Source: Macrostomum lignano
Lineage: Eukaryota
Assembly: GCA_002269645.1 (NCBI GenBank)
Contig: NIVC01000016.1
Location: 434,001-498,000 of the forward strand
Direction of reading: 5' to 3'
DNA length: 64,000 nt
The notes under the pieces are model-generated. The model saw nothing but the letters and a program-made list of their open reading frames with translations, searched no databases and was not told the origin of the DNA. Position 1 is the stretch's first letter. Each line of letters opens with the position of its first letter. The position numbers and the translations under genes were made by a program. This document shows positions 1-64,000 of the stretch, piece after piece.

Positions 1-627
1 TTAGCTTAGTCTAGACAATAGACATCTTGACATGATTTGACCATATTGACCTATTGAATCTATTGATTAGCTAGATTTAGTCTAATTAGATAAGCAAATA
101 GTCACCTGACTAGGACTTAGTAGGTCCTAATCCATAAAATATATATTGAGCTGTTATCTAGAGTATTCCAAGTGTACTACATTGTACACTATTACTATTA
201 TACTTTAACTTAACCTAATATTGTATTTAATGCCTAGGTGGAGGTATGTAGGGGCCTAATTGCTTTTAGTGTTACCTAAATCTTTTTGTGCTAGTTGCTA
301 AGCAAGGCTCTTTTATCTAGAGGACTCTATTTTGTTGCTTTAATAAAACACAAAAAGAACCTATTTTTTCAAAGAATCAAAGGGGACCAAATGCTTGCTT
401 TCTTATATAAATATAGCTAAAGAGTCAAATAAGTAAATGCAAATTATGTGGGGCTAGCCTAGTTAAGTGCAGTTTAGGCTTAATTTTACATTAATAGTGA
501 AGCAACTTATTTATACTATAGAGTAGTTGAATACAAATTAAGTAGCCTTTGTATATTAAGACCTTGGTATATTATTTCATTCTTCAATAATTTATTAATT
601 TCATTAATGGATTTCAATATATTGAGC

Positions 628-762
628 TTGTCTTGCCTCTAGTTTTGGTATTATTATGGCCATGGAACTAGCTAAGGATATATATAGTTAAAAAAATCGG
701 ATATACATATATCCTTAGCTAGTCCCATGGCCATAATAATACCAAAACTAGAGGCAAGACAA
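628..762. repeat. Long inverted repeat: 56-bp arms, 23-nt spacer
   Basis: 628-683 (ttgtcttgcctctag...gctaaggatatat) is the reverse complement of 707-762, with one mismatch. Confidence 0.9.
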
Positions 763-1517
763 ATATATATATTTCACTTTAAGGGACATCTAATAAATTT
801 CCAACATTGATGGTCCCTTATCTAAACAAGGGGGGTTTGGGGATTAGGTCCCTTAGTGTAGTCCCTTAGGTTTTCTCTAGTCCCCTAAACCAAAAGAATG
901 CCAATGCTAACTAATAAAAAACCCTTGGCTTCAATATTGCTTAGTTGTAATCAGTTGGCTAATAAACTAGCAAGAATAAAAGTATAACTTGCAATTACTA
1001 TCTATGCTATTAAGTATTATATTATCCCTATATATAAATGAGAATATAAAATTCATTGTAAATTTTTCTATAGGTCTATAGTATATAGTATAAAATTGTA
1101 GTAAAATGTTATATTTTTGATAAACTTCTTGCCAATTGTCATAGTCTTTAAGTTCTTAAGTTAAACTATATCAAGACTAAATATTTAGTTAAAATAATTT
1201 GATATATATCTTTTATTATATATTATATATATACAACATATTGTCATATATGTTTATAGTATTTTTTATATTTGTATAAATTAACTTTTTCATCCCAAAT
1301 TCATTTTCTAATTTTTAAGATCAAATAGTTTGCAATTTTTGGATATTTATGTGCTTCTAGGCTTGGTTACAATTTGAAAGTTAAAGTTTTATAAAGTTAT
1401 TTAAGACTTTTGTATTAATATCAAGCTAAGTAATACTTAATATACCTAAGTACCTAAGTAATACTAAATATATACATAATATATATTGCATTTTATCAAT
1501 TTGCAGCTACGCAGTCA

Positions 1518-2037
1518 TGGAAATGGATGATGATCCTGAGGAATGGCATATATCAGACTCCTCAATATCGAATTGTCAATTTATGACACAAACAACAGAC
1601 AAAGCTGCAGGCAAGCCACCTTTTTTAGCAGTTCACCATCATCACCCAGTGGTTTTTTATCAGATACATCGAGCAGCAATTTAGATCATGAGCATGAAGC
1701 TAAAAACCATGAATCATCACTGGACTCAGATGCCAGTTCATGTCCAAGTTCCTTGCCACTACCAGTTCAGAACAACAATTACAACCAAAGTGCAGAGCAA
1801 GCTTTGGCAGATAGCTTGTCATCTACTTCTGGAGGCGACTTCATGGCCATGGGCCAACATTGGCAATACTCCTCATCAGAGAGCATTTATGGTTTCTCTT
1901 CAGATTCTGAAGCTGATGCTGTATTCCAAGCTGCCTCATTAGAGGCAGATCTGGTAGAGTACTGGAGAAATTCAAAAATCACAATGATGATTTTGCTGAA
2001 AATAGTAGTTTACAATTGTAACTTTGTAAGTAAATGA
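1518..2037 (+). other. Degraded Ser/Asp-rich coding-like fragment, origin unknown
   Basis: GC-richer island in AT-rich DNA. Starts MEMDDDPEE and continues in another frame as an acidic Ser-rich ORF (1543-2037). No family motif recognised. Confidence 0.2.
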
Positions 2038-3108
2038 TCCTGTTTTCAAATAATTCTCAATTTAAATAGTTCAGAAATAAATATAGCGTTTTCTAAATAA
2101 ATAAAGCAATATAATTTTGTACCAAATAATCATGAGATCAGCAGTCTAAAAAATCTTGAAAGTCTAAAATCTCGAAAATAGCTATATCAGGTCGTTGTCA
2201 ATGCTTTGTCTTACTTATTTATTTTTGTCGCATTTCTATCAAGGGAAAAAGTGGGAATAAAAAGCTCCGTGACGCGACACCTCTGGGCGGGTCCTAAATG
2301 TGACGCTGGGGCGACCCGCCGAACGCGAACTATAAAAAATAGCACGGAGCACGCGATGATGCACGAATTTCTTAAGGGGGCCCTCTTAGCACTCGATATT
2401 GCATATAATTAAAGTAGAAAAAACTTTTTGCTGTGACGGTACGGGACGCCAGGGCGAACCAGTCCCAGTGATTGATGGCCCACCGGCTGTAACCCAGGAC
2501 GGAACAGGGTTCATAGGGTTTATATGTAAATTTACGAAAATAGTTTGACGTATAAATGGTACGTAAAAGTTACCAAAAACGATTCGTAACATTCACGTGA
2601 AAAATGATGAATATGGTACGTAAACATACGTATCATATTGGCAAAATAGGTAAAAAAAATTTCGTATTTTTTCGTAACTTTACGCAAAATTGTCATGCGG
2701 GATGCAATTGCGCCACGAGGTTTGCTGGATGGCGGCAGACCTCGGCTGCCCTGTGGAAGCCAGCCTCCCAACGGAATTTGCAATGAATTAGGTAATCATA
2801 ATTAACAATACATTGCATTTTGCTAATCTAGGAAAGGTACAATATATTTTGCCGTATCTAGCTGTCTGTACTAAAACTTTAATACCTATTTTGCTACGAT
2901 GAACAATTGCTCTTTTAATTATGCTTACCTCATTATAATATACTCACATGCTTAATATTGGTGCTCTCCTAATAATCTCATGCTTATCTCATTATAATAT
3001 GCATATAGTCTTTATCCACCTTCACTTGTTAATACATTGCTCCTGCTTAATCCTCTACCTTAATATTTAATGGCTCATAGCTCACAGTTGCTCCTACAAT
3101 TACATGAG

Positions 3109-3802
3109 TGTAATTGTACAGGTTAAGTACAATTACACTTAAACGGGCCCACCAGATAAAGTGGGCCCGTTTAACCTGGTTATATTACTGTTGGTAGCTG
3201 ATTTAGCATTTTAATTCACAGCCAATCAGGTAATTTCTTGCTATTTTTGTTTTAATCCTACATTCTTTGTCAAATTCTCCCGTATTTGTTATAATAAGCT
3301 CCGGCCAAGTAAATCGCACTTCCCCCCTTCCGAAGTACTATAAATACGACTGACTCGAAGCAAAATATAATCACATTTCTTCCTTCTTGCGACCTGCGCT
3401 TTACTCGCAGTCTGAAACTCGTTGAAGTCCAAAATATAGGAATATCTAGAAGCCGTATAGGCCAAGATCAGTAAAGCATTAGGCAATAAGCGTTAAATAT
3501 TAGGTATAATTAGGTTAGAAGCTAACGCTGGAAATCCTTGATCCCTGGAAAAAGCTCGGACTTAGCTTAATTTAGACAATGTCTTACCGCTCGGGCACTC
3601 ACAGCTACCACGAGATTTCCAAGAAATCGGGTGAATTAGGATATTTTCTTAAAAAGTAGAAACCAGCACTAGAACAACTCGGTAACAAACAAAGAAATTT
3701 TAGCGAGACAGAAGTTAACCCGGCTAAAACTTAATGGCGCAGTAAGATTTTATAGACGGTAGAAGTAAGAAAACTACCACAACTTGGCGACACTAGTGGG
3801 AT
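3109..3802 (+). mobile_element. Orphan LTR-like segment followed by a primer-binding site
   Basis: CCAAT at ~3222, TATAAATA at 3339-3346, an end ...ACCACA at 3781, then TGGCGACACTAGTGGGAT (3785-3802), which has the geometry of an 18-nt tRNA 3'-end complement (Arg/Ser-GCT-like). The LTR start is a guess (TGT at 3109). Confidence 0.45.
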
Positions 3803-3979
3803 AGATCAACTAGGAGCAAGTAGACCTACAATATAATGTCTTATATGTTAGGCCTATTGTCTTATTATCTTACTGTTGTTTAGCAATAGACTTTAAAAGC
3901 CATATAGATTAGCTATAAAAGGAAATATAGATCAGCTATTAAAAGGAATATGAGTTGTAGTCTTGTCTTTTCGAGTTTT

Positions 3980-4613
3980 CATGGTTATAGAACTGATGTG
4001 GCCGCAGCCTTCTGCTGCAAGCATAGGGCCGCAGTCACATCTTAGGCACCTCTGTGGTGACCTAGATCGACTGCGGAAATACTTTGACAGAAGCACAGCA
4101 GAGCGTCTTCAGGATGAAGTGATTTTTGTGTTACTCTATACGTTGGGTGAACGCGGCCAAGAGCACCTGAAGTTTCTCAAGAAGAAGGGTAATTTGTAGG
4201 AGTTGACGCTGATGGCGAAGCATATCTTGGCCTGACGGATCTGCCAACGAAGAATCAATCGACTGAACCGACACGTGCTAAGAACAATATTACAAAGCAA
4301 GCTCGTCTCTATGGACAGCAGCGAGAGCTTGTAGTCTACTACTACGGCCTTCTACCGGAGAGCACAAAGGATTCATCCTTCTTTCCACGACCATTGACCA
4401 ATGATGGAAGCGGTAACCTTCGGTATTCGGCCAATCAATTTCGAGGCATTAACTGGTTAGCCAACTTCATGCGTCATGTGTGCCAAGTCTGCCATTAGTC
4501 CAAAGCCTGAGATCGTGCAGATGGCAACTAAGGACCGTGACGGGAAAACAAGCATTATTCTCAATTTCAACGGCAAATTCGATAATTGCACCTTTCAAAT
4601 CAAGGGGACGTAA
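3980..4613 (+). pseudogene. Crypton-type tyrosine recombinase (DUF3504 / KCTD1-ZMYM-like) remnant
   Basis: DLDRLRKYFDRSTAERLQDEVIFVLLYTLGERGQEHLKFLKK, a frameshift, then FVGVDADGEAYL..PTKNQ..FFPRPL..YSANQFRGINWLANFMRHVC, and a C-terminal FNGKFDNCTFQI. These match the Crypton YR pattern. Confidence 0.75.
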
Positions 4614-5287
4614 GTCACGGGAAAAGATATGTGATTTGATAAATGCTGATGTGTCATAACAATTAGCTATTGTAATTGCTTTTAATGCTTCACTACACAC
4701 ATTTTAAAGTGCATTATATGTTTTTTCTATGCTTGGTTTTGTTAAAATGTGTGCTTAAATGCGTATTCTGTTTCTCTGTGCTCAATTTGGTGACATGTGT
4801 GTGTAAAGTGCATTTTCTACGTTTTTCTATGCTCTCAATTTGTTTAAATGTATGTAAAAATGCGTATTCTACGTTTTTCCACGCTCAATTTGTTAACGCA
4901 CAGTTTGTGTTAAAATGCGTATTTAGTTCATCTATGCTTTTTGTTTTGTTCATCCATGTATTTGTTAGCGCATGTGTTAAAATGCGTAGCTTTCCTATGA
5001 TTTTCTATTCCTAATGTTTTTCATGCATTGAACGTTTAGTACAATACATATAAAATAAATTGTCTCTGGCAAAATTTTCAATCATCGTTAAACAATCAAT
5101 CTTTGACTGAATCGTTGTTAGTATGGTAAACCATAGTAACAATAACTTTCAATTCTTAGTTGTGCATTTGTTTAGTACAACAACCTTTGCTTAAAATCAA
5201 TATTGCCTATTTAAAAACCACTTTATCTACTAATCTCAATAATATTTCTGCTATATATTTCTGCTATATATTTCTGCTATATTTCTA

Positions 5288-8200
5288 CGGAGGCCCGACG
5301 TGCCCGCAACCAACGCTGCAACGAGCGCCGACGGTAACTACGGATACTGCGGGCCAGCTACCGGCGGATGGGGGACCTAGGGAAGGCGAGGCTGCTGTTC
5401 GGCCGAAAGGAGTCACAGCGACCCCTGCCCCCAGGATACAACCCCCGCTGGTGAGCAACCCAGTAAACCTGCTACCAGCGCAGTCGGGCCTTCGGGAACT
5501 GCCGCCACCAACTACGCCTAAAAGGTCAAGCTCCAACCGGCGGTCATCGTCTTCGAGGAAGAGCAAGACCTCACGGCCAACGAGCATGACAGTGCCTGGC
5601 GCACCATTGATGCTGCGCTCATTGACCAGCTCCTGGCAGGCCGCCCCGTGAGCATGGTCAAATCTGCCAAGACCGACGGCTGCATTTTCATCTGGTGCAA
5701 CTCGGAGGAGAGTAGCCGCAGTCTACGCAAGCTTCTGCCAAAGCTGAACTGGCCCAAGAAGCTCGGCAAGCTCGTCTTCGCCAGCGAGGGCGAGCGACAA
5801 AAAAACCCTGCGTTTTCGCGTCTGGATCCTGGCTGGCAGTGGCATTAAATCTGGAGATCAGCTTAGGCAGATCCTACGGGCTCCTACACCACACCACTTC
5901 CCACAAGGAGAAGGGGGCCACGGTGATCCTAGGGCTCTGCGATGACTGGGCGAAGCGCTTGCCACCTAAGTTCACAATCCACCTTGGCCTGATTCAGCTG
6001 ACCATCCTCCATTGCGAGGAGCGGAAAGCTGATCAAGCCAAGCTTCCAAAACCGGAACTGGGGCCCAGGCTCCTCCGGCAAAGAAGCTGAGGCAAACGGC
6101 CGATCCCAAGCCCAGTAGGGCAGTTCGCGCTGCTGAAACCGGAAATCGCAAAGGCAGACCCGCCAGGAGCACCCGGAGGTCCAGTTTGATCCAGCGCGCG
6201 CTGGACTAAGCCAAGAGCCTCCGGGCATATTGTGAGCGGGCCCGCGCTTCTCGCGCTCCACCCCAACAGCCAGAAGGCCAGACTATAGGCAAGGAGGCGC
6301 CGACCGACTGGTTCGAGTCTGCGACTCACCAGGAGGCTGGCACCGCCCGTATCGATCTGACTGATAAGGTGGAGGGGACGGGCAGTGACAACACTGAAGC
6401 CTGCAGGGGAGGCGACGGTAATGTCCACGCTGGGCTCATGCCCGTGGACTCCACAGCCACCCTAACTGCCGAGGAGCTAGAGGGCTCATGTCCCACCTCC
6501 CGAATTGTAAAAGCACTTACGCTGGACAAAATGTCTAAGCTTTCCTCGGTCAAATGCACCGACGGTACGTCCACGGACAAACCAAGGGAAACGCTTAATG
6601 TAATGCTCACTGCGTTTTTCCCCAATGAGCCAGCTAACCCGACCACTCCGGATCACTCGGAGGGAGGTCGAGCGTTGGCTGCCTCTATCATCACGGAGGA
6701 CCGCATCGTGAGAGCGGCTAACTACTTCAAACTTTTCAAAGCCCCAGGACCCGACGGCATTGTACCTGCTCTTCTAAGAGAGGCGGTTAAATGCCCAGGC
6801 TTCCTGCGTAAACTTTGCAGCCTTTATGGGCGTGCATCACGCTTGGTTATGTCCCACAGGCATGGACCGAGGCAAAGGTGATTTTTATCCCTAAGCCAGG
6901 CCAGGCCGTCCAGACTACCATTCTATCAAATCCTTCAGACTGATCAGCCTCCAACCTCCAACCTCAACCTCCTCTCTGGTCAAGCTGATGGAGAGACTGG
7001 TGCTTTGGCGCCTTCTCTCTGTAGACCTGAAGAACAAGCCTCTTAGCGAGAACCAGCACGCTTTTCGGGCGGGTCGCTCCACTGAAAGCGCGCTGCGCAT
7101 CCAGGTCAATAAACTTGAGAAGGCCGTGCTTGGTAATGGCTTCGCTCTGGGGATCTTCCTGGACATCATTGGCGCCTTTGATAAAGTCCTCTTTAAGGCG
7201 TTCCAAAGAGCTCTTTGTAAGAGGCAAACGCACTCACATCTCAACAGGTGGATCATGTACATGATCAGCCATCGCACGGCCACCGCTAGTCCGCTGGGCC
7301 ACCAGAGGACGGTTCCCCTCTGCAAAGGTAGCCCGCATGGTGGGGTGCTGTCTCCAGTTCTCTGGAACATGGTCATCAATGAGCTCCTTCGGGATGCTCT
7401 GCCTGACCCCATTCTGAAAGTGGGATATGCGGACAATGTCACTGCGGTGGTATCTGGTCCATCCCCTGATACCCTCAGGTACCTTCCTCAGAATTTCATC
7501 GACGCCGCAGCGATCATGTTCACCAGCAGGACCAAGTGGCAGATTCGGCCGCTCACGCTTTACGGAACGGAAATCCCCTTCTGCAAGCAGACTAAATGTC
7601 TAGGTATTACCCTGGACCACAGACTAAACTGGTGCTTGCGAAACATTCAAGCGAAAGCCAAGAGGGCCCTTGCAGTCCTTGCGCAACTGCGCAGGGCTGT
7701 CGGCACCACCTAGGGACTTACCCCCAAGCGCTTCTGGTGGATCTACACTGCAATGGTTAGGCCTGCTATCTCATATGGTATTCTGATCTGGGCCAGTGCC
7801 CTGCAGTTAAAGACTTGCCTGGAGGCTCTCAGAAGGATGCAAAGGTGCGCATGCCGCATGATCATGAGCACCCCCATCTGCTCCTTACGATGGCCTCAAT
7901 GCCTTCTTCAACATTCCCTTACTAGACATCTTTGTCCGCAGGAAAGTGGCTAAGACAGCCATGGCCCTGTGGGGCAGGATACGAATGCTAGCATCAATTA
8001 TATGGTGGGCAAAGCGCAAGCTCTTGCCTCACGCTGACCTTTGCCTCAAGGACTTGAGAGACGGCGGCGGGCTCCACGTCTTATCTGATGGTGAACCCCG
8101 CATTCTCAACTTCTTTCAGCGCTATAAGGTCACCATCCCCTCTAGGGATACTGTTACTGATCACTGGAATTTCTAGGAGGTCCATTGCTATATGGACGGA

Positions 8201-9162
8201 TCCATCAAAGATGGCCTCGCCGGCTGTGGGGTCTGCATCATCATAATGGCCGCGTAATTGCCACGCATGCCTAGCACAATGGCAAACTCTCCACAGTCTT
8301 CCAGAACGAAGTCCTTGCCATCAGCTCCTGCGCTGCAGAGCTGAACACCAAGGGTACGAGAGTAGAGACTATTATCATCCACTTTGATAGCCAAGCGGCC
8401 TTACAGGCCCTTTGCCACACCACAATGAACTCCTGGACAATCGCTGACTGTGTCCGGCAGCTCAACCTCCTGGCCAGTAGCAATACTATTAGGCTGAAGT
8501 GGATCCCAGGGCACGCAGGGTTTCCGGGAAACGAGCTGGCAGACACCCTTGCCACGAGGGGCGGCTATGGCTCTTTCTTTGGCCTTGCCCCCTTGGTCCC
8601 TATGCCCTTGATGGTCATCAATCGTCAGATGGATGACTGGGCGGACTCCCTCAATAGGGAAAGATAGGCAAGCACCCAAAACTACTAGCAATCTCGTGTT
8701 GCGGTTCCGTGTCCCTCTTGCAGGCTCAAAAACATCCTTCTGAAGCAAAATCGGAAGGATATTCGTGCCCTTGTCATGACCCTTACTGGCCATGGCTACC
8801 TTGCCAGACACTGCTTCCTCCGAGACAACCTCGAGAGTGAACTTTGCCCTTTTGTGAGTACGACAATGAAGATGCTCAGCACTTTGTTTGTCACTGCCTT
8901 TTCTTTACCAGAGACCGGCTATGCTACCTTAAGCTGAACCCATCCATTGACGAGGTCTGCCAGCCCGATAGCATCCCATGGCTTATCAAGTTTCTTCAGG
9001 CGACAAGACGAGCCACTTTCTTCCCCACGGAAGATCACGCTGCAGGACGGACTGGCAGACAATCCTGACTGGCCCATACGCCTCTGACATCTGCAGACCT
9101 TCAGGGGCTAGTGGAATGGGCAACCCTCGCCTCCCTGCTATGTCTATTACCTTGCAGCTAAG
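5288..9162 (+). mobile_element. Decayed, 5'-truncated LOA-clade non-LTR retrotransposon (paralog of 10528-16362), endonuclease domain deleted
   Basis: Colinear ORF1, RT (KGSPHGGVLSPVLWN, YADN), RNase H and CCHC fragments with many frameshifts and stops. Shares the 3' end gcagctaag with the intact copy. Confidence 0.92.
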
Positions 9163-10529
9163 CAAAAAAGAGAAAAAGGAGCAGTTTTTGAAAGATATGC
9201 AGAAATCCAACTAGTGCAAGTTGCATCATCCATAGGGATGACTGAATTTAACAGTCGAATATTGCTCTTAGAGTACGTGCTGCAAGCCTGGAAGGAAGGT
9301 ACGGCTCTTGGAATTGAAATTCAAAGTGAACCACTCTAACGCAAACCACTCCAACACCTGCCTCAAAGAGACCGGACAAGCGCATCTGACGAAAATGTTT
9401 TTGACAAATTGTATCACTTCGAAATGTTTCGAGGTAAGTATTATAATCATATATGATATTGACTTGCAAAAAGTTGCAAAGTTTGCAAAGTATTTTTGAG
9501 TTGCTGTTTAGCTTTCATTTAAAATAGCTAGGCTATATGCAATTCCTATATTATATGCATGACCCCATGCACACTAGTGAAGTGATCTTCATTTAAGCAT
9601 GTTATGCCCAATGTTATTTTTTAGTCTAATGCGAACTTCAGAAGGTTTTTCTATCAGGAAAGTACAGCACATGCTTGTGCGGCAGTAAAGATCCTATTGC
9701 GTGAAGCGAACACCAATGAAATGCGTTATAGAAATCATAAATATAATAGCATTCAGTGAGAATGAAGCCTTCCCTTTGTCTCCTGGCCCTCGTCCGCCCT
9801 GGTCCCCTCTCGCCCTCCTGCGCTCGTGTCCTCGCCCCCTCGCCGACCTCAGCTCTCTGCCTCTTCGCCTCCTCAACTGCTCCGCTAGCTTGCCCCAACA
9901 ATCAAGCCTGAACTCTAATATCCTGGTCTAACAGAGATAAATCTGGACAAACGTCAATTCGTGCAACAGTGTTGATAAGTATCATGTGGCTCTATTTTTA
10001 CTGAATTGCTTAACAAATTTGCGTGATCAATATCCTATCAGAAATTGCAACCAACATGAATTAGTAATAAACATATTTGTTGAAGCTTAGAGATCGAGAG
10101 AAGCAAATCGAACCTCGGACTTATTCAATTCACCAGAAGCATCGACGATTGTAGACATCGTCAAAGAGGGGGGAACACCCCCACGACATTTAAAACATTT
10201 GACTGGCTCCCCGACCTTGTTTCTCTCCGTAATTTCCTTCAACATGCCTGGCTTCAATATGCTGGGATAAATACCTCCGTTGAGCTGACTATTAGCCAGT
10301 GATGGCATCTTAGAGTCAGTAAAAAAAAGTTAAAAAGTTTACAAAATGTAAAAACGAATTCAATTTGCTATATATATGTATTAGGGCATTTTTTAAGAAT
10401 GGGAATTAGTAGCGAAGCAGATATGCTTTTTGCCTACTGTCAGTAGTTTAGGTTTGGGAAAGTAATTAGGGCGGGGGAAAATCGCTAGTTTTCGGGATTC
10501 TCTAAAAGTATAGAGCAGTTTGGGGCTCA

Positions 10530-10795
10530 GCATGCCAGTGAAGTATGAGACAGACTAGGCCTACGAGCTAAGGTCTGCGATGCTTCACGCCTGCCCCCAT
10601 CTTCAGCAGGTCAAGGCTGGTGGGAGGTCTGCACCCTCTATTTGCCTCTGGCAGCCGCAGACTCCCCCACGCTGTCTCGCAAGTCGACCCAGGGGTACTC
10701 GTCCCCGCGTGTGTTCAAGGCAGACCCTAGGGCTGCTGGACAGACTGGGCTCCGGCGCTGGCGACCCTATCCAGTGGCTTCGGCCGAATTTGGGT
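10530..10795 (+). ncRNA. Predicted HDV-like self-cleaving ribozyme at the 5' end of the LINE
   Basis: P1 gcatgc (10530-35) with gcgtgt (10707-12); P2 acccag (10687-92) with ttgggt (10790-95); P3 ggg/ccc; L3 tactcgt; P1.1 ac/gt; P4 10715-21 with 10777-83; J4/2 CGAA (10785-88). Folded by eye only. Confidence 0.65.
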
Positions 10796-11015
10796 ATGCG
10801 GGTCTGGCTCACCAGCCTGCAGGCCGTGGTACTGCTTAGCGTACCCTCTAATGCCTAAGGTGTTTGACCGTGCCGATGGGCTGGAAGGCCGGGGAGTAGT
10901 CCGGTCGCTAGCGGTCCTTTTTTTTCAAACCTTTTTTTCAAACCGGCTGGCTTGAGGTGTCGGCCAGTCGGGTACTCAACTCGCATAACGAGTAGCCCTC
11001 CCCCGCTTTTCAGCT

Positions 11016-12545
11016 ATGGCCACTAACGCCACCATCCCTAAAGAAACTAACCCGGTCGCCTCTGGCTCACCGGGATCAGCCGCTCCGGTAGCTACCACTG
11101 GTAGCACCAACGCCCAACCTGGTCCAACCGGGCCAGCTGACGCTGCCGCCGATCACCCTGGCCGCCAGTCTAGCCGACCGCGCACGGCCGAGTCTCGACG
11201 ACAGCAGAACATCCGCCGCAACCGTAAGCGGCAGGAGAAGCGGGCTGCTGCTGCGTCTGAGGAGGGCACGCAAGCCGCGGTGAGGCCTTCGGGAGCCACC
11301 GCAGCGGGGAGGCCCTCTGGGGAGTCCGGTGGCGCGGCTGGGCCGTCAGGAACCGCCGTGTCCTCGGGCTCTCAGGGGGGCAACCCTGCCGGCCTACCGC
11401 CTTCCAAAGACAAAGCGGCCCCGCTCAAGACCTCCGAGTCCTACGCGTCCAAGGTCAAGCAGCCGCTGCAACCCGCCGTGATGATCCTCGGCGGGGATTT
11501 CGACCTGACGCCCGAGCAGCTCGACGTCGCGTGGCGTACCATCGACGAGGGCTTGCTCAATCTAACCCTGGAGGGCGTCTTCGTGGACATCGTCAAGTCC
11601 ACCAAGGCGAACGGGTGCATCCTACTGTGGTGCAAATCCGAGGAGAGCACCCAGCTCCTGCGGGATCAGCTGCCCAAGTTCGACTGGCACAGCGACCTGG
11701 GCCAGCTGACCTTCGCCTTGGAGAGCGAGCGGCCGAAGACCATCCGCCATCGGATTTGGGTCCCGGCCGACAGTGCAATCAAGTCCGGGGAGCAGCTGCG
11801 GCAGCTCCTGCTCAAGCGGCACCCGGATCTCGACGCCAGTGGTCTTGTGTACCACAGCACGGTCCGCAAGGGCACGACCGGGGCCACAGTCATCCTCGGC
11901 CTGACGGAGGGATGGGCCAAGCGGCTACCGCACGGCACAAACCTCCACCTTGGTCTCCATCAACTGACCATCCTCCGCTGTGAGGAGGGCAAGGTGGAGA
12001 CCAAGAAAGACGGGAAGCGCGCCGCTCCCGGAGCTGGGGCTCATGCCCCGCCGGCCAAGCGGCAGCAGCAACCCGATCCCGAGCCTAACAAGGCTATTCG
12101 CGCTGCTGAGTCCGCCTCGCGCGGACGTAGACCCGCCCGCAGTAGCCGGCGGTCCGGTCTAATCCAGCGCGCACTTGACGAAGCTCAGTCTCTGAGACTT
12201 CACCTCGAGCAGACTCGTGCCGCTCGAAAAAACACTGAAAGCCAGCCGAGGGAACTGGACGACGGCACGGCTCAGCCTTCCAACTGGTGGGATTACCACC
12301 AGGAGGACGCTGCCGGCCGAGCTCAGACTCCCGACGGCGGGGCGCAAGGCGAAGGCAGCAGCCGTACCCCAGTCGCTGGGGAGGAGGGCGGTGTAGCGCG
12401 GCTAGGTGACTCACCTGCCGTGGGCGCCGTGTCCGCCTCCGCGGCGGCTGGGGAGGCGGCTGAGCCTGAGCCAATGGAAATTGGCGACTCAACTCTCACC
12501 GATGAGGCTGAGAATGAGTTGCTTTTCTCCTCCCCTGGACAGTAG
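11016..12545 (+). CDS. LINE ORF1 (509 aa; DUF4780-like nucleic-acid-binding core with disordered termini)
   Basis: Intact ORF immediately upstream of ORF2. Central RHRIWVP..LLKRHPDL..VILGL..LHLGL region resembles LOA ORF1s. No CCHC knuckle. Confidence 0.85.
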   Translation: MATNATIPKETNPVASGSPGSAAPVATTGSTNAQPGPTGPADAAADHPGRQSSRPRTAESRRQQNIRRNRKRQEKRAAAASEEGTQAAVRPSGATAAGRPSGESGGAAGPSGTAVSSGSQGGNPAGLPPSKDKAAPLKTSESYASKVKQPLQPAVMILGGDFDLTPEQLDVAWRTIDEGLLNLTLEGVFVDIVKSTKANGCILLWCKSEESTQLLRDQLPKFDWHSDLGQLTFALESERPKTIRHRIWVPADSAIKSGEQLRQLLLKRHPDLDASGLVYHSTVRKGTTGATVILGLTEGWAKRLPHGTNLHLGLHQLTILRCEEGKVETKKDGKRAAPGAGAHAPPAKRQQQPDPEPNKAIRAAESASRGRRPARSSRRSGLIQRALDEAQSLRLHLEQTRAARKNTESQPRELDDGTAQPSNWWDYHQEDAAGRAQTPDGGAQGEGSSRTPVAGEEGGVARLGDSPAVGAVSASAAAGEAAEPEPMEIGDSTLTDEAENELLFSSPGQ

Positions 12546-12547
12546 AC

Positions 12548-15500
12548 ATGACTGTCTCCCAGGGCATCCACTGCTTGCAGGTCAACCTGCAGCACAGCAT
12601 TGCTGCTTCAGTCAACCTCTTGAAGCACACTGACCAATACGTGCCAGGGATTATCCTTATCCAGGAACCTTGGACGCTTAGGGGCAGCCCCCAACATGTC
12701 CCCACCGGCTACCAGTGTTTAACCGCTGGTACCCGGGAGGGAAACCTGGCACCAAGATCCTGCATCATGGTGTCCAGTTCTATTAACGCATGGCTCAGAT
12801 CAGACCTGTCCACCAGGGACATCTGTGTCATCCAGTCTGAAGACATACTCCCTGGGAGGACTACCCTCATCGCCTCGGTTTACCTACCGGGCGACGGCGA
12901 GATGATCCCAGTAGAGCTTGTCACACTGGTCGAGCTCTGCTCCACCAGAAACTATGAGCTGCTCGTGGCAGGTGACATCAATGCCCACCACACCCACTGG
13001 GGCAGTTCTGATATAAACCAGAGAGGTGAAGACTTCCTGGCTTATATTGCTACTACAACCCTTGAGTTCTGTAACTCGGGTAGTACCCCTACCTTCAATA
13101 ACGGACGCCGATCGGAGGTGCTGGATGCCACCCTCGCCACGCCCAGACTCTTCCAGAGCACTAGGGAATGGCGGGTGCTTCCTGAGGCGTCCCTCTCCGA
13201 TCACAAGTTCATCTCTTTCACGCTGGCCAGCGCCCGTAACGCAGGCCAGCTTTACTGGAAACGGAATGCTAGGAATACCGACTGGACCGCCTTCAGGCTT
13301 GCCCTGGAGGAGACCTATCGTTGCACTAGCGCTCCAGTCTCCATCAACACCTGCGAAGAAGCAGATGAATTTGCGGCCGCACTTACGGACTCGCTCACTG
13401 CTGCCTTCGAAGCCTCATGCCCACTAAAGGCATATAAAGGCAAACAGTCGGCCCCATGGTGGAACCCGCAGCTTGGCGACCTCCGTCGCAGAGCCAAAAG
13501 GCTTCACCGCAGGGCCCAAAAAACTAAAAACCCGGCCGACCAAACCGCCTACCTGAACTCTATCCACGAGTTCAAGAGGCAGGTTAGGAACGCCAAAACC
13601 AACAAGTGGCGCGAATACTGTGAGGAACTTGAGGGCTCCCGCCCCACCTCCAGAATCGTTAAAGCCCTCACCCTGGACAAAATGTCCAAACTCTCCTCAG
13701 TCAAGAGAGCCGACGGCTCGCTCACTGAGAACCCAGGAGAAACACTGGAAGCGATGCTAACAGCGTTTTTCCCGAACGAGCCAGCTAGGCCCGGCCCCCC
13801 TGACCACTCAGTGGGCGGACACGTACTGGCTGACTCAATCATCACGGAGGACCGCGTTACTAAAGCTGTCTCCTCCTTCAAACCCTTCAAATCCCCAGGA
13901 CCGGACGGCGTTGTGCCAGCCTTCCTGCGGGAGGCGGTGAAATGCACCGGTTTCCTGCGGAACCTTTGCCGGCTTCTGAAAGCCTGCATTGTGCTCGGCT
14001 TTGTTCCGAAATCCTGGACCGAGGCCAAGGTGGTCTTTATCCCCAAGCCTGGCCGACCGGACTACCGGTCCATTAAATCCTTCAGACCAATTAGCCTCAC
14101 CTCCTCATTGGTGAAGCTGTTAGAGAGACTGGTGCTCTGGCGCCTCCTCTCTGTGGAACTGAAGAACAAGCCGCTCAGTGAGAACCAGCATGCCTTTCGG
14201 GCAGGCAGGTCCACGGAGAGCGCGCTTCACGTTCTGGTTGACATGCTGGAGAAAGCCGTTCTTGGTAATGGCTACGCTCTCGCTGTCTTCCTCGACATTG
14301 TTGGAGCCTTCGATAATGTCCTCTTTGAGGCCTTTGACAGAGCTCTACGTGCTAGAGGAACCCACTCGCACCTCACCCGGTGGATCATGTATATGATCAG
14401 CCACCGTACTGCCACCGCACACCTGTTGGGCCACCAACGGACGGTAACCGTCTGCAAAGGCAGCCCCCAGGGCGGTGTCCTCTCTCCAGTTCTCTGGAAC
14501 ATGGTCATCGATGAGCTCCTCCAGGACAGCCATCTTGACCCCATCCTCAAGGTCGGTTACGCCGATGATGTCACAGCCGTGGCATCCGGACCGTCACCTG
14601 AAACCCTTAGAGATCTTTTGCAAAACTTCATTCGCTCTGCTGAACGTTGGGCGGACAGGTGCGGCCTCAGGCTCTCCGAGACCAAAACTGTCGCGATCAT
14701 GTTCACCAGCAGGGTAAACTGGCGTATTCGCCCACTAAAGCTTTACGGGGTGGAAATTCCATCCTGCAAGCAAACCAAGTGTCTCGGCGTTACGCTGGAC
14801 CACCGGCTGAGCTGGTCCACCCACGTCCAGGCCAAAACCAAAAAAGCCCTCGCGATTCTTGCGCAGCTGCGCAGAGCCGTCGGCACCACCTGGGGCCTCA
14901 CCCCAAAGCGTCTCTGGTGGATCTATACCGCAATGGTCCGACCGGCCGTTACATACGCCGGCCTGGTCTGGACCAGCGCCTTGCAGATTAAAACCTGCCA
15001 CGAAGCCCTCAAAAAGGTGCAGGGACGTGCGTGCCGCATGATCCTGAATGCCCCGCTCTCTGCTCCCTTTGACGGCCTCAACGCCTTTCTCTGCCTCCCG
15101 CCTCTGGACATCTTTGTCCGTCGCGAGGCTGCTAAAACCACCCGCCGGCTCATCGAGGCTGGTGTTAGCTTCAAGCCACAAAGAGCGATGGCGAAGCGCA
15201 AGCTCCTGCCGCACTCTGACCTGTGCCTTAAAGTTCTGGAGGAGAGTGGGAGTGCGGCTGTCCTTTCGGACGCTGAACCGCGCTCCCTCAACCTCTACCA
15301 ACGCTTCAAGGTCACGATCCCCTCCAGGGAGAACGCCAACGACAGCTGGGCCCCTCAGGAGGTTCACTGCTTCACTGACGGATCCTCCAAAGACGGTTTA
15401 TCCGGCTTTGGAGTCTGCATCCTTATCAACGGCCGCGTGATTGCTACTCACGCCCAACACACTGGCAGACTCTCCAGCGTCTTCCAGAATGAAGTCCTTG

Positions 15501-16096
15501 CCATCAGCTCCTGTGCAGCTGAGCTCCACCGCAAGGACTTCAAGGACAGAAGAATCTTCTTCCACTCTGACAGCCAGGCCGCTTTACAGGCCCTGTGTCA
15601 CACCACTACGAACTCCCGAACAGTCCGCGACTGTATCGGGCAGCTCAACAAGCTGGCTCGGAGGAACACCGTCCGGCTCACGTGGATCCCAGGACACGCC
15701 GGCTTCAAAGGTAACGAGCTCGCCGACTCCCTCGCTAAGGCGGGCTGTTCCGGCTCGCCCCTTGGCCCCGTGCCCCTGGCCCCCATCCCCGCCACAGTCA
15801 TTAATCGTCAGATTAACGACTGGGCGGACATCCTGCACTTGCGCAGATGGGATGGTATCTCCAACTGCCGCCAATCTCGTGCGGCAGTGCCCAATCCGTC
15901 CCTCAAGCTGCGGAGAATCCTTTTGAATCAAAATCGAAAAGATATCCGCGCTCTCACTATGACCTTCACAGGTCACGGTTGCTTTGTCAGGCACTGCTTC
16001 CTCCGATGTGTTCGCCGGAGTGAACTCTGCCCCTTCTGCAGCCTCGAGAATGAAGATGCCATGCACTTCGTCTGCTACTGCCCGGCCTTCAACTGA
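12548..16096 (+). CDS. LINE ORF2: AP endonuclease, reverse transcriptase, RNase H, CCHC finger (1182 aa)
   Basis: QVNLQH, IQEP, GDINAHH, SDH (APE); PGPDG, RPISL, QGGVLSP, YADD (RT); FTDGS, QNE, SDSQAA, WIPGH, GNELAD (RNase H); CPFC..HFVCYC. The stop at 16094-96 is probably premature. Confidence 0.97.
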   Translation: MTVSQGIHCLQVNLQHSIAASVNLLKHTDQYVPGIILIQEPWTLRGSPQHVPTGYQCLTAGTREGNLAPRSCIMVSSSINAWLRSDLSTRDICVIQSEDILPGRTTLIASVYLPGDGEMIPVELVTLVELCSTRNYELLVAGDINAHHTHWGSSDINQRGEDFLAYIATTTLEFCNSGSTPTFNNGRRSEVLDATLATPRLFQSTREWRVLPEASLSDHKFISFTLASARNAGQLYWKRNARNTDWTAFRLALEETYRCTSAPVSINTCEEADEFAAALTDSLTAAFEASCPLKAYKGKQSAPWWNPQLGDLRRRAKRLHRRAQKTKNPADQTAYLNSIHEFKRQVRNAKTNKWREYCEELEGSRPTSRIVKALTLDKMSKLSSVKRADGSLTENPGETLEAMLTAFFPNEPARPGPPDHSVGGHVLADSIITEDRVTKAVSSFKPFKSPGPDGVVPAFLREAVKCTGFLRNLCRLLKACIVLGFVPKSWTEAKVVFIPKPGRPDYRSIKSFRPISLTSSLVKLLERLVLWRLLSVELKNKPLSENQHAFRAGRSTESALHVLVDMLEKAVLGNGYALAVFLDIVGAFDNVLFEAFDRALRARGTHSHLTRWIMYMISHRTATAHLLGHQRTVTVCKGSPQGGVLSPVLWNMVIDELLQDSHLDPILKVGYADDVTAVASGPSPETLRDLLQNFIRSAERWADRCGLRLSETKTVAIMFTSRVNWRIRPLKLYGVEIPSCKQTKCLGVTLDHRLSWSTHVQAKTKKALAILAQLRRAVGTTWGLTPKRLWWIYTAMVRPAVTYAGLVWTSALQIKTCHEALKKVQGRACRMILNAPLSAPFDGLNAFLCLPPLDIFVRREAAKTTRRLIEAGVSFKPQRAMAKRKLLPHSDLCLKVLEESGSAAVLSDAEPRSLNLYQRFKVTIPSRENANDSWAPQEVHCFTDGSSKDGLSGFGVCILINGRVIATHAQHTGRLSSVFQNEVLAISSCAAELHRKDFKDRRIFFHSDSQAALQALCHTTTNSRTVRDCIGQLNKLARRNTVRLTWIPGHAGFKGNELADSLAKAGCSGSPLGPVPLAPIPATVINRQINDWADILHLRRWDGISNCRQSRAAVPNPSLKLRRILLNQNRKDIRALTMTFTGHGCFVRHCFLRCVRRSELCPFCSLENEDAMHFVCYCPAFN

Positions 16097-17217
16097 GACC
16101 GGCTCAACCACCTCGGGCCCAACCCGTCCCTGGACGACGTTTGCCGGCCCGAGAACATCCCACGGCTCATCCGGTTCCTCCGGGCCACCAAGCGAGCCTC
16201 CGTCTTCCCCACCGAAGACAACGCTGCAGACAGGACCGGCAGACCTCCCTGACCGGCCCCGCGCCCTAGCCTATGCGGGTCTTTCAGGGATTAGCGGAAT
16301 GGGCGACGCTCGCCTCCCCGCTGCGTCTTCGGACCGCCCTGCAGCTAAGTCAAGTAAGTCAAGGGGCTGGGAAAGCAGATCGTTCGCGGACTTGCGAAGT
16401 CTCAATTAGGAAAAGGTATGAGGCAGGGAAAATATTGGGAAATACGTAAAACTGTTTGAGGTAGTCGATGCCAACAACAGTGCACTACAAGGTAGTCAAT
16501 GCCTAGCTTTTCGCACAAGTAAAGTAACAATAACCATTGCATTCTGATTTTCTTTTCTTTTTTTTGAAGTAATAAAGTTTTTGTTAAATATTTCGGTTTT
16601 TCCTGTGTCACTTCTTATCACTAAATTAATAGAAATAGGGAAGCAGTAAGCCTGGTGGCAGCAAATCTACCAAAATCTAAAACCAGTAAATCCACTAGTA
16701 AAATCCTTAGCAGTAGAAACCAGTAGCCCTAATTGCGAGGTACCACGCGTGTCCAATTGGTGGCAGCTTAGAGGATTAGAATACCCGAGAAGCGCATACA
16801 TTAGACTGGTGCATAGAAAGGATTAGTGGATTAGTAAGAGGATTAACGGATTAACTCATATGTGCTGAAATGAGAACTAAAACTAACACAAAATTACTAA
16901 TTAGGTTCTAAATTAGAGAATTAATGTACATAGTCAGTTGGTCTAAGATTGTCTGATCTCAGATTAACGGATTAGGAACGGATTAACGCTCCTGAAAGGA
17001 ATTTTAACTTAGTTTCTTCGCTAGAAGATTAGTAAGGTCTTAATTAAGACCAGAAGTAAGGCGGAAGTAATAAAGCTAGTAGTCGATGCTATTTTATTAA
17101 CTAAAGTCTTACCATTAGGCAAATTAGCAGCTAAATTTGGAGTCTTGCCAATTTACTGACCAAAATTATTAAACCAGAAGCGTTAATTCTAAAATCTAAC
17201 CTAAAAACTAAACTAAT

Positions 17218-18245
17218 ATGGAAGCTAATGACGTAGTAGAAGCACTGGCTGAAGGCATTAGAGACAGGCTAGACATTAAGAAACACATTAGGATCCAAAA
17301 ATACACGCCTAATCAGGATATAGACGTGTGGATTCAAGCTTTTGAGCAGAGGTGTATCGCAGATGAGATACCAGCAGCTGAGTGGAAGAATGAGCTACTG
17401 TCTAACCTAGATGTTCAGTCAGCGTTCGCTATCGTGACAAGGCTAAATTTAGACCCTAATCTTCCATATGTACAATTTAAGGATAGACTAATCGAGCGGT
17501 TTACGCATGTAGGTAGTGCTCAAGAAGCTAGGGAAGAGTTCCGTAGTAGGTTCCAGTGCAAAATGAAAGCACTGATGACTACGCTGAAAAGCTGACAGAG
17601 CTAGCATGCAGGGCGTTTCCCCATCTAACTAACGATCAGAGACAGGAAGAGGCGGTGCAACAATTTATTAGAGGTGTTAGGGTTGCCCCAGAGACTAGAG
17701 AGAAGCTACTGCTAGCTCAGGTAAACTCGCTTTAAGAGACACGTCGAGTCTTGCGACGTATTGAAATGGCGTACGCTATGTCTCGCCGAGGTAGAGACCC
17801 GCAGCAGTGTAAGGCAACTGGAGGAGAAGAAGCTGAGAATAGCTTGAAGGAATTAGTCCGCAAACAGGGTGAGGCGCTAGAAAACCAGCAGAAGGTGCTT
17901 CACGAGTTACTCCGACACCACCAGAGTGTTGAGCAAAAGGTCAAGCAGCAGCAGCCGTCAGGTCAGCAGCAGCAAGGCCAGAATCAGCAGAGAGGTCCCC
18001 CAGTAAAGTGTAACAGGTGTGGCAAGCTAGGTCACATAGCTAAGAATTGCAGACAGCCACATCCTCAGAACCAGCTTAGGTACCCGGCTCAGCAGCAGAT
18101 GCAGTATCAGCAGCCGCAGTATCAGCAGCCGATGTACTCACAGCAGCAAATGCAGCCGCAGTATCCGCAGCCGCATTACCCTCAGCAGCAGAATTCGGGA
18201 AACGGAATAGACGGAAGCGTCGGAGGCAACGCTTTCCAGCAGTAG
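17218..18245 (+). pseudogene. Gypsy gag (frameshifted) with CCHC zinc knuckle and Gln-rich tail
   Basis: DVWIQAFEQRC..WKNELL..KDRLIERF, QQFIRGV, and CNRCGKLGHIAKNC. Confidence 0.88.
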
Positions 18246-18584
18246 ATCCTTAACAGACTGTAGCCTCACAACCTGTAAATAGCAGCGATAGTTATTCTGT
18301 AAATAGTGAATTAAATTCTTCAGTGTATAACAGTAGGCATGCGCAAACATTTAATCAATCATTTAATCAGCCAAACATTTACTCTCAGCACTTTTCAAAC
18401 GCACCACAACAACAGCGTTATTCTAACAAGCAGCAGCTAAAACAACCAAAAATAATTGAACAAACTAAAAAGCAAAGTTACGATCCGTACATAACTGGCA
18501 GCATTTTAAATAAGGAAATAGTTTATCTATTAGACACTGGCAGTAATAGAAATATCTTAGGACGCGAAACCTGGAAGCATCTTT

Positions 18585-19510
18585 TCTTCCAGGCCATTCT
18601 TCCATTGCCATGGGCAGAGGGCATCGAATCTCAGCATAAGAATGGCCTGATTCGCTGCTTTCTGCATAGAGCTTTTCTGATATGTAGCTCCTGGAAACTG
18701 TTTCATGATGAGGTGGAACAGCTTACTGGCCATCTCATTGGGAATGGTTACCCGAGGAACTATGTGTCTCGCATTGTGAACTAGTTTTTAAATAACAAGC
18801 TGACTAATCAACAGAGCACTCGGGAGTATAATGCTAGAGTAACTAACAGCCCTACGATTGTGTTGCCGTTTTTTGGCCTATGCTCTATTGAGTTTAAGAA
18901 GAAAGTTGAAAAACTGTTCAAAAAAAGCCTCAACGTTCAGCTTAGGATCACGTTCCGCACAGAGAAGGTGTCCCAGTACTCGTATGTCTGCAACTTGAAG
19001 TCCCGTGTCCCTCGGCCTCTCAATGCAGGTGTCAATTATAAATTTCATTGCTCTGGCGACCAGAGTATTTCGTACATCGGAAAAACTAAGCGACACTTGT
19101 ACACTAGGGTCAAGGAGCACTGGACCAAAAGATCTGCTGTACAGGAGCACCTTCTCACATGCAACTCATGCTGTAACAACAAACCGATCGATTTATTTAA
19201 GATTATCGATTCTTGCCGCCATGAGCACACTTTGAATATCTTAGAGGCTATGTACATCAAAGATCAGAGCTAGAACCCGAGCCTAAACTGCCAGCTAGCT
19301 ATGGGGGGTGCCAGACGCCAACTCAGCGTGTTTTAGCTTGGAGTGTACGCTACTGCACCGTGTGTTACGAGCGTTACTTGTTTCGATTGAAAACTACGTA
19401 CAATAATTTATATTGTGTATTCAACTGTTTATTAGAATTTTCAATTTCACTACTGCCCTGACGATGACCTACAAGGGTCGAAATGCATTGGCAATTGAAT
19501 TAAAGTAAAA
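18585..19510 (+). mobile_element. 5'-truncated Penelope-like element: RT thumb, GIY-YIG endonuclease and pseudo-LTR
   Basis: KNGLIRCFLHRAFLICSS..NGYP (PLE RT C-terminus); GVNYKFHC..YIGKTKRHLYTRVKEH..AVQEHL..ILEAMYIK..NPSLN (GIY-YIG). Confidence 0.93.
19454..19493 (+). ncRNA. Minimal type I hammerhead ribozyme in the Penelope pseudo-LTR
   Basis: tgcc CTGACGA t gacc-tacaag-ggtc GAAA tgca TT ggca: stem I tgcc/ggca, stem II gacc/ggtc, palindromic stem III, AUU cleavage triplet. Confidence 0.8.
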
Positions 19511-22500
19511 AAACGAGTTAATGTTCGTTCTCTCATTCATTTTATTCGAGTTAATGTTCGTTCTCTCATTCATTTTATTCCTATTTATTAAGCGAGCTAC
19601 TCTACTATCGTTGTGTACGTCCCATTTTTGGTCAGGCGGACTCTGACGTTAGTCTGAGAACGGACTGGAAAGACCACTGAAAGAATTCAGTCAGTAAGCA
19701 AGCAACAAGCAAAAATACATGTACACGGTGCTACAAATAAATGTCTTTTCTTTTAGGAAGCTAGAGTACCAGCATCAGCATTAGTTGGGACGGCTAAACC
19801 ACTCTTAGCTAGCAAGCTTAACTATCTGAAGGAACAGCCAGAAGAAGAGCAGAATAAGAGCACGCAGTCTTGCGGAAGCAGAGAAAAGATCAGTCAAGTG
19901 CAGGAGAAGTCAGAAGACTGGATTAGTGAGATTAACATAGGAACTGAACTGACTCAGGAACAGAGACAAAAGGTGATCGATGTCTTCAAGGAACATTCAG
20001 CAGCTTTCTCGCAGCTTTCTCGCATTAGACTTAGGCAGAACGCATTTAGTCACTCATGAGATTATCTTGAAGGACAACAACCCAGTTCAGATACCAGCTA
20101 GGAAAATTCCACCTCATTGGATCAAGGAGGTAGATGAACAGTTAGATCTCATGTTGGCTAGAGGCATAATTAGGCCTAGTTACTCGCAGTACTCGACTCC
20201 ATTAGTCATAGTACCTAAGAAGGATGGTTCGCTGAGATTAGTTAACGACTATCGAGCACTAAACAATAAATCGGAGTACTTTCCGTATCCAATAACTAAT
20301 ATCAATGAAACATTTTCATGTCTCCATGGAGCCAGTCAATTTTCTACGTTAGATCTATTTTCGGGATATTATCAGATAGCACTTGGGGAAGAAAATAAGT
20401 GCAAGACTAGCTTTCCAACTTTACATCGAGGCTCGTTTGAGTACGAAGTATTGCCAATGGGATTGCAAGGAGCTCCAGGAACTTTCCAAAGGTGCATGAA
20501 CTTAGTTCTTAAGGACATTGCACAAAAGTTCGCCATAGCTTACTTAGATGACGTAATAGTTTATAGTAGACTTTGAATCGCATTTAGAACACCTGAAAGA
20601 AGTGCTCAAGAGACTAATCCAAGCTAACATGAAACTAAAGGCTAAAAAATGTCACCTTTTCAAATCAGAATTACAATATCTAGGACACGTCATAGGCAAA
20701 GCAGGAATAAGGGGGGATGCGTCAAAATTAGAATCAATTAGGAACTGGCCGAAACCTAAATCTGTGACAGAGCTTCGAAGTTTTCTCGGCCTGTAATAAC
20801 TATCGAAAATTCGTTAGAGATTTTGCCGAGGTAGCAGCACCACTCTGTGAGTTAACTAAGAAGAACATCAAATGTATCCAGGACAAATGGACCAGGATTC
20901 ACGATGAATGCTTCGAGTTGTTGAAGGAACGGATGTGTTCCGAAGAAGTGCTTGCTTACCCAGAGTTTAATACAGACCCCCAAGTTTATTTTGTGTTAGA
21001 CACTGATGCATCAGATGTCAGAATTGGGGCGGTCTTGAATCAAGTTCAGAGCGACGGCATTGAAAGGCCGATCGCGTATTATAGTCGGAAGATGAGGCAG
21101 TTAGAAACTAGATATCCGATTACGAGGAAGGAGCTTCTAGCGATTGTTGACTCGCTGAAGTACTTTAGATTTTACCTCGTAGGAAAACGTTTTAAGGTGC
21201 GCACTGATCACAATGCCCTAACCTGGTTGCTTCGCCAAACCGAACAGACAGGCATTTTAGGTCGTTGGATTGAAAGACTTTCCGAATTTGATTTTGAGAT
21301 AGAACATAGAAGTGGCCCTAAACATGTGAATGCTGACGCTCTATCCAGGATCCCTGATCCTCAACCGGAAGAGATGTCCCCACATGCCAGGTCGCTAAGC
21401 TGCAGGGCAACTGTGAATACAGACCCAGCATCAGCTTTTACTGTCAGCTTAGGCAATTCCGCGTTCGCTGAAACCTGTAGCTCGAGCAGTGGAGTTCCAT
21501 CATGCTGTTCGTCACAAGGCACTGTCACGAACCGACACAATACTCCGATCTTTAGTAGCAGTATGCTAGACAATAGACAGGGACAGGAGCCTAAAACCGG
21601 AAATCCGCCTGCATGCAATGCCCTGCTCAGTGACTATCTCCGTAGCCCAGTTCGCCGTGACCAATTGATCGCAGCACAGCTGGCTGATCCAGTGGTAGGC
21701 TTTGTTAGAAATTTAATTAAGAATGACTCGCCTAAACCGACATTTCAAGAACGACTAGAGTTAACCCACGACTGTAGGAACCTCTTAGGTTACTATGAGT
21801 TGCTCAGAATTAAGGACGGTCTACTCAAAGTAGACTTATCTATGGGGCAGACTGATCCAAAGGTAGTGTTGCCCAAGTCTCTAGATAGTGAAGTCTTTCA
21901 CCAATTCCATAATTCCATGATTCACCGTTAGCGGGACACCTAGGTCGAGATAAAACTTATCAGAGAATTAAAATTCGATTTTGGAGGCCAGGATTAGCAA
22001 CAGCAGTTCAACGCTACGTAGCCAAATGTAAATCATGCCTAGAAAGCAAAACTAGACGAAGAATTAAGGCACCAATTCAGAACTATCCTGTAGTCGAACC
22101 GTTCGGTAGATTGCACATAGATCTAATAGGACCTATTGGCCAAACTAGCAAATCAGGAAACAAATATGTACTTTCAGTCATAGACAGCACTAGCAAATTT
22201 CCATTCGCATTCGCAATTAGGAATCAGAAGGCTAAAACAGTTATCAAAATTCTACAAGAACGAGTTTTCGCTGATTTTGGGATTCCACAATGGATTCACA
22301 CAGACCAGGGAACACAGTTCACTGGTAGGGCCTTTAAGAAATTTTTAGACCTCTATGGCATTAGACACACTCAAACAACTAGTTTGAAGCAATGGCTTAG
22401 TAGAAAACCTTAATAAGCAGATTAAATCAATTCTCACCTGTTTACTGGAGAAGGAGCATTCCAACTGGGACGTTCTGTTGCCAGGTTGTATAACAGCTCT

Positions 22501-23377
22501 GAGAACCAGCACGCACACTGCCACAGGATTTAGTCCGCACTATTTAGTCTTTGGACGAGAGGCCAGAATGCCCTGTGACAATGAGCTGAACGAGCCAAAG
22601 CAGTTCCAGGACCTGCCATCTTATGTCCAGGAACATCAGCAGAATCTGCAGGAAGGCCAAGAAATAGCGAGAGAGATTAAAGTTAGTGCAACAAAACCGT
22701 GAGCAGGAGTACTCTAATAAGCTTCAGCCGAAAATATTGCCTGTAGGAAGCTTAGTATTTATCAACAATCCAGTGATTGCTAACACAGAGGCTAACAAAT
22801 TTCACAGAAAACAGAGGGCGGTTTACGAAATTGTAGAACAATTATCAGAAGTAGTCTTTAAGATTAGACCAGTTACACAAAATAAGAAGGCTAGAAAGGA
22901 AGAACTTATTATGCATAGGGATAATTTAATGAAAGCACCGCAAGCAGATTATCAGGAAGAAGAAGCTAGTACTAAGCCAAAAGAGCAAAAGAAACAGTAC
23001 AATAGGGAACAGTTAGCCAATAGTCAGCCGAATGTGTACAATGACTCAGAAAGTGAAGACGAGTACGAAGACGCAGTGCAGTTCATGCCAGTGCAACATC
23101 AAATTAACGTGCAGAATCAAAATAATGTGCAGTTAGTGCCAGATCAACAAGTGCAACATCAAAATAACAATCAAAATAACTCAACAGGTGTACAAGGAGT
23201 TATGCCGGTACAATTAAATAACAATAATAATTTAGGGATTAATTTAGAAGCTAGGCCAGCCAGAGAGCGTCATGCTCCAGATAGATTAACAGTCAGGCCA
23301 AATCAGAAAAGTTATGCGCAGAGGATAACGGAGTTGGTTAACCCATTCAACCTCTTGCAGCCCAAATCTCAATAACT

Positions 23378-24088
23378 ATGGCCGACGAACCATTGCGCAC
23401 ATACCCGAGGAAAAGAATCTATGGCCAGCGCAGAAGTAGTCAAGAGGAAAACGAACCCCCGCGAATTAGAGCATTGCAGTTGGCAGAATGTGGAGAAGAG
23501 TATAAAAAGCTGAGATTGGACCGGCAGGAGGAAGAAGTCCACAAAGAGTTAAAAATTGACATCGACCTCGAGGCACTAGGAACAGCGACACGAGAAGAGG
23601 AGCTGAGAAAAGAGATGGAGCAATTCATGCAGGACCTGGTCCAACATTTAGAACGCAAAGTAGAGGAAGAAGAGGAGACGAAGCCGCAGGAGGAAGAGCG
23701 CGAAGAAGAACCGACTGGCTCAGACGCGCCAGTGGCAGCTGTAGCAGAACCGCAGATTCAGCTGCTGCCAAGCCCCTTCGGCCCGATACAATAGCCAAGG
23801 GCGGCGCCACGAGAACTCGAACCCCCGAGGCGAGACGAGGAGGCCTTCAAGCAGCTGTTCAAGGCCAGCGTTAAAGCCTTGAAGAAGGCCATCCTGTCCA
23901 GTGGCAGGACTGGGCAGTGGGACCACCAATTACCGGCAGCCTGCCAGGAGTACCCACCCTCCCTCCCCCCTATTCCCTATTATTTGTTTCTCAATTTCAA
24001 GCAGCCACATTATCTCTTTATGACTAGCAGCGATAAGCCCACGACAATTTGTCCTATACACAGGACCTCTACACCTGCCTTCAGGTAA
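23378..24088 (+). CDS. Accessory ORF downstream of Gypsy pol (acidic, coiled-coil-like), in-frame TAG at 23792-94
   Basis: ATG 2 nt after the stop of the post-integrase ORF. The reading frame continues past the TAG to 24088. No family recognised. Confidence 0.5.
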
Positions 24089-24789
24089 TTATAATTTTAT
24101 TTTAGTCGGCCGAATCTATTTGTCAATTTCAAACTTAAATCCAAGACTGGTGCTTGGTTCATGCTCATCGTGTTCCAAGTTAAAGTTTTGGCACGCCACT
24201 CATACGCCTCTGCCTTGCTTCTACAGACTTCTGCAGTCTCTTTCGTTCCTTTTATCCCAAATTCAAATTGCGTACTCGACACGCATCGCCACATCCGCTG
24301 GCATCTTAATAACACTACTCACCAGCTGAGTTTCTAACGCTAATCTGTTCAATTTCAATTAAAGGCATCAACGCGCAAATCGCCGCCTCCGCTGAATTTT
24401 ATACCAAAATCTACTCAAATTATAATAAAACTCAATCCAAGGATGAGGCTTAGCTTTTCTTGCTGCTTCTATGACAAATATTTTAACTGCTGCACCGCTG
24501 AGCTATATTATAATTAGTACAGGCTCATCTGCCGACTACCAGTTCTACTTTATGCAACTGTTCAACACTTCAAAATTGCTCTAAACAAACTCACACTTCT
24601 ATAATTGACACTACAGCTGCCGAAGCTTTGCATATCCAAAATTTACTTTTATAAAACAAAAATCTGACCCTGGATGGATGACCGCAAATCACGCTCAGAT
24701 GCTATTGCTTCACGCTATTTCAAATCTTTATTGTTGCAAAATAGCAAATTATTTTCAACTCTTAATTGCAAGACCGCTCGAAGTAAACC

Positions 24790-25660
24790 CATAACACAGA
24801 TCCTTGCATCAAATTGCGTTCTGGTACCCAACTCGGACAACCTCAACAACAAGAGCCGCCTGCAACATCCACACCAAATTCTGCCGGTGTTGCTGAAAAT
24901 CCTATTGATATTTCTGGTGACTCTACTGGTATCGGTGGACATTCTACTTGTATTAGTGGACATTATACTAACGACGACACCCAACAGCAACTGACTCAGT
25001 CAGCAGCTACTCCAGCTACATTTCGCCATCTACCTGGCCCCTACCAAGAAAACACTATCATTGGTACCAGGGACGAAGAACAGCCTCCTGAATTGTACGA
25101 ATAACAACAACGGTAACATTCTCGACAGCTACTTCTGCAACCTAATTTGCAATCTGATCCTTTGAATCAGAATAACGCAAATATTCAGGAACCTGACGAT
25201 AACGCTGCAATGGCAGAAGCACTGACACAACAATTTATTAATGCTGTCCGAGCCCAGAGACCACACACTGCAATCTCAGCTAGTACCATTAACGAGATCC
25301 GCGAAAGTCTCAAAGAGATTGATTAACTCCACGATTTCGCTTCTTTCATCATGGAATATGACCTATAAGCGAGGACGTTCAACTTGGACGACAACGCGAA
25401 GCTCCGCATCTTTCCTCGGCTCCTCAATGATCGCCTAAAAATCGAATACGCCGCTTTTCCCGCCGAGACACAAAATGACTACAATCAACTAGTTCGCTCT
25501 TTGTCCGACAGAATAGCGGTACTCACTCTCGGATCTACTTCGGCGCTACATCATATCGCCAACCGCCGGAAACTCCCGGGTGAACCTTCATCCAGTACTA
25601 CACGGACATTCGCCGCAAACTTCGCTCTGCTGGCTCTTGGGCTAAGATAGCAAACTGATG
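24790..25660 (+). pseudogene. Second, unrelated LTR-retrotransposon gag remnant
   Basis: N-terminal LRSGTQL; AKLRIFPRLLNDRLKIEYAAFP..DYNQLVRSLSDR..ALHHIANRRKLPGE..YYTDIRRKL. Contains stops and frameshifts. Confidence 0.65.
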
Positions 25661-25759
25661 GGTCACTGGTTGTAGAATGTGTAGGTAGAATGATGATATT
25701 TGTTAATTAACAATTTTAGTATGGATTCTGTGCTAGTCACACAGGTATTCAATTTCTTC

Positions 25760-27341
25760 GTTTTCAGTCACTTGAACGACTAAAAGAGCTCGACAAGAAG
25801 TCAGCTGCCATCGCACGGCGCTTCAGTCGACTCAAAGAATCAGTTGCACTCAGATTTGCGCAGAAAGTTGCGGCGACAGCCCGTCCGACACGAGCAGAAG
25901 CTTCAGTGAGCCACTTATTAACTTCAACTCGGACCACTCATGACGTACCAACCACTATAGAGCTGTCTAGCTCTATAGTGGCGCAACCAAGCAACAGTGT
26001 AGCCAGTGTTGGCAGCAGCTGGCAGCCAGCATTGGCAACCGGGGGATGTAGCAGTGGCGTCCAGACTCCCATGGTCGTCGAGCCGGCTCGCAGTATTCAG
26101 ACAACGACGATGAGGACGTAACTTCTAGATCTATCGTTGAGGAACCAGGCGAAGAAGCTCCAGATGACGACTATTGGAGTGGCGCTCCAATGGCATTGGA
26201 CGCCATCGAGCAGTGCGACGATTGTGAGGACTTTACTGAAGATGACCGCCCACCAGAGGATGAGAATGTACCATGTGTTGGCAATGGAGCCACCCATAAC
26301 CCAGAAGCTATCGATATGCAGCCGCGTAGGAGAAATGGCCTCTTCGCGAATTCACGTACCCCTGTCTCATCAACGTGCTCCCCGAAGTTTCCATGAGCTC
26401 GGAATGTTTCGGGGCCACGAACTTGAGGCATGGTTAATCGTCTACGGCCCTATGGTGATGGAAGGCATCCTGCCCGACCGCTACTACTGGCACCTTCAAC
26501 TACTGTCCACGGCCATGTTCTGGATCGAGCGCCTCTAATGGAAGTGATGAAAGCCAGCCGGCTTCTGCACTACTTTTACAGTCAGCTGCCTTAGATGTAC
26601 TCCAACATGGCCCTTACGTAAAATGCACACCAAGTTTGTGAGCACTTTGTATCGTACGTAACTTTATACGGGCCAATGTGGAGGATGTCTGCAGGCTTGT
26701 TTGAGTCGTCGCATGCAAATCTTCGCACCAAAATCCACGGCTCCAGGAATGTTGACGCCGAAGTTGCCGGCCTTCTACAGGGCCAATTGGCGCGAAGGCA
26801 AATGATGGCCGAATTGCAACTCCCTAACATCTTCAGCGAGGGACCACCAAATGGTGAGGTTCAACTGCCGGATGGTGTGCGACTGCGCAATCCTATTCGT
26901 CGCCAATTGGCGGGCGGTGACACACGGTATGGCAAAGCAGTACTGACCAGCGGGCTACGCATTGAAATATTCATGCCTCGCCTAATCCACCAGCGCGCCG
27001 CCTCGTGCTTTGTTACTGTCCTCATCCCTGACTCTCGTCAGCCGTTTGAATTCGCACGAATTGAGGAAATTCAACTCCGGGACAATTGTGCATGGGTTCG
27101 CCTACGCCGCCTTCTGACTGTGGAGCCGCACGAGGACAATCATCCGTTGTACCGCTTGACTGGCGAACCGGACCACGGCGGATGCTCAGTCGCACACGTT
27201 CGGCGCCTGCATGCCAATTCATTTTGCGCAGTTGACAAATACTATTTCGAAATCCCTGCTAACTACGTACTCGCTACGTGTTGTGTGAACGACCGCTACG
27301 TAGAATTCCTCCCCCATATTCAGTTTTCTTACGCAGCGTGA
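25760..27341 (+). pseudogene. CACTA/EnSpm-type transposase remnant with an internal deletion
   Basis: PRSFHELGMFRGHELEAWLIVYGPMVMEGILPDRYYWHLQLL, then NAHQVCEH..GPMWRMSAGLFES..KIHGS. This is the animal EnSpm C-terminal pattern, here joined directly to an acidic N-terminal part. Confidence 0.8.
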
Positions 27342-27362
27342 GAATTGTATGTACTCATTGTA

Positions 27363-27564
27363 CGTAGGGTGTCCCAAAAAAGGGAAAAATCGTTGCACAG
27401 GCTTTCTGGTAGAACAATATAATTTCTTAAAACTCACATCACTATAATAAGTAAACATTCGAAAGTTCTAAAGCTTTTTAAATCGAGTAAAAATGTCACC
27501 TGTTCATTCAAAAGTTATGACTACTACAGTTAGAACAAGGGGTGAGGGTTAGAGGACACCCTCG
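27363..27564. mobile_element. Tc1/mariner-like MITE (~200 bp)
   Basis: TA|cgtagggtgtcc ... ggacaccctcg|TA: imperfect 11-12 bp TIRs with TA flanks. Confidence 0.55.
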
Positions 27565-27970
27565 TATATCAAAATGTAACGTGTCAATTGGCCCTTTGTC
27601 ACAATGTTTCAAAAATGTTTCACAACACAATGCTTCTTTCCGTGTCACGTCTGCACATTGCTATGTGGTATCACAAGAATTTAAATTTTTATTTATTAAC
27701 GTCTAGCACCGCCATTTCTCCTGTATATATACATGTAAGCGCGTCTTTGCAACTCTGTATGGCATCCATATGTACATGACCTTTTAGTTTACCTTTTCAT
27801 TTTGCTCTTTTCCAGAATGCGTTCTTCAACTGTGTTTTGCTTATATACAGCATCTGTGTCCAAGTGTGTTTTTGTGCCATTTGTAATATGACTTCACTTA
27901 TGCCACTTCTATAAGTCTAGTGTACGTAAATACAGCGATTTGGCCTATCGGAAATTTAATACACCCTTAG

Positions 27971-28186
27971 GCCAATCAGGTCAATCGTTCGTTCGCTATT
28001 CAGAAACTAACCTTGATTTGTTAATTTGTCACTAAATTTGGCTTCTCACTAAAGATTTCCCGTCTAGATTAGTATAGTAATGGCCGCAAAACTGTATGTC
28101 TGCTGTCTGTCAGTAAAGTCAGTAATCTACTAGGTATGTAGGGAAATTGGTACATGTATTTGCATTAATACGAGCGTATATAAATA
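27971..28186 (+). promoter_or_regulatory. Putative Pol II promoter upstream of the CtIP-like ORF
   Basis: GCCAATCAG at 27971, TATATAAATA at 28177-28186, splice-acceptor-like tgtgcttttcag ending at 28375. Confidence 0.3.
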
Positions 28187-28338
28187 CAGGGGTATCGTAT
28201 TCCATGAAGATAGAATATATAAGGGTATCTTATTGCGTCTGAGAATGTTGTTCATTGTCAGTTTGTCAAGCGTCTCTACTTACTAGTAACGTAATAGTAA
28301 TAAATTGTTAACAATTTCCTAGTGCACAGCCCAGCAGC

Positions 28339-29097
28339 ATGGTATTCTCCAAACTCAGATGTGTGTGCTTTTCAGACATGTCGAACGACCTAAGCCCTAG
28401 AGAAGTTAACTTCTCCGCCATCATGGATGACCTCCTTCGAGACGTGGCGCGAACTATGTCGCCGACTCTTGTCGACCTGATCGGTTACCGGTCCTCAGCT
28501 GATTGGGCAGAGTCGCAGGATCCTATGTGTGACGCAGGTTCACCGTCTCTGTTTGACGACATTGAGCCGGCTGGCTCGACTGCGAACGACGCCAATGACG
28601 ATCAGCTTCGCTACAACGCCGAGACGCAGCTCGGTTCGCCGTCTCTGTTTGACGAAATTGAGCCGGCTGGCTCGACTGCGAACGACGCCAATGACGATCA
28701 GCCCGCGGCGCGAGACTACGAGCCGGCTGAGAACTTAAAGAAACTGCGCGCGGAGTATAACCGCCTGCCTGACCCGCCAAATCAAACGAATTACGCTTGC
28801 GTACGCGTTGTTCGAAAACGGGCGGATCGGCAGGAGCTGGACCCGCACTGCTGCCCCGACTGTGAGGCATGGTTTTCTAATTTGTCGCCTCGTACAAAGC
28901 AGAGACGGCTGCAAGAGCACGGGCGGCACCGCAGTAACCAGCCTCACCAGAAGCGCGACCCTAACTTTTTAAAAATTGAAATGCCTGACACTCAGCCAGA
29001 AGCGCCCTTTGAGGCCATGAGGTTAGGCAAGAGGCGCATGCGTCCACTGACGGGTGCTAGCGCCGGGCCGTCTAACACACGGGATAAGAAGCTGTAG
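28339..29097 (+). CDS. Protein with a CtIP/Sae2/Ctp1 C-terminal domain (likely start ATG 28378, 239 aa)
   Basis: VRVVRKRADRQELDPHCCPDCEAWFSNL..LQEHGRHR..PNFLKIEMPDTQ parallels the CtIP C-terminus as recalled (EVVRKKEERRKL.GHTCKEC..YY..SRHR..NFWEVGFPSTQ). The frame is open and has a 32-aa internal duplication. Confidence 0.8.
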   Translation: MVFSKLRCVCFSDMSNDLSPREVNFSAIMDDLLRDVARTMSPTLVDLIGYRSSADWAESQDPMCDAGSPSLFDDIEPAGSTANDANDDQLRYNAETQLGSPSLFDEIEPAGSTANDANDDQPAARDYEPAENLKKLRAEYNRLPDPPNQTNYACVRVVRKRADRQELDPHCCPDCEAWFSNLSPRTKQRRLQEHGRHRSNQPHQKRDPNFLKIEMPDTQPEAPFEAMRLGKRRMRPLTGASAGPSNTRDKKL

Positions 29098-31130
29098 GCA
29101 GCATAGGCTGTACGTCACTGTTAATTAATTAAAAATATTGTACTGTAACTACTACTAGTAGTACTTCTAGTCGAGCCAGCCGGCTCAATGTCATGAGTAG
29201 TGTAGCGAGTAGTAGTAGCGTTTCTCTTTGGTATGGGCAGCTCCCAGCAGTAGCTTGCCGGCTTCCATGCCATCTCCGTCTCATAGCTAAAATATATTTG
29301 CGTCGACTTGTCAGCGTCGATTGCACATATGCTAATGAAAGTAAGGAAGGATATTGAATTCCATTACGAAAAATCATTGCAGAATAATGGGAGAAGGAAA
29401 GAAGACTGACAGAATGAATTCCAAGAAGGACCACGAGAAGCGGGCCGAAAAAGAGAAGCGGAAGATAAAGAGCAGCGGAAAGATAGACCTGATACTGACA
29501 ATACTGGCCTTGTGAGAAAAGCTAGCCGTGTGATTCAGAACTATATGAGCTAGTTAGTTGAGAAGCTGAGCATCCCACACAACACACTTGATGAGACGAA
29601 GTTTTTTTCAATAAAAGCAGAATGACTCAGTATTGTCTGTAGCTTAAGAAGTAATTTGCAGTTTCCACTAGCTTGAAAAATCTTGCTGCAATAGGAATTG
29701 AATGCCCACCCTGCCCAAACTCAATTGTGTCATGCTTAAGTAAGATTGAAAATCTGGCAGAGCATCAAGACAGCTCGCTTTTTTCTAAAATTTTAAAATC
29801 GTTTCCACTCAGCGACATTCTGCTTTAAGCTCAGATTTACGAGAATCTGGTAAGCAAACTCAACCATCACTTACATAACATATAGAATATACTCGTAGAA
29901 TAGATAATGTAGATTAATTAATTATATGTGGATTTTCTCCTTTGACAATCCTCTTAGCGCCAACTCGAATAATAGCAATTGAAAACCAAATGGAAGTTGA
30001 CAACGCGGATGAGTACTGAAAAAGTTTAGAGCACCTGCTGCAGTCAATTTTCAAGAGCAACGAGTTGAGCAACTGGAAGGTGTGGGTTCGCAAATACAAC
30101 GCTATTGCAAAACTACCGTTTCCTATATCCACCAGCACGGGTGGCCTACCTAAAACCTCCAATGAAAAAGAAAAAAAAAGAAAAAGAATCCATCCTCGTG
30201 AGAAGCTGTGGATGCTCGGGATCCATCGAATGAAGAATTCCGTACTGGTAGATTTACTATTCATGTTGTAAAGGATCAACTCATCCAGATCTTCAACAAG
30301 CTAAAGCGCCTTAATAACTATGGAGTCAAGTATGGCATCCAAGCAGGAGCAATTTACAACAATATGAAGCGTCCTCTCGAAGGATCAGTTCAAGGAACTA
30401 AAGACATCCACCCGCTTCAGCAATGCGTGGATCAACTTTCAAATGAAGCTTGCGAGTTTGGCGCAGGCACACCCACGCCTACATGGGTGCACGCGATCAC
30501 TGTATCAGATTCAGTCGTGCATTAACATCTGCCGAAGTCATGAAGAAGCTGGATGAAGAGGCAGCGGAAGAGTTGTTGCGACAACCTCAAATTTGAAAAC
30601 TGCAGTATCTTTTTTGGGGTGGGTGCTGTGAGCTATTGGTTGAATGAGACAGATGGCTTATTATAGGTTTGTGCATAATTGACAACAACCTCAAATTTGA
30701 AAACTGCAGCATGTTTTTGGGGTGGATGCTAAGGAGACATTATCATTCATTAATAACTATCTATTCTATTTGACATGGTACGTTTTCTAGCGACTTGCAT
30801 GAGTCACTTCTATTGGATGCTAAAATTAAAAAAATTTTGGCAGACATTTTGAGCAATTAAAATAATCTGGCCTCTTTTGTGCTCGCGAGAGGTCTTTTGT
30901 GTCTGAGAGTCTTTTGCTTTTTTTGTTACTAAATATAGATCCACGCAAGATAGGTGAGCCACTAGACTTGTACAATGGAAAGGGTCTTTTTGATACTAAA
31001 AGCACAATATCCAACTCCGTAAAAGACAAATCTACCTTTCATAGGAGAGGCAGGTGCAGCAGCAGGCTTTATCGCTACAACAGTTAACGCAGCTCAACTC
31101 TGTAGATTACTTAAATTTATTTTTATAAAA

Positions 31131-31535
31131 ATGGCCTTCAATAAACCACTATTTCTTGGTTCTGCTATAGACATTCAGTTAGCAGTAACTAAATTGCCAC
31201 CCATTTTCTCCACTGGAAAATATCCTGGCGAATTTTATATTCCAGGATATTCTTTCACTGGCCAAGGTACAAATTTAGACAAGAGACTCAATCTAATTAC
31301 AGACTGGCCTCAGTATGACAGTCTACCAATTAACCCAATAGATTGGACTGCTTACTATCATGACAAAAGCTATAGAGATGCTGAAAAGACGTCTTCAACT
31401 TCAGAGGAAGCCTTAGCAAAGAAGCACATTGCTGATGAAAAAATGATAACTTATTTAGAGTCTATTCCAACCAGTGACTTGTCTGTGAAAGAGAGACTCG
31501 TTCGAAATCTAGTAAAGCGTATTATCAAAGCTTAA
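31131..31535 (+). CDS. Parvovirus-type phospholipase A2 domain protein of Maverick/adintovirus
   Basis: PGYSFTGQGTNLDKRL..PINPIDWTAYYHDKSY..KHIADEKM..ERLVRNLV. The stop is probably premature (KA*VRFGLG versus the usual KAK..G.G). Confidence 0.85.
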   Translation: MAFNKPLFLGSAIDIQLAVTKLPPIFSTGKYPGEFYIPGYSFTGQGTNLDKRLNLITDWPQYDSLPINPIDWTAYYHDKSYRDAEKTSSTSEEALAKKHIADEKMITYLESIPTSDLSVKERLVRNLVKRIIKA

Positions 31536-31589
31536 GTTCGGTTTGGATTAGGCATTCATACTCACAACCCAAACAATTGTATAGACTGT

Positions 31590-32430
31590 CTAAATATATA
31601 CAGTGAGGGTCTTAGCTATAATGATGCAGTGAAATTGCATAGGGAATACAGAAAACCAAGACTGTTTAGAAAAATGATTCACTATGCAAACGACACAATT
31701 TGGCATGCAGATATCATTATCCTACCACCTGAAAGAGGTTACAAATATGCTCTCACTATCATAGATGGTTTTACACGTTACGCTTGGGCAGTTCCTTTGA
31801 AAAAAAGACGGGAGCGAAAGTTACAGAAGCTTTCCAAAAAGTATTTAAGGAATCAGGAAGACGATCCGAGAGACATTGTGTAGATGAAGGCAAGGAGTTT
31901 TATAATCAGCATATGTATAAGCTATACTCATTTTCAAAAGACAATATAAGAAAGAAAAATGAAAACGGGGAGTATATTAAAAAGATGTTATAAATTTATG
32001 GTGAGTCTAAGAATGCAATGATTGAGAGGTTCAATCGTACTCTCACAAATAAACTCTGGTTTGAATTTTATCTACAGGGTAATCAGAAGTGGCTCCATAT
32101 ATTGCAGGCTATTGTTGCAAAGTACAACAACACAATCCATTCTGAGATTCTCATAACTCCTTCAGAAGCATCTAAGATAGTGCCGAAACCTTCCATCCAG
32201 TTTACAAATGAGAAAAGAAACTTTAAAGTAGGTGAAAAAGTTCATATCTATAGATTCAAAAGCACTTTGAAAAGGGTTGAAAGGGCTATTGGAAAATTTC
32301 AGAGGTCTTTACGATTAAGAAAGTTGTGTACTCAAATCCCATAACTTACATTATTGAGGATGAGAATGGAGAAGAAATTATTGGATCATTTTACAAATCC
32401 CAGCTTCTACCAGCAAATTTTTCAACTAAA
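31590..32430 (+). pseudogene. Maverick retroviral-like DDE integrase (frameshifted)
   Basis: KLHREYRK, WHADII, YKYALTIIDGFTRYAWAVPLK, VDEGKEFYN, IERFNRTL, YNNTIHS, FKVGEKV, TYIIEDENGEEIIGSFY. Confidence 0.92.
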
Positions 32431-33075
32431 AATGAGCGCCTATCGAACAAACTGCAAACGAGCAAAGGGTCAGATTGAAACATCTGATTCACAGCTACTA
32501 GCTGATAAAGAGGTTGAAGGAATTGGTGCTATGATCAGTGGTGTCACAAACATTTTATCAAATAGTGGAAGTAAAATCGTGAGTGGAACTGATGCAATAG
32601 GTAAAACAGCTACCACAGCGAAGAACATATTTGATGCAAAGAAATCAAACAGTGACATGTCTAAAGCAGGTGAGGAACTAGAATATATTAAAAAGAAACG
32701 TAGAGAAAAAGAAGCAAAGAAAAGAATGGAAGAAGAGAAACAGATAGCTTCGCCATTCAAGTCCATTCAAGATATTGTTAAAACTCAAGACTCAATCGCT
32801 ATATTCGTGAGGGGAAACCAAGATATGTTACTGTAAATAAGCGAAAGCAGTATCTTTCTAAAGAGAATATTCGATAATTACAAACAAACAAAGAACATGA
32901 AGGTAGAATAATTCCTCTATTAGGCTTACTACCAGCAATTTTGGGGGGTATCGGAGCAGCTGCCGGAGTTGGTACAATGATTGAAAAAAGTGTTAATACA
33001 GCCAACAATGCTAAGCATAAGAAGACAATAGAAAGCATTGAACGGCAAAAACTAGAAGAGTTGAAAAAGGCTTAA
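32430..33075 (+). pseudogene. Small Maverick virion-core-like ORFs
   Basis: Gly/Ala-rich amphipathic segments (IIPLLGLLPAILGGIGAAAGVG..AK..E) followed by basic coils, lying between integrase and capsid. Confidence 0.5.
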
Positions 33076-33349
33076 GGGAGTGGTGTATTAGTTGATGCGG
33101 CTAAAAGAGTCGAACAAGTACCCAGCGAAGCAGTCAAATGGCTGCTAAAAACTTGAAGTTGAAAAGGAGAAACAGGGTAATGGGATAATTCTTAGACCTC
33201 ACAAAGCTTTGTTGAAATTTCTCATATAAAATTGGAAAACAAAAAAGATATATTGAACCTACTCGTATATGAGAAAAAAACTTTTAGTTTTTTCAGAAAG
33301 AAAGATTATATTTAGATTTTGCCCCCCCCCCCACAGGTAGCACTAATAA

Positions 33350-33761
33350 TCTCAATGTTGCAGGAGGTCAAATAGTTCATGAGTCAATTCAACAGGGTCA
33401 TACATTCTCATGTCAGAGGCATTTGGTTTTATAAGATACTCGATAACAGACTTGAATTACGAACATCACCCTAGAACACAACTTGCCGATGCGTCTGTTT
33501 TCTCAACTTATTGTGGACATAGGTGGAACAAAGAAAGTCTATAATGATCCTAGAGAGTATGACACCATCCTAAAGTCTTTAATGTACTCAAAATTAATGA
33601 ATGAAGTTAGAGAAGCATACAGATGGATTCCAGACACTGGAGATGCTGGGACTGTTTCTGATATACCACTAGCAAACAACTTACCGGTCCCCAGCAACTA
33701 CGCCACCTCCCGAATTTTTTATATTGACTGTGCCACATCTACAACTTTAAAATTTCTGTAA
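33350..33761 (+). pseudogene. Maverick major capsid protein, N-terminal part
   Basis: HNLPMRLFSQLIVDIGG..YDTILKSLMYS..WIPDTG. Confidence 0.65.
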
Positions 33762-33769
33762 AAAAAACC

Positions 33770-36700
33770 TTAGTTAGGCGTGTGCCATTGCTTTTCGGTG
33801 ATCTTCAAGGCTGGGCTTAAACGCTGGGGGTGATTAAAAAACCCGGAAATGTAAAATACGGTTGCTGAAACGGTAAATGTTCTTTTGTGACAGTGCAAAG
33901 GAGGTGTGTGCCAACGATACATTCTTGAACTTTAGACCAAAATACTACACAAAGGTAAAAAAAATTGGCTGCTGTTAGGCTTTAAGACTTTTTTGTTCGG
34001 TGTGAAAGGTAAAAATCCAGACTTTTTCAAACACAAATCGGTTGCTGAAATTTATTCAGCGTGGCACAGTTGTGCCAACTTGAAAATATTGACCTAAACG
34101 AAGGTATCGATGTGTTCCACACTTCAGAATACATTTAACCGCAACATTTCACACTTTTTTGGCAATTTTGTTGTGAGCAGAGAATCGGAGCATAATTAGC
34201 ACAAATATTTTCGTTGCATGAATCATTGATCAAGCTCTTGTATGAATATAGTGAGCAAAACTTATGCAGATAAAAGAAATAGTACGAAGAATAAAATTCT
34301 TTACCATTTGGTTAGCAGCATAAAGCTTTTTTATGCTGCTGTTTGTTTACTTCAGCAGAAATGAATAAATTCAAAATTTCAGACGTGAGCGGTATCGGGC
34401 ATCAAAAGACGCAAATAGATATGATCGGCATGAATAGCAAATGAAAATTAAATTCATTCATGACCGATTTGAATTTTGTAAAAAATATCGATGTAATACG
34501 TACTGATACTTTATATCAATGTCTAATTGTACAGGACGAACATGATATTCAGACTTACCTACCTACCTACCTGTACATGAAATTTCAATTTCAGGACCTT
34601 TCAGTTTTGGTGAACCATGGCGGATGATTCTTTAAGTAAGTTTACTATGGCTCTGAATCTGCGGCGTGAAAGGCGCAGTAGATATCCTTATATTGGCTCT
34701 TATATTAGCCTTATAAGAGTACAGTACATGTATATTCGTTTTCTCCGCCTCTCCTTATTCTAGAACAGCAACTGACTCGTTCAAGTCTGCTTGATTTCTT
34801 CAAGGTGTGCGGCATTGACCCTGAGGAGTATATTTGTTCTCCACTTCCTAGCCATTGTCGGTCAGATGACGATCGCTTGCCGCGTCTCTGCCGATTTTTT
34901 CACGTTCCTCTTTCTGCTGCGAACAAAAATACGCCTATAAGTTTCTGCTACGTCATTACAAGGACATTTCTGAAGACGTTCCCATCGAAACAGCTGAATG
35001 TAACGCAGACTCTTCAGCTGATGAGACGTGCTGCGGGTAAGATAGCATTTTTATGCTTTACTTACTATTTTTGCACGCCTGTTGCGAACTGTCCGTGCCC
35101 TTTATTTAGTCAGATGACATTGGCACTGACAATGTCTTTTTTTAAAACCATCTCTTTTCAGTTCTTCCTCCTCGACAATTCTGCCTATCTTTCACCAGAG
35201 CTTCAGCGAGCCCGCGGGACTTCTCCGTGACGGTGTTTTAAAGCCAGATTGGTTTAGCGACGTGGTTTGCCTTTTTGCTCATTCGGTTGAACCATGCTGT
35301 CTCGCAAAAAAAGTAGGAAAGTTTCGCAAAAAGACAGGAATTCATTACGCTTATGTCTACTGCTGCGAGCCTACCTGTCCAGCAACGTTTATCATGGAAG
35401 CTTAAGATGCAAGTTTGACATCATGGGAGCTCCAAACAGTCACTGCACCGTTGGAGAACCACCCTGCGGTTCGAAGTCGGCGGCTGACTGGTGAACGGCG
35501 TTATCAGCTCGCGAGATCGACGCTGGTTTCGAATTCTTACAGGGTCGCCGCGGCCATTGCTGCCAACGAACTCCTCAGTGAGGTGCCTTTGTCGGAGGCC
35601 ATACGCATTGCAGCTGAGCGACTGCGCAGAGCTGAGCTGGGATGTCCAGACATGGATGACCTGCTAGAACTGCGCCGACTTGAGAAGGTCCTACAACCTG
35701 CGTATATTAGAAAGGTTATCCAGAGTGAGGGTCGAGTCGAGAGCATCGTTCTATTTCATTTCCGTCCCTTTCAGAGTCTACGGGAGATGCAGCTGAGGGG
35801 CTGGCCCATACATATGGGAATGGATTCAACTGGTGCTCCAATCCATCAGCGCCCCAGCAGTTGCACCAAGCCCATCTACTATCACGCTCTGGTGCTTCAG
35901 AACCCAACTGTCGGTGGAAAAATGATGCCAGTTTTAGAAGTTCTGACGACAAACCAGACAGGTATCACTCTTGCGTTTTTGCCTGGATATTTGGCTTAAA
36001 GAGTGCAAGACTGCCTTGCCCACGCTACGAGTCTCGCAGGTGGTTACAGATTTTAATTTCGCCACCTTACACGCTCTTATCGGCTCCTTTCACAATTAAA
36101 ATATCTGAAGGAATGTTTTCGCAATTTATTTGGAGAAGTGACTCGGATCATCTACCGATCGTTGGTCTTGGCCGAAGCCACCTGGTCAAGGAGATGACGC
36201 GTCTAAAGGAGGTCACCAGTTGCAGAAACAAGGCGGTCAAGCAATTCTGGTTACGCTCGATGGCCTGTCTAATTACTGTCAACAGTCTTCAAGCCGCAGA
36301 TAGGCTGCTGACAGCACTATACCTTCTTCTTAGTTCCCCAACGGAGGCTACAGTGGAAGCAGTTGACCGCAGACTAAAATGCTCTCCTAAGGAATTTCTT
36401 AAAATGTCAAGCAACGCCGATAGTGTCAGCATACGAGATTTTGATATAGATCAGCAGGACTTTGAAGAGTCACTTGCAGTCGACGTGATCCCTTCAGGCG
36501 AAACTATCATGCGACAGTCTCCATTCTGGCAGCGAGCCGAGCGCATTCGTCAAGAAGTGCTTCGAGAAGTAACCAATCCATTATTCAATGAGCAACATGA
36601 CAATCTTAACGTTTACATGTGCCTTGATCTAGCTAAACGCATTACCAATATGTTCATGCCCTATCTTCCTCTAATCAGCGGCATTATGCCTGGCAGCTCA

Positions 36701-38790
36701 TGGTTCACCAAAGGTCACACTGAACACTGGATGGGCTTATTAAAGCACCAGGTTTTCGAAAATAAGACAGTTGGACTATCCAAGTTCATCCAGACTCTTC
36801 ATGCGCACCACAACGGCAATGAAGTGCTGTTCAAAAGAGATCTGGGATGCACAATTTCAGCGTCATCCCTGCAGCCACTGCTGGGATCTGCATCAGTGCC
36901 ATCCCCACAGCCACCGCTGGAATCCGCATCAGCGCCATTCTCGCAGCTACCACCAGAATCCACATCAGCGCCATCCTCGCAGCCATTGCGATCAGGTGCG
37001 CCGTAGTGAACCTATGTTTGAGATGAACCCTCCTCCGGTTCTGGTAATCTCCTCCACGGACGCCATTTTTGGGCATTGGCCAAGCAGTCCTTTCTCAAGT
37101 AGTACACCTGTTTCCGAATAGTAACATCCGGTAAGATAAAATTTGTGATAGCCATCATACTTCAACATATCATCAGACAGTATGTAATCTGCAAAATGTA
37201 CTTTTAAAGGTATGTGCTTCGAGCTACAACCTACAGGAATGGGGCCCACTATCTGTCTAGAATCTGGTGCGCCATAGGCACAATTTGATACAACAACCTA
37301 GCAAGAAATAGGGGAGTTATGGCTGCTGCAATCGAACGTGGGCGCCAGCCGGCACTTGGAAACAGAGTAAACCTGTACATCTACACCATTTCACATTGCG
37401 AGCAGCCATAATATTATTATCTTTATTCAATGCCAATAAATTGACTAGACATTGTTGCTATAAATTGACTAGAAAACACTTTTCCGTACTTTCATTTTCA
37501 GGCAGCTTTTTAAAACTTATTTTTGCTTACATATACATACTCATACTACACGCGCCACGATATTACGGGTTTCGTACCTTATACTTGTTCTCGAACTTCA
37601 ATGTTATGTTTCTGTAGTCATTGTAAAGAACTTTTACCCAGACACAATGACAAACCAAAATGGTCATTATTACACACTTTTTCAATCTAGTAAAGGTTGT
37701 GTCATTTGCAACTCGCCAGGCATTTATTTTTAGCTAATTTAATAATCAGCAATTTTATTACGCAACATACAGTTCTTCCAAACAAGCAAAAAATCAATAA
37801 CATTAAAATTAGACAAAAAGGTTGCAAGAAAACACAGTAAAATTCTGAGAGATAATAGCCAAGAGATAAGAAGAGAAGAGGAAAGGAGAGGGGAGGAGAG
37901 AGAGGAGGAGGGAAGAAGAGAAGAGAGAAGAGAAGAGAAAGGAGAATAAGTTGCCTTATCAATATGATCTTATCTATTTGACCCCCAGCATGCGTAATCA
38001 ATTTACACCATACCCTTTGCCAATTAGATCACCCACCCCATCTCTCATCCAATCAAATCAAATTTTAAAAATGTGAAATAATGGCCACTCTAAAGTGTGG
38101 AATAATGACCGCAAAAGTGTATTAATTTGACCGGTGTGTTGGATAAAAATTCTTTTACAATGAATAAAAAATTAACATAGAATCCTAATTTTCTGAACAA
38201 AAAGCTTTATAAATATCAATAAAGCAATAAAAAAGGCACAACATATCAAAAGATAAACACTGGATCTGCCTCCTATCAAATGCAATAACAATTTTTGTGC
38301 TGAAAAATGAAAACTTCTTATCTCTGTAGTGTATTTTTTTGGGAAAAAGTGCCTTCAAAACTTTTCTAAGAAACAAGGTTTCCCATCCTTTTACTTAAGT
38401 CATCCTTGCTAAAATATTGCAGAGAAATGCAATGTGGTTTATGGCACACTTGGTTTCCTTCATCTAGAATAAAGATTTCAAGCTGGCACAACTGTGCCAC
38501 TCTGATTTTGGATCAGCAGCCACTTTTCTTGCAAAATATTCACTTTTTGCATCTTTTACTTTGAATGAAAGAAACACTATATGTTGATTACCCAAATTTT
38601 ATTGCCCAAAAGTACTTTTCTGGTCCCTAGTTTATGAATTTGGGATTGGCACACACCTATTCACTGTCATGTCACACAATCATAGCAACCATTCCAGCAA
38701 CTGGTATTTTTGCATTTCAGAATTTTAAATCCTTACAGCATTGAAGGCCAGCCTACAAGGTCATCAAAAAGTGATGGCATATACATAACT
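33770..38790 (+). mobile_element. MULE of the NOF/Foldback type with ~380-bp diverged TIRs
   Basis: 33770-34150 aligns by eye to the reverse complement of 38410-38790 (for example gtggcacagttgtgcca.cttgaaa). No TSD found. Confidence 0.75.
34800..37006 (+). pseudogene. NOF-like MULE transposase (frameshifted)
   Basis: MDSTG..YYHALVL..PVLEVLT (D1), VVTDFNFATLHALIGSF (D2), GRSHLVK, SPFW, YLPLISG, HTEHWMGLLK (E). The C-terminus has a 36-bp x ~3.5 repeat. Confidence 0.75.
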
Positions 38791-38809
38791 GGCAACTATT
38801 TATGTTATT

Positions 38810-39555
38810 TAACTATTTCTAGAGATGGCACAGTCAATTGAAAAAAAATTGGTAACTGGAGTGGCTGCTATGGATCTGTAAGTTAGCAAACAATGCAGAT
38901 GCTAAAGCTGTGAGAACTGTAGCAATTGCTATGAAAAATAGACTTAATAATAAGAAGGATTCAAATACTGGATACATTAGGAAGCTTAAACTTACAACAA
39001 TGTCACTAATGCTCCAAACAGAGGTGGACAATCAAACTATCATTAACACCCTCATTGGGTTCCTTAATTGGCAGAAGATTAGCAAAGGAATTAAATACAA
39101 ATTTACATGGACAAGAAAGACTAGCAATGCTGAAATTTCTTTGGAGCTGCCGAAATGGAAGCTAAGTTAACTATTAATAGCTTTGAGATTTAGATCTTTT
39201 TGCTATTACTTTGTTACCCAGTGCTGAAACAGCTTTTCTAAAATCACTCAATAAGGACATTACTGTATCATTTCTAGAGAGGATAATGGTTGCGCCACAA
39301 CTCATCCAAGGAAGCCCATATACATGGAACATAGCCAACATTTCCAATATGCCACTTGCAATCTTTGTAGCTTTCAAATATGATGTAAACAACCCATTAT
39401 ATATAGTTAATGATCACAAGTATGTGTCTAATGAGACTGGAGCAAATGTAGTAAAAATAACACAGCTTCAAGTCAGATTAAATCAGGTGATATATCTATA
39501 TGACTTTGTTGAAATTGATTTAGTAGCTCAAGTCCAGAAGCATAGACAATTATAG
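38810..39555 (+). pseudogene. Maverick major capsid protein, C-terminal part
   Basis: NTGYIRKL, LIGFLNWQKISKGIKYKFTWTRK, ITVSFLER, YTWNIA..PLAIFVAF, LQVRLNQVIY. Confidence 0.65.
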
Positions 39556-40404
39556 ACAGGGGGAAATACGCCTATGACATTTAAAACATTTGTCAAGCTC
39601 TTTGTTTTATTGTCATTTACTTATTACTAAAAACATTTCAAAAGCCTATAAGTAATATATAAAAAAAAGAGTTTTTAGATATTTTTCAAAACAAAATAAA
39701 AAATGCAAAATGCAACTAATTTAAAAATTATAGCCTCTCGGGGAGACATAGGCCTATTTAATGACCAAATATAATTATATACTAACCATACATGCCCAAT
39801 ACCTGTCTGACCTGTCCAAACTGGACAAATGAAATAGCCGCCGGCCAAGGTAAGTCGCAAAATTGAAAATGCAAAAAAAAATTGGAAAAAAAGAAAGGAG
39901 AAGAAGAGAAAAAGAAAAGAAAGAAGAGAGAAAAGAGATAAGGAAAGAGGAGAGTGAAAGAGAAAGAGAAGAAAAGAGAAAAAGACAAGAAAAGTCATAC
40001 AAAGTGAAAATTAAGTTGCAATCGGGGGAACTAAGCCCTAAGTCACAATTAAGAAGAACTAGGTCACAATCAGGACAAACTAAGTTGCAAATCTGGACAA
40101 AACTAAGTTGCACTGGATGGGTGAAATTTTGAGGTTGGGCATGTATGATACTAACTTACAGCTTACAGAAAGTAGGCCTATAACTATTAGTTCTAGTGAC
40201 AATTTTAATATCCTATCTACAAGACTAAACTACAAGTTATAGGCCTAATTATAGGTTAACTTTCTATTACTTTACTAACTTACTATAGGCCTAGTTTGGC
40301 AAATAAGATGCAGATTCATACTCAAAAGAGGTTAAAACTGGTTAAGATAGGCCCCTAAGAGGAATTGATAAGATAGAGAGAGCTTCCATTTCTATAAATT
40401 ATCC

Positions 40405-41032
40405 GGCAACTGATCAAAAGGGCGACAGATGAAAAGGGTGACAGTTAAAAGGGCGACAGTCAAAAAGGCGACAGGGTATTAGACCAAGAACTACTTAAGT
40501 GGAAGGATGGGAAACCTCGTTTCTTAGAAAATCTTATAATCTTAGCAATAACAATTTTTGTGCTGACAATTTCAATGAAGCGCGAATGATCCCCGTACGG
40601 CCATAGAGGTGCAGCTCCTCTCCCAAGGAGTAATGCGCCGCGTACAGTGCAACAGATACTGAAGTATACAGGCCCAGTACTTCAAATACTAGAGAGAATT
40701 CAGGCGTGGCAACCGCTCGGTGGATGATCTACTGAAGGCGGTTAGTGAAATAAATGGACCTCACTGAACCACATTTTAACATTTAATAGTGTGTGAGTGT
40801 CCAATACATGTCCAGCTTTTATACAACCCCATTTTAACTGCTCGTACAATTTTAACAACGCATTTTAACAAATACAAGTATGATACATGTTTACTGCTTT
40901 TAACAAATACTTTTAATGTACGTGGAACTCGTATTTTCAATATAAATACACTATAAGTATAACTGTCGCCCTTTTGACTGTCGCCTTTTTAACTGTTGCC
41001 CTTTTGATCTGTCGCCCTTTTGACCTGTAGCC
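40405..41032. mobile_element. 628-bp non-autonomous TIR element (MULE/Phantom-like MITE) with an 8-bp TSD
   Basis: TSD AATTATCC at 40397-40404 and 41033-41040. The ~70-bp TIRs are built of four ~16-bp aaaagggcgacag subrepeats. Confidence 0.85.
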
Positions 41033-41362
41033 AATTATCCTACTCTTAGTCTTCCCTTCAAAGCAATAAGAAATAGGTTTGCCTTGTGGCCACATTGGTC
41101 TGTGGCCACCTTGGTCTGTCACCTCTATACCTATGGCTATGCCACTAAGGTTATAATAGACATAACTGCAGTGTATGTAGTAGCTATCATTATTCTTATT
41201 CTTATTTCTTTGTGCTAAAAAACTAAATTAGATTTAATTCAAGTTCACATCGAAAACTTACCCTCGCTGAAAAAACATATGGCCGTATGAATAAAGTAAG
41301 CCGTTGCTTAAACTCAAGCATCGACTCCGGTCTGGATGAATAATTAAGTGAGCAAGCAAGAG

Positions 41363-41723
41363 CTAAAACACGCACCGCCCCGCCCCACAGCGCTACACGT
41401 TAAAACAAATTGGACTATAACTGAAGACATTTCAAAATGCGTTTTATGTTAAGCTTCAAGCTTTTATTTAACTTAGTTTTTTACTTTAAAATATCAAATT
41501 CCGTGTATAATAAGTGATATTAATAATAATATTAATGAAATAATAATAATTTAATTTAATAATGCAAACGAGAATATGAAAAATAATAATAATATTTAAG
41601 GTAATAATTAAAGTTAATTATTATGTTACTCTTACAACCAATAGTTTTCTTTGCAATCGAAATACTGCATTGACAAAAATGTTATAATGTGTAGCGGTCG
41701 GGGCGGTGCGGTGCGTGTTTTAG
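41363..41723. repeat. ~38-bp inverted repeat pair around an AT-rich core (possible MITE)
   Basis: ctaaaacacgcaccgccccgcc..cgctacac versus gtgtagcgg..ggggcggtgcggtgcgtgttttag. No clear TSD. Confidence 0.6.
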
Positions 41724-42789
41724 GGAGACCCAAGAGCTCGTGAGCATTTGCTCTTTATGTAAAGTAAAATAAATCTTTAATGACATATTTTGATGTATCA
41801 TTTGAATGTACTTTTTATAATGTATCCTGCGTCCTGGAAATTATTTATTAATTATTTTAGTCAGTGTTTATTCAGTAGTGGATTTCCTTTTCCGCGATAC
41901 TTACTGTACGTACTTTATTACTATTGTTTTACTGTATGTTAATTCCTATCGTATTTGAAACGCGAATGCGCTTGTGTTTGAAGTGTTATAGTAGGGCGCG
42001 TTGTCTAGGCGCCTAGTAGTCGTAGAGTAGCCTAGTCGTTCCAGAATTCAAGTCCATCCAGTTTAAATGATAAATCTAATAACGTACTTTTATTGCAAAT
42101 AGTAGATTATACAAGTAAATATTATGAATTAAATTAAGGCGCATTGCACCCACCAAGCAAGGACGCATTCATTCATCCGTCTGTCATCACAACGAATATT
42201 GTTTAAATTGTTCGACCTTAAGAAGCTTATTTTACATTTAATTTATTCATACGGCCCATGGCCAAAGCGGCATTCCTTCGGTTAACGATCACCTGAACAT
42301 TGACGATCACCTCAAACAGTGACGATCACCACTAAAAACAGTTGTAAGAAAACTTAAAACCCGACGGTGATTTTCCAATGAAACGAAATCAAAAGTTGGC
42401 GAACTGAATTTGTTTATTTCAAAAGATGATCAGACTATCGTGCTTATATTTCACCTTCGGCTTCGGTTTACGATCACCCACACGTATATTGCCCATTGAA
42501 ATGATCGTGAACCGAATTGCTGGCCGTAGGAAAGCGTATCAAATACGACAAATCTCAGTCTTGTCTCAGTCAATTTTAACTATAGCTTCGATTGGTGGCA
42601 GCAAACTACCTTTCGTGATTTATATTATAGCATTGGGATTAATTATCGATTCGAGAGGGAACGCGACTCATCAAGAAATTATCGGTCGCACTCTATCAGA
42701 CCATCTCAGGGTACCGCTCTTCGGCTGGTGCAGAATAAGCAGTTTTGCCTTAGGCCCAAGCATCGCAGCTACGGCTAGTCAAAGTTATT

Positions 42790-43392
42790 TGTGATATCTG
42801 TCAGCGGAAATAGATTTCGCGAGCTAAGAGTTCGCGAACATTTAGCCCCAGTTAATCCGAGCCAGACGCTTAGTCATTACTGGTTAAAAGTCCAGGTGAT
42901 TCATAGTCTGCCAGCTAGCCCAGTGGAAATCTAGAATCTTAGAGAGACAGATAGCCCAGTGGAAATCTAGAATCCTAGAGAGACAGATAGCCTAGTGGAA
43001 ATCTAGATTCCTAGCTGAGAGACAGATAGCCCAATGGAAATCTAGATTCCTAGCTGAGAGACAGATAGCCCAATGGAAATCTAGATTCCTAGAGAGACAG
43101 ATAGCCCAGTGGAAATCTAGAATCCTAGAGAGACAAATAGCCCAGGGGAATTCTAGGACGGGCGAGACGTTTAGCCCAATTCCGCTTAATTAGGACCAAA
43201 TCGTTAGTCGGTGAGATGCTACTCGTTAGTAATAAGACACGAACTGGAGTTAATAAATCATCTTGCCAGTAACACGTCAAGTTTAATAAATTCAACGCCC
43301 GTTACATTTGGTGTTCAGCGATAGGATTAATAATTCGGGACAAGTTGTGATATAATTTAGGACCGATTACAATTGGTGGCACCGTGTAGGAT
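42790..43392 (+). mobile_element. LTR (TGT...ACA, 42790-43306) followed by two PBS-like motifs
   Basis: AATAAA at 43285, GTTACA end, then TGGTGTTCAGCGATAGGAT (43309-27) and TGGTGGCACCGTGTAGGAT (43374-92). Confidence 0.6.
42916..43155. repeat. 36/39-bp tandem repeat, ~7 copies, inside the LTR
   Basis: Unit tagcccagtggaaatctagaatcctagagagacaga starts at 42916, 42952, 42988, 43027, 43066, 43102 and 43138. Confidence 0.92.
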
Positions 43393-43699
43393 TTAAACAA
43401 GCCGTCAAATTTGCATAATTTTACACCTATTACACATGTACATCATTTAAAAAATCTGTATCTGCCCTTAATTTTATGAGTTTTCAGTGAGACTCCCACC
43501 AGTACCGTAGCTAGGATTTTGGAATGAATCCTCGGATACTCTGCATCCTCTGCAACCTTGCCTCGGCGAAACTGCTGACCGATGAGCTGCCGTTATGCAG
43601 TCGCCAGCATGCACCGGGTCGTCAGCCTGAGCCGCACTGATGGCAGCCTGTCAGGTGGCAGTCTGTCTGGTATAAATACAAGACAGAAGGCAGGAAGGC

Positions 43700-44947
43700 A
43701 TCACAAACCCGAAAAATCACAACTCCGAAAAGCGCCTTCCATCATAAACCCGAAATATCATAAACCAGAAATATTATAAACCCGAAATATCACAAACCCG
43801 AAATATCATAACTCCGAAAGTGTTAGAAACACACATAATAAACCCGAAATATCACAAACCCGAAATATCACAAACCCGAAATATCACAAACCCGAAATAT
43901 CATAAACCCGAAATATCACAAACCCGAAATATCACAAACCCGAAATATCATAAACCCGAAATATCATAAACCCGAAATATCACAAACCCGAAATATCATA
44001 AACCCGAAATATCACAAACTCGAAATATCACACACCCGAAATATCATAAACCCGAAATATCACAAACCCGAAATATCACAAACCCAAAATATCATAATCC
44101 CGAAATATCATAAACCCGAAATATCACAAACCCGAAATATCATAAACCCGAAATATCACAAACCCGAAATATCATAAACCCGAAATATCACAAACCCGAA
44201 ATATCACAAACCCGAAATATCATAACTCCGAAAGTGTTAGAAACACACATAATAAACCCGAAATATCACAAACCCGAAATATCACAAACCCGAAATATCA
44301 CAAACCCGAAATATCATAAACCCGAAATATCACAAACCCGAAATATCACAAACCCGAAATATCATAAACCCGAAATATCATAAACAAACCCGAAATATCA
44401 TAAACCCGAAATATCACAAACTCGAAATATCACAAAAATATCATAAACCCGAAATATCATAAACCCGAAATATCATATATAAACCCGAAATATCATAAAC
44501 CCGAAATATCACAAACCCGAAATATCATAAACAAACACAAACGAAATATCATAAACCCGAAATATCACAAACCCGAAATATCAAAATTCCCGAAATATCA
44601 CAAACCCGAAATATCATAAACCCGAAATATCATAAACCCGAAATATCACAAACTCGAAATATCACACACCCGAAATATCATAAACCCGAAATATCACAAA
44701 CCCGAAATATCACAAACCCGAAATATCATAAACCCGAAATATCATAAACAAATATCACAAACCCGAAATATCATAAACCCGAAATATCACAAACCCGAAA
44801 TATCACAAACCCGAAATGTCATAAACCCGAAATATCATAACTTCGAAAGAATGTAATGATAATGATATCGGGTTTATGATATTTCGGGTTCCAGCAATGT
44901 CCAATATTATTTTGGTTTTCGGTGTTATGATATTTCGGGTTTATGAT
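43700..44947. repeat. 16-bp minisatellite (aaacccgaaatatca[c/t]), ~70 copies, plus a few inverted copies
   Basis: Array at 43700-44850; reverse-complement units at 44862-44947. Confidence 0.95.
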
Positions 44948-45059
44948 TTAACTGCTAGTAAGTTAAGTTACTATTTCATTGATTGTGTCTATCACATGAT
45001 CTTATGCGCAAAAGAGTCCTCAGAAAGATTCATTTCATCACTCATATTTTCCGAAAAAA

Positions 45060-46440
45060 GCAAGAAGTTGACTGCATAGGTTTACAAACTCGCGTAAAAC
45101 CGCTTGCATTTCCAATTCGTCAATACGATTCTTGTGCATTTGCAGAAGAATGAAACTGTTGTACGTTTTCGCATTCATACTCCGCAGGTAATTACATGTA
45201 AGTCTTCACTCGCCTTTGGGCTGAGAAGGATCTCTCTGTTGTAGCTGTCTGATTCTGCTGCTCTTTTGCAATTTTGTCATGCAGAGACCCGCTAGCTTGA
45301 CTCCTGGCAGACTTTATTTCAAAATTTTGTGCAGCATGCACCATTGCGCTAGCAGGTTGTCAAGCATCCAGGTCAACTGTATTAAAGCCATCAGCAGCGT
45401 CGCTGGAATAGAATTCGGCGGTGTTCCATTGGCAGCTCCTATCAGTAGCCTCTCTATGTCGCTTAGTGTGTTATAGGTTCCCTGATCAAATCTGCCGTGC
45501 AGTTCCTGATTGAGGGCATCAATCACTATATATGTATAGTACTGCTGTCGATGGTCCTCCTCCTCAGTCGCCGGATGAGTTGAATCCATGGCTGCTTTCT
45601 TGCTGCAGCCGAATGGGAGCCCTAGCTGCGATCGCGAAACAATTTTGGCTCGATGCTGAATGCAGCCGCCCCCTCAACTGCAGCTTGATATCGCTCCATG
45701 AACATCAGTCGCTCTCGCAACAATGCGTCCTTCCGGCACTGCTCACCAGTGACAAACTTTCTGTACTCTCTGCAGAGCTCTGCAAGGTTACAGCTAGATG
45801 CTCGGAAAGTGAGAAGATCTCTTCTAGCTGTGCATGTGCACATTCCAAAGTAAATTGGAGAATCTCAAAAGCGAATTTTTCAGGTCTAATGCCGTAGATC
45901 GAACCTCCACGGGGGTTTCAGAGTCAGAAGCAATTTCGGATAGCCACTCGAACAGGAACACTGATTGGTAGCTGCATAGCAGAGGTGCTACATGCTTTGC
46001 TTCAAACAGTCCATCGAGTTGGACAAAGTAAACAAATGCTAAAATCGGCATAATCATCTATTATTGCATCACAGATGACGCGAAACTGCATGTCCAAATT
46101 GCTTCGGGGAAGCTAAGAAACATGCATGGCTATATCTCTTGAATTGTACTAAAAGCTGCACAGATGAAAATCGATTCTCCTTTGCGCACTTCTGTAGGGT
46201 CAGCTGCACGCATAATGATTTTCACAGTGAATTTTCAATGCCAGCGGTTGTTCTTTCCTAATGCGAGTGGCAGTGCCTGTCACGTACCCTTCCGCTCATG
46301 CTTGCTACACCATCTTACATGTAAGCTTGTCTTCTTAAATCATGCAGCAACAGTTAGGTTGCAGCTTAGTAGGACATTTTTCAGTGACGAAGTGACGGAT
46401 TTATCATCTATTCTGCATAATTCATACATACAATAGAGTA
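45060..46440 (-). pseudogene. hAT (Tip100/ZMYM1-like) transposase remnant
   Basis: Minus strand: ATRIRKEQPLALKIHCENH, LCPTRWT, IDALNQELHGRF, and TATTERSFSAQRRVKTY (dimerisation domain). Confidence 0.85.
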
Positions 46441-46655
46441 ATACTTTATCTTTAGTTTAATTTTGACAACCCAACCTAAGGACACTGACAATCTACGAGC
46501 TACATGTCTCGTATCTACTCCTTAATTTGCAGCTAACATCTCGAGATTCATCAGCAATCGAAAAGTCGGACTTTTCCGAAATTTTGTTTACCAACATTGA
46601 TCAAAGCATGACTTCCATCATTTCACTAATCATATCGGTGCTCAAATACTTTCAT

Positions 46656-49600
46656 CAGGCCGCGGATGACCTCGGTTGACTCGGAAGGCCGCGCTACGGC
46701 TGCGGCAGCAAAGTTCAGCACAGCAGGGACACGCTGAGGTCGGCGCGGCGTGCAACGTCGCACTGAGCGGTGGCGCGAACGCAACCGGCGAGGGCGACTC
46801 CGTGGCGCGGCCAGGCGCCTGTCGCTTCCAGTCCCTGCAACTTCAACTATGGATCCGCCGGGTGGCGCCGGGGACCACGAGGCCAACCTTTATCTGGCCC
46901 TAGCTGTACCAGGTGGCCGCCTCAGACTCGGCACGATGAACTGCCGAACTCTGAAGGCCCCCTGGCGTCGCACCATCCCTGTCCAGCTGGACCACGACCT
47001 ACAGCTGGACCTCGTCTCTCTGAGGGAGGTTTCTATCGTGGCTGAGCCAGGGCTCCACTCTGAGGACCTCGGAGCCGGCTGGAGCCTCCTGTACACGTCG
47101 GCAGACAATTGCGGTCGGGGCGGTGTCGGTGTACTGATCGGACCGCGCCTCCAGCAGAGCGTGCACTGCATCTCGCTGTCCCCGCGACTGATACAGGTCG
47201 ACCTGCGACTGCGCGTCCGCTGCATCCGACTGTTCTGCGCGTATGCACCCACCACTGCTCACACCAAAGAGGCTCAAGCCTTCTTCGACTTCCTGGCTGG
47301 GCAGCTGAAAGAGGTGCCAAACCGCGACACGCTGGTGGTGCTCGGAGACCTGAACGCAGTTCCGCGGAGGTCCGAGAGCTCGCTCTATGTCGCGGGACGC
47401 GAGAACGCCAACACCGATGCACAGGAGGACCTGCTTGACCGGCTGGACCTGGTGTCCGCAAACACCCAGTTCCGCAAGCCCTCTGCCCGCCTGGTCACCT
47501 TTGCGGGCTGCAAGAGAAGGCGATAGAACGCACGTGAGCGGAACGCCACGAAGAGACTGGCGCAACTCGATCATGCGCTGGTTCGCACTCGCGAGCGCCG
47601 CCGCGTCACCAACTGCGACACCATGGCTCCGCTGGCTCTCCGGTCAGACCATCGACTTCTGCTCTGCGACTTGCGGCTCCGCGACCAGCTCTACCGACTG
47701 CCAAAGCAGCGGCCACGGCGCTACTATCGCGCTCTGTTGGACACATGCGTCAAGCGACAATTCGCGGGCGCCTTCGTCGGCGCGCTTGGAGACCAGCGAG
47801 AGGCGGAGTATTCCGACATCAGCACCGCCGTTAGAGCTGCTACGGAGCATACGGTCCCGCTGATGCGGCCAGCACAAAAATAGCTGCCTGTCTGGCAGAG
47901 CGACCCGACCATCAGGTAAGCGCCCCTCAACATCGAGCGACTCCGCAGAAACTGGCGACCCACGGGCGACGCTGAAGACGCATTTGAGCGCCTTCTAGAC
48001 GAGCAGCAGCAGGCCGCTGTCGACGACGCCGTTAGGTCCATCACTGCAGCTGGCCCAGACGTGAAGATCCGCGCAGTGTGGACGGCCGTCCGGACCCTGA
48101 CGGGGCGCAAAAAGCGCGTGGCGCTGAATCTGGCCGGTGACACCCCGGAGGAGCGCAGGAACGAATTGCGCGACTTCTTTGCCGGCATGGTGAACGCGCC
48201 CGCGTCGGCGCTGCCCGCCAGCTTTGCGCTCCCACTGGACACGCCGCTCCCAGCTGAGGAGGACTTCTGCACCAGACCAGTCACCACGAAGGACGTTCTG
48301 CTGTTCGCTCGGAAAACATCAGGCGGCAAGGCGCTCGGTCCCAACAAAGTCCCGGTCGAGGCGCTGCGGCTCCGCTGTGTGGCCTCCCAGGTCACAGGCA
48401 TATTGAACCACGTGCTTTCCGGCGCCCCGGCGCCCACCGAGTGGACCGTCGCGCACATCGTGCCGATCCCTAAGTAGGCAGGGACAACGCGGAAAGAAGA
48501 CCACCGTGGGATCTGGCTGGTCCTGCACCGCGAAGCTTTTCAACAGCTCCTCGATCGTCTGCAGTCGGTGCTGGACCCGTATCTGCGGTACTAGTAGAAC
48601 GGATTCCGGCCGCAACGCAGTACAGTGACACAGATCCTCGCACTCCGCCGGGTCATCGAGGATGCGCGCATCTGCCAGTCTACGCTGATTATTGTCTTCG
48701 TTGACTTTCAAAAGGCGTTTGACTCGGTGTTAAGAGCCGCGCTTCCCTTTGTCCTACGAGCCTACCGGGTACCCCAGCAGCTAGTCAATGCTGTCATGGC
48801 ACTGTATTGCGACACTCGAGCTGCTGTGGTGACGGCGGACGGCCTGTCTATCCTGTTTGACACTTCATCAGGAGTTCTGCAGGGCGACACGCTGGCGCCG
48901 TTCCTCTTCGTACTGCTGCTGGACTGGGTGCTTCGGACAGCACTCCCCTCGGCAGACGACGGCTTCCTGCTTCGCATCGGTCGTCGCCACGGCGAAAAGC
49001 GCCTCAGCGTGCTTGGCTACGCCGACGACCTCGCCCTCCTGTCCTCGTCCGTTGAAGGCGCCCAGCGCCAGATCGACAAGCTGGTCGAGGTGGCTTCGAG
49101 CGTCGGTCTGATTGTCAACACTCTGAAGACCGAGGTGCTGACTGTGCCGGCCGACATCCCAGCGGACCTGACGTGCCGCGGCGCAGACGGGCAGACGACC
49201 AGGCTCGCACCCTGCCAGCGGTTCACCTACCTCTGCGGTCTGGTGTCTCACGTGGAGGAAGACCTCCGGCGGCGCAAAGGACTTGCCTGGGTGCCTTCCG
49301 TTCGATCCGTTCTGTCGTCCAATCCGAAGCGCTGCCCGACCGCCAGAGGGCTCGGCTGTGGCAGGCGGTCGTCGAAACTGTCCTGCTCTACAACGCCGAG
49401 ACGTGGATGCTGACGGCTACGCTGGAGCGGCAGCTGGACTCGGCGCACTCAGGGCTGCTCCGTGCGGCCTTTCGAGCTGAGAGCGTCGGACCGAGGCCCT
49501 GTACGATCGGGCCAAGCTGCAGCGCCCGTCCACCATCCAAGGACCACTAGGAACACTTCGTTCTAGTCTAGTAGTCCTTGCTACCATCCTAGGCGTCGAC

Positions 49601-49814
49601 GACTTCAACTGGCGGGCCACGTGATCCGGGCCGAGGGTTACTGCCCCAACCTGTTCAGGACGTCCTGCTGCTCACCCGTTCAGGCGGGGTCAGGTCCAAA
49701 CCCGTCGATACGTGGAATGCCTGCTGTGCGACGCGTTCGGACTTCGTTCGCTCCCAGGCTCTGACTGACTTTGCTTGGGGGGTCGCGCATTTTGTTGTTT
49801 TTGTTGTTGTTGTT
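46656..49814 (+). mobile_element. RTE-clade non-LTR retrotransposon, decayed, with a (TTG)n tail
   Basis: APE: GTMNCRTL, GGVG, YAPT, GDLNA, SDH. RT: NGFRP.RST..QILALRRVIE, FVDFQKAFDS, GVLQGDTLAPFLF, YADDLAL, NTLKTE. Several in-frame stops. Confidence 0.92.
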
Positions 49815-52800
49815 CACTGTTCCAGCCAAGGTCGCAGATTTGGTACATGATCTTCACTTCGTAAAAGTTACCTTAGATTACCTTTAGTATCCTAGCTGGT
49901 GTTTGATGAATCCCTTGGCGGCATCAGATATCGCAGTAAGCTCAAAAAACCTTCAAGAGGTACTTACGGTTTTGCATTTGCTGCTATGAATGATGAGTGC
50001 CTAACAGATCTGGATTGTCGGTAAATTTTACGCGTATAAAGACCTCACGATCGTATACATGTATGCGTCTAAAATGACGGTTCTGATGTTTCTAAAACTT
50101 TTCAATTGCTTTAATTTTTTTCTGTCACGAAATCCTTGGGGAATGAATGCATGCACTTTCTCCACAGTTGCTAAACATCTTCAGATCGGCAGATCGACAA
50201 TAAAAGCGGAAAAAAGACCATTGGATGGGTATAGTATGTTAGCGAGTTAAACTGTTTGTTAGCCAGAAGCGTCGTTCTTCTCCAGCTTATTGTGTGTTGT
50301 ATATTTTTTTCTACTACCTGGTGGCATGCTTTAATGTGGATGCAGTTGATAGTTAAATCATACCAGGAGATAAATATATACCACTGAATTAACATGATCG
50401 AACCCCCACCCTAAGCCCATATTTTAGCAAGAACATATAACAGCCCCTGGGCCCTGGCACTGGGCCACTGGACCTGCAGTTACTCAAAGAAGCCCCTTAA
50501 GGAAAGGACAATCCTTTGTATTGCGTCCATCAAAAGAGTCAACGCCAGAATGTAATGCATGATGCTTGAATAAGGCCAATGCATCGGTATCTACTGTAAC
50601 TAATAGCAAGCTTTATCTGCTAACTTAAGGGCCTCCGATCAGCCACACCAGCATAAGGGCATCAGCAAAAAAACAGTAGAGTGACAGAGCGGCACCTATG
50701 GGTCATTATGAAAAAAATTATGGACCCCCGTGCCACCGACACCCCCTGCACCCTGCTCCACCGGCTTGGCAAGCTCGAGTTCGAGGTTCACTCCAAGCTA
50801 AAGTCGCTATCAGAATACATTCATGAAATAGCAGAAAAGATCCTTTCTATGACCCACAAAACATTCTCATAATTTTTTATGCATGCAGTTAATAGATTTA
50901 CGGCATATTTTGATATTAAATCTCTGTACTTGTTATAGTACTCCAAAATAGTGAGTCATTTTAAGCAGCTGTAATTTTCTACGACATCAAAAATTCTTCT
51001 CTAGGCTTTAATTATAGTCGGTGTGGAGTTTTTATATATATATCTTTGTCAAGCCCTTTTATGCTCAACTCTCCCTGTTTCTTTTAAATATATTTTTGAA
51101 GACACTAATTTATAAGCATAGAAGCGTCTCTTTTATTTTAAAAAAACTTAATTTCTCCTAATGCGATCGTTAAAAAAATAAAAAAATAATTCTTACTTCA
51201 CTTCAGCATCTAAGATTCTCAAACTGCAGACAAAGCTTAATAACTCTAATAGCAATAAAATTAGCAAAGTTAATGATGACCGAGGCAAAGAAATGCTGGA
51301 AGCTGAGTAAGTTAACTATGATTAGCATAACTTTTTGCTGTATAATTTGCATATTTAATTTATTTTCTTTTAGAAGTTAAATACAAGTGTATAATTTATT
51401 GACTTTAGTATGATGCAGTAGAAAGTATTAGCAATGAAATAAACATAAATAGTTTAGGATTGGTCCCTAATTGTATATTTTCAATCAATTTCCTATTGAT
51501 AGCTAATATAGGCTTTGATTTGACTCAATGTGCATGGTGCATAGCCTTGACTTAGGACCTAGGCCACACTTCAGATCATGTAGGCCTAGTATATGCCCAA
51601 AAATTTGGGCATGCATTGGCATTGGACACCAATAGTTAGGCATGCATAATTGGAATATATTACTCCTAAGAAAATAGTATGCTTAATTAATTGCATACAT
51701 TGGTGCTAACCAATTTGGCAATAAACAAATTCAGCAACAAAGTCATTTCCAAGAAGTGTTCATTAATTTAAGGTTTTAGTAGTCTTGTTAGCTAAAACTG
51801 ACTTGGAAAAACAATAAAAGAAATTTTCTTGTATGCCTAATAAGGTCTTTCCATTGGCTATAATACAATGTTAGAAAATAGAAAAATATGCCATGCAAAC
51901 AAAAAGGACAAAATTAAAAAATGTTGAGTGGCCCCTATGTACCACTACATTCTCAAAGATGCAGGATGTCCAATTTAACAATACACTTTTTGGTTATTTT
52001 AATATGTTGGCTTTGTTTCATTAAATTTATAAACTAGGGGCCTATTTTCACGAGCATTTTAAAAAAGCTTTTATTTATATGTAATTTGCTTTAACTTGTC
52101 TTTAGCTATGAAAAGATGTGTTGTATTGCCAAATTTGCCTAGATTGTTGCCAAATTTGCTTTTGCCAAATTTTGTCCATGCTAACTTTCTGTTACCAAAT
52201 TTGTTTTTTTTGCCAAATTTGTATAAATTGGCATGTACTTCATAGAATCACATAGAAAAATTAGTGGTAAAAGATAGAAAGGAGATTTAAAAGTGGCGCA
52301 TGACCAAGACCGCCACACACCAAGACCGCCACAGCTCTTACTGGCTACTGGAATTGAGGGGGAGCTACTAATCTTCCAGCATTGCTATTGGTTGTGATGG
52401 GTTGTGGAGTTAGATGAGGAGGAAGCGTCCCAAGATTGGTCACAAATAAGTGGCCCAAAATGATTGCAAGTCAACCAGGCAATTTTAACAATATCTTTAA
52501 CAAAACCACAATTTGTTACTTTTAGCAGTAGATGAGCATGAATAATGCTTTTGAGAGCAAAAGCTTGAGTAATTAGATTTAACTTCACTTTCAAAAAAGC
52601 GCCTCTCAAAATGCAATTGCAGGTTGCTGTAATTTAAAAAGTTTTTTATGAGCTCGCACATTCGTATATTCGGCGTCTGGGTGCGTAGTGCATTACGGAC
52701 AAACAAATCTAAGCGTCTTGATATGTGCTATAGTATATGGATTTAGAGGTGTCATTCATTTTGACGAAGGTTTACATGTATTTTGACGAAAGCAAGTTAA

Positions 52801-53024
52801 CAACTATCGTTCACTCACATAACAAAAAAAGCGCATCTTAGGCCCAATGCCTATGATATGTTACATGTCTGGAAATGTACGAGCACGAGCACTGTGTGTA
52901 TTTTATTGTGTACTCAAAGCCGGGAATTTCGGAGAAAGCAAAGGGAAGGGATGAGAGTAAATTTACATGCACATGTAATGAGAGAATATATGGAGAGGGG
53001 TTAAGAGATCTTGATCTCTCTCAC

Positions 53025-53158
53025 TCTCACTCTCTCTGTCTCACTCATTTCACACCCACTCCCACACTGACACACTCTCTCACTCTCACTCTCTTACTCA
53101 CTCACTCACTCACTCACTCACTCACTCACTCACTCACTCACTCTCTCGCTTTTAATTC
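53025..53158. repeat. (CT/CACT)n microsatellite (copy at ~61040-61173)
   Basis: ctcactctct and (cact)n runs. Confidence 0.92.
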
Positions 53159-54929
53159 ATTTCTAAATTTCAGGCACTATAATAAATTACAGAATTTTTC
53201 ATACATTTGATCTTTTGCCTCCGATTTTTAAATGCAAATATCCTTTACTCTCACGCATTGCGGCAACTTTGCACAGGTACAGTGTGAGCTACATGTACAT
53301 GCATTTTTTCAAAGGGTACTGATTGATAAATACTGATTTTGACAATTCTGACATCTCTTCAAAATATACCAAACTTCTTGATACATTTAATGTAATAAAT
53401 GTAATACAGAGATGCACGTATGTGCATATGAGTGCAAGGTACATGTACACGTTTTCCAATCTATCTGTGACATTTTTTCTAGCCAATCAGGAATTATCAA
53501 TAGCAGTCAAATTTTTGCAGCTGAAATCACATTCAGCGTTATGCAAAAAGGAAATATTTGTGAAATCAAAAAGCCATTTTTAAAGCACTGCAAACTGTGG
53601 TCTGAGCCTTGCCGCTCGCAAATAAGTATTGCAGTGTGATGCGCTCTGTTTATATTTCGGGAGTCCATGTGGTGGAGATGCTTGAATTAGGTGAAAAATA
53701 TGCAAACTTGAAGATATCAGTGGATAGGGCAGATCAAAGGGAGATTTGCGAACAAATTGTTAGAAAACAATGGTTGCATACTTTTGCAAAATGCTTGCAT
53801 TCATCTGTTAGTACAGTTGTAGCTAGTATTGGACATGCGAAATATGCAAAATACCATAAGATCGGACCAATGGCACAATCATTTTTTTATTTTAGATAGA
53901 CTTCTTTTAGTCCCATCAAAGTTTGCATGTACTTCTGAGGTCATGACCTCATGCTCATGCTGTACTTGGCAGATCCAGGTTTTCGCTTCAGGGACCTCGC
54001 TTGGTTGCACTATTACACATGGGAACACCAACTGCAATATAGATGCCACGCCCACATACGCTCGTACGTTGCTCAGAATTTAATTGAATTCAATCTGATC
54101 ACACTATATTGAATACCCGCAGCTATTTTGGAATATTTGATAGCTATATCTCTAACGCCGGCCCCTCGTAAAAAATCCGTTACTATCCAAATCTTTTTTG
54201 TGCCCTCCTTTTGAACTCAGTACATTAATTGGAACTCACAGTTATATATACAAACAGTTTTTTTAAGCTCGACTCGAGTCCATGCAGTTCAGGGGTTGCA
54301 CCCAGAGGGGGAGGGGTCAAGGGAGGAAAATTCCGGGGTCTGCCCCCTCTTGCCAGTGCCACCTCTCTCCGTAACACACCCCCCCTAAAATTTTTTGAGT
54401 GCGCCCCTCGTTCCGTTTAAGATTTATGGCTTGGTACTTTAAAAATGCACAGCTGTTGCATGTAGCCTATAAGCGATGAATTTCAGAACCTATAAGAGAT
54501 AACAAGTTAAGTACAGCTGTTTTTGTTACTATATGATCTATTCGTGGTAACTGGGTGGAGAGTATTTGCTTCCTGTCTTGATTTAATAAGAACCCTGAGA
54601 CAGTTGGCTAACCAACCAAGCAAGCTGTCAATGCATTCATTCTAAAAAAGTGATAAATTTTTGTTACCTTGCCTGACAATATGCTATTGCTGGAGTAGCT
54701 AATTTATGATAGTGTTATGCAAAGCTGGAAAAGAAGTCGCTTTGATTTAAACTATCAGAAGGAGAGACAAAGATGTAGTAGAGAGGGATCACAAATAGAG
54801 ATGGGGTTGTGTATTGAAATTAAATTTGAACTTTTTTGCGCAAGCTATTCTGTGCGCAGTTTAAACAGTGATTATGCAATCTAGTAGTTCTACCTCATTA
54901 GTACATGCAGATATAGTAATTTTAGCATA

Positions 54930-55160
54930 TTATTAGAGATTTAGTATATTTAGACTAGAGCGCTATGGACAAGCAAACATACAAATCTTAGAGATTTAGT
55001 ATATTTAGATTATGGACAAACATACAAATATTAGAGATTTAGTATATTTGGATTTTAAGAAAATCGGTCAAGGACAGTGAGCTCTAGAGCTTTATGGACA
55101 AGCAAGCAAGCAAGCAAACAAACCTTAGAGATTTAGCATATTTGGATTAGAGATTAAGTA
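54930..55160. repeat. Imperfect tandem repeat ttagagatttagtatattt (copy at ~62945-63175)
   Basis: The motif recurs four times with variable spacing. Confidence 0.7.
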
Positions 55161-55378
55161 TAAATAAGTGCCACATGGAGTTCGGGCTCGAGATGACCTA
55201 TGGAGCTAGCAGCACATTTCACTTTAAGCACGGTGTAAAAGTTAAAGATCTTGTTATTTGCGCTCACAAGCCAAATGTGCCCCCCCTCCACAATCCAGCA
55301 GGGGGTGCAGTGAAATAAAACTGGAGGGGCAGTGGATAAGATGCAAGCAAATTTAGTGAATACGCAGATTTTTTCTTT

Positions 55379-55905
55379 TTTACCTGTGGGCCGCATATGG
55401 ACTGAAATAAAAATGCAGAATATAATGGCATGCAAAAAATGATGGCATTTAGAAGGTAATAATTAATAGCTTTACCTGTGCACCGCATATGGACTGAAAT
55501 AAAAGTGCAGAATATAATGGCATGCGAAAAATAATGGCATTTAGAAGGTAATAATTAATAGCTTTACCTGTGCGCCGCATATGGACTGAAATAAAAGTGC
55601 AGAATGTAATGGCATGCGAAAAATGATGGCATTTAGAAGGTAATAATTAATAGCTTTACCTGTGCGCCACATATGGACTGAAATAAAAGTGCAGAATGTA
55701 ATGGCATGCGAAAAATGATGGCATTTAGAAGGTAATAATTAATAGCTTTACCTGTGCGCTGCATATGGACTGAAATAAAAGTGCAGAATGTAATGGCATG
55801 CGAAAAATGATGGCATTTAGAAGGTAATAATTAATAGCTTTACCTGTGCGCCGCATATGGACTGAAATAAAAGTGCAGAATATAATGGTGTGCAAAAAAT
55901 GATAA
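55379..55905. repeat. 92-bp minisatellite, ~6 copies (copy at ~63395-63920)
   Basis: tttacctgtg recurs at 55379, 55471, 55563, 55655, 55747 and 55839. Confidence 0.95.
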
Positions 55906-56034
55906 TGAGGGAGCTATTTGCTAAGCAAGCAATGAATTGAGATTTATAACTCGATTTAAGTAAAATGGTTAATTATTAAAAGTTTCCACTTGAATCAGGC
56001 AAAATGGAGAGATCACGATCAATTCTGCTGCGCA

Positions 56035-57678
56035 TCATCCTCGCCCTCTTGCTGCCATCCAGGTTGCGCATGAATATGGCTGCAGGCCCGGAGAAATGCA
56101 GCAATCGACATAGTGCCCTCTCTCAGGTGTCGACAGAACAGCTTGGCCTTGATGAACTTGCTGCAGCAGATGTTGCACCTGCTCTGTATCATGCTGAAGC
56201 AGGGTCAGCAGAAGATAGAAATTAAGCGCTTTCTCTCCACGCTTGTTGAGCTGCGCGTGCCAAGCCTCCACGGCATTGTTCGTCCTTGTGAACCGCTCAA
56301 AGACGCAAATGGCATCCCGGTCCCACACAGGGTGCTGTAGCCAGGTTGCACGCACGTATTCCGTTAGCTCTAGAAGGCGCTGATTCTCTCCTGCCATTGC
56401 AGTGCAGGCTGCAAGGCCATCTAGCATGCAAGGAGCTGGCAGACAAGGAATCGAAAGCAGCATGCGTACTAATAACTTTACCGCAGGGGAAGTCGCATAC
56501 TGCACCTGCAATCCAAGAGACTGGACTCGCCTGAAAACAGCCTGGCAGTAATGAAAAAAGCAGCCACGAACTTGGGCTGCTGGATAAACTAGCCGAATGG
56601 CTTGCCAGGCGGCCGACTCAAAGTCGCAGATAAATTGGACAGGTGCATTACCAGTCAACTCCCATACCTGCCGGAAGCAGGCTTGGTAGTCAGCCTGAGC
56701 CTTACCTGACATGAGAAAGAATGCCAGTGGTACCAGACGCTCTTGATTGTCGCAGCAAATGGCTCCATGAAGGCTGTACAGCTGCATGAAAGGCGCCTTG
56801 ACAATGCCGAATGTGCCATCACAGTGCAGAATGCGTTGTGTGGACAGGATCTCCCGTTGTGTTGCAGACATGAAGACAAAGTGCCGTCCATTTGTCTCTG
56901 GAACAGTAACATCCTGCAAATGGAACTCTGGGGGCACGTGCTCAGGATCAACTTGAAAATGGATGTTAGCTGGCTCCGCGGGGCGGCTTTTTTTACGAGA
57001 ATAATTGGCATTGCGACTTAAGGAATCTATATTAATCACTGCCTGCACTTCTTGGGGGAGCTCTCTTACTTTCTCCTCAGCGATGATGCGAGCAGATTTG
57101 AATGGCGCTCGCTTTGCTTCCGCTTTTACCTGAGCTGCAATACGTCGTTTTTTAACTGGCTGATCGACTGGATCGCAGGTGTGCTCTTTCAAGGCTTCAA
57201 TGGTTCCGTCTTGTCGCTTGACGACTGAGCCCAGGCATTTCGGTGCAGTTTTGTTGCAACGGTAGTAAGTGTTGCCGTTTCGCCTGCTCTTGACATGCAT
57301 CAAGCGGCCAAGATCACGCCTGACGTACTGCACCAGCAAGTCTTTGCCGTGGCTGAATCCAGCACCTGGAAAATGCTCAAAAGCCTGCGGAGGTGGGCTA
57401 CGAGGCGGCGCCAACTCTGCTGGAGGCTCGTGAATTGATTCTTCGAGCACAGGTTCAGCGTCAGCGAAATCGGGATACTGAAATAAAAACCTCTCTTCCA
57501 CTTCCACATGAGGGACTGGAAGCAATGGCTCCTCTTGGTCAATAGGCTCACCACCTGGTCCTGATCCTGAAAAGGTTGGCGGCACAGTAGCTGCTGGGGC
57601 AGCTGAGGGTGCAGATGAAGGCACACCTGTAGTTGGCCTAAGGCATCGGTTTTCACAGCCAGAAAAACTTGCGTACAC
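56035..57678 (-). CDS. FLYWCH-MULE (Mutator/Phantom-type) DDE transposase, 547 aa
   Basis: YYRCNK..CLG..EHTC (FLYWCH-like zinc finger); HCDGTF, QLYSLHG, VPLAFFLM, ICDFE, GCFFHYCQA, RTNNAVEAWH. The catalytic residues are intact. Confidence 0.93.
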   Translation of the reverse strand: MYASFSGCENRCLRPTTGVPSSAPSAAPAATVPPTFSGSGPGGEPIDQEEPLLPVPHVEVEERFLFQYPDFADAEPVLEESIHEPPAELAPPRSPPPQAFEHFPGAGFSHGKDLLVQYVRRDLGRLMHVKSRRNGNTYYRCNKTAPKCLGSVVKRQDGTIEALKEHTCDPVDQPVKKRRIAAQVKAEAKRAPFKSARIIAEEKVRELPQEVQAVINIDSLSRNANYSRKKSRPAEPANIHFQVDPEHVPPEFHLQDVTVPETNGRHFVFMSATQREILSTQRILHCDGTFGIVKAPFMQLYSLHGAICCDNQERLVPLAFFLMSGKAQADYQACFRQVWELTGNAPVQFICDFESAAWQAIRLVYPAAQVRGCFFHYCQAVFRRVQSLGLQVQYATSPAVKLLVRMLLSIPCLPAPCMLDGLAACTAMAGENQRLLELTEYVRATWLQHPVWDRDAICVFERFTRTNNAVEAWHAQLNKRGEKALNFYLLLTLLQHDTEQVQHLLQQVHQGQAVLSTPERGHYVDCCISPGLQPYSCATWMAARGRG

Positions 57679-58074
57679 GTTTCATCGCAGCGTACTGCTC
57701 CGGTGTAACGCGACTGTTACACGCACAATGCTGCCATTCGCTACACTGCGAGCACTCAATAGCTTCTTCTCCATTGACAACAGGCTGTACACACACTACA
57801 CATGGGTATGCACCTGCCATTTTAATGATATTTCTTGATCAAAAACTATTTAAGCTCCGATATCAGATAATCAGTTTTTATTGTATAGATATGCTATTCT
57901 AATACAATTATAGATAAACAGAAAATTCAAATTCGGGGCCGTATCAGTGGAGGATAACTGCTATTTGATGAGCGCCCAGCCAATGAGAGTTCTGGCATTT
58001 TTGGAAGAGCGTTTCTTACCCACTGTTTCACCCACTGTTTCACCCACTGTTTCTCACCCATTGTTTCTCGGAGA

Positions 58075-58683
58075 GTGGATAGAGAGTGAGAGTGGAGAGA
58101 GGGTGAGAGTTGAAAGAGAGGCTGAAAGTGGAGAGAGGGTGAGAGTTGAAAGAGACTGAGAGTAGAGGCTGAGAGTAAAGAGAGGCTGAAAGTGGAGAGA
58201 GGGTGAGAGTAGAGGGAGGGTGAGAGTGGAGAGAGGGTGAGAGTGGAGAGGGTGAGAGTGGAGAGAGGGTGAGAGTGGAGGGAGGGTAAGAGTGGAGAGA
58301 GGGTGAGAGTGGAGAGAGGGTGAGAGTGGAGAGAGGGTGAGAGTGGAGAGAGGGTGAGAGTGGAGAGAGGGTGAGAGTGGAGAGAGGGTGAGAGTGGAGA
58401 GAGGGTGAGAGTGGAGAGAGGGTGAGAGTGGAGAGAGGGTGAGAGTGGAGAGAGAGTGAGAGTGGAGAGAGGGTGAAAGTTGAAAGAGAGGCTGAAAGTG
58501 GAGAGAGGGTGAGAGTTGAAAGAGACTGAGAGTAGAGGCTGAGAGTAAAGAGAGGCTGAAAGTGGAGAGAGGGTGAGAGTAGAGGGAGGGTGAGAGTGGA
58601 GAGAGGGTGAGAGTGGGGAGAGGGTGAGAGTGGAGAGAGGGTGAGAGTGGAGGGAGGGTGAGAGTGGAGAGAGGGGAGAGAGC
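58075..58683. repeat. Purine-rich satellite based on the 17-mer gagagtggagagagggt
   Basis: About 600 bp almost free of C on the + strand, ending at the duplication junction. Confidence 0.95.
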
Positions 58684-61600
58684 GGCACCTATGGGTCATT
58701 ATGAAAAAAATTATGGACCCCCGTGCCACCGACACCCCCTGCACCCTGCTCCACCGGCTTGGCAAGCTCGAGTTCGAGGTTCATTCCAAGCTAAAGTCGC
58801 TATCAGAATACATTCATGAAATAGCAGAAAAGATCCTTTCTATGACCCACAAAACATTCTCATAATTTTTTATGCATGCAGTTAATAGATTTACGGCATA
58901 TTTTGATATTAAATCTCTGTACTTGTTATAGTACTCCAAAATAGTGAGTCATTTTAAGCAGCTGTAATTTTCTACGACATCAAAAATTCTTCTCTAGGCT
59001 TTAATTATAGTCGGTGTGGAGTTTTTATATATATATCTTTGTCAAGCCCTTTTATGCTCAACTCTCCCTGTTTCTTTTAAATATATTTTTGAAGACACTA
59101 ATTTATAAGCATAGAAGCGTCTCTTTTATTTTAAAAAAACTTAATTTCTCCTAATGCGATCGTTAAAAAAATAAAAAAATAATTCTTACTTCACTTCAGC
59201 ATCTAAGATTCTCAAACTGCAGACAAAGCTTAATAACTCTAATAGCAATAAAATTAGCAAAGTTAATGATGACCGAGGCAAAGAAATGCTGGAAGCTGAG
59301 TAAGTTAACTATGATTAGCATAACTTTTTGCTGTATAATTTGCATATTTAATTTATTTTCTTTTAGAAGTTAAATACAAGTGTATAATTTATTGACTTTA
59401 GTATGATGCAGTAGAAAGTATTAGCAATGAAATAAACATAAATAGTTTAGGATTGGTCCCTAATTGTATATTTTCAATCAATTTCCTATTGATAGCTAAT
59501 ATAGGCTTTGATTTGACTCAATGTGCATGGTGCATAGCCTTGACTTAGGACCTAGGCCACACTTCAGATCATGTAGGCCTAGTATATGCCCAAAAATTTG
59601 GGCATGCATTGGCATTGGACACCAATAGTTAGGCATGCATAATTGGAATATATTACTCCTAAGAAAATAGTATGCTTAATTAATTGCATACATTGGTGCT
59701 AACCAATTTGGCAATAAACAAATTCAGCAACAAAGTCATTTCCTAGAAGTGTTCATTAATTTAAGGTTTTAGTAGTCTTGTTAGCTAAAACTGACTTGGA
59801 AAAACAATAAAAGAAATTTTCTTGTATGCCTAATAAGGTCTTTCCATTGGCTATAATACAATGTTAGAAAATAGAAAAATATGCCATGCAAACAAAAAGG
59901 ACAAAATTAAAAAATGTTGAGTGGCCCCTATGTACCACTACATTCTCAAAGATGCAGGATGTCCAATTTAACAATACACTTTTTGGTTATTTTAATATGT
60001 TGGCTTTGTTTCATTAAATTTATAAACTAGGGGCCTATTTTCACGAGCATTTTAAAAAAGCTTTTATTTATATGTAATTTGCTTTAACTTGTCTTTAGCT
60101 ATGAAAAGATGTGTTGTATTGCCAAATTTGCCTAGATTGTTGCCAAATTTGCCTAGATTGTTGCCAAATTTGCTTTTGCCAAATTTTGTCCATGCTAACT
60201 TTCTGTTACCAAATTTGTTTTTTTTTGCCAAATTTGTATAAATTGGCATGTACTTCATAGAATCACATAGAAAAATTAGTGGTAAAAGATAGAAAGGAGA
60301 TTTAAAAGTGGCGCATGACCAAGACCGCCACACACCAAGACCGCCACAGCTCTTACTGGCTACTGGAATTGAGGGGGAGCTACTAATCTTCCAGCATTGC
60401 TATTGGTTGTGATGGGTTGTGGAGTTAGATGAGGAGGAAGCGTCCCAAGATTGGTCACAAATAAGTGGCCCAAAATGATTGCAAGTCAACCAGGCAATTT
60501 TAACAATATCTTTAACAAAACCACAATTTGTTACTTTTAGCAGTAGATGAGCATGAATAATGCTTTTGAGAGCAAAAGCTTGAGTAATTAGATTTAACTT
60601 CACTTTCAAAAAAGCGCCTCTCAAAATGCAATTGCAGGTTGCTGTAATTTAAAAAGTTTTTTATGAGCTCGCACATTCGTATATTCGGCGTCTGGGTGCG
60701 TAGTGCATTACGGACAAACAAATCTAAGCGTCTTGATATGTGCTATAGTATATGGATTTAGAGGTGTCATTCATTTTGACGAAGGTTTACATGTATTTTG
60801 ACGAAAGCAAGTTAACAACTATCGTTCACTCACATAACAAAAAAAGCGCATCTTAGGCCCAATGCCTATGATATGTTACATGTCTGGAAATGTACGAGCA
60901 CGAGCACTGTGTGTATTTTATTGTGTACTCAAAGCCGGGAATTTCGGAGAAAGCAAAGGGAAGGGATGAGAGTAAATTTACATGCACATGTAATGAGAGA
61001 ATATATGGAGAGGGGTTAAGAGATCTTGATCTCTCTCACTCTCACTCTCTCTGTCTCACTCATTTCACACCCACTCCCACACTGACACACTCTCTCACTC
61101 TCACTCTCTTACTCACTCACTCACTCACTCACTCACTCACTCACTCACTCACTCACTCTCTCGCTTTTAATTCATTTCTAAATTTCAGGCACTATAATAA
61201 ATTACAGAATTTTTCATACATTTGATCTTTTGCCTCCGATTTTTAAATGCAAATATCCTTTACTCTCACGCATTGCGGCAACTTTGCACAGGTACAGTGT
61301 GAGCTACATGTACATGCATTTTTTCAAAGGGTACTGATTGATAAATACTGATTTTGACAATTCTGACATCTCTTCAAAATATACCAAACTTCTTGATACA
61401 TTTAATGTAATAAATGTAATACAGAGATGCACGTATGTGCATATGAGTGCAAGGTACATGTACACGTTTTCCAATCTATCTGTGACATTTTTTCTAGCCA
61501 ATCAGGAATTATCAATAGCAGTCAAATTTTTGCAGCTGAAATCACATTCAGCGTTATGCAAAAAGGAAATATTTGTGAAATCAAAAAGCCATTTTTAAAG

Positions 61601-64000
61601 CACTGCAAACTGTGGTCTGAGCCTTGCCGCTCGCAAATAAGTATTGCAGTGTGATGCGCTCTGTTTATATTTCGGGAGTCCATGTGGTGGAGATGCTTGA
61701 ATTAGGTGAAAAATATGCAAACTTGAAGATATCAGTGGATAGGGCAGATCAAAGGGAGATTTGCGAACAAATTGTTAGAAAACAATGGTTGCATACTTTT
61801 GCAAAATGCTTGCATTCATCTGTTAGTACAGTTGTAGCTAGTATTGGACATGCGAAATATGCAAAATACCATAAGATCGGACCAATGGCACAATCATTTT
61901 TTTATTTTAGATAGACTTCTTTTAGTCCCATCAAAGTTTGCATGTACTTCTGAGGTCATGACCTCATGCTCATGCTGTACTTGGCAGATCCAGGTTTTCG
62001 CTTCAGGGACCTCGCTTGGTTGCACTATTACACATGGGAACACCAACTGCAATATAGATGCCACGCCCACATACGCTCGTACGTTGCTCAGAATTTAATT
62101 GAATTCAATCTGATCACACTATATTGAATACCCGCAGCTATTTTGGAATATTTGATAGCTATATCTCTAACGCCGGCCCCTCGTAAAAAATCCGTTACTA
62201 TCCAAATCTTTTTTGTGCCCTCCTTTTGAACTCAGTACATTAATTGGAACTCACAGTTATATATACAAACAGTTTTTTTAAGCTCGACTCGAGTCCATGC
62301 AGTTCAGGGGTTGCACCCAGAGGGGGAGGGGTCAAGGGAGGAAAATTCCGGGGTCTGCCCCCTCTTGCCAGTGCCACCTCTCTCCGTAACACACCCCCCC
62401 TAAAATTTTTTGAGTGCGCCCCTCGTTCCGTTTAAGATTTATGGCTTGGTATTTTAAAAATGCACAGCTGTTGCATGTAGCCTATAAGCGATGAATTTCA
62501 GAACCTATAAGAGATAACAAGTTAAGTACAGCTGTTTTTGTTACTATATGATCTATTCGTGGTAACTGGGTGGAGAGTATTTGCTTCCTGTCTTGATTTA
62601 ATAAGAACCCTGAGACAGTTGGCTAACCAACCAAGCAAGCTGTCAATGCATTCATTCTAAAAAAGTGATAAATTTTTGTTACCTTGCCTGACAATATGCT
62701 ATTGCTGGAGTAGCTAATTTATGATAGTGTTATGCAAAGCTGGAAAAGAAGTCGCTTTGATTTAAACTATCAGAAGGAGAGACAAAGATGTAGTAGAGAG
62801 GGATCACAAATAGAGATGGGGTTGTGTATTGAAATTAAATTTGAACTTTTTTGCGCAAGCTATTCTGTGCGCAGTTTAAACAGTGATTATGCAATCTAGT
62901 AGTTCTACCTCATTAGTACATGCAGATATAGTAATTTTAGCATATTATTAGAGATTTAGTATATTTAGACTAGAGCGCTATGGACAAGCAAACATACAAA
63001 TCTTAGAGATTTAGTATATTTAGATTATGGACAAACATACAAATATTAGAGATTTAGTATATTTGGATTTTAAGAAAATCGGTCAAGGACAGTGAGCTCT
63101 AGAGCTTTATGGACAAGCAAGCAAGCAAGCAAACAAACCTTAGAGATTTAGCATATTTGGATTAGAGATTAAGTATAAATAAGTGCCACATGGAGTTCGG
63201 GCTCGAGATGACCTATGGAGCTAGCAGCACATTTCACTTTAAGCACGGTGTAAAAGTTTAAGATCTTGTTATTTGCGCTCACAAGCCAAATGTGCCCCCG
63301 CCTCCACAATCCAGCAGGGGGTGCAGTGAAATAAAACTGGAGGGGCAGTGGATAAGATGCAAGCAAATTTAGTGAATACGCAGATTTTTTCTTTTTTACC
63401 TGTGGGCCGCATATGGACTGAAATAAAAATGCAGAATATAATGGCATGCAAAAAATGATGGCATTTAGAAGGTAATAATTAATAGCTTTACCTGTGCACC
63501 GCATATGGACTGAAATAAAAGTGCAGAATATAATGGCATGCGAAAAATAATGGCATTTAGAAGGTAATAATTAATAGCTTTACCTGTGCGCCGCATATGG
63601 ACTGAAATAAAAGTGCAGAATGTAATGGCATGCGAAAAATGATGGCATTTAGAAGGTAATAATTAATAGCTTTACCTGTGCGCCACATATGGACTGAAAT
63701 AAAAGTGCAGAATGTAATGGCATGCGAAAAATGATGGCATTTAGAAGGTAATAATTAATAGCTTTACCTGTGCGCTGCATATGGACTGAAATAAAAGTGC
63801 AGAATGTAATGGCATGCGAAAAATGATGGCATTTAGAAGGTAATAATTAATAGCTTTACCTGTGCGCCGCATATGGACTGAAATAAAAGTGCAGAATATA
63901 ATGGTGTGCAAAAAATGATAATGAGGGAGCTATTTGCTAAGCAAGCAATGAATTGAGATTTATAACTCGATTTAAGTAAAATGGTTAATTATTAAAAGTT
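58684..64000. repeat. ~8.0-kb tandem duplication, unit 2 (runs off the window)
   Basis: Near-identical to 50691-55990 with only a few differences noticed. Confidence 0.97.

What the first reader, a model, noticed from the sequence alone, without database searches (positions are those of the whole stretch)
28339..29097. Stand-alone CtIP/Sae2 C-terminal-domain gene inside a transposon cluster
The MRN-activating module of CtIP is recognisable: VVRK, CxxC (28852-63), RHR (28924-32), NF, and a terminal TQ (ATM/ATR-type site), followed by a basic KRR cluster. By eye the CDK site (human T847-P) is replaced by RD and the N-terminal coiled-coil oligomerisation domain is absent. The frame is open, CpG-rich and preceded by promoter-like motifs, while its neighbours (CACTA on the left, Maverick on the right) are pseudogenes. 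Hypothesis: a mobile element captured a cell-cycle-uncoupled CtIP mimic to steer end resection, hairpin opening or removal of protein-blocked DNA ends at its own breaks or termini. I know of no described case, but could not search.
Basis: partly seen in the sequence, partly recalled or inferred. Interest (0 to 1): 0.78.

Follow-up and report, generated by a model that had tools for sequence, protein, structure and literature searches.

The report
Short CtIP-type repair gene among transposons
An intact open reading frame encodes the C-terminal, MRE11-activating part of the DNA-repair factor CtIP/Sae2, closest to a flatworm's own CtIP, but nothing shows that a transposon carries it, so it is most likely an ordinary, possibly truncated, host gene copy in transposon-rich DNA.

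Summary
ORF 28339-29097 (+, 252 codons) scores above Pfam's cut-off for SAE2/CtIP C-terminus. Its best relative among 1.8 billion proteins is the cellular CtIP of the flatworm Macrostomum lignano (E 4e-26, 53% over 108 residues).

The "cell-cycle-uncoupled" substitution (R-D in place of the CDK T-P) is not special to this copy. M. lignano's own CtIP also lacks T-P.

No N-terminal tetramerisation coiled coil was found in the ORF or anywhere in the 64-kb window.

The transposon-capture idea has no support. No terminal repeats, target-site duplication or poly(A) tail bracket the ORF. The window holds no second copy and the viral contig collection holds no relative. The neighbours are unrelated, decayed fragments.

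A strong splice-acceptor-like site lies exactly at the AT-to-GC boundary, 2 nt before the second ATG.

Three readings remain open without the source genome or RNA data: a stand-alone truncated CtIP copy (my preference, about 0.4), the terminal exon of the resident full-length CtIP (about 0.3), or a young dead duplicate. Interest is modest.

The parts
28339..29097 (+). Open reading frame of 252 codons plus stop, from the first ATG: a CtIP/Sae2-family protein
28378..29097 (+). More likely coding sequence (239 aa) from the second ATG. It starts 2 nt after the acceptor-like site and exactly where GC jumps from ~37% to ~57%
   Evidence: direct reading
28359..28375 (+). Polypyrimidine tract ending in CAG, a splice-acceptor-like site (cis or spliced-leader trans-splicing). 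If used in cis, the intron would be phase 1
   Evidence: direct reading; inference
28177..28225 (+). Two TATA-like motifs 115-160 nt upstream of the first ATG
   Evidence: function inferred only
28537..28702 (+). Recent in-frame duplication. Two 70-nt copies (28537-28606 and 28633-28702) are 97% identical and 96 nt apart, which repeats the peptide GSPSLFD[DE]IEPAGSTANDANDDQ
28411..28455 (+). The only predicted helix of the N-terminal half (aa 25-39, pLDDT ~75). Residues 40-129 are predicted disordered
28726..29049 (+). Conserved CtIP C-terminal (Sae2-like) region, aa 130-237: the NRLP block, VVRK, CxxC, RHR, NF, TQ and the basic tail. It is 53% identical to M. lignano CtIP
29128..29133 (+). 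ATTAAA polyadenylation-signal variant 31 nt after the stop codon
   Evidence: function inferred
29169..29192 (-). Perfect 24-nt inverted copy of a segment of the duplicated coding unit (28558-28581; also 28654-28677 at 23/24). These are the only three copies in the window and remain unexplained
25768..27338 (+). Left neighbour, not part of the gene: a broken GC-rich coding remnant on the same strand. The coding signal runs through four open segments in alternating frames (at least three frame changes and two in-frame stops, or unrecognised introns). It has no Pfam match, and the transposase (CACTA/CMC-like) nature is only a resemblance by eye
31023..32341 (+). Right neighbour, not part of the gene: an AT-rich remnant with a PLA2-like segment and an rve integrase core split over several open segments (at least two interruptions). 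It may be Maverick/Polinton-like, but no polymerase, ATPase or protease was found

Best explanation
This is a compact, single-coding-exon copy of the CtIP/Sae2 gene family. It descends from the cellular, flatworm-type CtIP. It is N-terminally truncated relative to canonical CtIP, and it is not cargo of the neighbouring transposons. Translation most likely starts at ATG 28378, directly behind a splice acceptor, so the 5' leader would be spliced or trans-spliced. The 239-aa product has one short helix, a ~90-residue acidic disordered linker with a recently duplicated SP motif, and a complete Sae2-like C-terminal domain. Inferred mechanism: the RHR-containing domain binds DNA, and the C-terminal segment docks on RAD50/NBS1 to promote the MRE11 endonuclease. 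This is the role the CtIP C-terminus has in other organisms. The protein has no T-P switch at the human T847 column, as in its closest relative, and it keeps the T859-type TQ site. Without a tetramerisation coiled coil it should bind DNA but not bridge DNA ends. Shown here: the family membership, the motif content, the absence of an N-terminal domain in the window, and the absence of transposon termini. Inferred: expression, the start codon, the splicing, and every functional step.
For: Family membership: Pfam SAE2 above its cut-off. The best hit is M. lignano CtIP at E 4e-26. A profile of the hit family retrieves human CtIP/RBBP8 structures 7bgf and 4d2h. All 5 invariant residues and 16 of 30 conserved columns are kept, and several deviations (N141, W178, F179, G195, M215) are shared with M. 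lignano. Stand-alone reading: there is no CtIP_N match. A profile of 12 CtIP N-termini finds nothing in any open segment of the 64-kb window (best E 0.3, inside a LINE). tblastn with 24 CtIPs hits only 28594-29091. The 12 kb upstream is filled by a broken unclassified coding remnant and retroelement sequence: a gypsy-type LTR retroelement by Pfam, plus a segment that looks like an LTR/gag fragment by eye only, with no Pfam hit. An ATG lies 2 nt behind the acceptor-like site at the GC boundary, with TATA-like motifs upstream and ATTAAA 31 nt after the stop. The neighbours of M. lignano CtIP (acetyl-CoA synthetase, EMP24), which are conserved at both of its loci, are absent from the window. Not transposon cargo: searches find no bracketing repeats, TSD or poly(A) tail. 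The ORF is intact while both neighbours are broken, and its CpG observed/expected of 1.25 resembles the M. lignano CtIP last exon (1.14) rather than the neighbouring elements. Mechanism from the literature: the isolated CtIP C-terminal domain binds DNA as a monomer but cannot bridge; the RHR motif contributes to DNA binding; T847/T859 phosphorylation promotes the MRN cofactor role (PMC11317151). The C-terminal region is modelled on RAD50 and a C-terminal peptide stimulates Mre11 (bioRxiv 10.1101/2023.03.25.534200 and the Zdravkovic 2021 paper in its reference list).
Against: No stand-alone C-terminal-only CtIP is documented. The short hits in the databases are fragments: P0007 starts 19 nt from the end of its contig, and P0021 has another called ORF on the same strand 14 nt upstream. 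Coiled-coil exons diverge quickly, so the negative profile search is weak evidence. In M. lignano the same protein region is a terminal exon of a three-coding-exon gene, and the acceptor-like site fits a terminal exon equally well. The source genome could not be identified, so copy number and the existence of a separate full-length CtIP are unknown. No expression data exist. The exact protein is not in the public gene-call collection.
Confidence: 0.38

Rival explanations
1. It is the terminal coding exon of the resident full-length CtIP gene. The N-terminal coiled-coil exons would lie beyond transposon-swollen introns or outside the window, and the transposons would be passengers in introns and flanks.
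For: Every eukaryote is expected to carry one CtIP (established knowledge), so this has the highest prior. The closest relative is a cellular CtIP. In M. lignano the linker plus the Sae2-like domain is a single terminal exon of 191 codons. A strong acceptor-like site lies exactly at the compositional boundary. The frame is intact and all invariant residues are kept.
Against: No N-terminal exon is detectable in the 28 kb upstream by tblastn or by a family profile, whereas the M. lignano gene spans only 3.3 kb. The nearest upstream GC-rich segments are transposon-like and broken. The acceptor would be phase 1, while the M. lignano last intron is phase 0. An ATG with a purine at -3 directly follows the acceptor. 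No syntenic neighbours are present.
Confidence: 0.32
2. It is a young, non-functional partial duplicate of the host CtIP terminal exon, copied at the DNA level into transposon-rich DNA and not yet decayed.
For: The region is dynamic: there is a 96-nt in-frame duplication at 97% identity inside the ORF, and an unexplained 24-nt inverted copy just downstream. It lies in a transposon-rich, duplication-prone region, with an 8-kb tandem duplication at 99.5% identity in the same window. The homology covers only what is the terminal exon in M. lignano and begins at an acceptor-like site, as expected if a genomic exon with part of its intron was copied.
Against: All 252 codons are open, where random sequence of this composition would be expected to carry about 9 stops. 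All invariant residues are kept. An ATG, TATA-like motifs and a poly(A) signal are in sensible positions. None of this proves selection.
Confidence: 0.15
3. It is cargo of a mobile element (CACTA/CMC-like, Maverick/Polinton-like, Pack-type or Helitron-like) that captured the CtIP C-terminus.
For: The ORF sits between transposon remnants. The left remnant is on the same strand and has a similar GC content (53% against 57%). The gene is compact and intronless, with an AT-rich upstream region. One candidate donor at the end of the left remnant and a weak acceptor at 28322 would be in frame (direct reading; one chance in three). The 24-nt motif occurs in direct and inverted orientation.
Against: No TIR, LTR or TSD pairs bracket the ORF at any distance within the window. 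The left remnant has no transposase Pfam hit and is broken several times, while the ORF is intact. The right remnant differs strongly in composition (36% GC, CpG observed/expected 0.51). IMG/VR viral contigs hold no CtIP-like gene. The searched literature holds no report. The supposed adaptive R-D change sits at a site that the closest cellular CtIP also lacks.
Confidence: 0.1

Closest known systems
Macrostomum lignano CtIP (PAA88737.1 / PAA54340.1; hypothetical protein BOX15_Mlig004387g1/g2)
   Same: It is 53% identical over the last ~108 residues. It shares HCCPDCEAWF, the GRHR context, xPNF in place of T-P-x-N-F-W, IEMP, and the GKRR.RPL tail. The linker plus domain is encoded in one exon.
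   Different: The M. lignano protein has an N-terminal coiled-coil exon and a long low-complexity middle part (481+ aa). Its gene is flanked by cellular genes at two syntenic loci. The window ORF has neither the coiled coil nor those neighbours, and the region upstream of aa 130 cannot be aligned.
Human CtIP/RBBP8 (and vertebrate CtIPs among the hits)
   Same: The Sae2-like C-terminal domain has VVRK, CxxC, RHR, the T859-type TQ and a basic tail. The family profile retrieves RBBP8 structures 7bgf and 4d2h.
   Different: There is no tetramerisation domain or coiled coil. R-D replaces the CDK T-P (T847 column) and L replaces the nearly invariant W of NFW. The protein is about a quarter of the length.
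Yeast Sae2 / fission-yeast Ctp1 (Pfam SAE2, PF08573)
   Same: They are short members of the same family, defined by the same C-terminal domain that activates Mre11-Rad50. The Pfam model built on them matches the ORF. (for the role of the C-terminus)
   Different: Both yeast proteins have an N-terminal self-association region (established knowledge). None is detectable here.
Gene fragments transduplicated by DNA transposons (Pack-MULE, CACTA or Helitron captures)
   Same: A partial host-gene segment, apparently one exon, sits in transposon-rich DNA.
   Different: The defining feature, the fragment lying between the termini of the element, was tested and not found. Such captures are usually multi-copy and decayed, whereas this ORF is intact.

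Membership tests
CtIP/Sae2/Ctp1 family | Sae2-like C-terminal domain (Pfam PF08573) above the curated threshold | tested here: met
   25.9 bits against a cut-off of 19.8, E 2.3e-5. 22 family hits by phmmer, best E 4e-26.
CtIP/Sae2/Ctp1 family | CxxC and RHR motifs at the family's invariant columns | tested here: met
   C172, C175, H197 and R198 (plus R164) are invariant across 23 sequences.
CtIP/Sae2/Ctp1 family | CDK S/T-P site at the human T847 / Sae2 S267 column | tested here: not met
   R-D at that column. 86% of homologues have T and P there, and M. lignano CtIP also lacks it (Q-A).
CtIP/Sae2/Ctp1 family | ATM/ATR-type TQ site (T859 column) and a C-terminal basic R-R-R-P-type tail | tested here: met
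   T218-Q219, with T in 90% of homologues, and GKRRMRPL at 230-237.
CtIP/Sae2/Ctp1 family | N-terminal oligomerisation (tetramerisation/coiled-coil) domain | tested here: not met
   No CtIP_N hit. Only one 15-residue helix is predicted. A profile of 12 CtIP N-termini finds nothing in the ORF or the whole window. It could still lie on an exon outside the window.
Cargo of a CACTA/CMC DNA transposon | Located between terminal inverted repeats of the element, next to a recognisable transposase | tested here: not met
   No inverted repeats bracket the ORF. The left remnant has no transposase Pfam hit at E<=1.
Cargo of a CACTA/CMC DNA transposon | Several genomic copies that share flanks and target-site duplications | not testable with these tools
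   The source genome is not available. The window holds only one copy, and exact-protein look-ups were negative.
Gene of a Maverick/Polinton-like element | Lies inside an element with TIRs, a protein-primed polymerase, integrase, ATPase, protease and jelly-roll capsid genes | tested here: not met
   To the right there is only a broken rve integrase (31.2 bits, below the cut-off of 32.6), a PLA2-like segment, and one weak DJR hit (E 0.013) 7 kb further on. No TIRs were found. The composition is very different. No relative was found in viral contigs.
Processed (LINE-mediated) retrocopy | Poly(A) tail and target-site duplication at the ends of the copy | tested here: not met
   There is no run of 6 or more A within 1 kb after the stop, and no flanking direct repeat longer than 10 nt. 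The 5' edge coincides with an acceptor-like site, which a retrocopy would not carry.

The most novel reading that the evidence does not exclude
It could be an expressed, selectively maintained 'mini-CtIP' that consists only of the linker and the MRE11-activating C-terminal domain. It would have no oligomerisation domain and no CDK switch. It would either be spread by a mobile element or be kept by the host as a constitutive or dominant modifier of end resection. No such natural stand-alone form turned up in the databases or the literature searched here.
Probability: 0.15. Interest if true: 0.65.

Novelty: new member of a known kind. Interest (0 to 1): 0.3.

Why it matters
If this is simply the host CtIP, or a fragment of it, the finding is ordinary annotation: a fast-evolving repair gene sitting in repeat-rich DNA. 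It would matter only if transcript and genome-wide data showed an expressed, conserved C-terminal-only CtIP alongside a full-length gene. That would be a natural separation-of-function variant (MRN activation and DNA binding without DNA bridging or CDK control). It would bear on how much of CtIP is needed for resection. One solid by-product stands: the CDK T-P site, which is conserved in 86% of the aligned homologues, is missing from both this ORF and the Macrostomum cellular CtIP. This points to lineage-specific rewiring of resection control in these flatworms.

Tried and rejected
(1) The word-index protein search was run three times (whole ORF, left-neighbour piece, region 135-245) and returned nothing. 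The left-neighbour query was badly chosen, because the length filter excludes full-length transposases.

(2) Exact-protein look-ups of the 252-aa and 239-aa products and of the LINE ORF2 were all negative, so the organism and the copy number stay unknown.

(3) PDB sequence and Foldseek searches with the ORF or its model gave no hit. Only the N-terminal domain of CtIP is represented in the PDB.

(4) The metagenome scan gave one locus (L004), which proved a spurious 35-residue match. The viral-contig scans were empty.

(5) Two candidate upstream exons were rejected. ORF 23379-23795 (acidic, helical) directly follows the gypsy integrase and shares that element's purine skew. Segment 25768-25905 has splice-like borders but is phase-incompatible with both acceptors. 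Neither matches the CtIP N-terminal profile.

(6) The short database CtIPs (P0004, P0005, P0007, P0008, P0021, P0022) are not precedents for stand-alone forms. Those I inspected are contig-end or split gene calls, and one carries an in-frame stop.

(7) Intron-position conservation with M. lignano is only approximate, and the phases differ.

(8) Rfam and tRNA scans gave nothing that identifies the organism.

Candour note: my scripts printed stop-to-stop open segments of the window, as the ORF listing does. These implicitly bound the interruptions in the transposon genes. None of those positions is carried into this report. Short literature motif names recalled from memory were used only as leads, never as queries.

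Full report
1. What is in the sequence.

The frame 28339-29097 (+) is open for 252 codons. Pfam's SAE2/CtIP C-terminus model matches at 25.9 bits against a curated cut-off of 19.8. An exhaustive phmmer pass over 1.84 billion representative proteins returned 22 hits at E<=1e-3, all aligned to residues ~122-238.

The best hit (E 4e-26; BLASTP 53% identity over 108 residues) is a protein of the flatworm Macrostomum lignano, PAA54340.1/PAA88737.1. A profile built from the ORF and its hits retrieves the solved N-terminal domain of human CtIP/RBBP8 (7bgf, 4d2h). The hits are therefore true CtIPs.

Five residues (R164, C172, C175, H197, R198) are invariant across 23 family members and are kept. Of 30 columns with at least 70% majority among homologues, 16 are identical in the ORF.

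2. Anatomy of the unit.

GC rises from 35-38% (27350-28380) to about 57% inside the ORF. The step coincides with a polypyrimidine tract ending in CAG at 28375, and a second ATG follows 2 nt later at 28378. I therefore take 28378-29097 (239 aa) as the likelier coding sequence, behind a cis- or trans-splice acceptor. Spliced-leader trans-splicing is established in flatworms, which I state from my own knowledge.

TATA-like motifs lie at 28177 and 28216, and ATTAAA lies 31 nt after the stop.

AlphaFold2 with the family alignment gives mean pLDDT 63.5. It predicts one short helix (aa 25-39), disorder to about aa 129, then the moderately confident helices of the C-terminal domain.

A 70-nt segment is repeated 96 nt downstream at 97% identity, in frame, which doubles an acidic SP-containing peptide. 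A 24-nt piece of that unit recurs as a perfect inverted copy 72 nt after the stop. The window holds only these three copies, against 0.01 expected by chance. I have no explanation for it.

3. The 'cell-cycle-uncoupled' argument.

The M. lignano cellular CtIP has Q-A at the same place, and both have xPNF where others have T-P-x-N-F-W. Other deviations of the ORF from the family majority are also shared with M. lignano: N141, W178, F179, G195 and M215. Loss of the T-P site is therefore a trait of this lineage's CtIP. It is not evidence of adaptation to a mobile element.

4. Is it carried by a transposon?

Nothing in the window says so.
- No inverted or direct repeats bracket the ORF at any scale.
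- There is no target-site duplication or A-tail.
- There is no second CtIP-like sequence in the window.
- IMG/VR viral contigs hold no relative.
- The searched literature has no transposon-borne CtIP.

The left neighbour (25768-27338, same strand) is a GC-rich coding remnant broken several times and has no Pfam match. Its CACTA/CMC-like nature is only my impression by eye. Further left lie a segment (about 24000-25650) that looks like an LTR/gag fragment by eye only, with no Pfam hit, a gypsy-type element with a split pol, and an intact LINE.

The right neighbour (31023-32341) carries a PLA2-like segment and a broken integrase core. One weak double-jelly-roll hit lies 7 kb further on. That may be a Maverick/Polinton-like relic, but it is AT-rich and CpG-poor (36% GC, observed/expected 0.51) whereas the ORF is not (57% GC, 1.25). 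The ORF's CpG excess resembles that of the M. lignano CtIP last exon (1.14).

5. Stand-alone gene or terminal exon?

In M. lignano the gene has three coding exons within 3.3 kb: the coiled coil, a low-complexity middle part, and a 191-codon terminal exon holding the linker and the whole Sae2-like domain. It lies between acetyl-CoA synthetase and EMP24 genes at two homeologous loci.

In the window, none of those neighbours is present. tblastn with 24 CtIPs hits only the ORF. A profile of 12 CtIP N-termini finds nothing in any open segment of the 64 kb.

Two candidate upstream exons were examined and rejected.

These negatives favour a stand-alone, truncated copy, but they are weak, because coiled coils diverge quickly. 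The acceptor-like site fits a terminal exon just as well. Every database 'short CtIP' I inspected proved to be a fragment, so there is no precedent for a C-terminal-only form.

The window's organism could not be identified. Weak hints point to a relative of Macrostomum: the CtIP affinity, and a 16-nt satellite at 43741-44837 whose unit matches 12 of 16 positions of a satellite beside the M. lignano CtIP locus.

6. How it would work (inferred).

Published work shows that the isolated CtIP C-terminal domain binds DNA as a monomer but cannot bridge DNA, which needs N-terminal tetramerisation. The RHR motif contributes to DNA binding, and T847/T859 phosphorylation promotes the MRN cofactor role (PMC11317151). 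[quoted passage not shown]

A 239-aa product as encoded here would therefore be expected to bind DNA and to engage MRN without a CDK switch and without end-bridging. None of this was tested here.

7. Verdict.

The domain identification is correct. The capture-by-transposon interpretation is unsupported.

My ranking is:
- stand-alone truncated CtIP copy of cellular descent: 0.38
- terminal exon of the resident CtIP: 0.32
- young dead duplicate: 0.15
- transposon cargo: 0.10

The finding is a new member of a known family, of modest interest unless genome-wide copy data and transcripts show an expressed, conserved C-terminal-only form.

Noticed in passing
window 11016-16096 (+); older copy 6471-9139: A LINE has two uninterrupted ORFs: a 509-aa ORF1 and a 1182-aa ORF2 with endonuclease, reverse transcriptase and RNase H domains. 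A diverged partial copy (72-76% identity) lies 5 kb upstream.
   Followed up: partly
window 50683-55984 and 58676-64000: A 5.3-kb direct repeat at 99.5% identity with a spacing of 7,993 bp, which is a recent tandem duplication of an ~8-kb unit. The unit contains a MULE transposase ORF (56035-57678, minus strand) and a G-rich satellite (58071-58680). The second copy runs off the end of the window.
   Followed up: partly
window 43741-44837; L001 16756-17328 and L005 16712-17363: A 16-nt satellite (69 copies) has a unit that matches 12 of 16 positions of a 16-nt satellite lying next to the CtIP gene at both Macrostomum lignano loci. This is a weak hint (A/C-rich composition inflates the chance of a match) that the window comes from a related flatworm.
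   Followed up: partly
window 28558-28581, 28654-28677 (+) and 29169-29192 (inverted): A 24-nt sequence lies inside the duplicated coding unit and recurs as a perfect inverted copy just after the gene. The similarity does not extend beyond the 24 nt, and the window has no other copy. Its origin and meaning are unknown.
   Followed up: yes
window 31023-32341 and 39187-39552: A parvovirus-VP1-type PLA2-like segment lies directly upstream of a broken rve integrase. A faint double-jelly-roll-like match (E 0.013) lies 7 kb downstream. This may be a decayed Maverick/Polinton-like element, but no polymerase, ATPase or protease was found.
   Followed up: partly
window 23379-23795 (+): A 138-codon acidic, helical ORF starts a few nt after the stop of the gypsy-type integrase and shares that element's purine skew. 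It may be an extra 3' ORF of the retroelement. It has no family match.
   Followed up: partly
window 38362-40531 and 40405-41032: Two pairs of inverted repeats (55 nt at 84% and 70 nt at 89%) look like termini of small non-autonomous DNA elements.
   Followed up: no
L002 (Logan SRR31628425 contig, 596-880): A CtIP-like sequence from an unidentified organism is about 40% identical to the ORF and shares its HG[RK]HR.NQP context. It carries an in-frame stop inside the conserved NFW block, with homology continuing beyond it.
   Followed up: partly
window 35861-37006 (+), repeats 36857-37000: A 381-codon ORF without any family match ends in four 36-nt tandem repeats (67-81% identical to the first).
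   Followed up: no
window 6037-6115 (-): A tRNA-Gly(GCC)-like gene predicted by ARAGORN lies at the edge of the older LINE fragment. It may be a tRNA-derived repeat.
   Followed up: no
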